Positions 1 through 64,000 of a stretch of 64,000 nt of DNA are shown in pieces. The stretch comes from Glycera tridactyla (Eukaryota): assembly GCA_965644265.1 (NCBI GenBank), contig OZ286464.1:91946001-92010000 (forward strand). The letters are read 5' to 3'. The position numbers were made by a program, and so were the translations under genes. A model generated the notes under the pieces. The model was not told the origin of the DNA. It was given only the letters and a program-made list of their open reading frames with translations, and did not search any database. Position 1 is the stretch's first letter; every line of letters begins with the position of its first letter.

Positions 1-514
1 TGAATCATGATAGTAAACGTGTGGCGATCGTTCTAGTACAACGCCTCCGGCCGAGTATGGCATAATGTGTTTCAATGGCACCCTTTCATCCCGTAAATTT
101 AGTGTTACAGACTATTCTAATTGAACAAATACTGATTCTTTCGCAAATCCAAGATGGCGAGCACGTTTGATAGGATGTTTCCCACACATTCGCCACGTTT
201 CTAACACGAATACAAAATATTCGAGGAGCAGGGATTTTTTTCCTATATGATGTCCTGATCATCACTGGCTTTACTGGGGTTATTCGCCGGTAGGCGGCTT
301 CCCCATGTGTTCCTAGTGATACGTCACAACATGGCGGCAGCCTCGAATGTAAATAAACAATCAAAGAGCTTGATTTCGCAAATTTCGTTCTGGAATTAAA
401 ATACCATTTGGCGATATTTAGCGGGGACGGCTGGATAGATAGGTGTCAGATAACCTATTATATCAAATTGATTGAGAAAAACAGACATTCATTTAGGTGT
501 CGGTTCCACTTTAA
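1..514. mobile_element. probable end of a non-autonomous DNA transposon (TTAA-flanked, Kolobok/piggyBac-like)
   Basis: CpG-rich, caagatggcg/caacatggcggc motifs, ends ggtgtcggttccact|ttaa; the other end would be outside the window. Confidence 0.35.
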
Positions 515-736
515 TATTCTGGAAAACATTTGAATATTTGGAAATATTCATTACTTTAGAATAAGAGATAGTGATAAAAGATATGAGCTGGAATCGAATG
601 GTGATAAGGCACTGGGGGGAGTAGGGGTTGAGCGTAAGGAATTCACTGGAATATACTATTGTATATATTTGATTCAACCCTCGAAAGCCTAGATAAAAAA
701 GCTTCTCATCTTGTGTATGTTTGTTGTGTGTTGCAG

Positions 737-875
737 GTATGTGGGTTTATTGTTGGAGAGCCAGCCCAACTACCTGTACATGGGTCTTATCTCACTCACC
801 GTCATCCTGGCCATACTGCTACTCACCTGGTGTTTCCGACCAGAGTCATCCGAGGACCAGTACTGGGACGATTAA
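737..875 (+). CDS. probable terminal coding exon of an unidentified plus-strand membrane protein (YVGLLLESQPNYLYMGLISLTVILAILLLTWCFRPESSEDQYWDD*)
   Basis: ttgtgtgttgcag acceptor at 735-736, 45 codons with one TM-like stretch and an acidic tail, TAA at 873-875; missed by ORF track. Confidence 0.6.
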
Positions 876-1388
876 CTCATCTCCTCATCCATTTTCATCA
901 AACTTCCTTTTCTTGAAACTTTCATTGTTCCCTTTTTACAGAATATTACCAGAATTGAAGAGATTTTTCACAAAAGATGATCTCCAGAATCTTTCAAGAA
1001 CAGGCTGTCACTTTCAAATCAGGTATCATATATAAGGGGGGGGGGGGGCTAGGCATCTTGTAGAAAGTTTTGATTCCTCCCAGGAAATGTTTTAAGTTCA
1101 AGGGGCATCACTGCTCTTTGTTATTGGATGTGTGAAGCCACCGAGAGTCTGTGTAATGATGCATGTGGCGTTTATCTGTCTCTGTGATCAAGAAACTCCG
1201 TTCATTATTTTGCATTCCTCATCCACAGAAATTGGCCAGTTTACTAGGAAAGGGAGAATTGTAATCTTCACATTCGCCTGAGAGTAAGTTGACATATCAG
1301 CTGCATCTGTTAACTCTACAACAGAAATCTACAACTCAGAGTGGCTGTTGTTTCTTACATAAGCAGCTACCAGCCATCAATCTCACTG

Positions 1389-1536
1389 NNNNNNNNNNNN
1401 NNNNNNNNNNNNNNNNNNNNNNNNNNNNNNNNNNNNNNNNNNNNNNNNNNNNNNNNNNNNNNNNNNNNNNNNNNNNNNNNNNNNNNNNNNNNNNNNNNNN
1501 NNNNNNNNNNNNNNNNNNNNNNNNNNNNNNNNNNNN
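1389..1536. other. assembly gap
   Basis: N run. Confidence 1.
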
Positions 1537-4500
1537 AGGCTCCTTGACTTAGGTGAGCATCTTCCATACTTGAATGAATGTGCAGTTGAGTTTCCACAGC
1601 AGCAGACTTGAGAAGTATCTGTTTAAAAAGCCTGGTTCATTTAGATCTGGCTCTAATCCGGGTTTCCCCATGCCAAAGTACCAGTAGTTGTCTTCCATTT
1701 TGCCCATTCTGGGGTTGCGTGACTTTATCTTTTTCTTACTTGAAATAATCTTTTTCCAAATATATTTCGACTTTCTATTCAAAGCATAGGAGCTACTGTC
1801 AACCCTTTGTCCAGAGTCGACATGCTCAGATAACACCTGCCTGAATGTCTGGGCAATTACTTCATTCTGAATCACCTCTGCACCAAATACCACCTGTATA
1901 TAAAGACCACTCTTTCTAGTCATGATTGACAGTATCTAGTGATGCCATGGATGGAATCATCCATGTTTGTTTTGTCCAGTAACCAAATCTCATGAATCCC
2001 ACCAAATTTTCAAGGGAATACTGTTTGTATTTTGCAAGTCCTTGTAATGCCTGAATTGCAACGTTTGTCATGGACTCGCATTGCTCAAGCCTTATTGCTG
2101 GAGTTCACAGATGGACTTTCAATAATGGGATGTCTAGTAGTGAATTGTCCTGTAATGGTTTGGAACGTGTTCATGTAGGAGATCATTTCAGCTCCTATCA
2201 ATGGTTGTTAACAGCGCCAATTTTATCGCTTCCAATTACTAGTGACGGTTATCAATAGTATTCTCACAATTGATGATTGGCGTTGTGAAACCAACTGATG
2301 GTTGCTTGAATCAAAAGCTTGAAAGTGATTCTTATAGACACCGCTACTCTGCATGCTTTGAAATGTTGGTCATAATTCTTATCTTAGGTCCACTCAGTGA
2401 TATCAGGTGTAAAGGTGTGTGAGGGTGGTAGATTGATCATTCTGTAAATAATCATGCCATTAATTTATAACATCATCCATAACCAATTTTTTTCATTCCT
2501 CTGATATTTGTATTGCGTGTATGTTTGTTCTTTATCTCATTGTGTCAGTATTTTGCCATTCTACAGCAGTCGTCTGTCAATTATCCTCATTTTCTATTAA
2601 AATAAATGAGATGTAACTTGTGTTTGTTGTCTAGCAGTGCTGGCCAGAAGAAGGATTTTTTCAATTCATTGTTCGGTGTTTGAAGAGACGGGAACTATTC
2701 TAAAATTTGCTGCTATTACTGGCACTATTCTGGAGAACTTGTATTCTGATTTATTGAATAGGTGTCTGAATACAGCTCTTGTATGTTGCTGACAAGATCA
2801 AGAGAACCTTGAATTTGTCTCCTCTCCAGACATGGAACATGCGATCTATAATAACAACATGATATGTTTGGGCATTTTGTTACCATTCCATTGAGTTTAT
2901 TATACAGAATATATCATACATGCATCTGAACACTATACAGTATCCTTCACAATTAAATAGAGATAAAGTTGGAAGCATGACAAAGTCCAGGAAGACATAA
3001 CGAAGTACACAAGATTGATTCAAACTGGAGATAATTATCTTTGCTTGATACAGGTAAATCCATTATTATCAACCTGCAGTGTATATTATGGATTATCGCA
3101 GTTTTTGAATATTCCCTGGGTTCAAAATCAGTAGAGAAAGCCAATTGCAAATGAATTCAATGTGATCTTGATTAATCATGAAATTTATAACATTGTTTCC
3201 CACTTTATATCCCAGGTCGCAGAATTTCTGCCTTATGAAGACTGCTCAGAGGACATGAATGACCCTTAATTTTAGATTCTCTTTGCAGAATGATCAAAGA
3301 GCACAGTGTCTTTCTCAACTGCTCCAAGACTAGTTATAATGTTTTTTGTTTGGTTGGCATCTGATGGCATTATCAACCCAGGGGATTACAATGAGCATGC
3401 ACTTCAATGAGATGGAATCAAAATCATTTTACAACTAAAGTCCCCAAATGTAAAGATTATGGGGGAAATGTCAGATCAGTCAATGCCAGAGCTAGACATC
3501 ATTGGACCGAAAATTTGCATGTATGGTTGATTTAACAGACATGATATAAAATGAATATTCTTATCAACCAATCATCTGAAATTATGAGTTATAAACAGCA
3601 TACTTAGAGGGAATGGACATTATCCAGCAGTTTGTTGATATCATTACACACCATCAAAGCAACTAGGCATGTCGCCTCCAAAGGGAATATATATTTGAGC
3701 ACCAATGAATCAGGTAATGGTATAAACATATAGGATGATATATGAATAACAATGAAGAAGCTAGCATCATATGAGCAATGTCTTATATAACAGCAGTTTT
3801 CACAATCACACCTGAGCCTAGATTCCATCTACCGGTTCATACATGCTGTATGGCCCCCGAGAACCTTGTCACCAGAGAAACATCTGGAATGTAGCATTAA
3901 TGGATCCCAATGCATAGCATACTGCCATCCACAAAGGACCTCAATTTGTCCCATCACAGAACTCCGCAATATCCCAGTTTGGGTCCATTGACACTAGGTT
4001 GCATCCAGAGGGGGCATGAAAGCATTTCACATACATCCGTTTTGTTACAGTACAGGTCTTTTTCCAGTTCGGGGCCACAATGCCCCATGAATATAGCCCA
4101 TATGGTGCTCAGAGGACATGAATGACCCTTAAATCGACAACACCAAATGAAATGAAATCAAATAATATACATATCATGTTGCACTGTTATAGCTCAGCTC
4201 TACCCATACACATGCCACTCTCCAAGCTGTAGAGACTCCTCCCTATGATCATGCTTACTTTATTTACACTGAAACAACTCAACTGTAAACTCAATGGAAT
4301 GATGAAAGACTCTCTTTGAACGCAAACAGAAGGCCTAGATAAACATCATGTATTGATAGCCATGCAATCTTTGCAGAATATTTTAACTTCTTTTCTCAAA
4401 AAAGTGGTATTGTCACAGATTCATCTACATTTGATCAAACTTTTCGTCATAAAATGAGTTGATCAAGACAGATTTGTGACCATTGAAAATCTAAGATATG

Positions 4501-5699
4501 ATTTTGCTAAGAAAATTCACACCAGAGAAATGTCCCAATTCCATCACAGTTTTTTTCCAGGCCAATATTCTTCATCTCATCATAATAAATCAAGTAATAG
4601 ATGAATTAGATGATCCAAGAGGTATTATGAAATTATATCATATACCAGGAGATTGGTTTGGCGTGAAGTTCTTAGGATGAAAGACCAAGAAATATCCCCG
4701 AAGAGGTCCCACAGAATGATTGGTTTTGGTAGATTTGGGCTGTCAGTATAGGCCTAATTGTGTTTCAAACAAATGTAATCTGGACATTTTTCACACCTTT
4801 TTAGCATATTAATGGAAATTACTTCCTTTTCTGCAGTTCATATCAACCACACTCAGGACAACTCTAAAACTATACCCTCAGAAAGAAAACTTTTATCCAG
4901 CAACTCTGCTGGACTATGTACAAAAAAATAACATCAGTAGAAAAAGCATGAGATAAGCAAATATATAAATGCAAGGCCAGTTACTCATATAGCACAAACA
5001 ATGCCTTGACCATAACATGACATATTAAGCACATATACAAAAATAATCATAACCCTCAAGTGCTGGTTGACAAGCAAACTGACATCTCCATCATATTCAA
5101 ATCTAATCTCAACTTATTACATCATATATCAGCACTTAATGGGTTACCATACACATCCTCTTACTCCACAAGGTTGGCTTTCTGAATGTAACGGCTCAAA
5201 CTCACTGACAAGGGCTGAGATCCAGTCTTGATCATCAAGAAAACGTGACAGTCAACCTTGCTGGTCATTAGTGAATTTGAATGTTACATCCAATATTCAG
5301 GCAACAGTATTAGAATACATCTCATGGCAGAAGTGCCACTGCCTGGGTTCTTAGCCAGTTTTAAGTCTGGGAATGGACATGGAGTTTTCAATACATCAGT
5401 TTGCAGGCCGGGAAGCATGAATGTTTGTCCAGCCCACACTGCGTAATTCCGAAAATGTGTCTCAGATCCATGCTACACTGATACATCTCTATGTAACATG
5501 GATATAATTCGGCCTATGACTTGAAGAAATATTAAATCTGACGATTGATGGCTATAAACCTTGCAATGATTTGTATTCTATTTCTGTTTCCTGAATCCTG
5601 CAACACCATTATTTGGATAATTTCCTGAACTTTTGCCACAATAGCAAAAAATCAAAAACATCTCTGGAACATGGCTGTGATCCAGGTTTTATTGAGATT

Positions 5700-6200
5700 G
5701 TATGGGTTTATTTTCTCGCATTTCAGGAAATTAGGTCCAAGTATCGTGGCATGACTGCGGATCAGAAGCAGCACTGACGGGTTATGGCACATGAGATAGT
5801 TACATCCTATAACGAGATTCTAGACTCCTCCAGTCTCACATGTGATCACTGATCACACCAAATACAAGGTCACAGATTCAATAACGCTACAACAAGAAAT
5901 GACTCCACTTGGAATGCAATTAATGTGGAATGCATTACTCATTGAGTACAGATGGAAACCAGAGTCAAACCTAATGGCAGGCAAGCTGGCGTCCTCACGC
6001 GGATACTCGCCTTCTGTATAGCACATTCTTCAATAAATTACTAAACAGCTAATCCTCAGCATCAACATTCTCTCTCTCACTCAAGAGAGGATAGTCCTAT
6101 CTGCAGATGAGCTGGCCACTCGACGCTACCATATCTGCACACTACTCAACTGCATTTGCACCTCTCCCCTCTCCCACACTGACAGATCTGCTTAATCATG
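5700..6200 (+). mobile_element. highly degenerate LINE RT C-terminal remnant
   Basis: Broken-frame similarity to CR1/L2 motifs (ILDSSSLTCDH; LSLTQERIVL..LATRR). Confidence 0.3.
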
Positions 6201-6990
6201 TCCACCAATTATCTCATTAGCAAAATGAAGTCTTGGCCATCACTGACCGATATCTGGTGGAATATTGGCAGCAATATAAGAATAATAGAATCCTGGTTTG
6301 GTTTCATTGAGGAAACTCAATAATTGCTGAGAGTGAATCAGACTTACTGGTGCCATACTCCCAAATAGACAAAACATTAGGCAACCCTGAAAATATCTCA
6401 GGACTTGTTTAATTTCATCTATATCATCTATAGATACTATAGATTTATCGTATTACATCTGTTCCATTACAAGATCATTTCCAATGTATATTTCATCACC
6501 ATTTTCTCAGAATGCATGCATGCTGTGGTGTGAATTAAACCAAGCTCACAACTTCTCAACAGAATCAATTATCATATGTGAAATGGGACCTTGAGTGTCT
6601 GTGAATTTCATAAATTTTCACCTTCCGTTTGGGACCCAGAAGGAGGAGTCTTGGAAGATCCCACCCATGCCCATTGCATCGGCATCACAATATAGCCCAG
6701 ATGGTGCTGACGTGACGTTAAGCCACAACCAACCAAACCAAGAATCAATTATCCGGTTTCTCCATATTTCGGGGCATCCTTAATTATGATCTCATGGTTT
6801 TACGTATTCCTATTATCTAGATTCGCTGGTGTAAACCGTTGCTTATTCTGATAGTCAGGAAGCAGTTGATGAGAGCTGCAGTCCTGTAGGAGAGCATGCC
6901 CAGTTATGACGGCTTCTAATATTACTGCAACTATTACTCAATGAGTGGCAGTGTTTGCTGGTGTTAGAAGTAAACATGACGATAACTTCA

Positions 6991-7250
6991 AACTAGAATG
7001 ACTCATTCTGTTCAAAAGTAAATACAGAACAGGGATAACATATTCTGTTCAGTACCAGATAAAAAATTAGTATGACTCATTCTCCTAAGTAGTATTCCTC
7101 AAACATGTATGACTCAAATCAGAATGACTCATCCTGATCAGTATTAAATCCGGAACAAGAATGACTCATTTAGCTCAGTCATAACCATCTACCTTGAATG
7201 ACTTCATTCAGCAGTACACATCAACCTAGAATGACTCATTCTGTTCAGTA
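6991..7250. repeat. degenerate ~37-bp-period repeat with conserved GAATGACTCATTC core, immediately 3' of the cadherin stop
   Basis: TGACTCA at 6999, 7073, 7110, 7125, 7162, 7232 and a variant at 7199. Confidence 0.75.
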
Positions 7251-7514
7251 ATAATTCTCATCAGGATGAACTGAGTCGTAATGCTGGGAATGCTCATAAG
7301 ATCGTGATTCGTATCGGACAGAATCATAGGTGGGTGGGTTGTACGCCCCACTTTGCTGGATGAAGGGACTGGGTGGTGACTGGTAAGGGCTGATGGGTGT
7401 ATGTGGTGGCTGGTAGGTTCCCAGTAATATTTCTCCTTGGTACATGCCATCGGGGAAGAAAGCATCATCATTGACGACCGGCACTCGGGTTGCGCCCCCA
7501 ACCACCTCCAGAGG
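7245..7514 (-). CDS. probable terminal cadherin exon, Pro/Tyr/Ser-rich, ends HPDENYY*
   Basis: tctcag acceptor (alternative AG at 7506-7507), open to TGA at 7247-7245, phase 0. Confidence 0.62.
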   Translation of the reverse strand, partial: PLEVVGGATRVPVVNDDAFFPDGMYQGEILLGTYQPPHTPISPYQSPPSPFIQQSGAYNPPTYDSVRYESRSYEHSQHYDSVHPDENYY

Positions 7515-10500
7515 CTGAGACTGGTATGCTCGAGGCCAAGTAGGTATGTATCTTTAAAGCAAAAGAGAGGTTTCCCGTAATGATACATGCAAATCCACAG
7601 TGGAAGTCAGGATACATTTAGAAATCAGGTGAGAACTGGATGAAATTCAAATTACATTCCCATCTGGATGACAACTCTCCTACCCAGTGGAGAGGTGACA
7701 TCACGGAGAAATAGAAATTCCACATAAACTGGGAATTGTTCGGCCAGGGGCTTGCTTGTCATATCTTCATTCGCAAAGACAGGTTTTCATCCAGGATTTC
7801 ACAAATTGGATCATTTGCCCCCTGAAATTTCAGGAAAGGGGACATTCTTCCAGGAAATTCCCAAAAGTGGGTTCATTCAATGAGGATTGAGAGCCGGCTT
7901 CTCATCAGTTTTGGGGGAATTGTGGCCCTTGATGTTCTCAAAAAGGGACCCATACTTGATTAAGTGCATTAAATGGCTCCCTTTTGATGCATCCCTGCAA
8001 AGGGATGATAGATAAGTGGTCATTGAAAGTGCTGGCTATTCTTGGACATATGCTCATTGTACTATTACTTTGTAAAGTGAAAAGTTGTATAAATGCCATG
8101 TAGGGAAAGACTGAAATACAGCACCTGATAGGCCAGACATGACTAGAATATGACTATGATACTTACGATTCACCACCGACTGTATTATAGTAGGTAGGAC
8201 TGAGACTGTATCCATCTGATCGTACGCTGAAGCTGTGCTGGGATAGATCGGTTTGTGAGCTGTGCAATGTTGCACCAATGGCTGCAGAATGATACGGCTC
8301 CTGCAACAACAAATTCCAAATGTAGCACATACCTCTCTGCAATACATCAATCATCAATACAAGTTCATCCAGGAGAAGTATGGAATTATCATGCCCATGC
8401 CTACTGCATGGGCATCACAAAAGTGCTCAGATGGTTTTCACAGGATGTAAAACCAGCAAACCTCTGACCATAGTTGAAGGGAGGTAAAAGATCAGCCAAT
8501 TATTTTGGTAAGAAAAAAACGACTTCGGGCCAATTACATACAAATGACAAGACCAAAATGTCATTGATTGATGAATAGTTAACAGACCAAGATTCCTGCA
8601 GACATATGCATATGAAGCTTGTCAACAGGGAAAGGTATGCACATATGATTGATCAGGTTTAACTTACAGCAAGGGAGAGGTTTCCAGTAGCAATCATGGG
8701 CATAGACCGATGATGTTCGACCTGAGTGCCTACAGATGAGCTAGGTCGATGTACACCAAGCACGGATGCTGATCGAATTCCTGAATCGCTGTCACGCGGC
8801 TCCAAGCCAGCGATGATCATTGGCGTTGTTCCTGGTGCGAGGGTGCTGACAGTCTCACCACCGCTATCAATGTACATCTGGAATGAGACATTTGCGGATG
8901 CAAAGTGAAAATATGATGAGGAAATCTTCATCCACTTTCCATTGTATTGACAATGATTAGAATTCACTTTGTTCCACATGTACTATTCAGTATAATGTTC
9001 AGTTGATACAAGGACTACTTGATCAACTCCATACTAATATTAATTTCGAATGTGTGTGTATACTCTGGAAGAGATGAAAGTCAGTGCTACTCATATGGAC
9101 TTTCAAATGATATTCTGAATTCAGTTAGGTGATACAAATAACGTGACAAACTTCTGGTTCCCTAGTTACTGGTAAGTAGTATCAGAATACTTTGTCAGGT
9201 CATGCAAGTTAAGTGGCTTCAGGCTCAATTCGGTTTCTTATAAAGATAGATTGGCAGAAATCTACTCAACTTGGTATGAGTAGCTTGAGCTGGCACAATT
9301 GCAGGAATATGGACTCTATTCACCCTAGCCTACTTAGCCCACTCAAATCCATTTTGGAAGAAATGTCTGGGTTTCAGTATAGCACATATGATGTCAAGCT
9401 ACTTTCCATGACCATCCCATATCAAGCATGCTGCACATTGTGGTCAGCTTCAAGCCAATGACATCAAAATTAATATCAGGGAGTAAAATATTTTCACTGG
9501 GAGGATCTGTTCTATTATTCTTCTTGATTACCCGATGGGATATGTTTGACCAATCAGCAGCCTGAGAATCATTATGCAGGTTGGTGTACTCCTGTTAATT
9601 CTCCCCCCTTCCTCACCATCAGCAGCATGAATCAAGATGTGTAATGTGAAAAACCAAAATGATTTTACAGCACAATTTGATGAAGCTTACCTCCTGCCTC
9701 ATCTGATTGTGTTCATAGTTCATCTGATATTCATTCTGGGTTGTTGTGGTGATACCACCAGTTCCAGCGCCGACGCCGATGAGCGCTGTACCATTTGCGG
9801 CGGATGTAAGGGACGTCTCAGCACGGTTGTCAATCTCGTCTCCCACAAATCCTTCATTCACCGTTCCCGTCAGTTTGATCTCATCTACTTGGTCGAGAGC
9901 CATGTTCAGTTCCTGGATATCAGAAATTCAGAAAGTCTTCTTGATGCTCATGATAATGGTTGGGTTTTGTTGAACTCACAATGAGGTCCCAGGGCTCTAC
10001 ATCGAGGCCTGTCCTACTGGCAAGAATAAGTGGATTGATTGGTATAGCAGGTATTTCCATCAGTCTACCTGTCCTATGCTAAAGGTTTTTGAACATTATT
10101 TCAATGCACAGACATGATGACTTCCAATGGCTTGAGTGATATATTTAAAAGAGTATTGGCCCCGAAAAACAGTTCATACAAATATGAATCAGTATCTTTG
10201 GTGATTTGCTCAATTACATACAAGGATTCTGGGAGGATACAATAGCAGGTTGATTGTAATGAAGTGTGACAAATCATTCATTCTTCAACTGTAATAAAGT
10301 TGATTCATCAAAATAAATACAGCAAGCCTAATTGCAGCATACCGGTAATTCCAATCATGACTAGGTTTGCACCAAGACCAATAGGTGTGGACAACAGCTG
10401 GGAAATTAATCAGTCAGCCAGTCTGAATCCACCCACACACACACAAACACACGCGCATGCATGCACGCATGCACACCCACATGCATGCACACATGCACAN

Positions 10501-13500
10501 NNNNNNNNNNNNNNNNNNNNNNNNNNNNNNNNNNNNNNNNNNNNNNNNNNNNNNNNNNNNNNNNNNNNNNNNNNNNNNNNNNNNNNNNNNNNNNNNNNNN
10601 NNNNNNNNNNNNNNNNNNNNNNNNNNNNNNNNNNNNNNNNNNNNNNNNTACAAAACTGTAGATCAAAAAAACATACCTGATCCTCATACAGCTTTTCTCT
10701 CCTGGAAACAAAAAATGGAAAAAATTAGTCCCAGAATAAATGACATATTCAAAGTCAATGTACACAAATATTTCAGTCACCAAAGTCATTTACAGGACAG
10801 AACAAGGATATCAAGGCTGCATGAGTAGATGTAGTCATATTTCTGTGATCTCAAACATGGNNNNNNNNNNNNNNNNNNNNNNNNNNNNNNNNNNNNNNNN
10901 NNNNNNNNNNNNNNNNNNNNNNNNNNNNNNNNNNNNNNNNNNNNNNNNNNNNNNNNNNNNNNNNNNNNNNNNNNNNNNNNNNNNNNNNNNNNNNNNNNNN
11001 NNNNNNNNNNNNNNNNNNNNNNNNNNNNNNNNNNNNNNNNNNNNNNNNNNNNNNNNNNNNNNNNNNNNNNNNNNNNNNNNNNNNNNNNNNNNNNNNNNNN
11101 NNNNNNNNNNNNNNNNNNNNNNNNNNNNNNNNNNNNNNNNNNNNNNNNNNNNNNNNNNNNNNNNNNNNNNNNNNNNNNNNNNNNCAAGCATGTACATGAT
11201 TGAATTTCTCATTGACTGATTTGTTTGGGTGAACAGCATGTCTCCGAACATGTTACAATGTATCCTCGAGTGAAAAGGAATGCTTTGTCCCATCCGAGGA
11301 TCACCCTTCTCAAAGACCCTCAGCAAAATGACTGGGAGTTGAGATCAAAAGGATCAATACCCCCAGATTTACAAGGGGTGTAAAGATGCATATCACAAGA
11401 GAATGAATGTTTAATGTACATGTCTTCATCAAAGTCATTATCAACAGATTCAGGCACTCATGGTGCACAAGTTGGACCAACTCATCAATGACATCTCAAT
11501 ATCTATACAAGTAACTTGCATCCAGACCACCATCCTCTAGACTCAAACGTTCTGTTGCACCTATACATGGCAGTGAGATGACATCTGCCCAATATGTTAA
11601 ATTCATGCAGAAACCTTTCAGTTTGCATACACTTGTAGGTTATTCTCTCGATTAGAATTGTTATGACCATGCTGCATTATGTCTAGCCTATAATGTGGGT
11701 AAGAATGTCACTCCAACATTTGCAATCTACAACCTGAGCATGCATAATGTTAGCTACTTCTCTAAACAAACAGTCCATCAATTCCCACTCAATCCACCAC
11801 AATTTTCTAGGCAGGTTACACAAACTAATGACCTCCCTCGTCACAATGATCTCAGCAGATTCATAGACATTGTGGGAATCATTATGCTCCAGTTTCTTGT
11901 CTGCAGTTAAACTTGTGCTGGCTTAATCAACTCCCTGTGGCTATCTGCAGCTCTCAAATGTTGCCACAATTTGAGTAAGTATGGCTCCCTTTACATACGT
12001 TGAGCCATCATTACCTGGGCTGCATTCTATCAGATTGATCAAAGGATACACACTTCTTCCAGGCAGCAAAAAATTGTTTGAGCATTGAAGCTTTCTAAAT
12101 ATGCTTGCACATCTTATGTTTTGTGTACATGTGGAAACCACAAAGCAGGTGAGGTGCATACAACAACAAAACTGAAATATAGATATGGTGTTATGCAAGC
12201 ACAGCAAATGTGTGAAAGTAAAGACAAAGATGCTGATATACACCGGAGTCTAAGTGCTGTCAATACCTGCTTCTCCATTCATTTTCTGATAAGCTCAAAT
12301 ATAGATCTTGTTTACACTTCTGACTGATGTATGCCGAGTTACTGACAAGCTTGCTTCAGCGGCTAGCAATCCATCTCAATCAGCAATCACAAAAATTATT
12401 TCAAACAGACATGGGTGTTAAAGTAATCTGATTGCACTTGGCCATGCCACTAGGCATGGGAGCCAGTGATGCCTATAATCATGCAGGCAAGACAACTGAG
12501 TATGCCAGATAACAAAGCGACTTTTACGTCCCACTAAAACTTCAACTTTGCTCAACATGTGAAAAATTGTCCGTCGTGTGTGTGATTCGAGAATAAGGCG
12601 GCTTCACTGATAATTTCTGAAAAACTGACTCACAAAGTCATGAAACGAGCACTTTCATGTGAGATAATCCAAGATGGCGGCTTTTGTTTACATCATCAAA
12701 ACTGCTGACCTATTCACCAATTTTTAAGTGAGCTGAAGCGTCAATGTATTGCTATCATTTGCAGACATGATGGTCCGGCCATTCTCAACTAAAGTGGCCA
12801 CCTGAATAGGCCTAATCCCACCGACAATTAGGAGCTTGGTTCAGGAGTGTGGACAGTCTACAACTGACAACTTCTACTGGTACCTACGAGGGCCCAATTA
12901 CAAGGGAAAATAGGTTCAGACATCTACAATGTCTACAATGTTAACTTGAAGAGACCCACATGGATACAAACCATGGGTCAGCTGTCTTGCATGATCTACA
13001 GGTGACCATTCCTTCTTGGCGAGACCCAAAATGATGGGGATTAGAATCCAGAATCATAATGATGGGAAAAGTAATACATGTAATATGTGTATTGACAAAG
13101 ATAATTGTATCTTCTCAACATACTATATAAGGTTTGGAGAGAAATCTGATGACTGGATGTAGGCATATCATCATTGAAAAAAATTGAATTGCTTATTTGT
13201 TCTTGAATGCATGGGAGATTCACCTCTGAAATTAAATCTGTTTGAGGGACTGTATCTGAGCAATTATATAATGAATAGAGATGTTCCAGAGTTGTGATGG
13301 GAAGAATATGATCAAATTTATTCAAAATATCAGTGATACAATATTAATGATTGAAGACACAGTTTTGATATTCAAATGGGGGGATATTCAACACACACTA
13401 ACTTAACTAGCTTCTAAACCCACCTATGAGCCTACCATTCAAAAATATTCCAGATTATACATCATGTCACACAATACAGGTGTTACAACAGTGTCACATG

Positions 13501-16500
13501 TGCAAACTGCTAGCTGTGCTTCACACGGGTCACAAGCGAAGACACTGAACTTACCGGCACCAGGCATGAGTCACGTGGACAGGGTCCATGTCCAGACAGC
13601 ATGCCTGGCATCACTCTATTCACTCCTCATTTGTATGTGTATATGTTCAGTGTTGCATCACTACAAGTCGTGACAAGGGTGATACATTGAACTCAAACCA
13701 ATCAATTTCTACTTACCAGATGCTACTCATCCTTGAGAGAAAGAACAGTAAAAAGCTAGACATCAACATTTGCATAATGGTGTGGTTTCATATCACATGT
13801 GTCAGATGAGATTGTCCTGTATGTACCTTACTACTGACGGTTTACCTTTTTTTGTGGCACCTGTTTTTCGCTCATAATTCTTTGAAATGTGCAACCCAGT
13901 AAGAAGTATCAATACCGCTACTCACGATGGATATTGTGGGTTGTATATCTCCTCAAATTTTGCCCTTTCTACCAATGTTTATGAGTGAAATAGTGAGTAA
14001 TGGAAGTGGCCCGGGCTTGTTTATCGCCGTGACGCAGCAGTCAAACATGCGATACTGTCAGTTGACCTGTGACCCTGATTATTACGTCATAATGCGATTC
14101 CCTGTGTCAGAACCGTCACGTGGGCATCATATAAGCATATGACAATGCACTGATCAACTATTGGCACTTAATTCATATGTTTGTCTTCGTGATATCAGGT
14201 ATTTCTGTTGAGTTCTCATTAGGTCATTGACAACTTCAAACAATGTTTATCAAACAAATATAGGCTTCGTAACTTTTGAAGAATGATCTGCGAAAAACAG
14301 GTGCCACAAAAAAGGCGAACCAACTGTAACTCCACACTCTACCCCTATATGGGTCAAATCATATCTGTGGTATAAAAGCAAGAAACCATATCTGTGGTAT
14401 AAAAGCAAGAAACCATATCTGCAAGATAATATTTCACCAATCATTGGCCCTCATATTGGATTGGTCACCCGCCATTTGACTTTAGAAATCTGACACAAAC
14501 ACACACCCAAACACACACACACACACAAACACAAACACACACACAGACATTCATATCTGAGGTGATGTTTTTGAAAGGTTGTTTGCAGTAGTTATTTTCC
14601 CACATGTTTCATCACATAACCAAACACGACAGTCATTCCGTTTGTAATACACCAACCAGAAAATATCCCACAAATTGGAGTCATCCAATGGCCATGATAT
14701 GCATAATGATAGAAACAAAATAAAAATAATACCAACAAAATAATAGCAATTATAATGATAGTGATTATAATAGTGTTTTATGAACCCATCAACCAAAAAT
14801 ATATGTATATATAAATGACCCTGATAATCAGAGTAATGATGATGATGATGATGATAATATATGAATAAAATGATAAATAATAATAATGAGAATAATGATT
14901 TATATTATTATTACCTTTGATGGCAGACCATGTTGGGATGTCATTTAGTTGGTCGCCATCAAAAGATTTGCAGCTGTACAAGAGCTTGAACTTCACTCAA
15001 CTACAATTAGCTACCCAGTAAAAGAGACGATGAATAATTCAGCTCATCTGGTATCAGAAACTTCACCCAACTCAGGAAACATTCAAACATTTCGTCTCAG
15101 AACTGTCACCACCAGTTCCTCATGACAGTGAATATCTGGATCAAAAACTATCCAGAAAGTATGCATCTAATACCACTGAACAGAATTATTGGATACTTAC
15201 GTTCCCATTGGAACCATGAATGGCTGGATGTACTCTGCAAGAAGTGAACAGTTGGTACTGAATAACAATCAATTTTCAATAATGCTATCATGTCAATTGG
15301 TCACATATCTTTACATCTACTTTTCGAAAACATTAGTATTTGTTTCTTATTCCTCCACTCAAGCCTTCTTTGATTTGCAAGAGTCGGAGGTAAACTTATC
15401 CAGGATACCTGGGAGTATATTTCTCTGGTTGCCACTGAAAAGAGTTCTGTCGGTAAGTGTCCCAATAACATTGATCGACATAGACAAAACATAGCAGAAT
15501 ACAATTTTAAATCTATACAAACACACATCTAGATTAAAGAATACAATGTAGAAATGATTGTAACTCCTGTATCAGACTTTTTAATTGTTCAGTCATGATG
15601 AAGTAATCGTGAATTATATTGACTACAGTCAGTTCACCTCCATTTGTTCCTGAGAACCAACAATTCTGTCCAAAGTTTGAAGAATTTTTGCCTGGAGATA
15701 GGTGTGACAAAAACCGTGAACTATTTGTTGTATCATGCCTCCTACTCAAATCTCCAACAATGGATGGTGAAGTGATGATTTCAGAAAATGGGGAAATACT
15801 CACTTTTCTTCTTCTCATCTGTAGGACAACTGAAATACACAACAAAAAATGATTATAATAGTGGGGTACTTCATGAAACAATCATTATACTAAAGAACCT
15901 TCCAATGGGGAATAATATACAGTCAAACCTCCTCTAACGACCACCTCCAGAGGGCGACCACCTCCTTATAACGACCACCTTTGACCGCGACGAACGTATT
16001 TTTCACTATAATTGTCTTCCATATAGCGACCACCTCCAACCTCCGACCAGCGACCGCCATGTTTGGTTCGCGGACCTCCTGATAACGACCACTCACGGTC
16101 GCCCGGCCAAACTCGAGACCGTGAAATGTGCTCAGATTCCGCTTGCTCGCCTCTCAGATCAACTCACTTCCCCCGCCTACAAGCTAGCAGCGGCCGGTCT
16201 CCCTCCTCCAACGACCGCCCGATCAAACTCGACACCGTGAAATGTGCTCAGATTCCGCTTGCTCGCCTCTCAGATCAACTCACTTCATATTTCTTCAAAT
16301 CATCTTTATAGAACGAAAGATGACCTTCTAGAACCATTAAAATCGTCTTCATGTTAAAAAAATTGCGAGTTTCGTTCATACATCCGGGTATCTTGGCTCT
16401 TTGTGATGTTTACAGTAATGGCCGCCACCTTGACATGTAGAGACGGAACACAACGTATTTTTCATCAGAACTTCTCTGTAGCGACCACCTCCCAATAACG

Positions 16501-19500
16501 ACCACTCTGATATGCGACCGAGGGTGGTCGTTATAGGGAGGTTCGACTGTATGTGTATTCAAGAGGAGCAATTCATAGTCAACACTGTCCTAAAACTGAC
16601 AAGCTGCTGAAGACAATCACATACTATTTCTAAATCTCTAAATCTCTTGCAACAATTTTTGCAGATGGAATAATGCCTTCCCACTTTTAACGCCTCATTC
16701 CCACCATCCCCATGTAAAATATCTACCTTATTCAAGTATTGGCTAAACATCAGTACTTATCAATCAATCAATCCGAATAATTTCCAATTAGTCAATTCTG
16801 AAAGTGAGACTGATTCCTAACACTAGACCTTCAACTGAAAGTATGAACAAACATATGTCGATGTTATTTGTATCATTGCTGCCTGTTAAGATAAAGATTT
16901 TGTCATAGCCAGTGGAGACTAGTGCTCAAACCCAGATGCAAAAGTGATGATCAAGTAATCAGACTTGGCAGTGAGTGATGATTGATCAAATATTCAAAGT
17001 TCAGACTCACCTGGCTGACAAAGCAATGCAGAAAGTTTGCTGTGAAATCATAGGTTTGTACCCGTATTCAGGGGCAATGGACGCCTTGAAAAATCATCAG
17101 TCTCACAGGGAATACTCTCCCTGTACTGGACATTATAGTCCTACATACCCTTTTGGTGTATTTTGAGCACTTGCTGAAATATTCAGCTTCAAAACTGGTG
17201 GTTTGTGAAATATCAAATCTATGCAAATGATATCAAGATTTTCTCCAGTTATATCATACAAGTACTGAAAATCCCCAAATATTTTATTGATTGTCAACTT
17301 CCATGACCGATTAATCGAATTGTACCTCTCGATGATGCAATAATAAATCTGATTGGGTAATTGTTGAGGTGCTAGTGGAGACTCACCAAGCAGCGAGGAG
17401 ACACATGAGGCAGCAGAGGAGGAAGAGAGCAGCAAGCAACAGGAGGATGATGATGATGATCGCCACCAGCACCGGGTACTGATCAAACCCATCCCAGAAC
17501 ACATACGTAGGCTGCAACATCACATTGGAGTAGTTAAACGTCACATCATCACCATCTGGGCTATATCGAGATGCCCATGGGATATGCAAGGGTGGAATCA
17601 TTCAAGACTCACCCTTCAAGGTCACCGATGGGAGGTGAAAGTTTATGAAATACACAGACACTCAAGGTGTGTACATCAAATTATAGATCATCAATCATAT
17701 GTACAACACATCTTTCATAATACACCTGTGTTAACAATTACCAAAAGTCAGCTGCAATTTAAGATTCTGTCTTTTCCTTTCACTGATGTACTCATCAACC
17801 TGTGAACTACGGTAGTCTCATAATTCCCTACTGACATATAACCAGCATAGATGAAGGTGATATAAAGTTGATACAGGTTGCAGCAGATATTAGGCTTTGG
17901 TCTGACTGTTTGGATATGTTATATTGTATAATGTATTTTTTGCCTGTTTGAATTAAAGGATATTTATGTTTATGTTTATTTCATTGAAAAGATCAAACAT
18001 CTTGAGAATAAACTTGTTGACCCAGCTTCATGGCACAATATTGAGATGTCCACTGATATTCTTGATCATACTATTGCAGGGAAATGAGGACATTTGGTCC
18101 AGTATTTACCTTGAGATCGGTGACAGCGAGTGCTCCAGTCCATGCGGCGCCATCATCAGTCTGAGGTGGCCACAGAAGCTCTATGGCATTATCTGGATCA
18201 TAGATGATACCGGTGTCTACCCGCACCACATGGATCAAAATATCCGTCCTGCAAACTCAAAATTATCTCCATCAGTGTCCAAAACATCTTGTCTTCAAAA
18301 GCCATCCTTGGTAGTAATAGTTGTCAATCAATCAAGAAGTCAATCTTTCAACAAAATACAATTACAACTAAAGTAGCCCCTGTTCCAAAAGATTTATGTG
18401 GAAACCAATACAGTGAAACCTGCATGTCACCTAAATGTAAAATCTAAATATCACCCAAATCAGTCTATCAAAACAGACGGTTTCTCATGACAGGTATATT
18501 TGAGTCTACTTTTGAACCAATCTACAAAGACAACCCCCAGTAGCATCAAAAGTGGCCATTGACGACAGCAGTAGGCCTCTGTAGAGAATTTATTTACAGT
18601 AAAACCTGCTATGGTGTAATCCTGTCCAAAGTGAATCCTGTCTACAGTGAAAAGAAAAATCTGACCCGAACAGTTTTTTTTTCACTATAATTGACCTGTA
18701 TATAGTGAAATCCTGTCTACAGTGAAAAGAAATATCTGGCCCGTGCCTTTTCACTATAGACAGGTTTTACTGTACTGTGGAAAATACTTTGGCAGCCACA
18801 GCTCACAGTGGCCTTCGTGAGCAGGTGGCCTTTCTAAAGAGGTGGTTTTTCAAGCAGGTTCTGATGCCCCATTGCTGCAAAAGCCTATTAACAACCCTTG
18901 TGGTCTCATGCTCTTTTGCAATAAACACATTTTCACATCATCTATGTTTGCATTTCACAACCGTATTTAACGCAGAAAAATTTGAATACCATTGTAAAAT
19001 GCAAAACATAGAAAATGTAAAAGCATAAGTGTCACTTGTTGTATATATGTGATCCTACATGTGAGACCCATCTTCCCATAATTATGGAAACATGCAGAAT
19101 GCACTGATATGTGCTGAATTATTACATATAGATTGTCCAGGAACTGTTCAATGAGCTACCCACCAGTCGGTGATGACGGTATATTCTCCATTGAGATGAT
19201 ATCTGATGTCGTTGAAGCAGACAGCACTTCCTGGAATCACCTGCTGCACCCATCTGTCAAAATAGATACATGTACATAAGATATAAGAAGCTATCCAAGC
19301 ATTCAGAATAGTCAATTTTCTCTGCACACAGCTATAAGCTTCACTTACTTTCGACAGTTTCGATGACAGCCTTGGGTATCTCCATCAGGACTGCTGCGCC
19401 ATTTGGTGGAACTTGACGCAGTTATGTTGTTGTCATTACTGTCCCTCACAGTTTTTCTCATTGCTTGTGTCCACCGTTGTGGTGGGAGAAATGATAGTTG

Positions 19501-22500
19501 TGCATCTTAATCGAAGACTCTCTCTCTCACTCATTTTTTTAACCGGTCTTCTTCTCTGTCTTCTATGGTCACCCCTGCCCAATCTATCACGTGGTTATTC
19601 TGGCAGATGTGATCGGTGATGGCTGACTTGTGAGTTACCGATATTGAGGTTTATCTCATTGCTCTTGTTTGTGTGTTAGGTGCCATCTTTTCTGCGTCTT
19701 TTTTGTGTCCAGCGTATTCCTAGCTGACAGCCTGTTTCTCCTACGTAACATTTTTTGCAGTTCTTACAGTCCACTTTGTACACTACGTCACATTTCTTCA
19801 ATGTGTCTACTTTGTCCTTAGGATGTACTAGGATGCTCCTGATTGTACGGTGTGGTTTTATGGCTACTGATATCTGGTGTTTCCTGTAGATGTGTTGGAG
19901 TTTTTCTGTTACTGCTTTGACGTACGGGAGTACCACCAGGCCCTTTGTTTTGTCTTTCTCTTCTTTCTATCTTTTTTCCACTGTCATCTACTGATATCTT
20001 TTTCCATGTCCTCTGCTGTTGTGCTTTCTTCATGGTCCACATAGCTGACACTGTCATCAAAACTGTTGAAAGTAAGTGGCTGTGTACAGAGAAAATCGAC
20101 CTGAAATGATCTCCAGCCAGATGACGTTATTCCATATCTGGTTCATGATGGAGAAAATCCAAGAAAATGACTTACGCGGTGATGTCAGGAAGCATGTGTC
20201 GTACTTCCTCTGGTGGCTTTGTGATGGTCAATGTCATCTCCTGCGCTGGCTCCGTCACCCAGATCTGCAACAAATCATCCAGAATATAACAACCTGCACT
20301 CATCTACACAGCAAGCACGCCTCAAATGCAGGAAATCAGATACTCTGGCACTTTCACCCCTTCTATAATGTATCAATATTTTTATTCACCATGTTCATGA
20401 TTTGTACTGGTCTCTTTGGTCTGGTAAGCAGGAGTCTTGTATGACCTTGTTGGATACATTCAATCTTCCAATCTGCAGATCACATATCCTAGGATATCAA
20501 CCGATTAAGATGGAGGAGATTCCTAAAATATTGAAGTTCCTTACAAACATATAAGAGTACAAGATTCCCGCAGATTTATTAAATCAAATTTGGTGAATTT
20601 CTGAAAATGTTCTCGCAGTGATGCAAGGTTTGACCTGATGAAAAATACTAAGTTGATATCGATGGTTCAGCGCAAAACTAGGCTAATTCCTTATATCTTC
20701 ATGGAAAGTTAGCCTAGTTTTGCCCTGAGCCATCAATATGTACACAATAGTTTTGGGGAATCTGAACACTCAAATTGGTTGGTTTATCAACTTTACAATT
20801 AAGATTAAGAGACTGTTTTTTCATGCCATTCTGGATGTTCCAATCAGAGGGTTAAGTAGACAAGCATAGAACGTACCCTGGCGTCAGTATCGCCCCACAG
20901 TCCGCCCATGTCAGCTGCACGGATGGCGAGGCTGAAGTAATGCTGCTCATATCCCGTCATCAGGGAGTTTGAGAAGATGGTGCCATTATTCTGGAAGATC
21001 TTGAACATGCCATCCTTGGCAGCCAGCTGGTTCTCTTCATCAATGGCTGTGGAGGTGATGGACCGGATGGAGTACTGCAGGTTGGCGTTCGCCACCGAGT
21101 CCTCATCCAAAGCTTGGATAGTTGTCACAGTGGTGGCAAATGGTGCCTCAACAGAGATACCTGATCAAAAATCAAGCATCATCTTCAATCTCAACATCAT
21201 TGCAAATAAAGAGATTACAGGTGTATTTGAGATTCAAGATTTTGCACTCCTTGGTTTCCGTGAATCATAATAAAGTTGAGCCTGCATGGCGCAACCTCTG
21301 TATCAGGCAACCACCTGTCTGAAGCATCCATTTGCTTCCCCGCTGGAGCATTCAATCTACAGTCAAATCTGTTCTGAGCATTCACTTGTCCGAAGCAGCT
21401 ACTTTTGAATTTCCAACCTGACATATTCTCATCTTAATTCACCTGCCCTAAGCAGCCACTTTTCGCATTCCTGAAAGGTGGCTACTTGGAACAGGTTTGA
21501 CTGTATCTAACCTGTAGTATACAACATCTGTATCAAATAACGACATTTTGTTCTTCTGGGGTTGATTGCCAAATACAGGTCTGAGTGTATCAAGAACAAT
21601 GTCTCTCAATAGAAAGCAATATCTATCTTTTCTTCATAAATTGTAACCAGACTCCTATAAAACTAGGTCACACAAAAAAGTGACAGTAAATAAACATGTC
21701 CTCAATGGAGTACAATTCGGATAGAATCAGAATTCAGTAACTTACATGCAATATACATATCCTGTGCAAATGTTGGTGGAGAATCGTTCATGTCGATGAC
21801 ATTGATGACGACTGTAACGAGTGACTTATCGAAGCAGCGGCAGTCTGGATTGGCGACTTCTGTGGTGGTTCCCGCCCTCACATTGACGGCTCTCACACTC
21901 AGCTCATACTGGGCTCGCGACTCGTGGTCCAGACTCCTGTTAGTGTAGATGCGGCCTGTCGTGTTCTCAATCCGGAAAGCCTCATCGCCATTGCCACCTG
22001 GTTAAGAAAATAAACAACTACAGTCAAACTTGTCCTAGGCAAGACTTGTACTTAGCAAGAACTTGCCCTAAGTAACAGGATTTTGTTTATCCCGCCGGAA
22101 TATTTTTCACTATAATTGACCTGTTCTGAGCATGAACTTGCTCTAAGCACACACATTTTTTACGTCCCGCAGCTTCATGCTTAGGACAAGTTTGACTGTA
22201 AGCTCAACAGCAAAGCTGTGTGGGCAACATCACTAATCCATCACATCAACAAGACTGCTCCAAGAATGATTAAAACATCAAGAATCTTCTCAACTAACCA
22301 TTCCCTTTTTAGCAAGAAACTTCTCTTTCTAAATCATACATGTTTCAGTCATCATCAATTAAAGAAATAATATTTTTTAAAGTTTCCAGCATCTTGCAAC
22401 TCATGAACTCATATCATCATACTTCCTGCAATGTAATGACTGAACATTGTTCACAGTCAATATATCAATCAACGAATTGCAATCAATTCAATTACCTATG

Positions 22501-23714
22501 TTTTGTTTGTTTATTTTGACTTGTTTTGACTGATCTCAGTCCAGTACCACTGTCAGAGCCTGAAGGTTCTGATCTTCCCAGTGCAGCTGTTAGCTATTTA
22601 TGGGTGAACACTGGGGAGCCCAGATCACTTGCGTAGTCTGTGACTATTGGTGTAGTGAATGCTTCACCCATGCCAGTAATGCATCCTCACACCCCGCTGT
22701 GGTCACCCATCCCATGACTAGCTGCAGCCACAGCTGTTCTACATTTGGGTCAAGTGTGAAGACGCTACCACTACACCATGCAGCTCCCCCTATGAATGTT
22801 TTATTTTGAGTGATAATCGTTTCAAGGGTAGAAAATGCGAACTTACCAACAATGAAGTATTGTATGACAGCATCGGGTCCTATGTCCTTGTCCGTGGCTT
22901 CTACTTGGCCGACATATTGGCTGGGTGGAAGGTTCTCGGAGATGTTGTAGGTGTATGGGATAGTACAGCAGTTCTGTCAACACAATACATCATCAGGCAC
23001 TGTCTATCAAGGAGCACCTCAAGATTGAGGATCTGTATTCAAGGAAAACTGCTCCTCCAACATGCAGTGCAACCTACTCAAGAGAACACCTCTATACACA
23101 GCCCACTCGCCTACAAAGACCACTCCTGCACCATTTTATTCAGTGAAGAAGGTTCAAAGTTAGTTGTGGATATCATCATGATCGTATACTGGCCCCACAG
23201 GTGCAAAACTCTATTTGAATGGAAAGATTTTAGGTTGGTTTCTTTATCATCATATGAGTTTCTGATTTCACTGATTGATATGCCCTTCTAAATGACGCAT
23301 ATAGCCATAAAAGATGGGTTTAAAGGGTGCATGCAGTCTATCAGATAACCTGTTTTAGGGCACACAACAAAGAAAAGTGGTACATGTAGACAGCTGAGAA
23401 ATCCCTGAATCTGTGCATATTGTGGTTTTCACACAGCAGCCTGCATGTAGTGCCAGGCGCCAAGAGTCAGCATCCCACTCACCTGATACTGGGGGAATTC
23501 TGGGTCATTGTCACCGATGTCTTCGATGAAGATGGTGAAATACCGCTGAGAGGACATCACTGGTATACCACTATCCCGTGCAACCAGGATCACCTGGTGA
23601 AGCAAAAAGATTTAGTCACTCAATAATATTCACATAATATTCATCACATAACAAAGACGAGTCATGGAGTGGATCAAGAGAAACTTTAGGAAATTGAGTG
23701 ACTGATTGATTGAC

Positions 23715-23765
<51 letters not shown>

Positions 23766-26700
23766 TTGATTGCAGATCAGCAGCACACAAAGTTGTGTTT
23801 TGTGATCCACAGGAGCTGAATGCTATGTGCCAAAGAGCATTTCATGACTCACCCTTAGAGATCAAGCAAACGCTCAATACAATTTCATTTTCACAGAAAT
23901 CAGTCAAATGGAATACCAGAGAACTTTTGCTGAAACCATTCCTTGATATCCTGATAGCTCTTTCTAGGTTTAACTTTACTCAGATCAGGACAAAATTGCA
24001 TCAGTTCAGGATGACAAATGAATCATTCAAGATTGCAACAAGTATGTAGTTTTCTTAAGCAAGTGAAGTACCCAAAAATGGGGGATTAAACGAAACTTAC
24101 CTGTAAGTTGATGTTTGGACCCCATTATGCAGCACTACGACAGCGAGAGTTAACGGGAGAGGGAGCCACTCGACCGGCACACGTCACACTTTAAATCCTA
24201 TAGCGAGCCCAACCTGAGCTCACCAGCGAGAGTAACCACTCGGGTGGGTCCAGGGAGGGCCCGTTAACTCTCGCTGTCGTAGTGCTGCATAATGGGGTCC
24301 AAACATCAACTTACAGGTAAGTTTCGTTTAATCCCCCATTATACAGCATACGACTACTCGGTTACCGGGAGACTTGAAAGCCCTTAGGTTGGCAAGCTTA
24401 CCTCAACAAGAACGGTCCGTACCCCGAACCGAACATCTGCTGGAAGCTCGTTCCATCAGCTTTCTCTCCACAGTCACATCAGTTCACAATCAAGGTCCAA
24501 TCATTCGTGACGACCAGCGCACACGATCAAATGATTCGTCTGATTAATCCTTTATGATCCAGACTATCCAATCAAGGAAAAGTGAACTCCAAACAGTGAA
24601 CCAACTTATGTACAGTTGAACGTAACTTCAAATCATTACACGAGTCATCAATTGTGGTGTACAGTAGGTGCAGGCTCCAAGACTGCGTTTGCAAACGCTC
24701 CATGTTCAATCACAGGCCGGCGATAATGCCTGGCGAAAGTACTTTCTGATCTCCAACCAGCAGCTGCCATGATAGTATTTAACGGCAGAGATCTCGCCGC
24801 TTTTGAGGTAGACGCAGCTCTGCTGCTGTGAGTCGCAAACTTAATAGTGTCAATCCCAGCTTTGGTCATAGCACTTTTGATCCAACGTTTCACAGTGTCT
24901 CTCGAAGCCTCACCATGAGGCTTGCGAAAAGTAAGAAAAAGGTGTCTCAAGCCACTAGGACGCAGCACACGAGTTCTGTCCAAATAAACATGCAAACACT
25001 TGAGAACACAAATATCATCGTCCTTCCGGTATCTCGGCAGGTGTACCACCACCCGGGCAGATTTTTTCTTGGTGGTTTTGATTCTCTCTGTAATCAGAAA
25101 GCAAGCGCAGTCTGAGGTCAAAGTCATGCTCTTGATGGATAACAGATGCAACGTCTGAGCCCGTTGGCCCGACACCAAAGCAGCCAAAGCTGCCAATTTC
25201 ATAGTCAAAGTTGGCAGGGGCAAGTCCCGATTTCTACCTAGGCCCTTGATGTACCTTAACAGCACATCCGGGTCCCACGTGTCCACATATCTAGGTCCAG
25301 TCGGGGCTGACATAGCCACACCATTCATGAATCTGTCCAGTAACCTTTGTGATCCCAGTTCACACTCAGCCAACGTCAATAAATTAACCACAGCTGCCTT
25401 GGCAGTGTTGACCGCACTGTATCCAAGCCCATCATCAACCAAGCTTTGCAAGAAGGCGATAACCACCCTCACAGTGGCTGCATACGGATCAGTGTCTGTT
25501 CTGTCACAAAACAGTCCCCACCGCCTGAGATATGACTTGTACTGCTCAACCGTTCCCTGGGACCAGCTGTTGATGACAATGGAGGCAGTCCTGTCCGGTA
25601 CCTGAGAGCGTCGCAGCGCCTCCCGGAAAGACACACCGCTATCAACCTCAGCTGGGGGAATAGCGGGTGCACCCTAAAAGGATCAAACGGCAAACGTAAA
25701 GTATACGGCCTACTAGGTACAATGATCGGGTCTGCTACCAGCATGGACAACAGTTTAGCAAACCATGCTTGAGTCGGCCAACATGGGACAATCATCAACG
25801 CCGACGCCTCATCCAGTTGCAACTTCTGCAGGATCCTCCCTATTATTGCAAATGGAGGGAATGCATACAGAGCACCCCCCCCCCCCCCCCCCCCAACTTA
25901 AGCTGAAAGCATCTACAGCTGCAGCACCTGGATCAGGCGTCCATGATACATAAGTGGGAACTTGGTTATTCAGGCGGCTGGCAAACATGTCAACATCAGG
26001 CCAGAACTGCAAGCGTTCACAAACAGCCTCAAATAGTTTGGGGTCAAGCTGCCATTCCGTACTATCACTAAACATCCGGCTACAGAAATCAGCCTCAACG
26101 TTGTCAACCCCAGCTATGTGTTGAGCCGACAGCCAAACGTCCGACTCTACAGCCCATTTCCAGATGTCTCTAGCCACCGCATCACTGACAGGGGACCTAC
26201 TGCCCCCCATCTCATTCACAAATGCTACTGTGGTCCTGTTATCCGACCTAACAAGGACATGATGGCCTTTCAGCTCCACATCAAACGACCTCAACCCATA
26301 CAACACAGCATATAGCTCCAACGTGTTGATATGGAGGCCCTGCTCTTCAAATTTCCACCTGCCACCTGTCGACACACCCAAGAGGTTGGCCCCCCACCCT
26401 TGCATGGAGGCATCAGTGAATAGAATCTTAGTGACCGGGGGTGGCGCCACAGGTCGGACACAATCTTTAGCCAAAGTCAGCCACCAATCAACCTCTGCCA
26501 TCGCAACAGGCGAGAGCTCAAACACACCATCAAGGTTTCCTGACAGTGACTTCATGGCCCTGACCTGCTCATACACCAACCTATGCTTGTGCAAATACGC
26601 AAATTTGACACCCAAACGGCAAGATTCACAGGTACCTACAAATGACATCACCTGCCGCACCGTGGGAAAACCTGTCAACAGTGGCACAGCTTTGATGCGC

Positions 26701-29700
26701 AACTTTTCAACGCGGGTTTCTGTAATGGAGACAGCCATAGCAGTCGAATCAAGTCTCATCCCCAAATGATCCAGCACCTGGACAGGTAGCAATACTGACT
26801 TCTCAAAGTTAACATGGAACCCAAGTCTCTGGAACACTTCAATAGTCATTTCCAGGGCCCGAATACAGCCTTCTCTAGTTTGATGTTGAACATAAATATC
26901 ATCCAAATATCCAATAGCCATAACACCTCTGGATTGCAAGTAGGCCAGCACAGGTTTCAACAACTTAGTAAAGACTCGAGGGGCACAAGCCAGCCCTTGG
27001 GGCAACCCCTGGAACATAAAATGGACCCCCCGCCAGATAAATTTCAGATATTTCCTGAAGTTCCTATGCACAGCCACACTAAAGTATGCGTCTTTAAGGT
27101 CAATACTGGCCATGTAGCAATTAGGTGACATGAGGTCCACACAAGATTCCACAGTTGACATTTTAAAATGCCTGTATTTCATTTGTCGCTTGATCAGCTT
27201 CAAATTGACAATCAACCTGAAAGATTTACCGTCTTTCTTGGGGCGAAGAAATACCCTGGAATAATAATCTCCAGGTTGTTTATGCGTGACAACCAGTACC
27301 CCTTTAGCCAACAATTTGGCAACCAAGTCATCCATATGGGCAGCTTTTTCACCATTCATGACAGTATGTGGCGGACAGACCTGAACTGGCCTGGACAAAA
27401 ATTCAATGGTAACGCCATATCTCACTATATTAAGCACCACAGGGTCATCCGTAATGCCAACCCAGGCATTATAAAATTCAGGCAGATCAGCCGCACTATA
27501 TGGTCTCAAGTTTCCAGCCATACTCACGTTGATATCTACTTGCTCTGCTGCAGAGACTGACTCAGCAGCTGCTGCAGACCCTGCTGAGCTTGCTGTTGCT
27601 GCTTCTGATTGCCCTGGCCCTTGTTCTTCTTCTGGGTGAACATGTTCCCGTATCCGCGACCGCGGGACGAGAAGGTCCCCCGACCTTGCCCGCCCCTGCC
27701 TCGGCCTAAAAAAGGACCCCCGGCACCGCGTTGCATACGTTTCACAGATTTGTGCCTGGGCTTAAACAGCTTATCTGTCACAGTCTGGGCGGTGGAGATT
27801 TTCGAAACTTGATCTCCCAAGTCATCACCGAAGAGAGATTCACCCGGAACAGTGTGCTCTTCGCAAAGGGACTGATACTGCCTCGCAAAGAATGGCCTGA
27901 AGTATTGCTTCCTTTGGGACACCAGCTTGTTCACGGCCGCCACTCCAAAAGTCAGACTGTCCCCCATGAGCTTCTTGACCGTTTTGGCTAACGGGGACTT
28001 GTCCTTGCGGACCAGGTCAAAGGCGCGCAGCTGAGGCACCATGCCTTTACACACGTATTGTTGCGCCTTTTGCAATGCTGCATCACTGCGCTGCTGATAT
28101 GCAGGTACCTTTTTCCAGATTCTCTTCGATATTTTGTTCGTCTCAAGGACCTCCATGCCCTCATTTCCAGGGTACGGATACTCTTTACATTTCAGGTCCA
28201 GTTCAGCATCAGGGGCAGGCCCCCTTCATCATGCCTATAAACAGGCCCGACAGCGAGGACGACACAGCTTCTCCTTTAACTGCATCAATCTTATGGATCT
28301 TCCGAAGATTCCCCATAACCTCATCATCTTCATCGTCATCCACATCCATATCGGATGTCAAATCAAAGTAGTCTGTGCTATCACCGGTAGGCTCATTCTC
28401 CTCAGAGTCCTCAGCCTGCGAAAAATTCCACTCATCATCAGAGTCGGACACATCATGGACCTTGCGCGGAATCCTGCCCGGGGGAGGCCCTGCCGGACGC
28501 GTCATAACCAAGTCCAGCTTGCTAGACAGCGATGTAATAGCAGTAGACACACTACTTATCTGTGATTTCATGTCCGAAACAGACTTTTCCATCTTGCCTA
28601 TGCGCAAATCTGTCTTCTTGCGAAAATCATCACTGGACCGGCTACGACTGTGGCCATGATGCTCACGTTTGTCCCGGCTCCTACTGCCACTATCGGCAGA
28701 AGAATTACTCCTCGAATGATGATTTTTGCTGGGCCGGCTCTCTTTCGACGAATCGTCAGAGGATTTCGTCTGCGACGGCTTGTTTGCAGCGTTATCGTCC
28801 GAAATCGGCTCGAGATCAGGCATGCCGGGGTTTGGCGAAGCCATTTTGAAACACGTGTGGCCGATATTAGGGAATCGGCTCACGACGCGCATGCGCGAGC
28901 ATCCAGAACGAGGCCGGATTATGGGGACTACCCCGGGATACCCCGGGAAACCCCGGCGATTTGGCGAACGCTGACATAGCGTCGCGCGAAGGCGAGGCCC
29001 AACAAGGGAACCCCGTGACGTCACCGCCTCATTGACATAATTTATGCGGAATTCCCTCACGACGCGCATGCGCGAAGTTTCGCAAAGCACTCTGGGAGGA
29101 AAAATCCCAATATTTATACGAAACCCGCCAAAAAATGGCGCCAAATGTCGAAAAAATCGACAACATAGGTTTTCACCTTAATACGCAGTTACCCGACTAG
29201 GGGACTGCTATCCGTATAGAAAGGCTTGGCCTTCGAGGGCAGTCTTTCACGGAGAATCGTTAGTAGACCGTCAGCATGAAGCCGCTTGTCATCTACCACA
29301 TGGCCATAAAATGGCGCCAATGTCGTAATATCGACAATCGTTAATATATCACCTTAATACGCAGTTACCCGACTAGGGGACTGCAATCCGTATAGAACGA
29401 CTTGGCCGTCTAGGGCAGTCTTCCACGGAGAATATCGTTAGTAGACCGTCAGCATGAAGCCGCTTGTCATCTACTATACGACCAATGGCCGCCCGATATT
29501 CCAAGTTAAGGCGATCGTTACTTACCAAAATATACGTCCGAAACGTATACAAAATCATTCCAAGATGGCGGAAACGCTATCTTCCTCAATACGTATTCCA
29601 TAACCCACGACAACAGCGTAAAATCCGGCCATTTGTCGCAGTTTCGGAGAGACGTGCGCCCGTGTCAAGATCTGGCTACCAAGTGATGTGTGCCGGTCGA

Positions 29701-32605
29701 GTGGCTCCCTCTCCCGGTAACCGAGTAGTCGTATGCTGTATAATGCCTTTGCCAAGTCTATTGAAAACAGCCAGGGATGAGTAAGTCGTGCATTTGAACT
29801 CACCTGATATGTATCTCTGGATTCACGGTCGAATGTGACACGAGTCGTGATGACTCCGGTGCCAGCGTGGATCTCAAACTCGCCGGTTTGTTGGGATGGC
29901 TGTCCGTTGTAGAGGAAGTAATAAGTCACGTTACTGTTGGGATCTTCATCCACTGCTAGCACGGTTGTAACAAACTTCCCAGGTGGCTGGTTCTGATCAA
30001 TAAGAACAAAATGAAAAGAGAGGCAAAGTGAGATACATTAACATAACCAATACTTTTTTTGCACTCAATGACCTTGAAATTCAAAATGGCCACTCCAAAA
30101 TCAAAGGGCATCTTGCTAGACGCTAGGAAAGTCTATGATTTTAGTTATCATCCAAATGCCATCATTCATGCACCCAGCCACTGCCAAGGGGGGTCAACCA
30201 GAAAACATAATGCCCTTCGGTGACTACACACTGCAGGGCATTAAATCATATCCGTATTTGAGAAAGATCTTCATTCTCTTCTCGTACTTCTCATCCTCAC
30301 ACTCACCTCAGGAACACCAACAGACTGCGTGTCATTCGAAGGAATTTTCCAGACTGGCGGACCATTATTCGCTGGAATCACAGTGATGATCGCACTCCCG
30401 TTACCACTGAGAGGTGGGATGCCATTATCGCGGACCTGTATTGTCAGGTTGTATACACCATCTCGATCCGTCAGCGGCGTGTTGGTGCTAATGACGCCAG
30501 TATTTGGATCCAAGCGGAACATACCTGCAAGTTTCAATCATTGCACAGGTTCCATTGTACATAAATTTGTGTGTTATGTACACCCCGTATGAACTGACAC
30601 TGAAGTGTAATTTTGACTGAGTATATCCCATATTGCCTACTACTCTATTTTCTCACAGAACCTGAAAGAAGACTACTTGTGGCAATGACAAATATGTATA
30701 TGATTTGCATGTGCAAATAGTGAATCAATTGCCTAACATATACAATGACCACCCTCAGTCACCTCAAAAAGTGGTCACTGTAGACAAGTGACCTTTGTAG
30801 AGAGGTTGTATACTGTAGAAATTACTATCAAAGTCACTGCTCCAGTCAACCTTCGTACGGAGGTGACCTTTGTATGGAGGTGACCTTTGTATGGAGGTGG
30901 TCTCAAGCTACAGTCAAACCTGTCTATAAAGACCGCCTTCGGTCGCATCGAAAAGCGGTCTTTATGGGCAGGTGGTCTTTATAGAGAGGTCATTTACTGT
31001 TGAAAATACTATCACGGTCTCACCTCAGGGCGGTCTTTATAAGCAGGTGGTCTTCATAGAGAGGTGGTCTTTAGAGCAGGTTCGACTGTAGTTTCGACAA
31101 TATTTGCAGTGATGGTGTCATAATATGCATGTCCCTGAAGTATTTCATTGCCTGGGGTATATATACTCATGCTAGCATTAAGTATCAGTCAAAATAGATG
31201 AACTTCTTCTGGACACCCGATTGTTAAAAACTGTGTTCTGTTTTGCGAGGAGTGATGATGTACTCACCACCACCATTTCCTCCGACGATATAGTATGTGA
31301 GAATAGAGGTGCCATTTACATCTGGATCATACGCCGATACTGTGATCACTTCTGTGCCAGGTGGCGCTGATTCATCGACCGTACCATTCCACACATCACG
31401 AACAAACCTCGGGTTGTTGTCATTCTCATCCATCAGGTAAACATACAACTGAAACAAACAGGCAGTCAGTAAATATCATTTACTCAGTGCTTCATTCAGA
31501 ACAAGATTCATTACACAAGACATAGTCAGGAAGTATTCATTGCCAACATCTAGACTTGAACCATCCTTACATTCAAAAACAAGTTTCCATTATGAGCTGG
31601 TAGACAAACATCTGATTGAATCCCATTTGAACACCCGAGTAAGGGGTGGACAAATGAAGATTCCATTCATCAACCAAGGCAAGGTAAATGTATGCTGCCC
31701 ACCAGCAAATCTACAAGAAGAAGTCAATGTATACATAGACAGAATTGCACAAGCATCCCATAGCGAGTTGTTCATCAAACAAGTGGCAGCAAGCGTAGGG
31801 ATATCACGAGTACATGGCATGAGTGATACATGTATCCCTATGGCTGCTGCCACGAGTTTGATGATAACTCGCCAACGGACGCAAGTCCTATTCTGTCTTT
31901 ATTATATGACATTATTTTAGAAGAAATATGTTTGTGAGGGAATCTAATCAAGGCTTTAGGTGATATACATGACAATCTTTGAGAACCAGTCTCCTGGGAC
32001 AAGGGACTACTTCTTTATAGTAAAATGTGTGGATGCATCAGTGACAAGACAGGCTTGTGGCATGCACATGATGAACATTGTAAACTATCAAATGCGCGAT
32101 CCTGCCAGTTGACCAGTGACTTCAATTATGACTTTATGACATGATTGTCTCAAGACGATGTAGGCTCCATTCACAGAAGTATTGCCGGCTCCTGGCTCAC
32201 CCAATGGTTGACACAAGCTTGGATGCTACTCATCGATATCCCAGCGAGTCAGCTCTTTAGTACACACTAGTCATTAAATGAAGGGGATGGTAAAATACTG
32301 AGTGCTGATCCATTACCTAAAGCTACCTGCCTATATGGAACCATGGCTAAAGTCACAAATTACTAGGCATCAAATGATAAGCAGAGTTTGAACTTACCGG
32401 AACTGTTGCATACTTGCGAACACTTGGGTTGTTGGGACTATCATATGCAGTAACTGACAGTTCAAGCATTGCTTCCTGCTCTCGATCAAGACGAGCAGGG
32501 TTCACAACTGTTACCACTCCCTGCAAAATAGAATATAAGTAAATCATTGAATAATAATGATAATCAGAATTTTAATAATAATAATAATAATAACAATGAA
32601 TAATG

Positions 32606-32660
<55 letters not shown>

Positions 32661-35600
32661 TGAGGTAAAATAACAATGATGATATTTATAATGATGGCAA
32701 TAATAATATCAGTAATGATAATTTAAACAACGGCATCCACTTTTTAAGCCAGTCCAACTATTCTCTGATGAAAATAAGATTTACCGTAATATTGTTGACT
32801 GTGAAAGTCCCGTATGGATCCTCAAGAACATAACGAACAACTCCAAAGTCTCCAAGGTCACGGTCAGTTGCTGATACTTTGGTGATGGAAGTGCCTGCTG
32901 GAGAGTTCTCCCGCACCGTTGTATTGTAAAATGGCTGCAAATATATCACAGGAATTATGCTCCCCTTTCAAACTTACATCCCCTCCAGCACTGATAGCAT
33001 ACATTTCCCATCACGAAATGTAGTACAAGGTCATACAGCCAATGATTGATTAAATGTCAACTTATTTGAGCGTACATGCCAGCTTTGGACAGATTTGCTT
33101 TGGTTCAGCCCCAATGTATTCAGCCCCAATGTATTCATTCTATGTCGACATTCCTTGCATCTCATTTTACCAGTCCCATCACGAATACAGCACCCAATCT
33201 CACATTCATGACTGATTAAGTATTGGTATTCTTCGTTATCATTACAGCACATGATGGGAATTGAAAGACATATATATAGGCATTAACATCCATCAAGTGT
33301 GGTGCTTATTGCTTGGGGTGAATACACCAAAATGATTGCCCAAAATTACCTAACTTTCGCAGAGATTTCTATCGTAATAATAGGTATAAAATTTGTATCA
33401 TGGTCCTTGGAGTAAACTCAATACTTTTATATTTCAATGGTCCAGACATCTGGCTTGTGTACACTGAGATATGATATATTTAGCTCATGACTCAAATGCG
33501 TGAACTCAATAAGAAAAAAGCTCCTACAGTGTAGATTCTCACCTCAATAAATGTTGGGTTGTTGTCGTTGATGTTGATTATCTCCATGCGTACAGTGGCT
33601 GTTGACGTCAACTGTGGGTTCCCTCTATCGGCAGCGATGACTACGATCTCCACGTACTGTATCGTCTCGTAGTCCATCGGTCGAGCCACATACAGCACAC
33701 CTGCAGTCAGAACAATCAGGGGCAGTCTAATATCACAAATATGAACTGACAGAACAGAATTACTTGGAAAAATAATGCATAATGATATGGCAAGGGACAT
33801 TATCATTTACTTGAAGTGATGAAGATATGGTTGGACCTGGCTATATACTGGCTATGTACACTCTTGTCACCAATCATTTCATACATTGCACAAAATACTG
33901 ACAGCCACACTTCCTTTGGTGGAAGAGTAAATTGGAAAAATCAACCCCTCAAACAAAAGATTCACTCTCGCAAAGTACAGAAAGGTAAACAACTTTGTGC
34001 AAAATATTATGAAGGTGACACCAGTTGTATGGGGGAACTACAGATACATGTACACTAGGCAGCCATCACTACCACTGAGACAGGCAATTTGACTGGAGAT
34101 GCATGGCCAAGCAAAAGGGTATCCTGCCTTCATAGTGGATTCGTTGCTTTCTTTTCCAATGATATATTTTTTTGTATGAAATAGGAGTCAAAATATGTGC
34201 ATCAACTGAGATATTTACACTCAACAATCAGGAGGGAGAGGTTAGTTTTTTTCACTCTCCTGAAATTAGTATCACTCTCCCCTGAAATTGAGAGTGGCCA
34301 AATTTGGAGAATACTCTAATAGATTGCTCCAACATAAGCCTACATGTTCATTATCTCAGAATGGTGACTGGTATATGATTAAAGTCTGCTTGGGTAAATG
34401 CCAGATTCTTATAAGTGAAGACAAATATTGGGATGACTGGATGGTCCAAATGAATATGATGATCCAAATGGTTTGCTCTTCGCTGATGTTTTCACTTGTT
34501 TCAGCCAATGGCAGATAAAGTTGATCAGCTTAAGCTTTAGGGCAACCAGCTTATTGCATACATCCTCAAATGTTTGGGGCGTGAAACAATCCTGCTGACC
34601 TGAGTTGTCGCTGATGTTGACGTAGACTCCCGGATTGGAGATGATGCGGTAGAAGTCGATGCCCTCGTTATCCGGATCATTAGCAGCGACCGTGGCAACA
34701 TACGTGCCAGTTGGGGTTTCTTCCTCCACCTGCAGATCTATGTAAGGGTTCTCCAACGTCCATGGAGGATCAAATTCTGGATATTGGTCATTCACATGTA
34801 GAATGTTGATGATGAGAGATGCTGAAACACAGATGTGAGGGTGATCTGTAACTAAACTTAGTATAATATTGACAGTTGCGCATTTTTCAACAAGAGAGCA
34901 AATCCCCATATCAGGATAGACAATAGACATTTGTTTATTTTGACACAATAGGTGACTTAACAGCATATAACACGTTAATAAATACACACATAAGACAACT
35001 ATCCAGCCTTACAGGCTGATATCCAGCTGTTGAATTATCATGAAAATGATTGACACTTCCAATACAGATATAGCCTGCGAGCAGGATGCATGTATTTTTC
35101 ACTCACACTTGTGTCATTCAACATACAATCCATCAAAGATTCATTTGAGTGCATATTTGAACCCACATATGCATGGAGATGTATGCTTACCATCTCCTGT
35201 TTGATCTGGGGCACCAGAGATATCACGAGCTTGCACGGTCATGAATATACGCGACGCAAGATCGCGTTGTAAAGGTGCATTCACACGCACAGCCCCTGTC
35301 ACCGAATCAATGGAAAACCAAGACTACAAGGGAGAAAGATACAAACGGGTCAATTGATATTGGAGGGTCATCTGAATGATGAATATGCCACAGACAAAAC
35401 TGGATACTAACTTTACCACAGCATGCTTTTTGTGCTATTGTGCTTCAATGATTGACAGTGTCCAATCCATTCTTGACCGCTGACAACACACAGTGAATCA
35501 AGATATCCCTTTATTCTGTCAGACAGAAGTCAAACCTCTCTTGTCATGAATTGCTCAGCCTCTCTCAGGCAGTCCCCCACTTAGTGCCAACTACTGAAAC

Positions 35601-38600
35601 TCCATAATTCTAGCTTATGATGGATTATGTACCAATCATTTCTTTACATCACATTTATGGCAAAAATGTCACTTTCTCCAAAGATTCAATCATGAAAAAC
35701 CCGAGTAGAGTTGATATATTATCTATCGCCCTTTGTCTGTGTTTTTGTCAATTTGAAAGCAATCAGTATCTGTGATGTTCATTACTGTCAACATCACTCA
35801 TTAATCAGTAAAAACCGATGAGCGGAGAAACAGGCTTTTATAAACTTAGTGCCATTCCCAGACCCTAAATGCAATTTCTGCTTCGGTCATCTCTGTTCCA
35901 CATTTATCCATTTTGTTATAAACACAACATTCATTTATAATTTTCAAAATGCCAATTCATATACAACAACATAATGATAAGGCACTTCTAATGGGAGTAG
36001 CAATGAAACAGTTCACGTACTGGATAGTTGACATCAGATATAGCAACTGTAATTCCAGATGGATTAGAAGCAAAATATGGGTCGATGAAAGAGTATCGGA
36101 GTACAGCGCTGGTATCTGGGTCTGTAGCACTCATCGTCGTCACGACCTGCTGCATCGGTGTATCTGAAACGAGCATGGAAACATCCCATAATAGAGATAA
36201 TAATTAGGCTGATCTAACTCTATCATGCATTGATACCACTTTGGTACAAAAGCCACAAACTCTCTTTCAGTGGGAGTCCTGATCATATATAATATCGTGC
36301 AATTTCTTCAGATTGAAATTGCGAGATCTATATTTCAATTCATGTACTCAGAATAGGTTTGACAGGTGTTTCTATCTTGCCATGCTGCTGCTCTTGTTTT
36401 ATCCCACAATTCACGGATACAGTAACACTAGCGATGACAGACCCCTGAAAAGGGACCATCTCTGAAGGGAGACCATTCAATCAGGGCAGCTTTTCCATCT
36501 GACATAGTCAAATATGCCATCATTCATTTGAGATCATATATTGGTGACGATTAGGGTGGTCTCTCATCAGAGGTTTCATTGCATCTACCACCAAGGTTGA
36601 GACACTGGATCCTTTCCAATAATAATCTATACCCTGATTATGGGCAAAACATTAATTGTAACCTCCTAGGATCCTACAAAGAAAAGAACTTACTTTCATA
36701 GATGGAGATTTCGACACTGTTTGGATCAAATGCTGGTTTCTTGTTGTTGGCATCAGTGATGTGGATGATGACAGTTCCAGTCGCAGACATGGGTGGGGTA
36801 CCTTTATCAGCAGCTATCACCTGAATACAAGACACATAGCAATCATATAATAGCTAGGAGAAAAATAGATGTATCCATGGGGAACCAGAAAGGTTGTCAC
36901 ATAGAAGGAGCTGTTGGTTCAGACAGGCATCTACATGCCTGACATTATCTCCCGAAACTTTGAGAGATAATGAGCGCAAATCTTGCAACAAATCAAAGGC
37001 CACCATTAGGTGAGAAAATCACTTAAGCATGATGGTACGCTAATCACTTTCGAGGGCCACTTGGATAAGTTCACAGATGTGAAATGGAATGAATAGTATG
37101 GATACTCCATGAGATAATGATGGGAAACCAATGCTGGATGGATGCATAGACATAAGGACTCACAGACACCCAGCATTCTAATAGCCCCTCAACTTATTGT
37201 GTGGGACGATAACCCATTCCATGACATATCTACGATACGACAACTGACTTAAGAAAGAGAAGATGTAATTATCTGGATACCACTTTGGATCTCCTCCCAC
37301 TATGCAACTTTGAATGTCTGGATGACAAAACCACATTGTACCAAAACAATGTATTTTGGAGAGGATTTACGAAAACACTTTATATTTGAGACTGGCCAAT
37401 CGAAACAGTCGCAAACGTTTGCTGCGGAGAATCGCACACCTGGCACGAAAATAGCCTACACGCCAGCCCATAATGAGGCTGAAGCCAGTCTCTCTTGTTT
37501 TCGTTCCACGAGCAAGACGTGACTACATGTCAGAAGACAACACGAACCCGCCAGCCCACCCCTTACTCCTTTGCTTTTGTACGAATATGAAGTTTTGGTA
37601 CACACTGGTAGTGCATTCGACCAAAAGTTGATCTTTTTATCATAATTATTATGAATTCATATTGAATTGTCAGACAATTCTCACTATTTGACAAGGGGAA
37701 TGTACTGTGATGCATTCTTCAAAATATGTGAGATGGTATTTTCTATAATACACTATTTGCTTCTGTATTCTGGATTGTATATATTTGTTTCCAACATTGG
37801 GAATCAAGCACATGGAATGCTGCAATGCTGTGATATTTTTGTAATTGTTCACATCTTGGGTGAGGGTCCAAAGAAACATGTCTTTGACCCTGTTGACCAA
37901 AGGAACCTGGCTGATACCAAAAATATTTTTCTGTCTCAGCAACTGTTTTTGTTTCTCAGCATTTCAGCATTTTTGGTGAATTTTTTTTCACAAAAATCAG
38001 AAGTCATGGTTTTTTCCATTTATTGTCAGCATCAATTGTTACATCACATTCACAAGGTTGCCATGGTATAGAAGTAAGCCTTGCATCTGTATGGGCAAAT
38101 CTTTTCTCATGCAAATAAATTGATAGGGAACATTTTTCATAGAATTGACATTTGCATGAAATATAACAGGGGGGAGGAAGGATATGGCAACAGATGGTTC
38201 ATTGATCATTCTAATATGTGGATGAGATGTCTAAACCAGTTGGTACAATAAACATTATCAAGCTGGTTTCCTTGTTGGTGTTTTCTATTCCTCAACCAAA
38301 AACTAAATGAGCAAAATGCAAGGCATGAAACAGTGTCTTTATTGTAAACACCTGGAAAGCAATACAATCTCATATTACAGAATCTAATAGATTAGAATAG
38401 GTCTATTGTCCCCCCCCCCCCCCCCCCCCTCTGTCACCTGAATACATACCCTCATCATGTAGAGATTCTTGATATCATAATCGAAGGTGACACCTGCTTG
38501 AACTCTTACAACACCGGTTGTCTGTCCAATCTCAAACACATTCAGGCCATCCCCAGAATCAAAGTAGTAATAGACCTGTCCATTAGGAGTGTTCGATGGA

Positions 38601-41600
38601 TCAGCATCATTTGCTTCGACATTCACAACAGTTGTACCTGTTCAAACAAAAGTACATCATTATCATGCACATCATGAATACCACAGAATTCATCTTTCCT
38701 GTGTATGCAAATTGAAACCAAGGCAATGGCGATGGTGATGGCAATGTCAATGTACTCTGCATTCCATGTTATACAAGCCATATGCTGTACAATTAAGCTC
38801 AGGACATCTTGAGTTAGTGACTGCAACCACCAGTAGGTGGCAGATGTCATACTCTGGAGCCATCTAATGTTTGTCCCCTGTGATGCCATGCTCTGTCAGT
38901 AGGTGTCAGCAAATATCACCACGACCAATGAAATGCCTAGGTCATGATGCCACATCCAGGGGCAATCTGTCGATCGATACACACATTGTGGCACCATTGT
39001 CAGCCAAATGCATTTGTGTCAAGATGTAGTTCAGGGGGAAGGGGGGGGGGGGGGGTGGCAAGATGTTTATGAAATAAAATGTAAGCACTAAGTATAGGGT
39101 GTGGCAGCATCCTGGCCAATCGGTCACTTTAATGAGATGCTGATCAGGGAAGTTGGTCTGAGCACCGTGTTTGTGTGCATGACATGCTGATGTCTTTCAG
39201 GCAATCCATCACATGCCCAAACCAGGGTCTAATGTGTCGGTGCTAACTTAAACATTGTGACACTTCAAGGAGAGTTATCTGCTGTGGATTGGTGCGGCAA
39301 TTCTGGAAATATAGGTCCCATGAAGTTGGCCTGTGCATACAGATGAAGACTTTTATAGTGCCACTCCCGGTGTCCCAGCAGGGGACAATAAAGCTTGTTA
39401 CTGGACATCTAGGAAATAAATACACTCTCAAAGACACGTTAATTGGGTGTATGATGAGGGGCAAGTTTGAACAGCGTCAAGAGAGTTACCAGCTGAACCT
39501 TAGATTGATCATGATTGCTGGGAATTGTTGTTGAGTTGAACTGTCCACATGTGAGATACTTACCAGGTTGCGTATCCTCTGGAATCCACTCCTCATAGGT
39601 GAAATTCGGGAAGAACACAGGTGGGTTGTCATTGCGGTCCTGAAAATCAGCTCAGATTCAGACATCGATTCAAGCAGATAACCAGTCAGCATCTGGGAAG
39701 TTCCAGTTTACCAAATCTTAGATGAATACAGCTGATTTGGAAAAAGCTTACTGATTTCAGCACAAAATTGAACTTTGGATGAATAACAAATTTGCATAAA
39801 TGAGTGACCACCTCACATAATTCTGGTTTCAGCTTCAGTAGTCTATCATTGAGGTCTTTCCCAAGAATCAACTGCACTAGTGGCACTGGATTGGTTCGAA
39901 CATACATGATTCATTTGGAATATTCTGATGTGAAAAAATGACAGTTATGTTCACAGCTTAATGCAAATAAATGATTCTGGTATTGGCATTCACCTGACAC
40001 AAGTATGATAGCAACATCCATTCCTGATCATTTGTGAATTACTTCTGAGCAACTCATCAACAGTTACCAACACTAGTTCGGCCTCTTTCTGGTCCTAAAA
40101 TCCAATTCTAGCAGGCCCCAATGGACTCGTGTAACACTTGAGTTTGCCAGACACCTAGTGTTATTTGAGACCAGCAGAGAGCAGATGTGATAAAGAGAGC
40201 AGAGGGTGGATATAAACATACAAGAACATAGATCCACACAGTGCAGGTGTCAGAATTGCGGCCATCATTTGCTCGAACTGTCATCTGGTACCTGAAACAA
40301 AGGAAACGTATAAAAATTACATCCAAGTATGCCCTACACATACAATCCAATGCAAACTATACTCTGTCAAATCCAACTATTGTGATTTCTTTTCACTTGC
40401 TAAATTTGCCATTTCTTGTCAGATCTTGCCTTGATGCCAGCGTGGAATTGACCCAGCCTTAACCTCAAAATGCTAAAATCACTCATTTCAATAGCATATC
40501 AATGGCACTGAAGCCCATCTATTGGATGGAATGAAGGAATCAATAAACAAAACACACAAGTAGAATTATATGTTCTATCCATTCAAAAATACAGTCAGAA
40601 AACAATGGACAGTGAATGATATTTAGGAACTATGTTACCATCAAATACAAGTGAAAATGTGTTGAAGAGCCTGTGCTATTCAAGTTTGTGAAAGTTTGGT
40701 GAAAGATGTCCCATCATACAAAATCATGTGTGTACAGAATGGCATCTCTCCAAAGACTATGCGCATATAAAGATCACTCACAACTCTCACAACATGGCAC
40801 CGATATAGAATCTTATAAAACAAACCACTGTTCCACAGAGGCCACCTGTCTGGAAAGACCACTTTTTATAGGGTGACCTTTGGTAACGGATTGATTGTGC
40901 AATGATCCCACAGCTGTCAATCACAATTTGTGCTATTTCTGATAGGATCTGAGCTAATGTCTTGATTTATCACAGTGACTGATTACTTTTCATTGCTGTA
41001 TTCAACAGAAATACCCAAGTCCTTATCCGTCTTTATCTGTGCTTTCAAGAGATTCACCTCTACATTGATATGTCATGTGTATCCCTGTCATGAGCGCATT
41101 AAATATCCTGTTACCAAGTGATCATGAATATGTGATTGAGGCCAATCTCAATCCGAATCTCATTCATTCATAATTCGAACAATCACACTTCAGAAAGCTA
41201 CTTACACGCCTTGGCCACCCGGTGTATCTTCATACATGACGGGTCTATTTCCAGTTATCCGCCCAGTATATATGTCAATCTGCCAGACACCGCCAAAGTT
41301 CCCAGCGATGATGGAGTACTGAATCACATCACCATCCGCATCTTCAGCCTGCAATTGTAGAGTGCACATTGAGAACTTTCAAATGCACCCAGTTTTAAGC
41401 ATCTATTCATTTACGGGATACAGTGTTTGAAATGCATTCCTGAATAGAAAAATAGGCCATACCCTGTAGGTGGTTGATATGTGTACTAAGGGATCACTTT
41501 CTGACCAACTGCCAGACTTAAACTCTCTGACTTGAGGAGAATTAGTGTTTTGCCCATACTGAGATACCTCACTCATCCAACCATAACTACTCGTGCCATT

Positions 41601-44600
41601 GTAGTGTAGCTCATGCCATCTCCACTCACAACTTGGACTTCAACAGGGCCCGGGACCAGCACATTCTCCTGCCAAAATATTGGGAGTTGGTCACCATGTC
41701 ATGTGTCCATCTCTGGACAGAAAGGTCACTTGATGACACATCAAACTGATCGCATAAGCCATTTGCTGACAGAGGGATTCAGATGGATCCTGAAAGCTAC
41801 GTACTTTCCAATGACACTGTTTATGACATGAGTCTACAATTGCTCATATATAGTAGACATCCCAATAATATTGCAGCCTGGCTCTCACCTTGACTACGAC
41901 TGGTGGGACAGGCACAGTCTCAGAGGAGTTGATGTAGGAGGTGTAATTCTTCCATTGAAAGACGGGACGATTATCGTTGACATTCTCGATACTTATAGTG
42001 AGGTTGACATCGGTGAGATGTCCTTCACCGAAACTGTCACCAGCGGTGAATTTGAGGTTGATGCTTTCGAAGGACTCGTAGTCCAAGCATGGCGGCTCGC
42101 CTGGTATCCCATTGCAGTTAGCCACAGTAATCCTACCAGTTCTTGAGTCAGCTCTGAAACTGCAACAACATTGGAAACAAACAGATTTAGATTTTGACAC
42201 TTTATTTATCTTTGTCAATACAATTATACACAGTGAAAGATGTGTACATCTCCAGGGTGACGAATAAAATATACATATTATTAAATATGACAAGGTGATG
42301 AAGAGAATGGTGATGAATACAGGGTAGGACAATGAGGATGAGATGAGTGAGATGGAATATGATGGATGATCGATCCAATACTCAATGAAGTAAACATAAT
42401 TCTCGAAACATAAAATATGGTAATATTGATGTTGACTTTACCATGCTGATTATAACTGACATCGATGGTTTGTATTAAATACTATCAAACAGACTCGTAT
42501 GAGACATAATAATAAAAAGATAATGAAAATCAAAATTATGCAGACCGAAAGGAATCACTGAAAATAGTGAAGACGCTGAAATTTATTATGATTTCAATTT
42601 ATATATTTCAACTCTTTTAGGAACTTCTTGAAAAGGTCTAATTTCAGATCAGCGGTTTCCGGGTATTTGTCTATGTGATTGTGAACAGCAGTGATACAGT
42701 TCCAATAACTGACAAAATCTACAGCATCATTCCTTCCATAACAAGTTTGGCAAGCCTCACGTGAGGCACGTTAAGCCAACTGAAAGGTGTCGACTCTGGT
42801 TTCAAGAAACTTCTTGACAAGTTGTAGAATGCACTCGCCTGCCCCCAAACAAAGAAAACATGATTATTTCTGTGGACGAACTATTGAAATGGTGAAAAAA
42901 TGAAGTCAATTGCAACCAATCTTGTAAATAAACTCACAACGCAAACATTTATTTCTCATGCCAGCGGCCATCATGTCTTCTTCGATAATAACCTTATTCC
43001 CTGAGAGATTGCAGACACAAAGATGATATAGAGGGAAAAATCAGATGCCAGACCGGGGTTGTAGGAATATGGTGCATGAGAAATGGGGATGCCATTGTGG
43101 TGCAATATAAAATAGCCAGTACTCTGCATAAATTACGCAAATGGGGGCGTTTCCTGCCTGAAGCTGTGCTGATAAATTGCGCCTCGCGTCTCTATTAGAC
43201 GTTATCTGTTCATTCAGCAAAATATACTCATGTATTTTTCATCAGTAGACACTTGCCTGGAATCCCTTAAGAATACAAGCATTTGTGCGTGCATGCGTGT
43301 GTGTATGTGTGTGTGTTTTTGCATTTCATGAATGTGAGTGTATAAAGCAAGCAGAATGAATGTATGTGTATATGAATCTGTATGGGGAAAATGCATGTAA
43401 CCATTGTGATCAATGGTGATTCGGGTCAAATTTTTGGTAAAAAGACTAATCAGTGTGAATTTATTGGCAGGACATGGGTGCACATCTATTGGGATCACTT
43501 TGATTGACTTTGAGATGGAGCGGGTGGAGGCATGCCTAAACTTTTCTCCACCATGAAGAAGTACTCACTATTCTGATCCTGCACCACTCAGCCTGTAACG
43601 CAAGGAACTATCACCATATATACCATCGCTATCATCACCGTCTGTGGCCTGAAATACAAACAACAAAAACATGTGTGAGCATGGGTCATGGGTTAAGATA
43701 CATTCACACAGCTAAAATGAATATTCCAGTGTTCAACATAAGAAGCAGTGGAGTTTGCTCATGCATTCCAAAATCCATGCAACTTTGGCAGTTATAGGTA
43801 GGAGACTTTATGTGATATTATGTTCTTCAGATGCAGATTCCCACTCACCGTAATGGTGATGACAAATGTACCAGGAGAGGCATCTTCCGGGACAGATGCA
43901 TAATACAGATTCTGAGCGAATTTCGGGTCATTGTCATTCACATCATCAATGATAACATCCACAGTTGCAGTAGAGGAAAACTGCTCAACCGTCTCTGTCT
44001 CTCTCGCAACCACCTGAAATTGATAGGATTAAAAGCCAATTGGAAACTGGCTGAGAGAAGCAGCACACATCACTAATCAGAGCAGTAATATGCTGTAACA
44101 GTCTTGACTGGAAGCCATTGCCCAATATTCACTGATTAGTCTTGATTGGTTGGTTAGTTGTTTATAACCTTGTAAGCACCAACTGGCCTATAATGAGATG
44201 TCCATGCAATGGTATGGATGGAAGCATTCAAGACTCCTTCTCCTGGCTCCCCAGTAGATGGAGCAGATTCATGAAACTCACTCATTCAAAGTGTCATTTC
44301 TGCTGACCTCTAGTGGTTTGAACACAAACTCTTGATGGAGGGTAATCAAGGCTCTACACTCAAACTTTTCTTCATCTGTTATTTGGGCAGGTGAAGTATG
44401 ATTCTCACCTGCCCTATAGGGTATCCTTCGACTGCTCATATATCATCAATTTAAAGTCACTCTTTGTGACTTCTGTGCATAATCATGATCTGGGCTGGAG
44501 TTGAATGAAATTGAACATCTTCAATTGGTTTCTCTGGGAAAGTTCTCTACTTCCTTACCACAGGCTGAAATTATACCTGCAATGCACCATGATATATTCC

Positions 44601-47600
44601 AATATCCAAAGTTAATTTTTCATGAACAAAATGGCAGCATGGCCAATCCAACATGTCCTCAACCTAAAGTCCAAAAAGAGGAACATTTCCCCTCCAGTTT
44701 GTGTCACTAAAGACATTTTTACCGCAAATCTTTTGGAGTATGTCTGTATGATCAAGCCCTGAGCAAGTAGGCTGACACCATGGAAGCAAGCAAAAGGTCT
44801 TCACAATCACTAACTTTTTCACAGGGGACCATGACAGTCTGTCTAGAAAGATCACACTTGGTCATGAGAAAAATTGGCTTTGGGGTTGTGGAGGGAAGTG
44901 TTCATATGTTTATAATTAATGACTGATTTCACAATACAGTCGAACCTCCCTATAAAGACCGCCTCCGGTCGCATCAAAGAGGGGTCTTTATAGGGAGGTG
45001 GTCTTTATAGAGAGCTTATTCTCTGTTGAAAATACTGCCACGGTCGCAGCTCAGGGTGGTCTTTATAGGGAGGTGGTTTTTATAGAGAGGTGGTCTTTAG
45101 AGGAGGTTCGACTGTACTAACAGGCAATCACAACCAATCAAAACTAGCATAACATGACTGAAAGCTATTTTTACGAAGGACTGAGATGCCGCTAATATGG
45201 CATTATTGTAATGGAGTAAGGCATCAAGGATGGCCTGCATCACAGCTGGTATACCATATCTCAGCAGTTCCTGGAATCCTTCCAGGATGTACAACTTCTT
45301 AGTGAATGAATTCGGAAAAAAAGGTGAGAATTCTAGCAATTCAGAAAGCACTTTGTGGAAAATCATCAAATCAGGTAAGCTACATGAAAAATCAATGGCA
45401 TTCTTATCCCAAACCAATTTATTTTGCTCTTTCACCAAAAGTCATCAAATTAGGAAAATATTCATCTACTATAAACCACCAGCACCACCTCAGTGTGATC
45501 AGGTATGAACATTTTTTTAGCAAATCATTTTAGCAAAATTGATTTTATTTTAGCATTAGACTTCACTGATTAGCTTTAGCTACAATGCTAATCTATAGAG
45601 GGAACCCAGATATGGTATATCCGACTACAGCCTGTGCAGAATCAGCTATTTGATCGCCTGTAGGGAGGTGGTTTGCATCTTTTAGTGCAGTTCATTGTAG
45701 GCAGGTGTTCTTTGTATGAAGGTGACCTTTGGTGCAGGTTTGCCAGTGTGATATATCCCTGAAGTCTAGATAGAGATTTTGTCATTCTGTCATTCAAGCA
45801 TTGTGTTGTGAACTGTTTTTTTGGAGGCATCTTATGATAAATACAACACAGAATAATGTAGAATAGATACTTACAATGAGTTGGTAGTGCTGTCCTGCAG
45901 GTCCCTGATCGTAGTCCAGTGAGCTATCATTTCTCACTCTGATTTCCACCACCTGTGTGCCATCACCACTGGAGGGCGCCACTTCAAACTGTCGCCGTGT
46001 CTCCTCATTGCTAGTCAGCATAACACTGTACCTTGCATAGCTTCCCTGGAAAGGAAACAGAACTTAAATGTAAACATTCATTTCACAATCCTATCAAATC
46101 TGTGCTGTCCGTGGAAACATGGTACGTCATCAAGCCCAATGCCACATCATTTGGTTATATTGGAAAATTTAACAGAATGCATCAAATTGAAGAAGGTAAT
46201 CTCACCAGATCTAAATCAGTGACTGTGAGGGGGATGAAGGTAAGCTCACCAGATCTACATCAGTGACTGTGAGGGAGATGAGGGTAAGCTCACCAGATCT
46301 ACATCAGTGACTGTGAGGGAGATGAGGGTAAGCTCACCAGATCTAAATCAGTGACTGTGAGGGAGATGAGGGTAAGCTCACCAGATCTACATCAGTGACT
46401 GTGAGGGAGATGAGGGTAAGCTCACCAGATCTACATCAGTGACTGTGAGGAGGATAAAGGTAAGCTCACCAGATCTATATCAGTGACTGTGAGGGAGATG
46501 AGGGTAAGCTCACCAGATCTACATCAGTGACTGTGAGGGAGATGAGGGTAAGCTCACCAGATCTATATCAGTGACTGTGAGGGAGATGAGGGTAAGCTCA
46601 CCAGATCTATATCAGTGACTGTGAGGGAGATGAGGGTAAGCTCACCAGATCTATATCAGTGACTGTGAGGAGGATAAAGGTAAGCTCACCAGATCTATAT
46701 CAGTGACTGTGAGGAGGATAAAGGTAAGCTCACCAGATCTAAATCAGTGACTGTGAGGGGGATGAAGGTAAGCTCACCAGATCTATATCAGTGACTGTGA
46801 GGGTGATGAGGGTAAGCTCACCAGATCTATATCAGTGACTGTGAGGGAGATGAGGGTAAGCTCACCAGATCTAAATCAGTGACTGTGAGGAGGATAAAGG
46901 TAAGCTCACCAGATCTATATCAGTGACTGTGAGGGAGAGGAAGGCAGTTCCCACGGGGATGCTCTCTTTGATCTTCATTTCTGATGTTACTGGCGTGATG
47001 GTTGGAGCATATCTGTTGGCATCCTGGAATTCAACGGTGATCTGCTGCTGACTTGTAGTCTGCATGTCCGTCCCGATCGATCCATCTTCCAACACTTCGG
47101 ATGCCTGCAGCCCAAGGAAATATCACATGGATGTGACATTTTCAGTATAGTATCTGGTGTTGAGTATTGCAAATTTCACAGGATGTCACTTGGCCTTCGG
47201 CATAATTCACACCTCATTTGGTATTGCATTTTTACTTCACGGCCATATATTCTTGCTATAATACAGGATACTGAGCATGGCGCTGTGTGAAATCAGTATG
47301 ATGATATATTTTATAGTTCTCTCATGATTTGTAGGTGAAAAAATTGTGTCATGAGCCAAAGTGAGTGAAAAACCAACATGGCGGTGCTGGAATTTACCTG
47401 TTTGCCTCTCACACTGCTTGCCTTTTGCTGCAAAATGCAGCAAGAAATATTTATTTGCAATATACCTCCAAACAGGTTTTTATGCACCAGTGACCACACA
47501 GCCAAACACATTGTATGCACCAGAAGCCACACATCCAAACATGTCATTTGAAGCAAAGGGTCAAAAGGCCCATAACCCCAACCTAGTATTTCACCAATTA

Positions 47601-50600
47601 CTTACCGAGTCATTCATGAGTGGGATGTGTTGATTAGATTTTTATACAGGGCAGCTTCTCGTGGTAAGAATACAGACTGGCACTTACCCTGACAATGATG
47701 TTGATGACACCACTACTGAAGAAGGGGCTTTCTTGAGTGAGTAATGTAGCAGCGGTGAGCTCACCAGTAACTGCGTTGATGTTGAACAAGTTGCCCGGAT
47801 CTGGAGAAAGCAAGAACACACCGTCCTCTTGATGGATGAAATAAGATCTGACCGACTAGGGTGACTCCATCACTCTTAGTGAGAGCAATCAGTGTTGAGT
47901 GTAAATATGTTGTTCTTGCTTCCAAGATGATCCATGATGAAGGTCATGAAGAATTTCATGATGTTTTAACCACACTTAATATAGCAGTTTGAGTCACATG
48001 AGGTATTTGATTGATTTGCTTCAACAAGTTTCAATTTCATGACTGCTACTAACATTGTGTTAATGCCTCTTTACAAACTTTTTAGTTCATTCATATACTC
48101 AGTTAATGAAGGATTCAGAGAGCCAGGTGCACAAAGTGTCTTATCTTACTGTAAAGTCATGGAGAACATCTTAGCCAGTAAGCCACCACCTGAACTACAA
48201 CCACCACACCTTCACAGAAGATGGGAGACTGAATGGTTAAGCCGTGGAGTAATCCTGAACCGGGACCAGCTCCTCGCTTCAAATAACGTTTCTGTGAGTA
48301 TCCGTTCAAATCAACATTAAGATCATGGAAAGCTGGTTACATTGTGACTACAGATAATTGAGCAAGCAAAACGACTTGATTACTGATGTGGGTGTAATTG
48401 TCACCGCTTCTGACAGTAACATCGCTTTCATCTCACCTTTTCAATCTCCTACTGGGGTATTATACTCCATGGTTTGTAAGAATGTAAAATTTACGCTAAT
48501 CAAGAATTACCATGGAATTTCAGCTGCAACAACCCAAATATTGTGTGCAGCGAGGCATAGGGGTGATTATACTCAAACACAAGAACATCCTGTCATTCAA
48601 GACAAAAATGCCAACTCAAGGAGAAAACTCTGGCCAATGAGAGCTTTGATATTGCTGACCCTATATTGATATTCATATGTTGATTGTTCTGGCAAATTTC
48701 TTCAAAGACCAATCTGACTGTGATCTTGTTCTTACGGGCTGATTGATGCAAAATGTACAATAAAACCTGCCACCACACACCCCTGACAAGAGACCATGTC
48801 CGACAGGAGACCGCTTTACCCAGGCAGCTTTTCTAATTGACATAGTCAAATACACCTCTGATGAGTGACCACCTCCTCAATATAATCCTTTTTCATGAAA
48901 TTTGAGGAGGCCTCTAATCACAGGTTTCAGTAAATTTACATGAAATCACCGATAATACCACATTCTTGACAGATGCAGGCCACTCTGACGCGGCTAGGAA
49001 GGAATTTTCTGATAAGGTATCTGCCATTATTGATAGACATGCTCCTATGAAAACCAGAATGTTTTGAGACACAAATCTTCTCTGGATAAATGCTGACTAT
49101 CGTGGTATGATAGATTTATGAGAATACCGCACATCTATCGAACTATAGTGAATTTAGCACTAAAACAAGAAGCTTTTCGACAGCGTGCAGTCTTGAAATG
49201 TCAGTTGATTAAATCTCGCGTTGATAATGTTATCGAGCAAAACTCAGATGATCCAAAGAAAATGTGGACAGAAATTAAGAAACTATGGCCATTAGCAAAG
49301 AAAAATGATATCTTGCCATCATTTCCGCCCACCTGCGATACACCAATCGAGCAAGCAAATATGCTGAATGAGTATTTCTAGTCATAGCACCTCCTATTTA
49401 GTACCTGAGTTGTTGTGATAAGCTTTTGAGGAACCAGTAGTGCTCTACAATATGGACTTGGGTAATAGTGCTATATAGGAACCCATTCTTGTCCGATATA
49501 TGTTGTATGTAGCTATGCATTCTGGGTACTTGATAAGTTCGAATTGTGTGGTATGTTACGTTTGTCTACTTATGCTCGATGTCACCATATCATCCAGGGC
49601 CTTCGCCCAGTGCACCTTTTGTTCTATGTTATATGCACTGTGTTCTATCTATGTGATGACCATGGAAACATGTAACATGACCTTGTCCATTATTCCTTGA
49701 ATAAAACTATTACAACAACAACAACTCTATTCACCATTATTAACAGAATTACTCACTTTGAACAAGGCTATATCTGATCTCGTTCTGCACCGTCTCATCT
49801 CCGTCCACAGCTACGATTGTTGTGATGAGGGTACCCTACAAGTAAACACCCTCCAATCACAAACATCATACACAATAGAATGGAACTATATGTCATAATA
49901 CACGATTGGAATATACATACCAGACTTCTATAAACCACCCAATTTTGTGGGCGGATTTGAACCTGATACCACATCATATACAATAATGAGGTTCAAGCCA
50001 AATCCACATGAAGTAAAGTGAAAACACGTTGACAGGATAAACAGAGCAGGTTTTTGCTTAGTACCAAACAAATTTGAGGCAGGTTCGAATGTATAAATTG
50101 ATTGGGGTAGATATGGGCCCAGGACATCTTTTCATCTTGTTTGAAAGAGCAAGTTTCAGCTGAAGCATGCATGTAATGATAGTGTGCTGTCAACCTCTTC
50201 TAGTATGATGACAAGCATCCATGTAATGATAGTGTGCTGTCAACCCCTACTAGTATGTTGACAAGCATACATGTAATGATAGTGTGCTGTCAACCCCTAC
50301 TAGTATGATGACAAGCATACATGTAATGATAGTGTGCTGTCAACCTCTACTAGTATGATGACAAGCATCCATGTAATGATAGTGTGCTGTCAACCTCTAC
50401 TAGTATGATGACAAGCATCCATGTAATGATAGTGTGCTGTCAACCTCTACTAGTATGATGACAAGCATACATGTAATGATAGTGTGCTGTCAACCTCTAC
50501 TAGTATGATGACAAGCATCCATGTAATGATAGTGTGCTGTCAGCCTCTACTAGTATGATGACAAGCATCCATGTAATGATAGTGTGCTGTCAACCTCTAC

Positions 50601-52324
50601 TAGTATGATGACAAGCATCCATGTAATGATAGTGTGCTGTCAACCTCTACTAGTATGATGACAAGCATACATTAATGATAGTGTGCTGTCAACCTCTACT
50701 AGTATGATGACAAGCATCCATGTAATGATAGTGCGCTGTCAGCCTCTACTAGTATGATGGCAAGCATACATGTAATGATAGTGCGCTGTCAGCCTCTACT
50801 AGTATGATGACAAGCATACATGTAATGATAGTGTGCTGTCAAACTCTACTAGTATGATGACAAGCATACATGTAATGATAGTGTGCTGTCAACCTCTACT
50901 AGTATGATGACAAGCATACATGTAATGATAGTGTGCTGTCAACCTCTACTAGTATGATGACAAGCATCCATGTAATGATAGTGTGCTGTCAACCTCTACT
51001 AGTATGATGACAAGCATCCATGTAATGATAGTGCGCTGTCAGCCTCTACTAGTATGATGACAAGCATACATGTAATGATAGTGTGCTGTCAACCTCTACT
51101 AGTATGATGACAAGCATACATGTAATGATAGTGCGCTGTCAGCCTCTACTAGTATGATGACAAGCATCCATGTAATGATAGTGTGCTGTCAACCTCTACT
51201 AGTATGTTGACAAGCATACATGTACTCACCGCTGCAGTATTATCCTCCAGGTACACTGTCCTTGCTCCGGAGAATACTGGTGGCTGATTGGAGGACTGGG
51301 TGAGGTATATCATTGCCTCCTTTGTCACCACATTTTTACCGTCCTGTTCAAATGCAAGATAGTTGTATACCATCAGTAACAGACATTTTCATTGATGAAG
51401 TAAGTATGTGAAGGGGGCTCCAACGGTGTGCATCATCCCATGACACATCTAACAATCAGTGAAAGACAGGCCCTTTGTGTGGATCTCCCTCTCCTATGCA
51501 CCAATCTTCCATTGGTTGTGATAGACATATGGGTCCTCTTTGATCTTTCACTGTGCACGTCCTATGTGCAGATCTGATGAGTTTATTGTTTTGATGAATA
51601 TCAATACGAGTGAACAAATGGCATGAGAGATTGTAAAATACCAATTGGTTCCAGTATCACTTGATCTTCAGTCATTCCCATGATGCAGAATAAGTGAAAT
51701 ATCTATTTTAGCTGGTAACATGTAAATTTGAATCACCCTGAATAGAAAGCCAATGATTCTGATGTGCTGCCTCTGAGTAACTTCATCATATAAGTACACA
51801 CAGTTGACACAAACATCAATTATAATACAATAATTACTCACGGGAGGAAAGCAAGAGCATGCAGTAGAGGAAGGCTGGTTTTATTCCTCATAAGGTGTAT
51901 ATTGAGAGTGGAAAGACTTGAGACCTCACATCTACTGCTTCTGATAAGCACCTCATTAAGAATAACACCAATCTTCCACCGCTATCACTTCTTGCTATAA
52001 TCCTTCCTCAAAATTCCTCTCTGTCGATATCCAAATATAGTTGCATCACATCCCTTCCTAATGCTGCCTAAACACAGCCAAGACCTGACTCATGTTATCT
52101 ACTATGAGGAACCCACTCAACAAAATGCAGCCAAACCTGCTCAATGAGGGGTGAATGCTGATATGAATGTGAAACACGTGACTTACGCTGGCCCTGAGCA
52201 CCAGGGTGTAGGAGGATCGCTCAGCATAGCTCAGTTGTCGGCTGGTCAGTAGTCTACCGTGCCAATTGTTAATATCCACCGAAATCACGTCCACGCTGAA
52301 TTTGTCACACGGAGTCAGACTGCC
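7245..52324 (-). CDS. Cad87A: Cadherin-87A-like (CDH23/PCDH15-related) non-classical cadherin, multi-exon, 5' end not found in window
   Basis: 31 phase-consistent GT-AG exons give 13 EC repeats (DxNDNxP, LDYE/LDRE, AxDxD motifs), a membrane-proximal domain and a TM helix, plus 3 cytoplasmic exons. The EC3 'EVAPSSGDG..VEIRV..LDYD', EC4 'TVANC..PCLDYE' and EC5 'YEDTPGGQG' segments resemble the Cad87A N-terminal block (from recall, not searched). Cadherin call is near certain; orthology is moderate. Confidence 0.8.
8668..8877 (-). CDS. probable cadherin cytoplasmic exon (MYIDSGGETV...NLSLA)
   Basis: attccag acceptor, GTAAGT donor, 210 nt open, phase 0-0. Confidence 0.7.
9691..9912 (-). CDS. probable cadherin cytoplasmic exon (ELNMALDQVDEIKL...HNQMRQE)
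   Basis: atccag acceptor, GTAAGC donor, 222 nt open, GC-rich versus flanks, phase 0-0. Confidence 0.7.
10500..10648. other. assembly gap next to a CA-rich repeat
   Basis: N run. Confidence 1.
10861..11184. other. assembly gap (could hide cytoplasmic exons)
   Basis: N run. Confidence 1.
13836..14325. mobile_element. ~490-bp element with ~50-bp terminal inverted repeats
   Basis: cctttttttgtggcacctgtttttcgc at about 13846 is inverted at about 14290 (gcgaaaaacaggtgccacaaaaaagg). Confidence 0.6.
14360..14421. repeat. 27-bp tandem repeat, about 2.3 copies
   Basis: catatctgtggtataaaagcaagaaac at 14360, 14387 and partial at 14414. Confidence 0.85.
15920..16549. mobile_element. 630-bp non-autonomous Tc1/mariner-type element (CAGT..ACTG TIR, TA TSD)
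   Basis: ta|cagtcaaacctcc ... ggaggttcgactg|ta; internal 63-bp direct repeat at 16108-16170 and 16224-16286. Confidence 0.8.
17387..17511 (-). CDS. cadherin transmembrane exon (PTYVFW...PVLVAIIIIILLLLAALFLLCCLMCLLAA)
   Basis: ttgcag acceptor, GTGAGT donor, phase 0-2, hydrophobic run of more than 20 aa. Confidence 0.9.
18110..18248 (-). CDS. cadherin exon, membrane-proximal domain (TDILIHVVRVDTG...VTDLK)
   Basis: ttgcag acceptor, GTAAAT donor, phase 2-0. Confidence 0.82.
18597..18772. mobile_element. 176-bp MITE (TA TSD) nested in an older MITE
   Basis: ta|cagtaaaacctg ... caggttttactg|ta. Confidence 0.8.
19164..19253 (-). CDS. cadherin exon, membrane-proximal domain (WVQQVIPGSAVCFNDIRYH...)
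   Basis: tgacag acceptor, GTGGGT donor, phase 2-2. Confidence 0.8.
19311..20100 (-). mobile_element. Penelope-like element fragment (GIY-YIG endonuclease region) bounded by ~50-bp inverted repeats
   Basis: LPYVKAVTEKL...IKPHRTIRSILVHPKDK...VVYKVDCKNC..YVGETG is a typical PLE GIY-YIG; IR 19311-19369 vs 20051-20100. Confidence 0.85.
20176..20264 (-). CDS. cadherin exon, membrane-proximal domain (IWVTEPAQEMTLTITKPPEEVR...)
   Basis: ttgcag acceptor, GTAAGT donor, phase 0-2. Confidence 0.82.
20877..21160 (-). CDS. cadherin exon, EC13 (ISVEAPFATTV...ALDED...GDTDAR)
   Basis: gatcag acceptor, GTACGT donor, phase 1-0. Confidence 0.9.
21746..21997 (-). CDS. cadherin exon, EC12-EC13 (GNGDEAFRI...LDHE...IDMNDSPPTF)
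   Basis: aaccag acceptor, GTAAGT donor, phase 1-1. Confidence 0.92.
22021..22198. mobile_element. 178-bp MITE (TA TSD)
   Basis: ta|cagtcaaacttgtccta ... taggacaagtttgactg|ta. Confidence 0.85.
22847..22973 (-). CDS. cadherin exon, EC12 (NCCTIPYTYNISENLPP...ATDKDIG...YFIV)
   Basis: tgacag acceptor, GTAAGT donor, phase 0-1. Confidence 0.9.
23483..23593 (-). CDS. cadherin exon, EC11-EC12 (VILVARDSGIPVMSS...EDIGDNDPEFPQYQ)
   Basis: caccag acceptor, GTGAGT donor, phase 0-0. Confidence 0.9.
23698..23770. repeat. (TGAT)n microsatellite
   Basis: direct reading. Confidence 0.9.
24260..24371. repeat. DIRS internal complementary region (circular-junction copy)
   Basis: 24260-24339 is the reverse complement of 24078-24157, and 24337-24371 is the reverse complement of 29710-29744, with no mismatch seen. 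Confidence 0.92.
24648..25634 (-). CDS. DIRS ORF3 tyrosine recombinase (phage-integrase fold), overlapping ORF2 end
   Basis: Catalytic residues visible: SGQR (R), IKTTK (K), HSSR (H-x-x-R), GW, FARHY (Y); frame open from 25673, no ATG near the 5' end. Confidence 0.93.
   Translation of the reverse strand: MSFREALRRSQVPDRTASIVINSWSQGTVEQYKSYLRRWGLFCDRTDTDPYAATVRVVIAFLQSLVDDGLGYSAVNTAKAAVVNLLTLAECELGSQRLLDRFMNGVAMSAPTGPRYVDTWDPDVLLRYIKGLGRNRDLPLPTLTMKLAALAALVSGQRAQTLHLLSIKSMTLTSDCACFLITERIKTTKKKSARVVVHLPRYRKDDDICVLKCLHVYLDRTRVLRPSGLRHLFLTFRKPHGEASRDTVKRWIKSAMTKAGIDTIKFATHSSRAASTSKAARSLPLNTIMAAAGWRSESTFARHYRRPVIEHGAFANAVLEPAPTVHHN
25469..27527 (-). CDS. DIRS ORF2 reverse transcriptase / RNase H / DNA N6-adenine methyltransferase-like, frameshift at C20 run 25875-25894
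   Basis: SIDLKDAYF, LPQGL..APRVF, GYLDD, FTDAS, INTLEL, SDN, NVEAD, DMFASRLN; then LYAFPPF...IVPCWPTQAWF in the shifted frame. Confidence 0.93.
27536..28844 (-). CDS. DIRS ORF1 gag-like protein, split by a 1-nt frameshift near 28220-28224
   Basis: ATG at 28844 (MASPNPG...); basic/acidic low-complexity N-terminus; continues in the next frame as DAELDLKCKEYPYPGN...IWKK...SLFGDDL...RGRGG to stop at 27536. Confidence 0.75.
29804..29992 (-). CDS. cadherin exon, EC11 (NQPPGKFV...AVDED...FDRESRDTYQ)
   Basis: gatcag acceptor, GTGAGT donor, phase 0-0; the DIRS element starts 58 nt downstream. Confidence 0.92.
30307..30524 (-). CDS. cadherin exon, EC10-EC11 (MFRLDPNTG...RDNGIPPLSG...GVPE)
   Basis: ttgcag acceptor, GTGAGT donor, phase 1-0. 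Confidence 0.92.
30911..31088. mobile_element. 178-bp MITE (TA TSD)
   Basis: ta|cagtcaaacctg ... caggttcgactg|ta; internal ggtggtcttta subrepeats; an older relative is adjacent at about 30745-30908. Confidence 0.85.
31268..31448 (-). CDS. cadherin exon, EC9-EC10 (LYVYLMDENDNNPRF...AYDPD...GGNGG)
   Basis: tttcag acceptor, GTGAGT donor, phase 0-1. Confidence 0.92.
32398..32520 (-). CDS. cadherin exon, EC9 (GVVTVVNPARLDRE...YATVP)
   Basis: ttgcag acceptor, GTAAGT donor, phase 0-0. Confidence 0.92.
32550..32722. repeat. (AAT)n-rich microsatellite upstream of the acceptor of exon 32398-32520
   Basis: direct reading. Confidence 0.9.
32785..32934 (-). CDS. cadherin exon, EC9 (PFYNTTVRENSPAGT...ATDRDLG...NNIT)
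   Basis: ttgcag acceptor, GTAAAT donor, phase 0-0. Confidence 0.92.
33543..33700 (-). CDS. cadherin exon, EC8 (VLYVARPMDYE...NINDNNPTFIE)
   Basis: ctgcag acceptor, GTGAGA donor, phase 1-0. Confidence 0.92.
34600..34821 (-). CDS. cadherin exon, EC7-EC8 (SLIINILHVNDQYPEF...NDPD...SDNS)
   Basis: tttcag acceptor, GTCAGC donor, phase 1-1. Confidence 0.88.
35191..35323 (-). CDS. cadherin exon, EC7 (SWFSIDSVTGAVRV...LQRD...DQTGD)
   Basis: cttgtag acceptor, GTAAGC donor, phase 0-1. Confidence 0.9.
36021..36163 (-). CDS. cadherin exon, EC7 (TPMQQVVTTMSATDPD...DVNYP)
   Basis: tttcag acceptor, GTACGT donor, phase 1-0. Confidence 0.87.
36694..36820 (-). CDS. cadherin exon, EC6-EC7 (VIAADKGTPPMSATGTV...DANNKKPAF)
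   Basis: attcag acceptor, GTAAGT donor, phase 0-1. Confidence 0.9.
38450..38637 (-). CDS. cadherin exon, EC6 (GTTVVNVEANDADP...FDYD...YMMR)
   Basis: gaacag acceptor, GTATGT donor, phase 1-0. Confidence 0.9.
39564..39639 (-). CDS. cadherin exon, EC5-EC6 linker (DRNDNPPVF...PEDTQP)
   Basis: ttttcag acceptor, GTAAGT donor, phase 0-1. Confidence 0.9.
39700..39910 (-). mobile_element. possible degenerate LINE RT fragment
   Basis: DLNDRLLKL..CEVVTHLCKFVI...LKSV resembles the D.I..RLLK...LTHL.N region of CR1/L2 RT. Confidence 0.3.
40222..40291 (-). CDS. cadherin exon, EC5 (YQMTVRANDGRNSDTCTVWIYVL)
   Basis: tttcag acceptor, GTATGT donor, phase 2-0. Confidence 0.88.
41206..41348 (-). CDS. cadherin exon, EC5 (AEDADGDVIQYSII...YEDTPGGQG)
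   Basis: ttgcag acceptor, GTAAGT donor, phase 0-2. Confidence 0.9.
41889..42159 (-). CDS. cadherin exon, EC4-EC5 (FRADSRTG...PCLDYE...NVNDNRPVF...VVVK)
   Basis: ttgcag acceptor, GTGAGA donor, phase 2-0. Confidence 0.92.
43569..43648 (-). CDS. cadherin exon, EC4 (ATDGDDSDGIYGDSSLRYRLSGAGSE)
   Basis: tttcag acceptor, GTGAGT donor, phase 0-2. Confidence 0.88.
43849..44013 (-). CDS. cadherin exon, EC3-EC4 (VVARETE...DDVNDNDPKF...VITIT)
   Basis: tttcag acceptor, GTGAGT donor, phase 0-0, canonical DxNDNxP. Confidence 0.92.
44937..45114. mobile_element. 178-bp MITE (TA TSD), same family as 30911
   Basis: ta|cagtcgaacctcc ... ggaggttcgactg|ta. Confidence 0.85.
45875..46045 (-). CDS. cadherin exon, EC3 (GSYARYSV...LDYDQG...YQLI)
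   Basis: tttccag acceptor, GTAAGT donor, phase 0-0. Confidence 0.88.
46197..46938. repeat. 44-bp minisatellite, 17 units, each containing the exon 3' end plus the 5' splice donor
   Basis: taagctcaccagatct units start every 44 nt from 46197 to 46901. Confidence 0.95.
46910..47104 (-). CDS. cadherin exon, EC2-EC3 (ASEVLEDG...DANRYAP...VTDIDL)
   Basis: ctgcag acceptor, GTGAGC donor, phase 0-0; its 3' end is the seed of the 44-bp array. Confidence 0.88.
47688..47800 (-). CDS. cadherin exon, EC2 (NPGNLFNINAVTGEL...IIVR)
   Basis: ttctccag acceptor, GTAAGT donor, phase 1-0. Confidence 0.88.
48960..49385 (+). mobile_element. degenerate CR1/L2-type LINE ORF2 fragment (endonuclease-RT linker)
   Basis: IIDRHAPMKTR...WIN, DDPKKMWTEIKKL, EQANMLNEYF; a possible endonuclease end motif (DVGVIVTASD) lies near 48380-48420. 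Confidence 0.65.
49757..49835 (-). CDS. cadherin exon, EC2 (GTLITTIVAVDGDETVQNEIRYSLVQ)
   Basis: ttgtag acceptor, GTGAGT donor, phase 0-1; not in ORF track. Confidence 0.85.
50165..51224. repeat. 50-bp minisatellite, ~21 units, abutting the donor of exon 51230-51343
   Basis: atgtaatgatagtgtgctgtcaacctctactagtatgatgacaagcatmc units at 50171, 50221 ... 51170, with a 1-nt deletion in the unit at 50671. Confidence 0.95.
51230..51343 (-). CDS. cadherin exon, EC1-EC2 linker (DGKNVV...SNQPPVF...NTAA)
   Basis: gaacag acceptor, GTGAGT donor, phase 0-0. Confidence 0.85.
52187..52324 (-). CDS. cadherin exon, EC1 second half (GSLTPCDKF...YTLVLRAS)
   Basis: tttcag acceptor, GTAAGT donor, phase 0-0, joins next exon to give YTLVLRASDG. 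Confidence 0.85.
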
Positions 52325-54121
52325 CTGAAACACAGAGAGGCACACACACACATATATATATAATGTGGTATTCAAGGACACAGGATCAAGTAATTGCTTC
52401 CATATTTCATGACAAATATGAAAAATAATAATGGCTATGGTTAGATCCATACAAATCTACCCCCAACACAAACTTCACACAAATCTAATCTGCATACAGC
52501 CACCAAATGTGGTAATCACAAAAGTATAATAGGCAGTAAACAACCTCTCTATAAAGGCCTCCTTTCTGTCTTATGTGAAACAGCATTATTTTTCAAGAAA
52601 GTTATGGTTGTGTCAAATTGGGATATACATGACATGTGACAGAACTGATCAATTAATTCAAATTGAATAATAAAACAATTGAATCATAATGAGTACATCA
52701 AACCCGGTGGTTGATGATATAATATCATCTCAGCAGAGAAAACACTGAATGGATGAAATTGCAAATCATATTGAGGTTTTGAAGGAAACATTGCACAAAT
52801 GAGGAGTCAGCCTCAGATCATGACATCAAGTCAAGGGTTCAGGTCAAGTTACAATGTTTTCTTGTTACAGCTGGCTAGACTTCACCAGTGATCTCCTTAA
52901 ATTTGTCCACTAAATAAGCAGATAATAGTGTCTAATTTTCTCGATTCTGAACCAGCAGCACTTTTATACCTACTGACCAGTCATGATATACCTGTCCAGT
53001 GAATGTGCTTCGTGAACAAACACGACAAAATGACGGACTTGATCTAAGGCCAAGAATGACATTCCCCCAGGGTTTGACAAGACCTTTGATGTCCTAATGG
53101 GATTGCCTGCTTCGAGCGTTTCTCAGCTCATTCTCAATCCAGTTTCCAGCTCTTTTATTCACACAAATGATCACAACGTGTAGCTTGCATGGGTCAAGTA
53201 GCAAATAAATTCAGAGATTTTTCTGGGGTTTCAATGCCATGAGACAGTTAATTCAGATTGTAGTCCCAATATCAGTTTGCATAAGGACTTCATGAAATGC
53301 AAGGTCTGCACCAGGTGGTTTGGGTCCAAATGAACCATGGTTCCCATAGAAACTGAACCAACTGGAGTGAGAACATGATTTAGAGACTGGTTGTTGGCCA
53401 GACATAGTCAAATACACCTGTAATGCAACCACCTGTTGTGTAATATGATTCATTAGTTTCCAGCACAGTATCAATGTTATTCTATTCCAGATTAGACTAC
53501 ATGAAAGATTCAGACAATGGCTGGGCTACTTATACAAAACTAAGGTAGCAGTTTGAAATATGAGGGTCCTAAGTTCTTCTACCAAGATCTGTGTGACAGC
53601 AACAACACATTTACCATCAGAACTTTTAAAGATGCTGGTTGACATGTGAAAGCTCCGTGCTCCAACTGCGGTCACTTAGTAATTATGATACCCGAAATGC
53701 ATGGTGAAGGATTAGATTGTCACCATCTTGTCTCTTAAGAATACCCCAGACCTATGAACCTTCTTTGGATTTCTGACACCCCTGATTCCCCAAAATAATG
53801 AATACGAAGAGCATCTCACAACATCATTCTGTAATCTGTGATATGATGTAGCTATAACCTTTCTGAATATTTCTACTAACTTGGGTAACCTAGTGGGAAT
53901 TGCTTCTCTTGCATTCAATCTTCCACAAGACACAGCTCATCATATGGGCCTTTTTGAGAACAAACATGTTCATGTCATCATTTGCACAAAATATGTTTGC
54001 CTATCTTTCAGTAATCCCTGTCTTGTTGCCTTGAGTGTAATAAATTGAGCTATCAAAATGAATTTGAATCAATCATGCACCACATGAAATTCACAATTTC
54101 ATCTTCATGCCAGCTTATCTA

Positions 54122-54298
54122 CAGTGAAACCTCCAATGAGAGGCCACCCCAAATGTCACCAAAAAGCGGTCTCTCAAAAGAAGTGGTCTCTCGTCGGAGG
54201 TATATTTGTCTATCTCAAATAGAAAACCTGCCCTGGAAAAACGGTCTCCCGTCGGAGGTGGTCTCTCATCGGGGGATCTCTCGTCACAGCTTCCACTG
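54122..54298. mobile_element. 177-bp MITE (TA TSD)
   Basis: ta|cagtgaaacct ... agcttccactg|ta; decayed relatives near 36430-36580 and 48770-48930. Confidence 0.75.
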
Positions 54299-56668
54299 TA
54301 TTGTGTCCAAGCATTTTCCAACTCAAAATGCATGCAAACAAATGCAGGAACTGATCTAATGTTGAGGGTTCCTCTCCCGATCCACGCCAATAGGATAGGT
54401 ACAATATGTCACCCGAACTGATACAATAGTATTTAGTAGGAAAAATCCCCTGCGGTGTGATTCTATGAGAAGATCGAGCCTACTTTTAAGAGATTAGTAC
54501 TCATTTTGTACTTTGGGTTACTTCTGAAATTCAGGGTCAGGGTGGACTTGACCCTTGCATAGAATAATGGATCTCACCCACTGTCATCACCTGGGGTTCA
54601 AAGAACGAACATAATTGATCATGCGTGTCCAAATACACTCCACCCAGAAAATCCCATGATGGTCAACAGCTGCACATCATTTTCTCAAAGGGGAGGTGAT
54701 TTGTAAGTGGTCTCGCCTGACTGCCCACACCGATGCCCACTGATTCATGCTGAGCACCATTGTGGCTGTGGTAAGTGCCCCCTGTCTGTCATGACATGCT
54801 AATCATCTGGAACCCCTCCCTCTCCCTTCTTGATGAGCGTGAGTCGGTCTCTGTACATACATTTCTAGTAATGCCACTTCACTGCGATGAAATTTCCTGA
54901 ATTTTTTGCCAATTTTCTGAAAATTCCCTTATATACTTCCAAAAGCTGCTGATTTGACACTTGCAGCCTGAGTTTATGCAAATTTGGTATCAACTTTGGA
55001 GACAAATTTCCTAAATTCTATGCCCGATTCCCCATCCCATCACTTGGCCACCAGTTCCATGCTGATGTCTGCTGTAGAAGGGCTAGAGCTAAATTGAATC
55101 TCCTTACATTGATTTATAGATAGGAATATTGAGAAAATTGTACATAAGTTTTGAGGGTTCTCACCAACAATGTTGTGCATCAGGTAAAATCGAGCAAACT
55201 GTCTGATAGGCACATGGTTGATAAAATGCTGACAAAGAGGTTCCTATTCTGCATCTACAAATCCAGTACATATTTGGCTAAATCACAATTTCTTATGCTG
55301 AATGATATATCTGCACCATTCTGAATTGAATTGTGGACTTATGAATTAGAAGCGATCATTAACTTTCATTGCAGGAAATAACAACTATACGATGAATGTA
55401 GTTCAATAGAAATGAAAGAATTCTGCTGAGTCAACAAATGGTTTACCTCACTTCAATCATTCAACTACCAGAGCATTCACAAAAGAAGAAGACATGTATT
55501 TAATCCAACAGAGACAACAATAGGAAACATCTGAAGACATCTTACAGAGAGTCTCAGTTCATCCGGTTTCTAAATTCATCAGCATTTCCTTTGTAGTCGG
55601 TGCTTTTGTGAGTCCATTGTAAGCTGTCAAAAGACTCAATTGAAAAAGAGTGTCTGCACATCTCACTAATTTCCTGTCTGCACCGTGAACACAAACCTTT
55701 TCTCTTGCAATTTGGCCGATACAACTTAATCATATCATTGAGGTATCAAACTCGTCACAGCAGGAGCATACATGTGTCACTGGTTCAATCTAGTCCACCT
55801 CTGCGAAGGCACTCAGTCAACCAGAGACCAAATAGTTCGCTGTCAATTTTGACCAACTTATTGAGGAAAAGTTCACTTGAATAACAGAAAATAAGGACAT
55901 GTCTACAGGCTAGGTGGTTGGTGCCATGCTAGAAATCCCAGTTTTGATAACACAAGAAATAGGATGATCCCTGAAAACGTAATTTATACGTTTCAATGGT
56001 GTATCATGACACATAGTTTCATACTACAAAGATCTCATTATCTAACCAGGGATACAAACATCAAAAAAACTCATTCCAACCTCAAATCATCTGCATGTCA
56101 CTGATAACAAATTGGACTATGTAGGATAGAGTGATTTCCAGGTAACAAATGTATGAATGAAATGAGAGCCCTGCTGCTGGGGGGGGGGGGCTCAGTTGTG
56201 TATGAGCCAAAGCCTGAGAATAGAGATTGCTGAACAAGGAGTACCCTACGACTGAAGTATGGTAATCATACAGCTGGTTATATTCAACCGATTCTTATGT
56301 AACCCAGGAGAACTGTCTCTTGACGAAGGCTGTTAAACCAAGGGTAGCATTTGCCTGTAGGACTGACTCCACATGGAATTGTATAAGAGTTATTTGTGAG
56401 ATCGGAAGGGTCGTAACTGTCCACAGATGTGGACTCTATATGAGGGGGAGAAGGTGATGGGAATTCTATTGAAATACTATTCAATGCAGCGGGAGGGAGG
56501 GAGGGGGGATGGTGTTCTAATAGAGGTGGTGAAGTAAACTAACAGTAGTTCTCATGACATCTACAATGTATGCACTGAAGCATGACTGAGTAAAGTGTGC
56601 TGCCCTACAATGGCTAGGTCATCTATCTCACACAGCGCTCACTCACACTCTCTTCTCGCTCTCATTAT

Positions 56669-56827
56669 NNNNNNNNNNNNNNNNNNNNNNNNNNNNNNNN
56701 NNNNNNNNNNNNNNNNNNNNNNNNNNNNNNNNNNNNNNNNNNNNNNNNNNNNNNNNNNNNNNNNNNNNNNNNNNNNNNNNNNNNNNNNNNNNNNNNNNNN
56801 NNNNNNNNNNNNNNNNNNNNNNNNNNN
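56669..56827. other. assembly gap
   Basis: N run. Confidence 1.
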
Positions 56828-59800
56828 TTTTTAAGTCTGCAATTTACAATTAACGCCCCCCCCCCCCCCCCCCATCCCCCTCGGAATATCTCATGACAAG
56901 GCAAGACGTAGCTGTTGCTGGTGGCCATTGTCTGATGCTGCTGCAACTGCAAATATTCACTGGGAAAGGTTTGTGCACAGATTATGGCGGCTACCTTGTA
57001 AGATGACTGACGTCAAGATTCAGAATCTGTTGTGAAATGAATGGATTATTCCAATGGTACTACTGGTACTTTTTTCTGAAATTGCAGAAATCACTTCAAA
57101 AGTGGCATAGTGAACATAATTCCAGTTTCATGTTCAAACCATCATCTGGACTTCTCCAGAACATCAGTAGCCCACAATATACAATGCAAATGGAAATCAT
57201 TGGAATAACTCTTGGATGGTCTGGTTTCCGGCGTTCAGAGCGCATGCTGGTTGTCTACATTCCAACAGAGCCACGGGATGTTCCCCTTTATACATCAAGA
57301 TGGGACTGGATGCTTTCAAATCAACTGCCAGCTTGTTCTATGAAGCAAGACACAGTCACCTTTTACACTCTCACAATCTCACAGATCACACCTTGGAAAA
57401 TGGGAACAAAGCCGTCCACAACTGAGCTCACTCCCTCTGATGGGTATCAACTAAAGCTTCCATTTTGGGAATGTGCATATGAATTCTTGCCCCTTATACC
57501 ACAGATCAATTGTTTGAGTGGCATGATTAATGATCAAATAATGGAACAAAGTACCCACATACTGGTGAAGCTATGACAACAAAATAAAAATCACCATAAA
57601 TCACTTTGTATATGAAGTAGTCTCTCATCAAAGGTATTCATAACTACTCTGTATATGCCCTGAGAAGTAGCCAGAGATCAGTGTTAGTTTGGGGAACCAG
57701 TAAATTCAATTGTAATCTTCTACATCTGAGGAATGAATCAGCCATCACTGGTTACCGGCCTCATGCAGTTTACTGGCACTTCTATCTCCTGGGAGACAGA
57801 CATCTGTTTTGAAACAAATAGATTTTTCTATGGAATGGAACATGTCATGCAAAAAGACATCTGACAAGAGATTGAATGCTTCGCAAGCAGATTTCTATCC
57901 TAATTTATCGCAAGAATGATCTCTATCATTATTGACCTACATCATTTGTCCATGTGATGACTCCCTTGTACAAGCTTTATACTTTCTTACCCCATGTACA
58001 CAGTATACCCTTATGTACACATTATAATTGTACGTGGAATAAATGAGATCACCTGACGAAACAAGGTTTCCATTCACTGATGAAAGGTGTTGGATGAATC
58101 CCGAAAGCTTCGTTATCAAACTATCACTGTGAGTAACATGAATGTCCACATCTTGAGACTAATCATCAACTCAAATGCTTAGTTAATTATGTGCATACTT
58201 AATGACAGCTACACAGCCCTACAAGGCATTCCTAGTTTTGTCATCAGGCAGATGCCTTACAGTAATCAGCTTTCATAGGAAATATGGGTGAAGCAACAAG
58301 CCTGTCTTGTGTTGGCTGAACTGACTAGCCACAGGCACAGGTTTTCATCAAATGCCAATGAGAATATGCAGCTAATTTTGGTCAAACCCGTTGAAATTAA
58401 TGTCATTACTATCATCATTGTTTCTGTCATTTCCCAGTGATTGATATCAAATTGTCAAAAAAGTACAATAATGCTCTGTGTCCATGTCTTTCCCAAGTTT
58501 CCAGCCTGAAAATGAATTCCAACCAATCATCAGTAGTAATTTCCATGATGGCTGCCCTATGCAGTTCAAGCACAATCTTTGGAATACATGTACATATGAA
58601 ATCATATCAATTTAACCCGGCAGTCCTCCAGGGCACCCAATTACACATGAAGTCAGTATCAATAGCCAGTCTTTCATTCATAGAGGTGAATAAAGTATAA
58701 GGAATAGGGAGCCCAACAGAATCCATGAAGAGATGGTGCAGAATATAAGAAGGGAAAATGACCTCCTACAACTGAAAACCAAATAGATTCCTACCTCAGG
58801 ATCTACCACCTACATCCATGAAGATATATACTGTCTAATGACAGAGTGTAACACCAACCAACTACCCACAGACAGATCATGTCCTTCAAAAGATGGCACA
58901 GTGTTTTCTAACAGGAAATGGCCTCGTAAGATTGAGAAAGTAACAGCCTCTCACCTTAAAGACTACTGCATGTACCAAAATCCCAAATAATGTTGTTCAT
59001 TGACAGATTTTTAATTCATCTGGCCACAAGGAATCTATGTCAACTGAAGGATGGTACCAGTTTTTAATGAGGGAATGATCTTATAGAAGTGAGAGGAAAC
59101 TGATTTTTACCTAAAACATCCCAAATGATGTTGTTCATTTTGATTAAATCACCAACTAACACCACTGAATATTATCATAAGTGAAAAAGGTGATACCACA
59201 TTCATCCCGCACAATGACAATGACAGCAGGACCATGAACAGCCAAGGCAAAGTTTGACAAGTCATCAGTGAAATACCAGGTCGGGGTTTCGGGCACTTTA
59301 AATTTCAGACCCCTGAAGAAGGGAGACGTGGCGGCCCAGCCAAGATTGAAGGAATGTGATCTAAATCAAAAGCAGTGAACATGCTTTCCTTTCAGATGTT
59401 TCCCCCTGGCAGTCAAACGTGGCCTCCAAATCACCTCACCCTTTACACTGCCATTCAGTCCAAATTCCAACAAAAGCATGGATCCATGCTCATCTGATAA
59501 AATCATCAAGGGGAAAATGGCTTTGTGCATTTCCACGGCAGTCTCTCCTTTGCAATATCATGATTCCACCAGTAAACATAGCCCAGTGTTATATCTAATC
59601 ATGTCAGCAATAGATTTGAGAGATTTCTCCAGTCCAAAATTTAAAATACATACAGATTATGCCATTTTCTGTGCATTCTCTTGAGAGCGGCAACATTATT
59701 CCTGGATGAAGAAGACACCCAATTTGATGGAGTTCTATGAAAGGAAACAAGTGCAGGCCTCAGGAACCCAACAAGGCCTGACAATTGCTACTTCTATGAA

Positions 59801-62800
59801 GATTCAGTGCACTCCATTGCTCATTTTTCAGTAGTTTGTCCCAAAAATGAGTAGTATCTGACCATGGTTGAATCACCCCAAGTCACCAATAATGAAGATG
59901 CCAAACCAGCTCCCACAAGTGGGTCATACTTACTGCCTCTGATGTTGACTGAAAAAGAATATCACTCAAGAGATGAAATGATGCACACAGCATACCTCAA
60001 GCCCAGTCAATCTCCTCCTTCATTCACAATCTTCTCTGGCACATCCTACACTTTATGCTGGAATAAGTCCCTTTAACAACATTTTCAATGAACTAAAGAG
60101 GTAGGAGATATACATACTCCTGAGTGTAAGTGTAGGTCCTGATTCATGTCATGATGTGTTGTGTGGCTGTGTGTGAAGCTGAGATTCATCCTACCATTTC
60201 AAAATTCATAACCACCAACTTTGTATGCTTTTTCACTAACAGGGTTGCAACCAGGATTTTCAGAATTGGCAGCATTTGACCCTTGAAGTTTGTGAGAAGA
60301 AACTATTTCCCAACAAAATCTTCCGAAATGGTTCACTCAATGGGGAGTGAGTGAACCCTATAAGCTGATTTAGGGGGACTTTGCGGCCTTTAGTTGCCTT
60401 GAAATAGGACCAATACTCAATAAATTGTGTGAAATTCCCCCATGCCACCGCGCACTCCTATCTCAAGCTGCAACCTGATTTCTTTCTCGTCAGCAAGGCT
60501 CTATCACAATCTGTGGAAGCCTTCAAATCTATGTGCAGTCATGTATGGATGCTGGCCTCCCATCTTGATGACATTTCAGCGTTTACTCTCTTTTCTTTGC
60601 AGAAGAGACTCACCCTCCAAGTAGCGCTTCATTCCAGCTCTTGCATGACATTTCAACTAGTCTCTTTTCTTTGCAGGAGAAAGTCACCCTTCAAGTAGCG
60701 GAGAGATGATCTGCTCAGACGTTGATTGGATTGATTGAATTTGGGTCTCGATTCTCCTTATCCATTATACATTACTTATTGCTTTCCAGTTTAAACAAGA
60801 CATAATTCATCATCAAATGCATTTTGATTGGACAATCATGTTTTCATCAACATCTTTGAATATATTAGTCTCTCTTTTGACTATTTCACAGAAGAAGATG
60901 AGCCTCACATAAAAAGCATACCAGTCATAATCCGTAGTTCATCTACACATGAACTTTGATTACGATCAATTCATCATGTGAAGTCAATCAAATCTAACTG
61001 ATTCCCAATATAGGCACTGATCTCTGACACTACCTTCAAGTATATGTGTATTAGTCTTTCTCCTGTGAAGAATATTGAAATATCTCCATCATCACTTATG
61101 TATTTCAGAATGAAATATGCTTCTTCTGCCACAGTCCCCGTGATAGTTACAGGGCTGTTTGTGAGCAGAATGTACAATATTTCTGGATGACTGCAACCCA
61201 TAGAATGTACAAATGTAGACAAGAGACACATGAGTATGCAGGCAGATAACAAAGATGCTGTAATATTGTAGCAAGACAGAGCTTGTAAGTTTGAATATCT
61301 CTCATTCTCCAGTAATTGAATACATTGTAATATAGTTATATATTTGAAAAGTAGATGATTTGTTACCAAAGCAACAATCGCAAGTGAACTATACATGCCT
61401 GACCCACCACCCTATCGCGTTATAGCTGGTTGGAGTCTCAACTTCTCCTGGGGTCTGTGTCAGCAAAGTTGTGGCATACTCATGATTGGTGCAGGTACAC
61501 TCACGCACCATGATGAAACCACAGCGACTGCAACTCCCATAAGGTTTCAGCACATCCATAGCTCAACAACTCACACCTGAGATGTGCACATTCAAGTCGC
61601 TTCCCTCGATTCTAGTTGTGAGATTATTTGTATTGGGTTTTGAAACTACAAATCAATGCCACCTACTTTGGATCAGTTTCATTGAATTCCATTTTTAGCA
61701 AGATAAAACTCTTGGCTTGTCATTCTTTTATGTTCATATTTTGAGGTTGGTAATTTGACAACATTTACACCAATAAACAATATCAAAACTCATGCAGGGA
61801 TTTTCAGGGACAATGCCCCCTAATTAAATAAAAAAAGATGATTCTTAAAGACTCTTAGTTTCAATCAATTTCAAGCTATGGCAGCCAACTGAGAAATGTT
61901 CTAGCTTTGATCTGACCAACGATGGCAGACTGCACATCACAGCTTCATCATTTCTTCAATACCATTCATGTAAGATTTATTTCCGTGGTCGACATACGTA
62001 ATGAAGTCAGTCACACTCATCCCAATGGTGTGATCAAATTCAACCGGAATCCATTATTTCAAATGCATAATTTGTGGACCTAAATCAAGGCTGTGAGTTT
62101 CTAGGTAAGAAAATTTGGTGGGAATAATAGTGCTCTGTAAAGAACAGTAGTTCCACCTCTCCTGACACGCCTTTTCATTTCAATAGCCATGTCAGTCACC
62201 ATCCAACATGTCATCAGATCTGTTTTCTTCAAGTGAGAAATGAAAATCAATTTAACAATCAGAATAAATTTGATTTAATTGATTCCAATAGTAAGTATGA
62301 ATACCTAACACTATTCAATTTTACTGACACTTCCTAAATAATGCTGGCAACTTTGGATTTTCACAAATGGGTTGGGTATGAAGCTTATAGAAAGAATAAT
62401 TTCCATATTGTGGCGACCACTACACCTAGAACTCCATTTCACTCCCAGTCACTGAGAATCTAGCCTTCATTCTGGTATTTGCAGTCAAAAACTCTTCACC
62501 GATTCCCCAACTTTCATTTCCCAATAATAAAAAGGCAGTCAGCCTCGCAACAAAACAAGCCAGACTCAGAAGATGAAAAACAAATTCGTGAGAGCCCTCT
62601 GTAGTATAAGAGCAAGATCCCCAGGTTGTGACACAGAAAACTACTATTTCACAGGGAAATATGGCAAAAGGCATTTGCAGAGCCAAAAGCGATATTCCAT
62701 GGCAACCCAGCTATATAATGCGGGTCCTCTGCACAGTAAAGACATACAATAATAATGCTATATTTGCCAGCATAGCCACGATGCTGTGAAGGGTGTCCAC

Positions 62801-64000
62801 AAATCCTAATATACTTACATAGAGTTCACCATGCTACAAAAGGAAACATGGCTCAATCGATGAATTACCTTCACAGAAGCTGCCCCCACAGATAGAGGTC
62901 CAGCAGTCTTCACACCTCGTCATGCTGGATGCCTTGACCAACCGGTCATCAATGCAATCAGAGCATAAATTAGGCACACATTCTGGATGACAGACACATC
63001 CAGGGTTGCATCCAGGGGTATAGCGGGGCATTTCGCACATTTTATTGTGTGTTGGCCCCTTTTGAAGGCAGTCAAGATACACAGCAACCTTCTCAATAAG
63101 CAAACTGGTTGCACTCATTCCATATTGAGTACAGTAAGACCATCTATGGAAATTTCATGTTCGCTTGAGATTTATGGGCCAAATGTCCCCAATTATGGAG
63201 ATCTTGGATGCAATCCTGAAACTCTTCAATGTACACACTGAAGAGATTTCCTCAAGCAAGACTTCATATATTTGTTGCAAAGTCATAGATATGCAATCAT
63301 GAAGGACTTTGAAGATGAATTTGAGTACAACAGTCACCTAGGATACATGAATGAAAAATTCGATTTGAATAATCCTAAGGTAGCAGACACAGACATGAAA
63401 TGCCACCCATATATCGTTGATTGCTTATAAATGCAAGGCAAAACCTGCTTTAAGACAGTAATCATGTCAAAATATTCAAAGAAGGGAGAGCACTACAACA
63501 TCAGCATAAGATTAGCAAAACAAAGTCCAATCCTGATGGGTACGTTTTTCACATGTTTTTCACCATCATATCGCAAATTTGCACCAGATTGGAATGGAAC
63601 TAACTGACAGACAATTGTTGACATCCCCAGCAACTAGGAATGTGATCTCAACGAAGTTCCCTTGTATATTTCAACACACAGAGCCAAATATGTTGATTTC
63701 ATTCTGGTTTCAATGTGGGTGCAGTGGCCGTATCTCTGATGATTCATATACAAGGATTTGTCAATAATGCTGGTGATTTTGCCATAAAAATGCTCTTAAA
63801 TGATGGCGAATCATCTCCAAAAGCAGGCTGACTACCAGAAACTAGGTCCAATGATTGCTGGAAGTTTTATACAAAGAATTCATGCCCTCAAGAGTTGGGT
63901 GATAACTAGTGAAACGTACCCGCCATGTTTGGATTTGAGAAGGTATAGCTGCACATGCAGGCAGGCAGCCAGTCAGTCAGATCATCTCGCTGACGGACCA

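Follow-up and report, generated by a model that had tools for sequence, protein, structure and literature searches.

A 44-bp splice-donor minisatellite with 17 units at the 5' end of a cadherin intron of Glycera tridactyla, and the use of its first donor in assembled RNA

The stretch of DNA analysed here, a window of 64,000 nucleotides, contains on its minus strand an intron that begins with 17 units of a 44-bp tandem repeat, each of which carries a 5' splice site. The array fits the known type of splice-donor minisatellite, represented by the VNTR of human F7 and the 'mirages' of amphioxus, in that its first monomer spans the exon-intron border, the donor is reiterated, and the most upstream donor is the one used. 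We consider it highly probable that the array is a near-neutral repeat of this mirage type, with the first donor in use and most likely without a function of its own.

Results and Discussion

Structure of the Array

Tandem Repeats Finder (TRF) detects the array at window positions 46195-46938 as 16.9 copies of a 44-bp unit, with 94% matches, without indels, and with a score of 1271, which is far beyond chance. When the units are set in register one by one, the minisatellite comprises 17 units on the minus strand (46195..46943), with the pentanucleotide CCTTC at both borders. In the minus-strand register, unit 1 is the true 3' end of the exon together with the genuine donor, while units 2-17 are copies lying within the intron; the first monomer of the tandem array thus spans the exon-intron border, as given by TRF and by the exon end at 46910, which is fixed by RNA contigs. 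The donor G is found at 46909 minus 44k over the 17 units, so that the 16 pseudo-donors have their G(+1) at 46865, 46821 and so forth in 44-nt steps down to 46205 (46205..46865, minus strand, from the unit listing). The donor reads CTG/GTGAGC in units 1-16 and CTG/GTGAGA in unit 17; of the 16 reiterations of the genuine donor, 15 match it at every position from -3 to +6 and one departs from it at +6. Unique intron sequence resumes past unit 17.

A previous description based on the letters alone (hereafter the sequence-only reading) had proposed a 17-fold amplification of an exon end plus donor with a 44-bp period, and both the copy number given by TRF and the 17 units in register bear this out. 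Its statement that the copies stand in their full exonic context is overstated, because each unit contains, depending on where it is cut relative to CCTTC, 29-34 nt of the 195-nt exon and 10-15 nt of the intron.

Variation among the units is limited to a 9-nt C/T-rich stretch and one more site (A/T/G), the other 34 nt being invariant. The units nearest to the exon version are unit 5, an inner one, and unit 17, the last, and the inner units fall into two homogenised types. This is the variation pattern of a drifting minisatellite.

Each unit (46196-46909) also has the hexamer CTTACC directly after the donor, which results in the near-palindrome GGTGAGCTTACC. The hexamer matches the 5' end of U1 snRNA. 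Pairing is possible between the donor of one unit and the CTTACC of a different one, and the prediction has all 17 donors mostly paired.

The Cadherin Gene

The host of the array is, as judged from the encoded peptides, a multi-repeat cadherin gene on the minus strand. The Pfam Cadherin family (PF00028) is matched by six exon ORFs between 20.8 and 38.6 kb of the window, canonical DxNDxxP linkers recur between 21.8 and 43.9 kb, a hydrophobic membrane span is located at 17386-17601 (about 17.4-17.6 kb), and a search of the ESM Atlas returned 'cadherin' as the sole label. At least two cadherin repeats are encoded upstream of the array within the window, and RNA contigs extend upstream of the donor for at least 1,539 nt. 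A retroelement with long open frames lies inside a cadherin intron (24651-29177, minus strand); it has Pfam matches to RVT_1, RT_RNaseH, and Phage_integrase (tyrosine recombinase), appears to be DIRS-like, and coincides with a block of 49-50% GC.

The exon that precedes the array (46910..47104, minus strand, 195 nt) encodes the last part of one cadherin repeat together with the linker DANRYAP, as well as the beginning of the following repeat; its translation ends in ...LSLTVTDIDL. Its borders are given by the spliced contigs of four RNA runs (46909/10-47103/4, GT..AG) and its content by translation. The next exon (45875..46045, minus strand, GSYARYSVML...), delimited in the same way by spliced contigs and translation, continues the same repeat in phase 0. 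Neither of the two exons flanking the array gave a Pfam match when searched singly. In a pairwise comparison, a second linker exon of the cadherin gene matches exon 46910-47104 (E 4e-4), TDIDL falling on YDPDV of the sister repeat, in line with the sequence-only reading, which had placed a DxD segment at the exon end. The exon end is thus the DxD calcium-site segment of a cadherin repeat and, since this is an ordinary conserved cadherin segment, the exon is to be seen as the parent and the units as its copies.

Donor Used in RNA

Splicing was followed in the spliced contigs of four public RNA runs (X1, X2, X4, and X6), which come from two studies and carry two organism labels, over positions 43500-47900. 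Such assembled contigs represent the dominant isoform and drop rare ones, and no ratio of isoforms is obtainable from them. In each of the four runs, one contig joins 46045 to 46910, that is, to the first and most upstream donor; the joint is 46044->46909 (cut +1) in X1, X2, X4, and X6, with CT..AC ends on the plus strand. The intron defined in this way (46046..46909, minus strand) is 864 nt long, extends from GT at 46909-46908 to AG at 46047-46046, and has the array as its first 714 nt. The neighbouring introns 47105-47687, 44014-45874, and 43649-43848 are confirmed by the same contigs. None of the joints listed for the four runs starts from a later donor, the contigs standing for the dominant form only.

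The exon borders that had been read from the letters (46910 and 45875-46045) are exactly those of the spliced contigs. The mapping of junctions into exon 45875-46045, which had been suggested as a check, gives the first donor in all four runs as far as the dominant form is concerned, and the idea offered at the same time as an alternative, namely a strong preference of the cell for the most upstream donor, agrees with both these contigs and the published behaviour of F7.

In X1 and X6, small contigs also cover units of the array's upstream half, with a depth of about 3 as compared to 16-31 on the exons. These may be unspliced RNA, carry-over of DNA, or alternative products. One of them represents a unit variant that is absent from the assembly. 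Two intronic stretches, 44935-45118 (which includes a 17-bp tandem) and 47121-47260, have contig depths of thousands to tens of thousands in all four runs and many loose ends, and resemble copies of an interspersed repeat that is abundant and transcribed.

Consequences of Splicing at the Later Donors

Read-through of the first donor adds LVSLPLSSSQSLI and then reaches a TAG at 46873-46871. This in-frame stop (46871..46873, minus strand), which closes the ORF 46871..47095, would be met by unspliced transcripts and by those spliced at any of donors 2-17. The two exons were concatenated by script to locate the first stop, which is identical for n = 2-17. The claim that donor 1 alone keeps the frame and that every other donor leads to a premature stop is therefore upheld, with one TAG shared by donors 2-17. 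RNAs with an early stop and many exons downstream are expected targets of nonsense-mediated decay (NMD).

The match to the donor consensus is 6 of 9 positions for the genuine donor and 6-7 for its neighbours. Splicing at the last pseudo-donor would leave an intron of 160 nt, which is feasible because a neighbouring intron measures 200 nt. Each of the 17 donors has a predicted probability of 0.17-0.23 of being unpaired. RNA structure was considered as the cause of the first-donor choice and rejected, since the predicted accessibility is the same for all 17. Neither the sequence nor the predicted structure singles out donor 1.

Comparison with Known Systems

The closest likeness is to the VNTR of intron 7 of human F7, where the first 37-bp monomer spans the exon border and 4-8 identical pseudo-donors follow (PMC1557585). 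Splicing there takes the most upstream donor alone, and strengthening the pseudo-sites does not alter this (Borensztajn et al. 2006, PMC1557585); a structural reason was not found by the authors, who proposed a 5'-to-3' oriented choice that is helped by exon definition (PMC1557585). The present array shares with F7 the border-spanning first monomer, the reiterated donors, splicing from the most upstream one, and the failure of structure to explain the choice. The F7 repeat, however, is made up of 5-9 units, each with 4 nt of exon, and varies in length among people, whereas 17 units with about 30 nt of exon each are found here. The same layout with use of the genuine donor alone has been described for LAMIN B2 and PDGF (PMC1557585).

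In IFI6 (6-16), 25 pseudo-sites follow the donor and the two nearest are used, and two are likewise used in intron 13 of CBS (PMC1557585). Intron 2 of human IFI6 and intron 13 of CBS resemble the present case in that a donor is reiterated 15-25 times behind the genuine one. They differ in that the two nearest pseudo-sites are used constitutively, while no such use is seen among the contig joints listed here, where it would break the frame.

The amphioxus mirages are tandem repeats that span exon borders, leave normal splicing intact, and have homogenised inner units and older edge units (PMC3087553). They are known from Adh3 of amphioxus (Canestro et al. 2002, as cited in PMC3087553) and from its globins (PMC3087553). 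They resemble the present array as minisatellite-like border duplications that keep normal splicing, combine homogenised inner units with older edge units, and occur in several genes of one genome. Differences are the phylum, the occurrence of acceptor-side cases, the units of 150-160 bp in globins, and the somatic instability reported for mirages. A further parallel (PMC3265369, PMC4974935) is the gain of introns by tandem duplication of a segment that contains AGGT, in which duplication also creates extra splice signals; the new intron arises inside an exon in that process, whereas an existing intron has been lengthened here.

Origin and Persistence of the Array

On the preferred reading, a 44-bp piece lying across the exon-intron border would have been duplicated in tandem. 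It is likely that this started by slippage at the 5-nt direct repeat CCTTC, since the piece is bounded by this microhomology, and slippage or unequal exchange would then have expanded the array to 17 units. As the assembled RNA contigs show, splicing starts from the most upstream donor; the 16 other donors are thus removed together with the intron, and the protein stays unchanged. By analogy to F7, donor 1 may win because the choice runs 5' to 3' and settles on the first functional donor behind the exon, with exon definition helping. Transcripts made from later donors would carry the premature TAG and would probably be removed by NMD. The array would thus be tolerated because its first donor is the one used, and it is most likely functionless, drifting as a near-neutral intronic repeat. 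It is possible that a minority use of donors 2-17 is masked by NMD, given the use of the two nearest pseudo-sites in IFI6 and CBS. One point speaks against neutral drift: an identical copy number in two genomic copies, described below, is unusual for a freely drifting minisatellite.

The Second Genomic Copy

The same array is present at C13:92,145,262-92,146,007, at a distance of 153,073 bp from the window's copy. The comparison of copy number is thus one between two genomic copies of a single assembly. Over 3.2 kb, 8 SNPs and no indel separate the two copies; both arrays have 17 units and differ from each other by one SNP, in unit 15. They belong to a block of at least 120 kb, with the cadherin gene in it, that is duplicated in tandem (C13, about 91.92-92.04 Mb versus 92.08-92.21 Mb). 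Within the block the two copies are 91-99.75% identical, and their offset varies from 151 to 167 kb, a variation to which a 97-bp array contributes about 1,071 bp. The two exons that flank the array give identical peptides from both copies, and at six exonic diagnostic sites the RNA contigs carry the letter of the second copy in five cases and that of the window in one. The block is either a true tandem gene duplication with gene conversion or a pair of haplotypes assembled in tandem.

That the copy number, or the second copy itself, is an artefact of assembly (through collapse or expansion of the repeat, or through tandem placement of two haplotypes) is an unlikely explanation. It would account for the small difference of 8 SNPs without an indel over 3.2 kb and for the mixture of alleles of both copies in the RNA contigs. 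Against it, the identical order of 17 units was assembled independently in both copies, and at other places the copies are separated by a difference of 2-9% and by large indels, such as the one of about 1,071 bp in the 97-bp array, which looks like real divergence. Furthermore, array units occur in contigs of RNA runs from other individuals, including the variant unit that the assembly does not contain.

Alternative Roles for the Array

The sequence-only reading had suggested that the array could be a decoy bank or heritable tuning knob, in which U1 is spread over 17 equal donors, wrong choices are fed into NMD, and the array length sets the dose of cadherin. The equality of the donors in both sequence and predicted accessibility suits this idea, as does the premature stop that follows from every wrong choice, and the use of the two nearest pseudo-sites in IFI6 and CBS as well as the faint contig cover on the first array units point the same way. 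The first-donor junction is, however, alone among the joints listed in all four runs, and the pseudo-sites of F7 do not compete even when strengthened. In addition, the two genomic copies are equal in length, and an array length that has stayed unchanged while the flanks diverged by 0.25% speaks against a fast-moving knob. With none of the listed joints alternative and the copy number identical in both copies, the suggestion finds no support, and we regard it as improbable.

The intronic donor copies could instead serve as a landing pad for U1 snRNP, which would speed the use of the first donor or keep the pre-mRNA from being cleaved prematurely. Such effects can be exerted by intron-bound U1, and the donor core is invariant in all 16 copies while other positions of the unit vary. 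The invariant block, however, spans 34 nt and so extends beyond the donor alone, and with few unit variants, shared by descent, selection is not needed to explain the invariance of the donor. A neighbouring 50-bp array in a like position has, moreover, lost the donor. This role is accordingly very improbable. It is hardly credible that the array is raw material for new exons or introns, with units spliced in as micro-exons: although the unit has the layout Py-tract-CAG/17 nt/GTGAG and such a model is discussed for mirages (PMC3087553) and for tandem duplications (PMC3265369), an insert of 17 nt would disrupt the frame, the distance of 27 nt between adjacent signals is too small for an intron, and none of the listed joints is of this kind.

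Other Arrays at Intron 5' Ends

Three such arrays lie in or beside the cadherin gene, namely the 44-bp array, a 50-bp array, and a 97-bp array. The 50-bp minisatellite (50163..51224, minus strand, 21.3 copies by TRF) starts at +6 of the intron that would follow an exon ending at 51230 (GCG/GTGAGT), the latter placed from the cadherin consensus and splice signals. It is the second array at an intron 5' end in the cadherin gene, its units are without a donor, and it is also found at positions 9234-10000 of locus L024. The 97-bp array has 12 copies with units containing AAG/GTGAGA (minus strand, L018 2593-3760 = C13:92,022,593-92,023,760) and is about 1,071 bp shorter in the other genomic copy. 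An ORF that starts with ATG and has a signal-peptide-like beginning (MENTELVFLSFSYVWIG...CGGQ) ends at the first donor of this array, which may therefore be a third exon-end/donor array, located behind a possible first exon.

Such clustering raises the question of whether donor-side minisatellites are unusually frequent in this genome and concentrated at intron 5' ends. We hold this to be doubtful; the alternative is random seeding in a genome rich in minisatellites. Unbiased TRF on 264 kb of local sequence shows that two or three of about 10 arrays touch donors, which is no more than suggestive in view of the way in which the window was chosen. The same 264-kb sample has a density of about one minisatellite per 22 kb, and about 3.5% of random 44-bp gene segments would span a donor; by this crude estimate, random seeding alone could yield tens of donor arrays in about 36 Mb. 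A genome-wide pattern scan for a triple AGGTRAGT with a spacing of 25-55 gave 5,786 matches, the first 100 of which are spread over five loci within 6 Mb of contig C1. As a control, the reversed pattern yielded 26,144 matches and is swamped by the (TGGA/TGAA)n simple repeat, so that no enrichment of donor arrays can be claimed. If the excess were true, it might reflect a mutational process tied to the junction or a lineage whose spliceosome tolerates such arrays unusually well.

Two further arrays were observed. A 54-bp array with a consensus donor (AGGTAAGTCACTTGTTACAG...) occurs twice, 53.5 kb apart, at C1:248,982-249,475 and C1:302,540-302,763. A 42-bp minisatellite with 69 copies (L027 4365-7266, C13:92,204,365-92,207,266) keeps three of the six frames open along about 3 kb; because 42 is a multiple of three, these open frames are no evidence of coding.

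Conclusions

For annotation, such arrays mean that gene predictors may choose the wrong donor. The array alone matters little, but it provides a natural case of 17 equal 5' splice sites in a row of which the first is used, in agreement with the F7 rule that the first functional donor wins, and the rule is thereby extended to an invertebrate-type cadherin gene. The arrays that recur in this genome are natural test cases for 5' splice-site choice and for the seeding of minisatellites.
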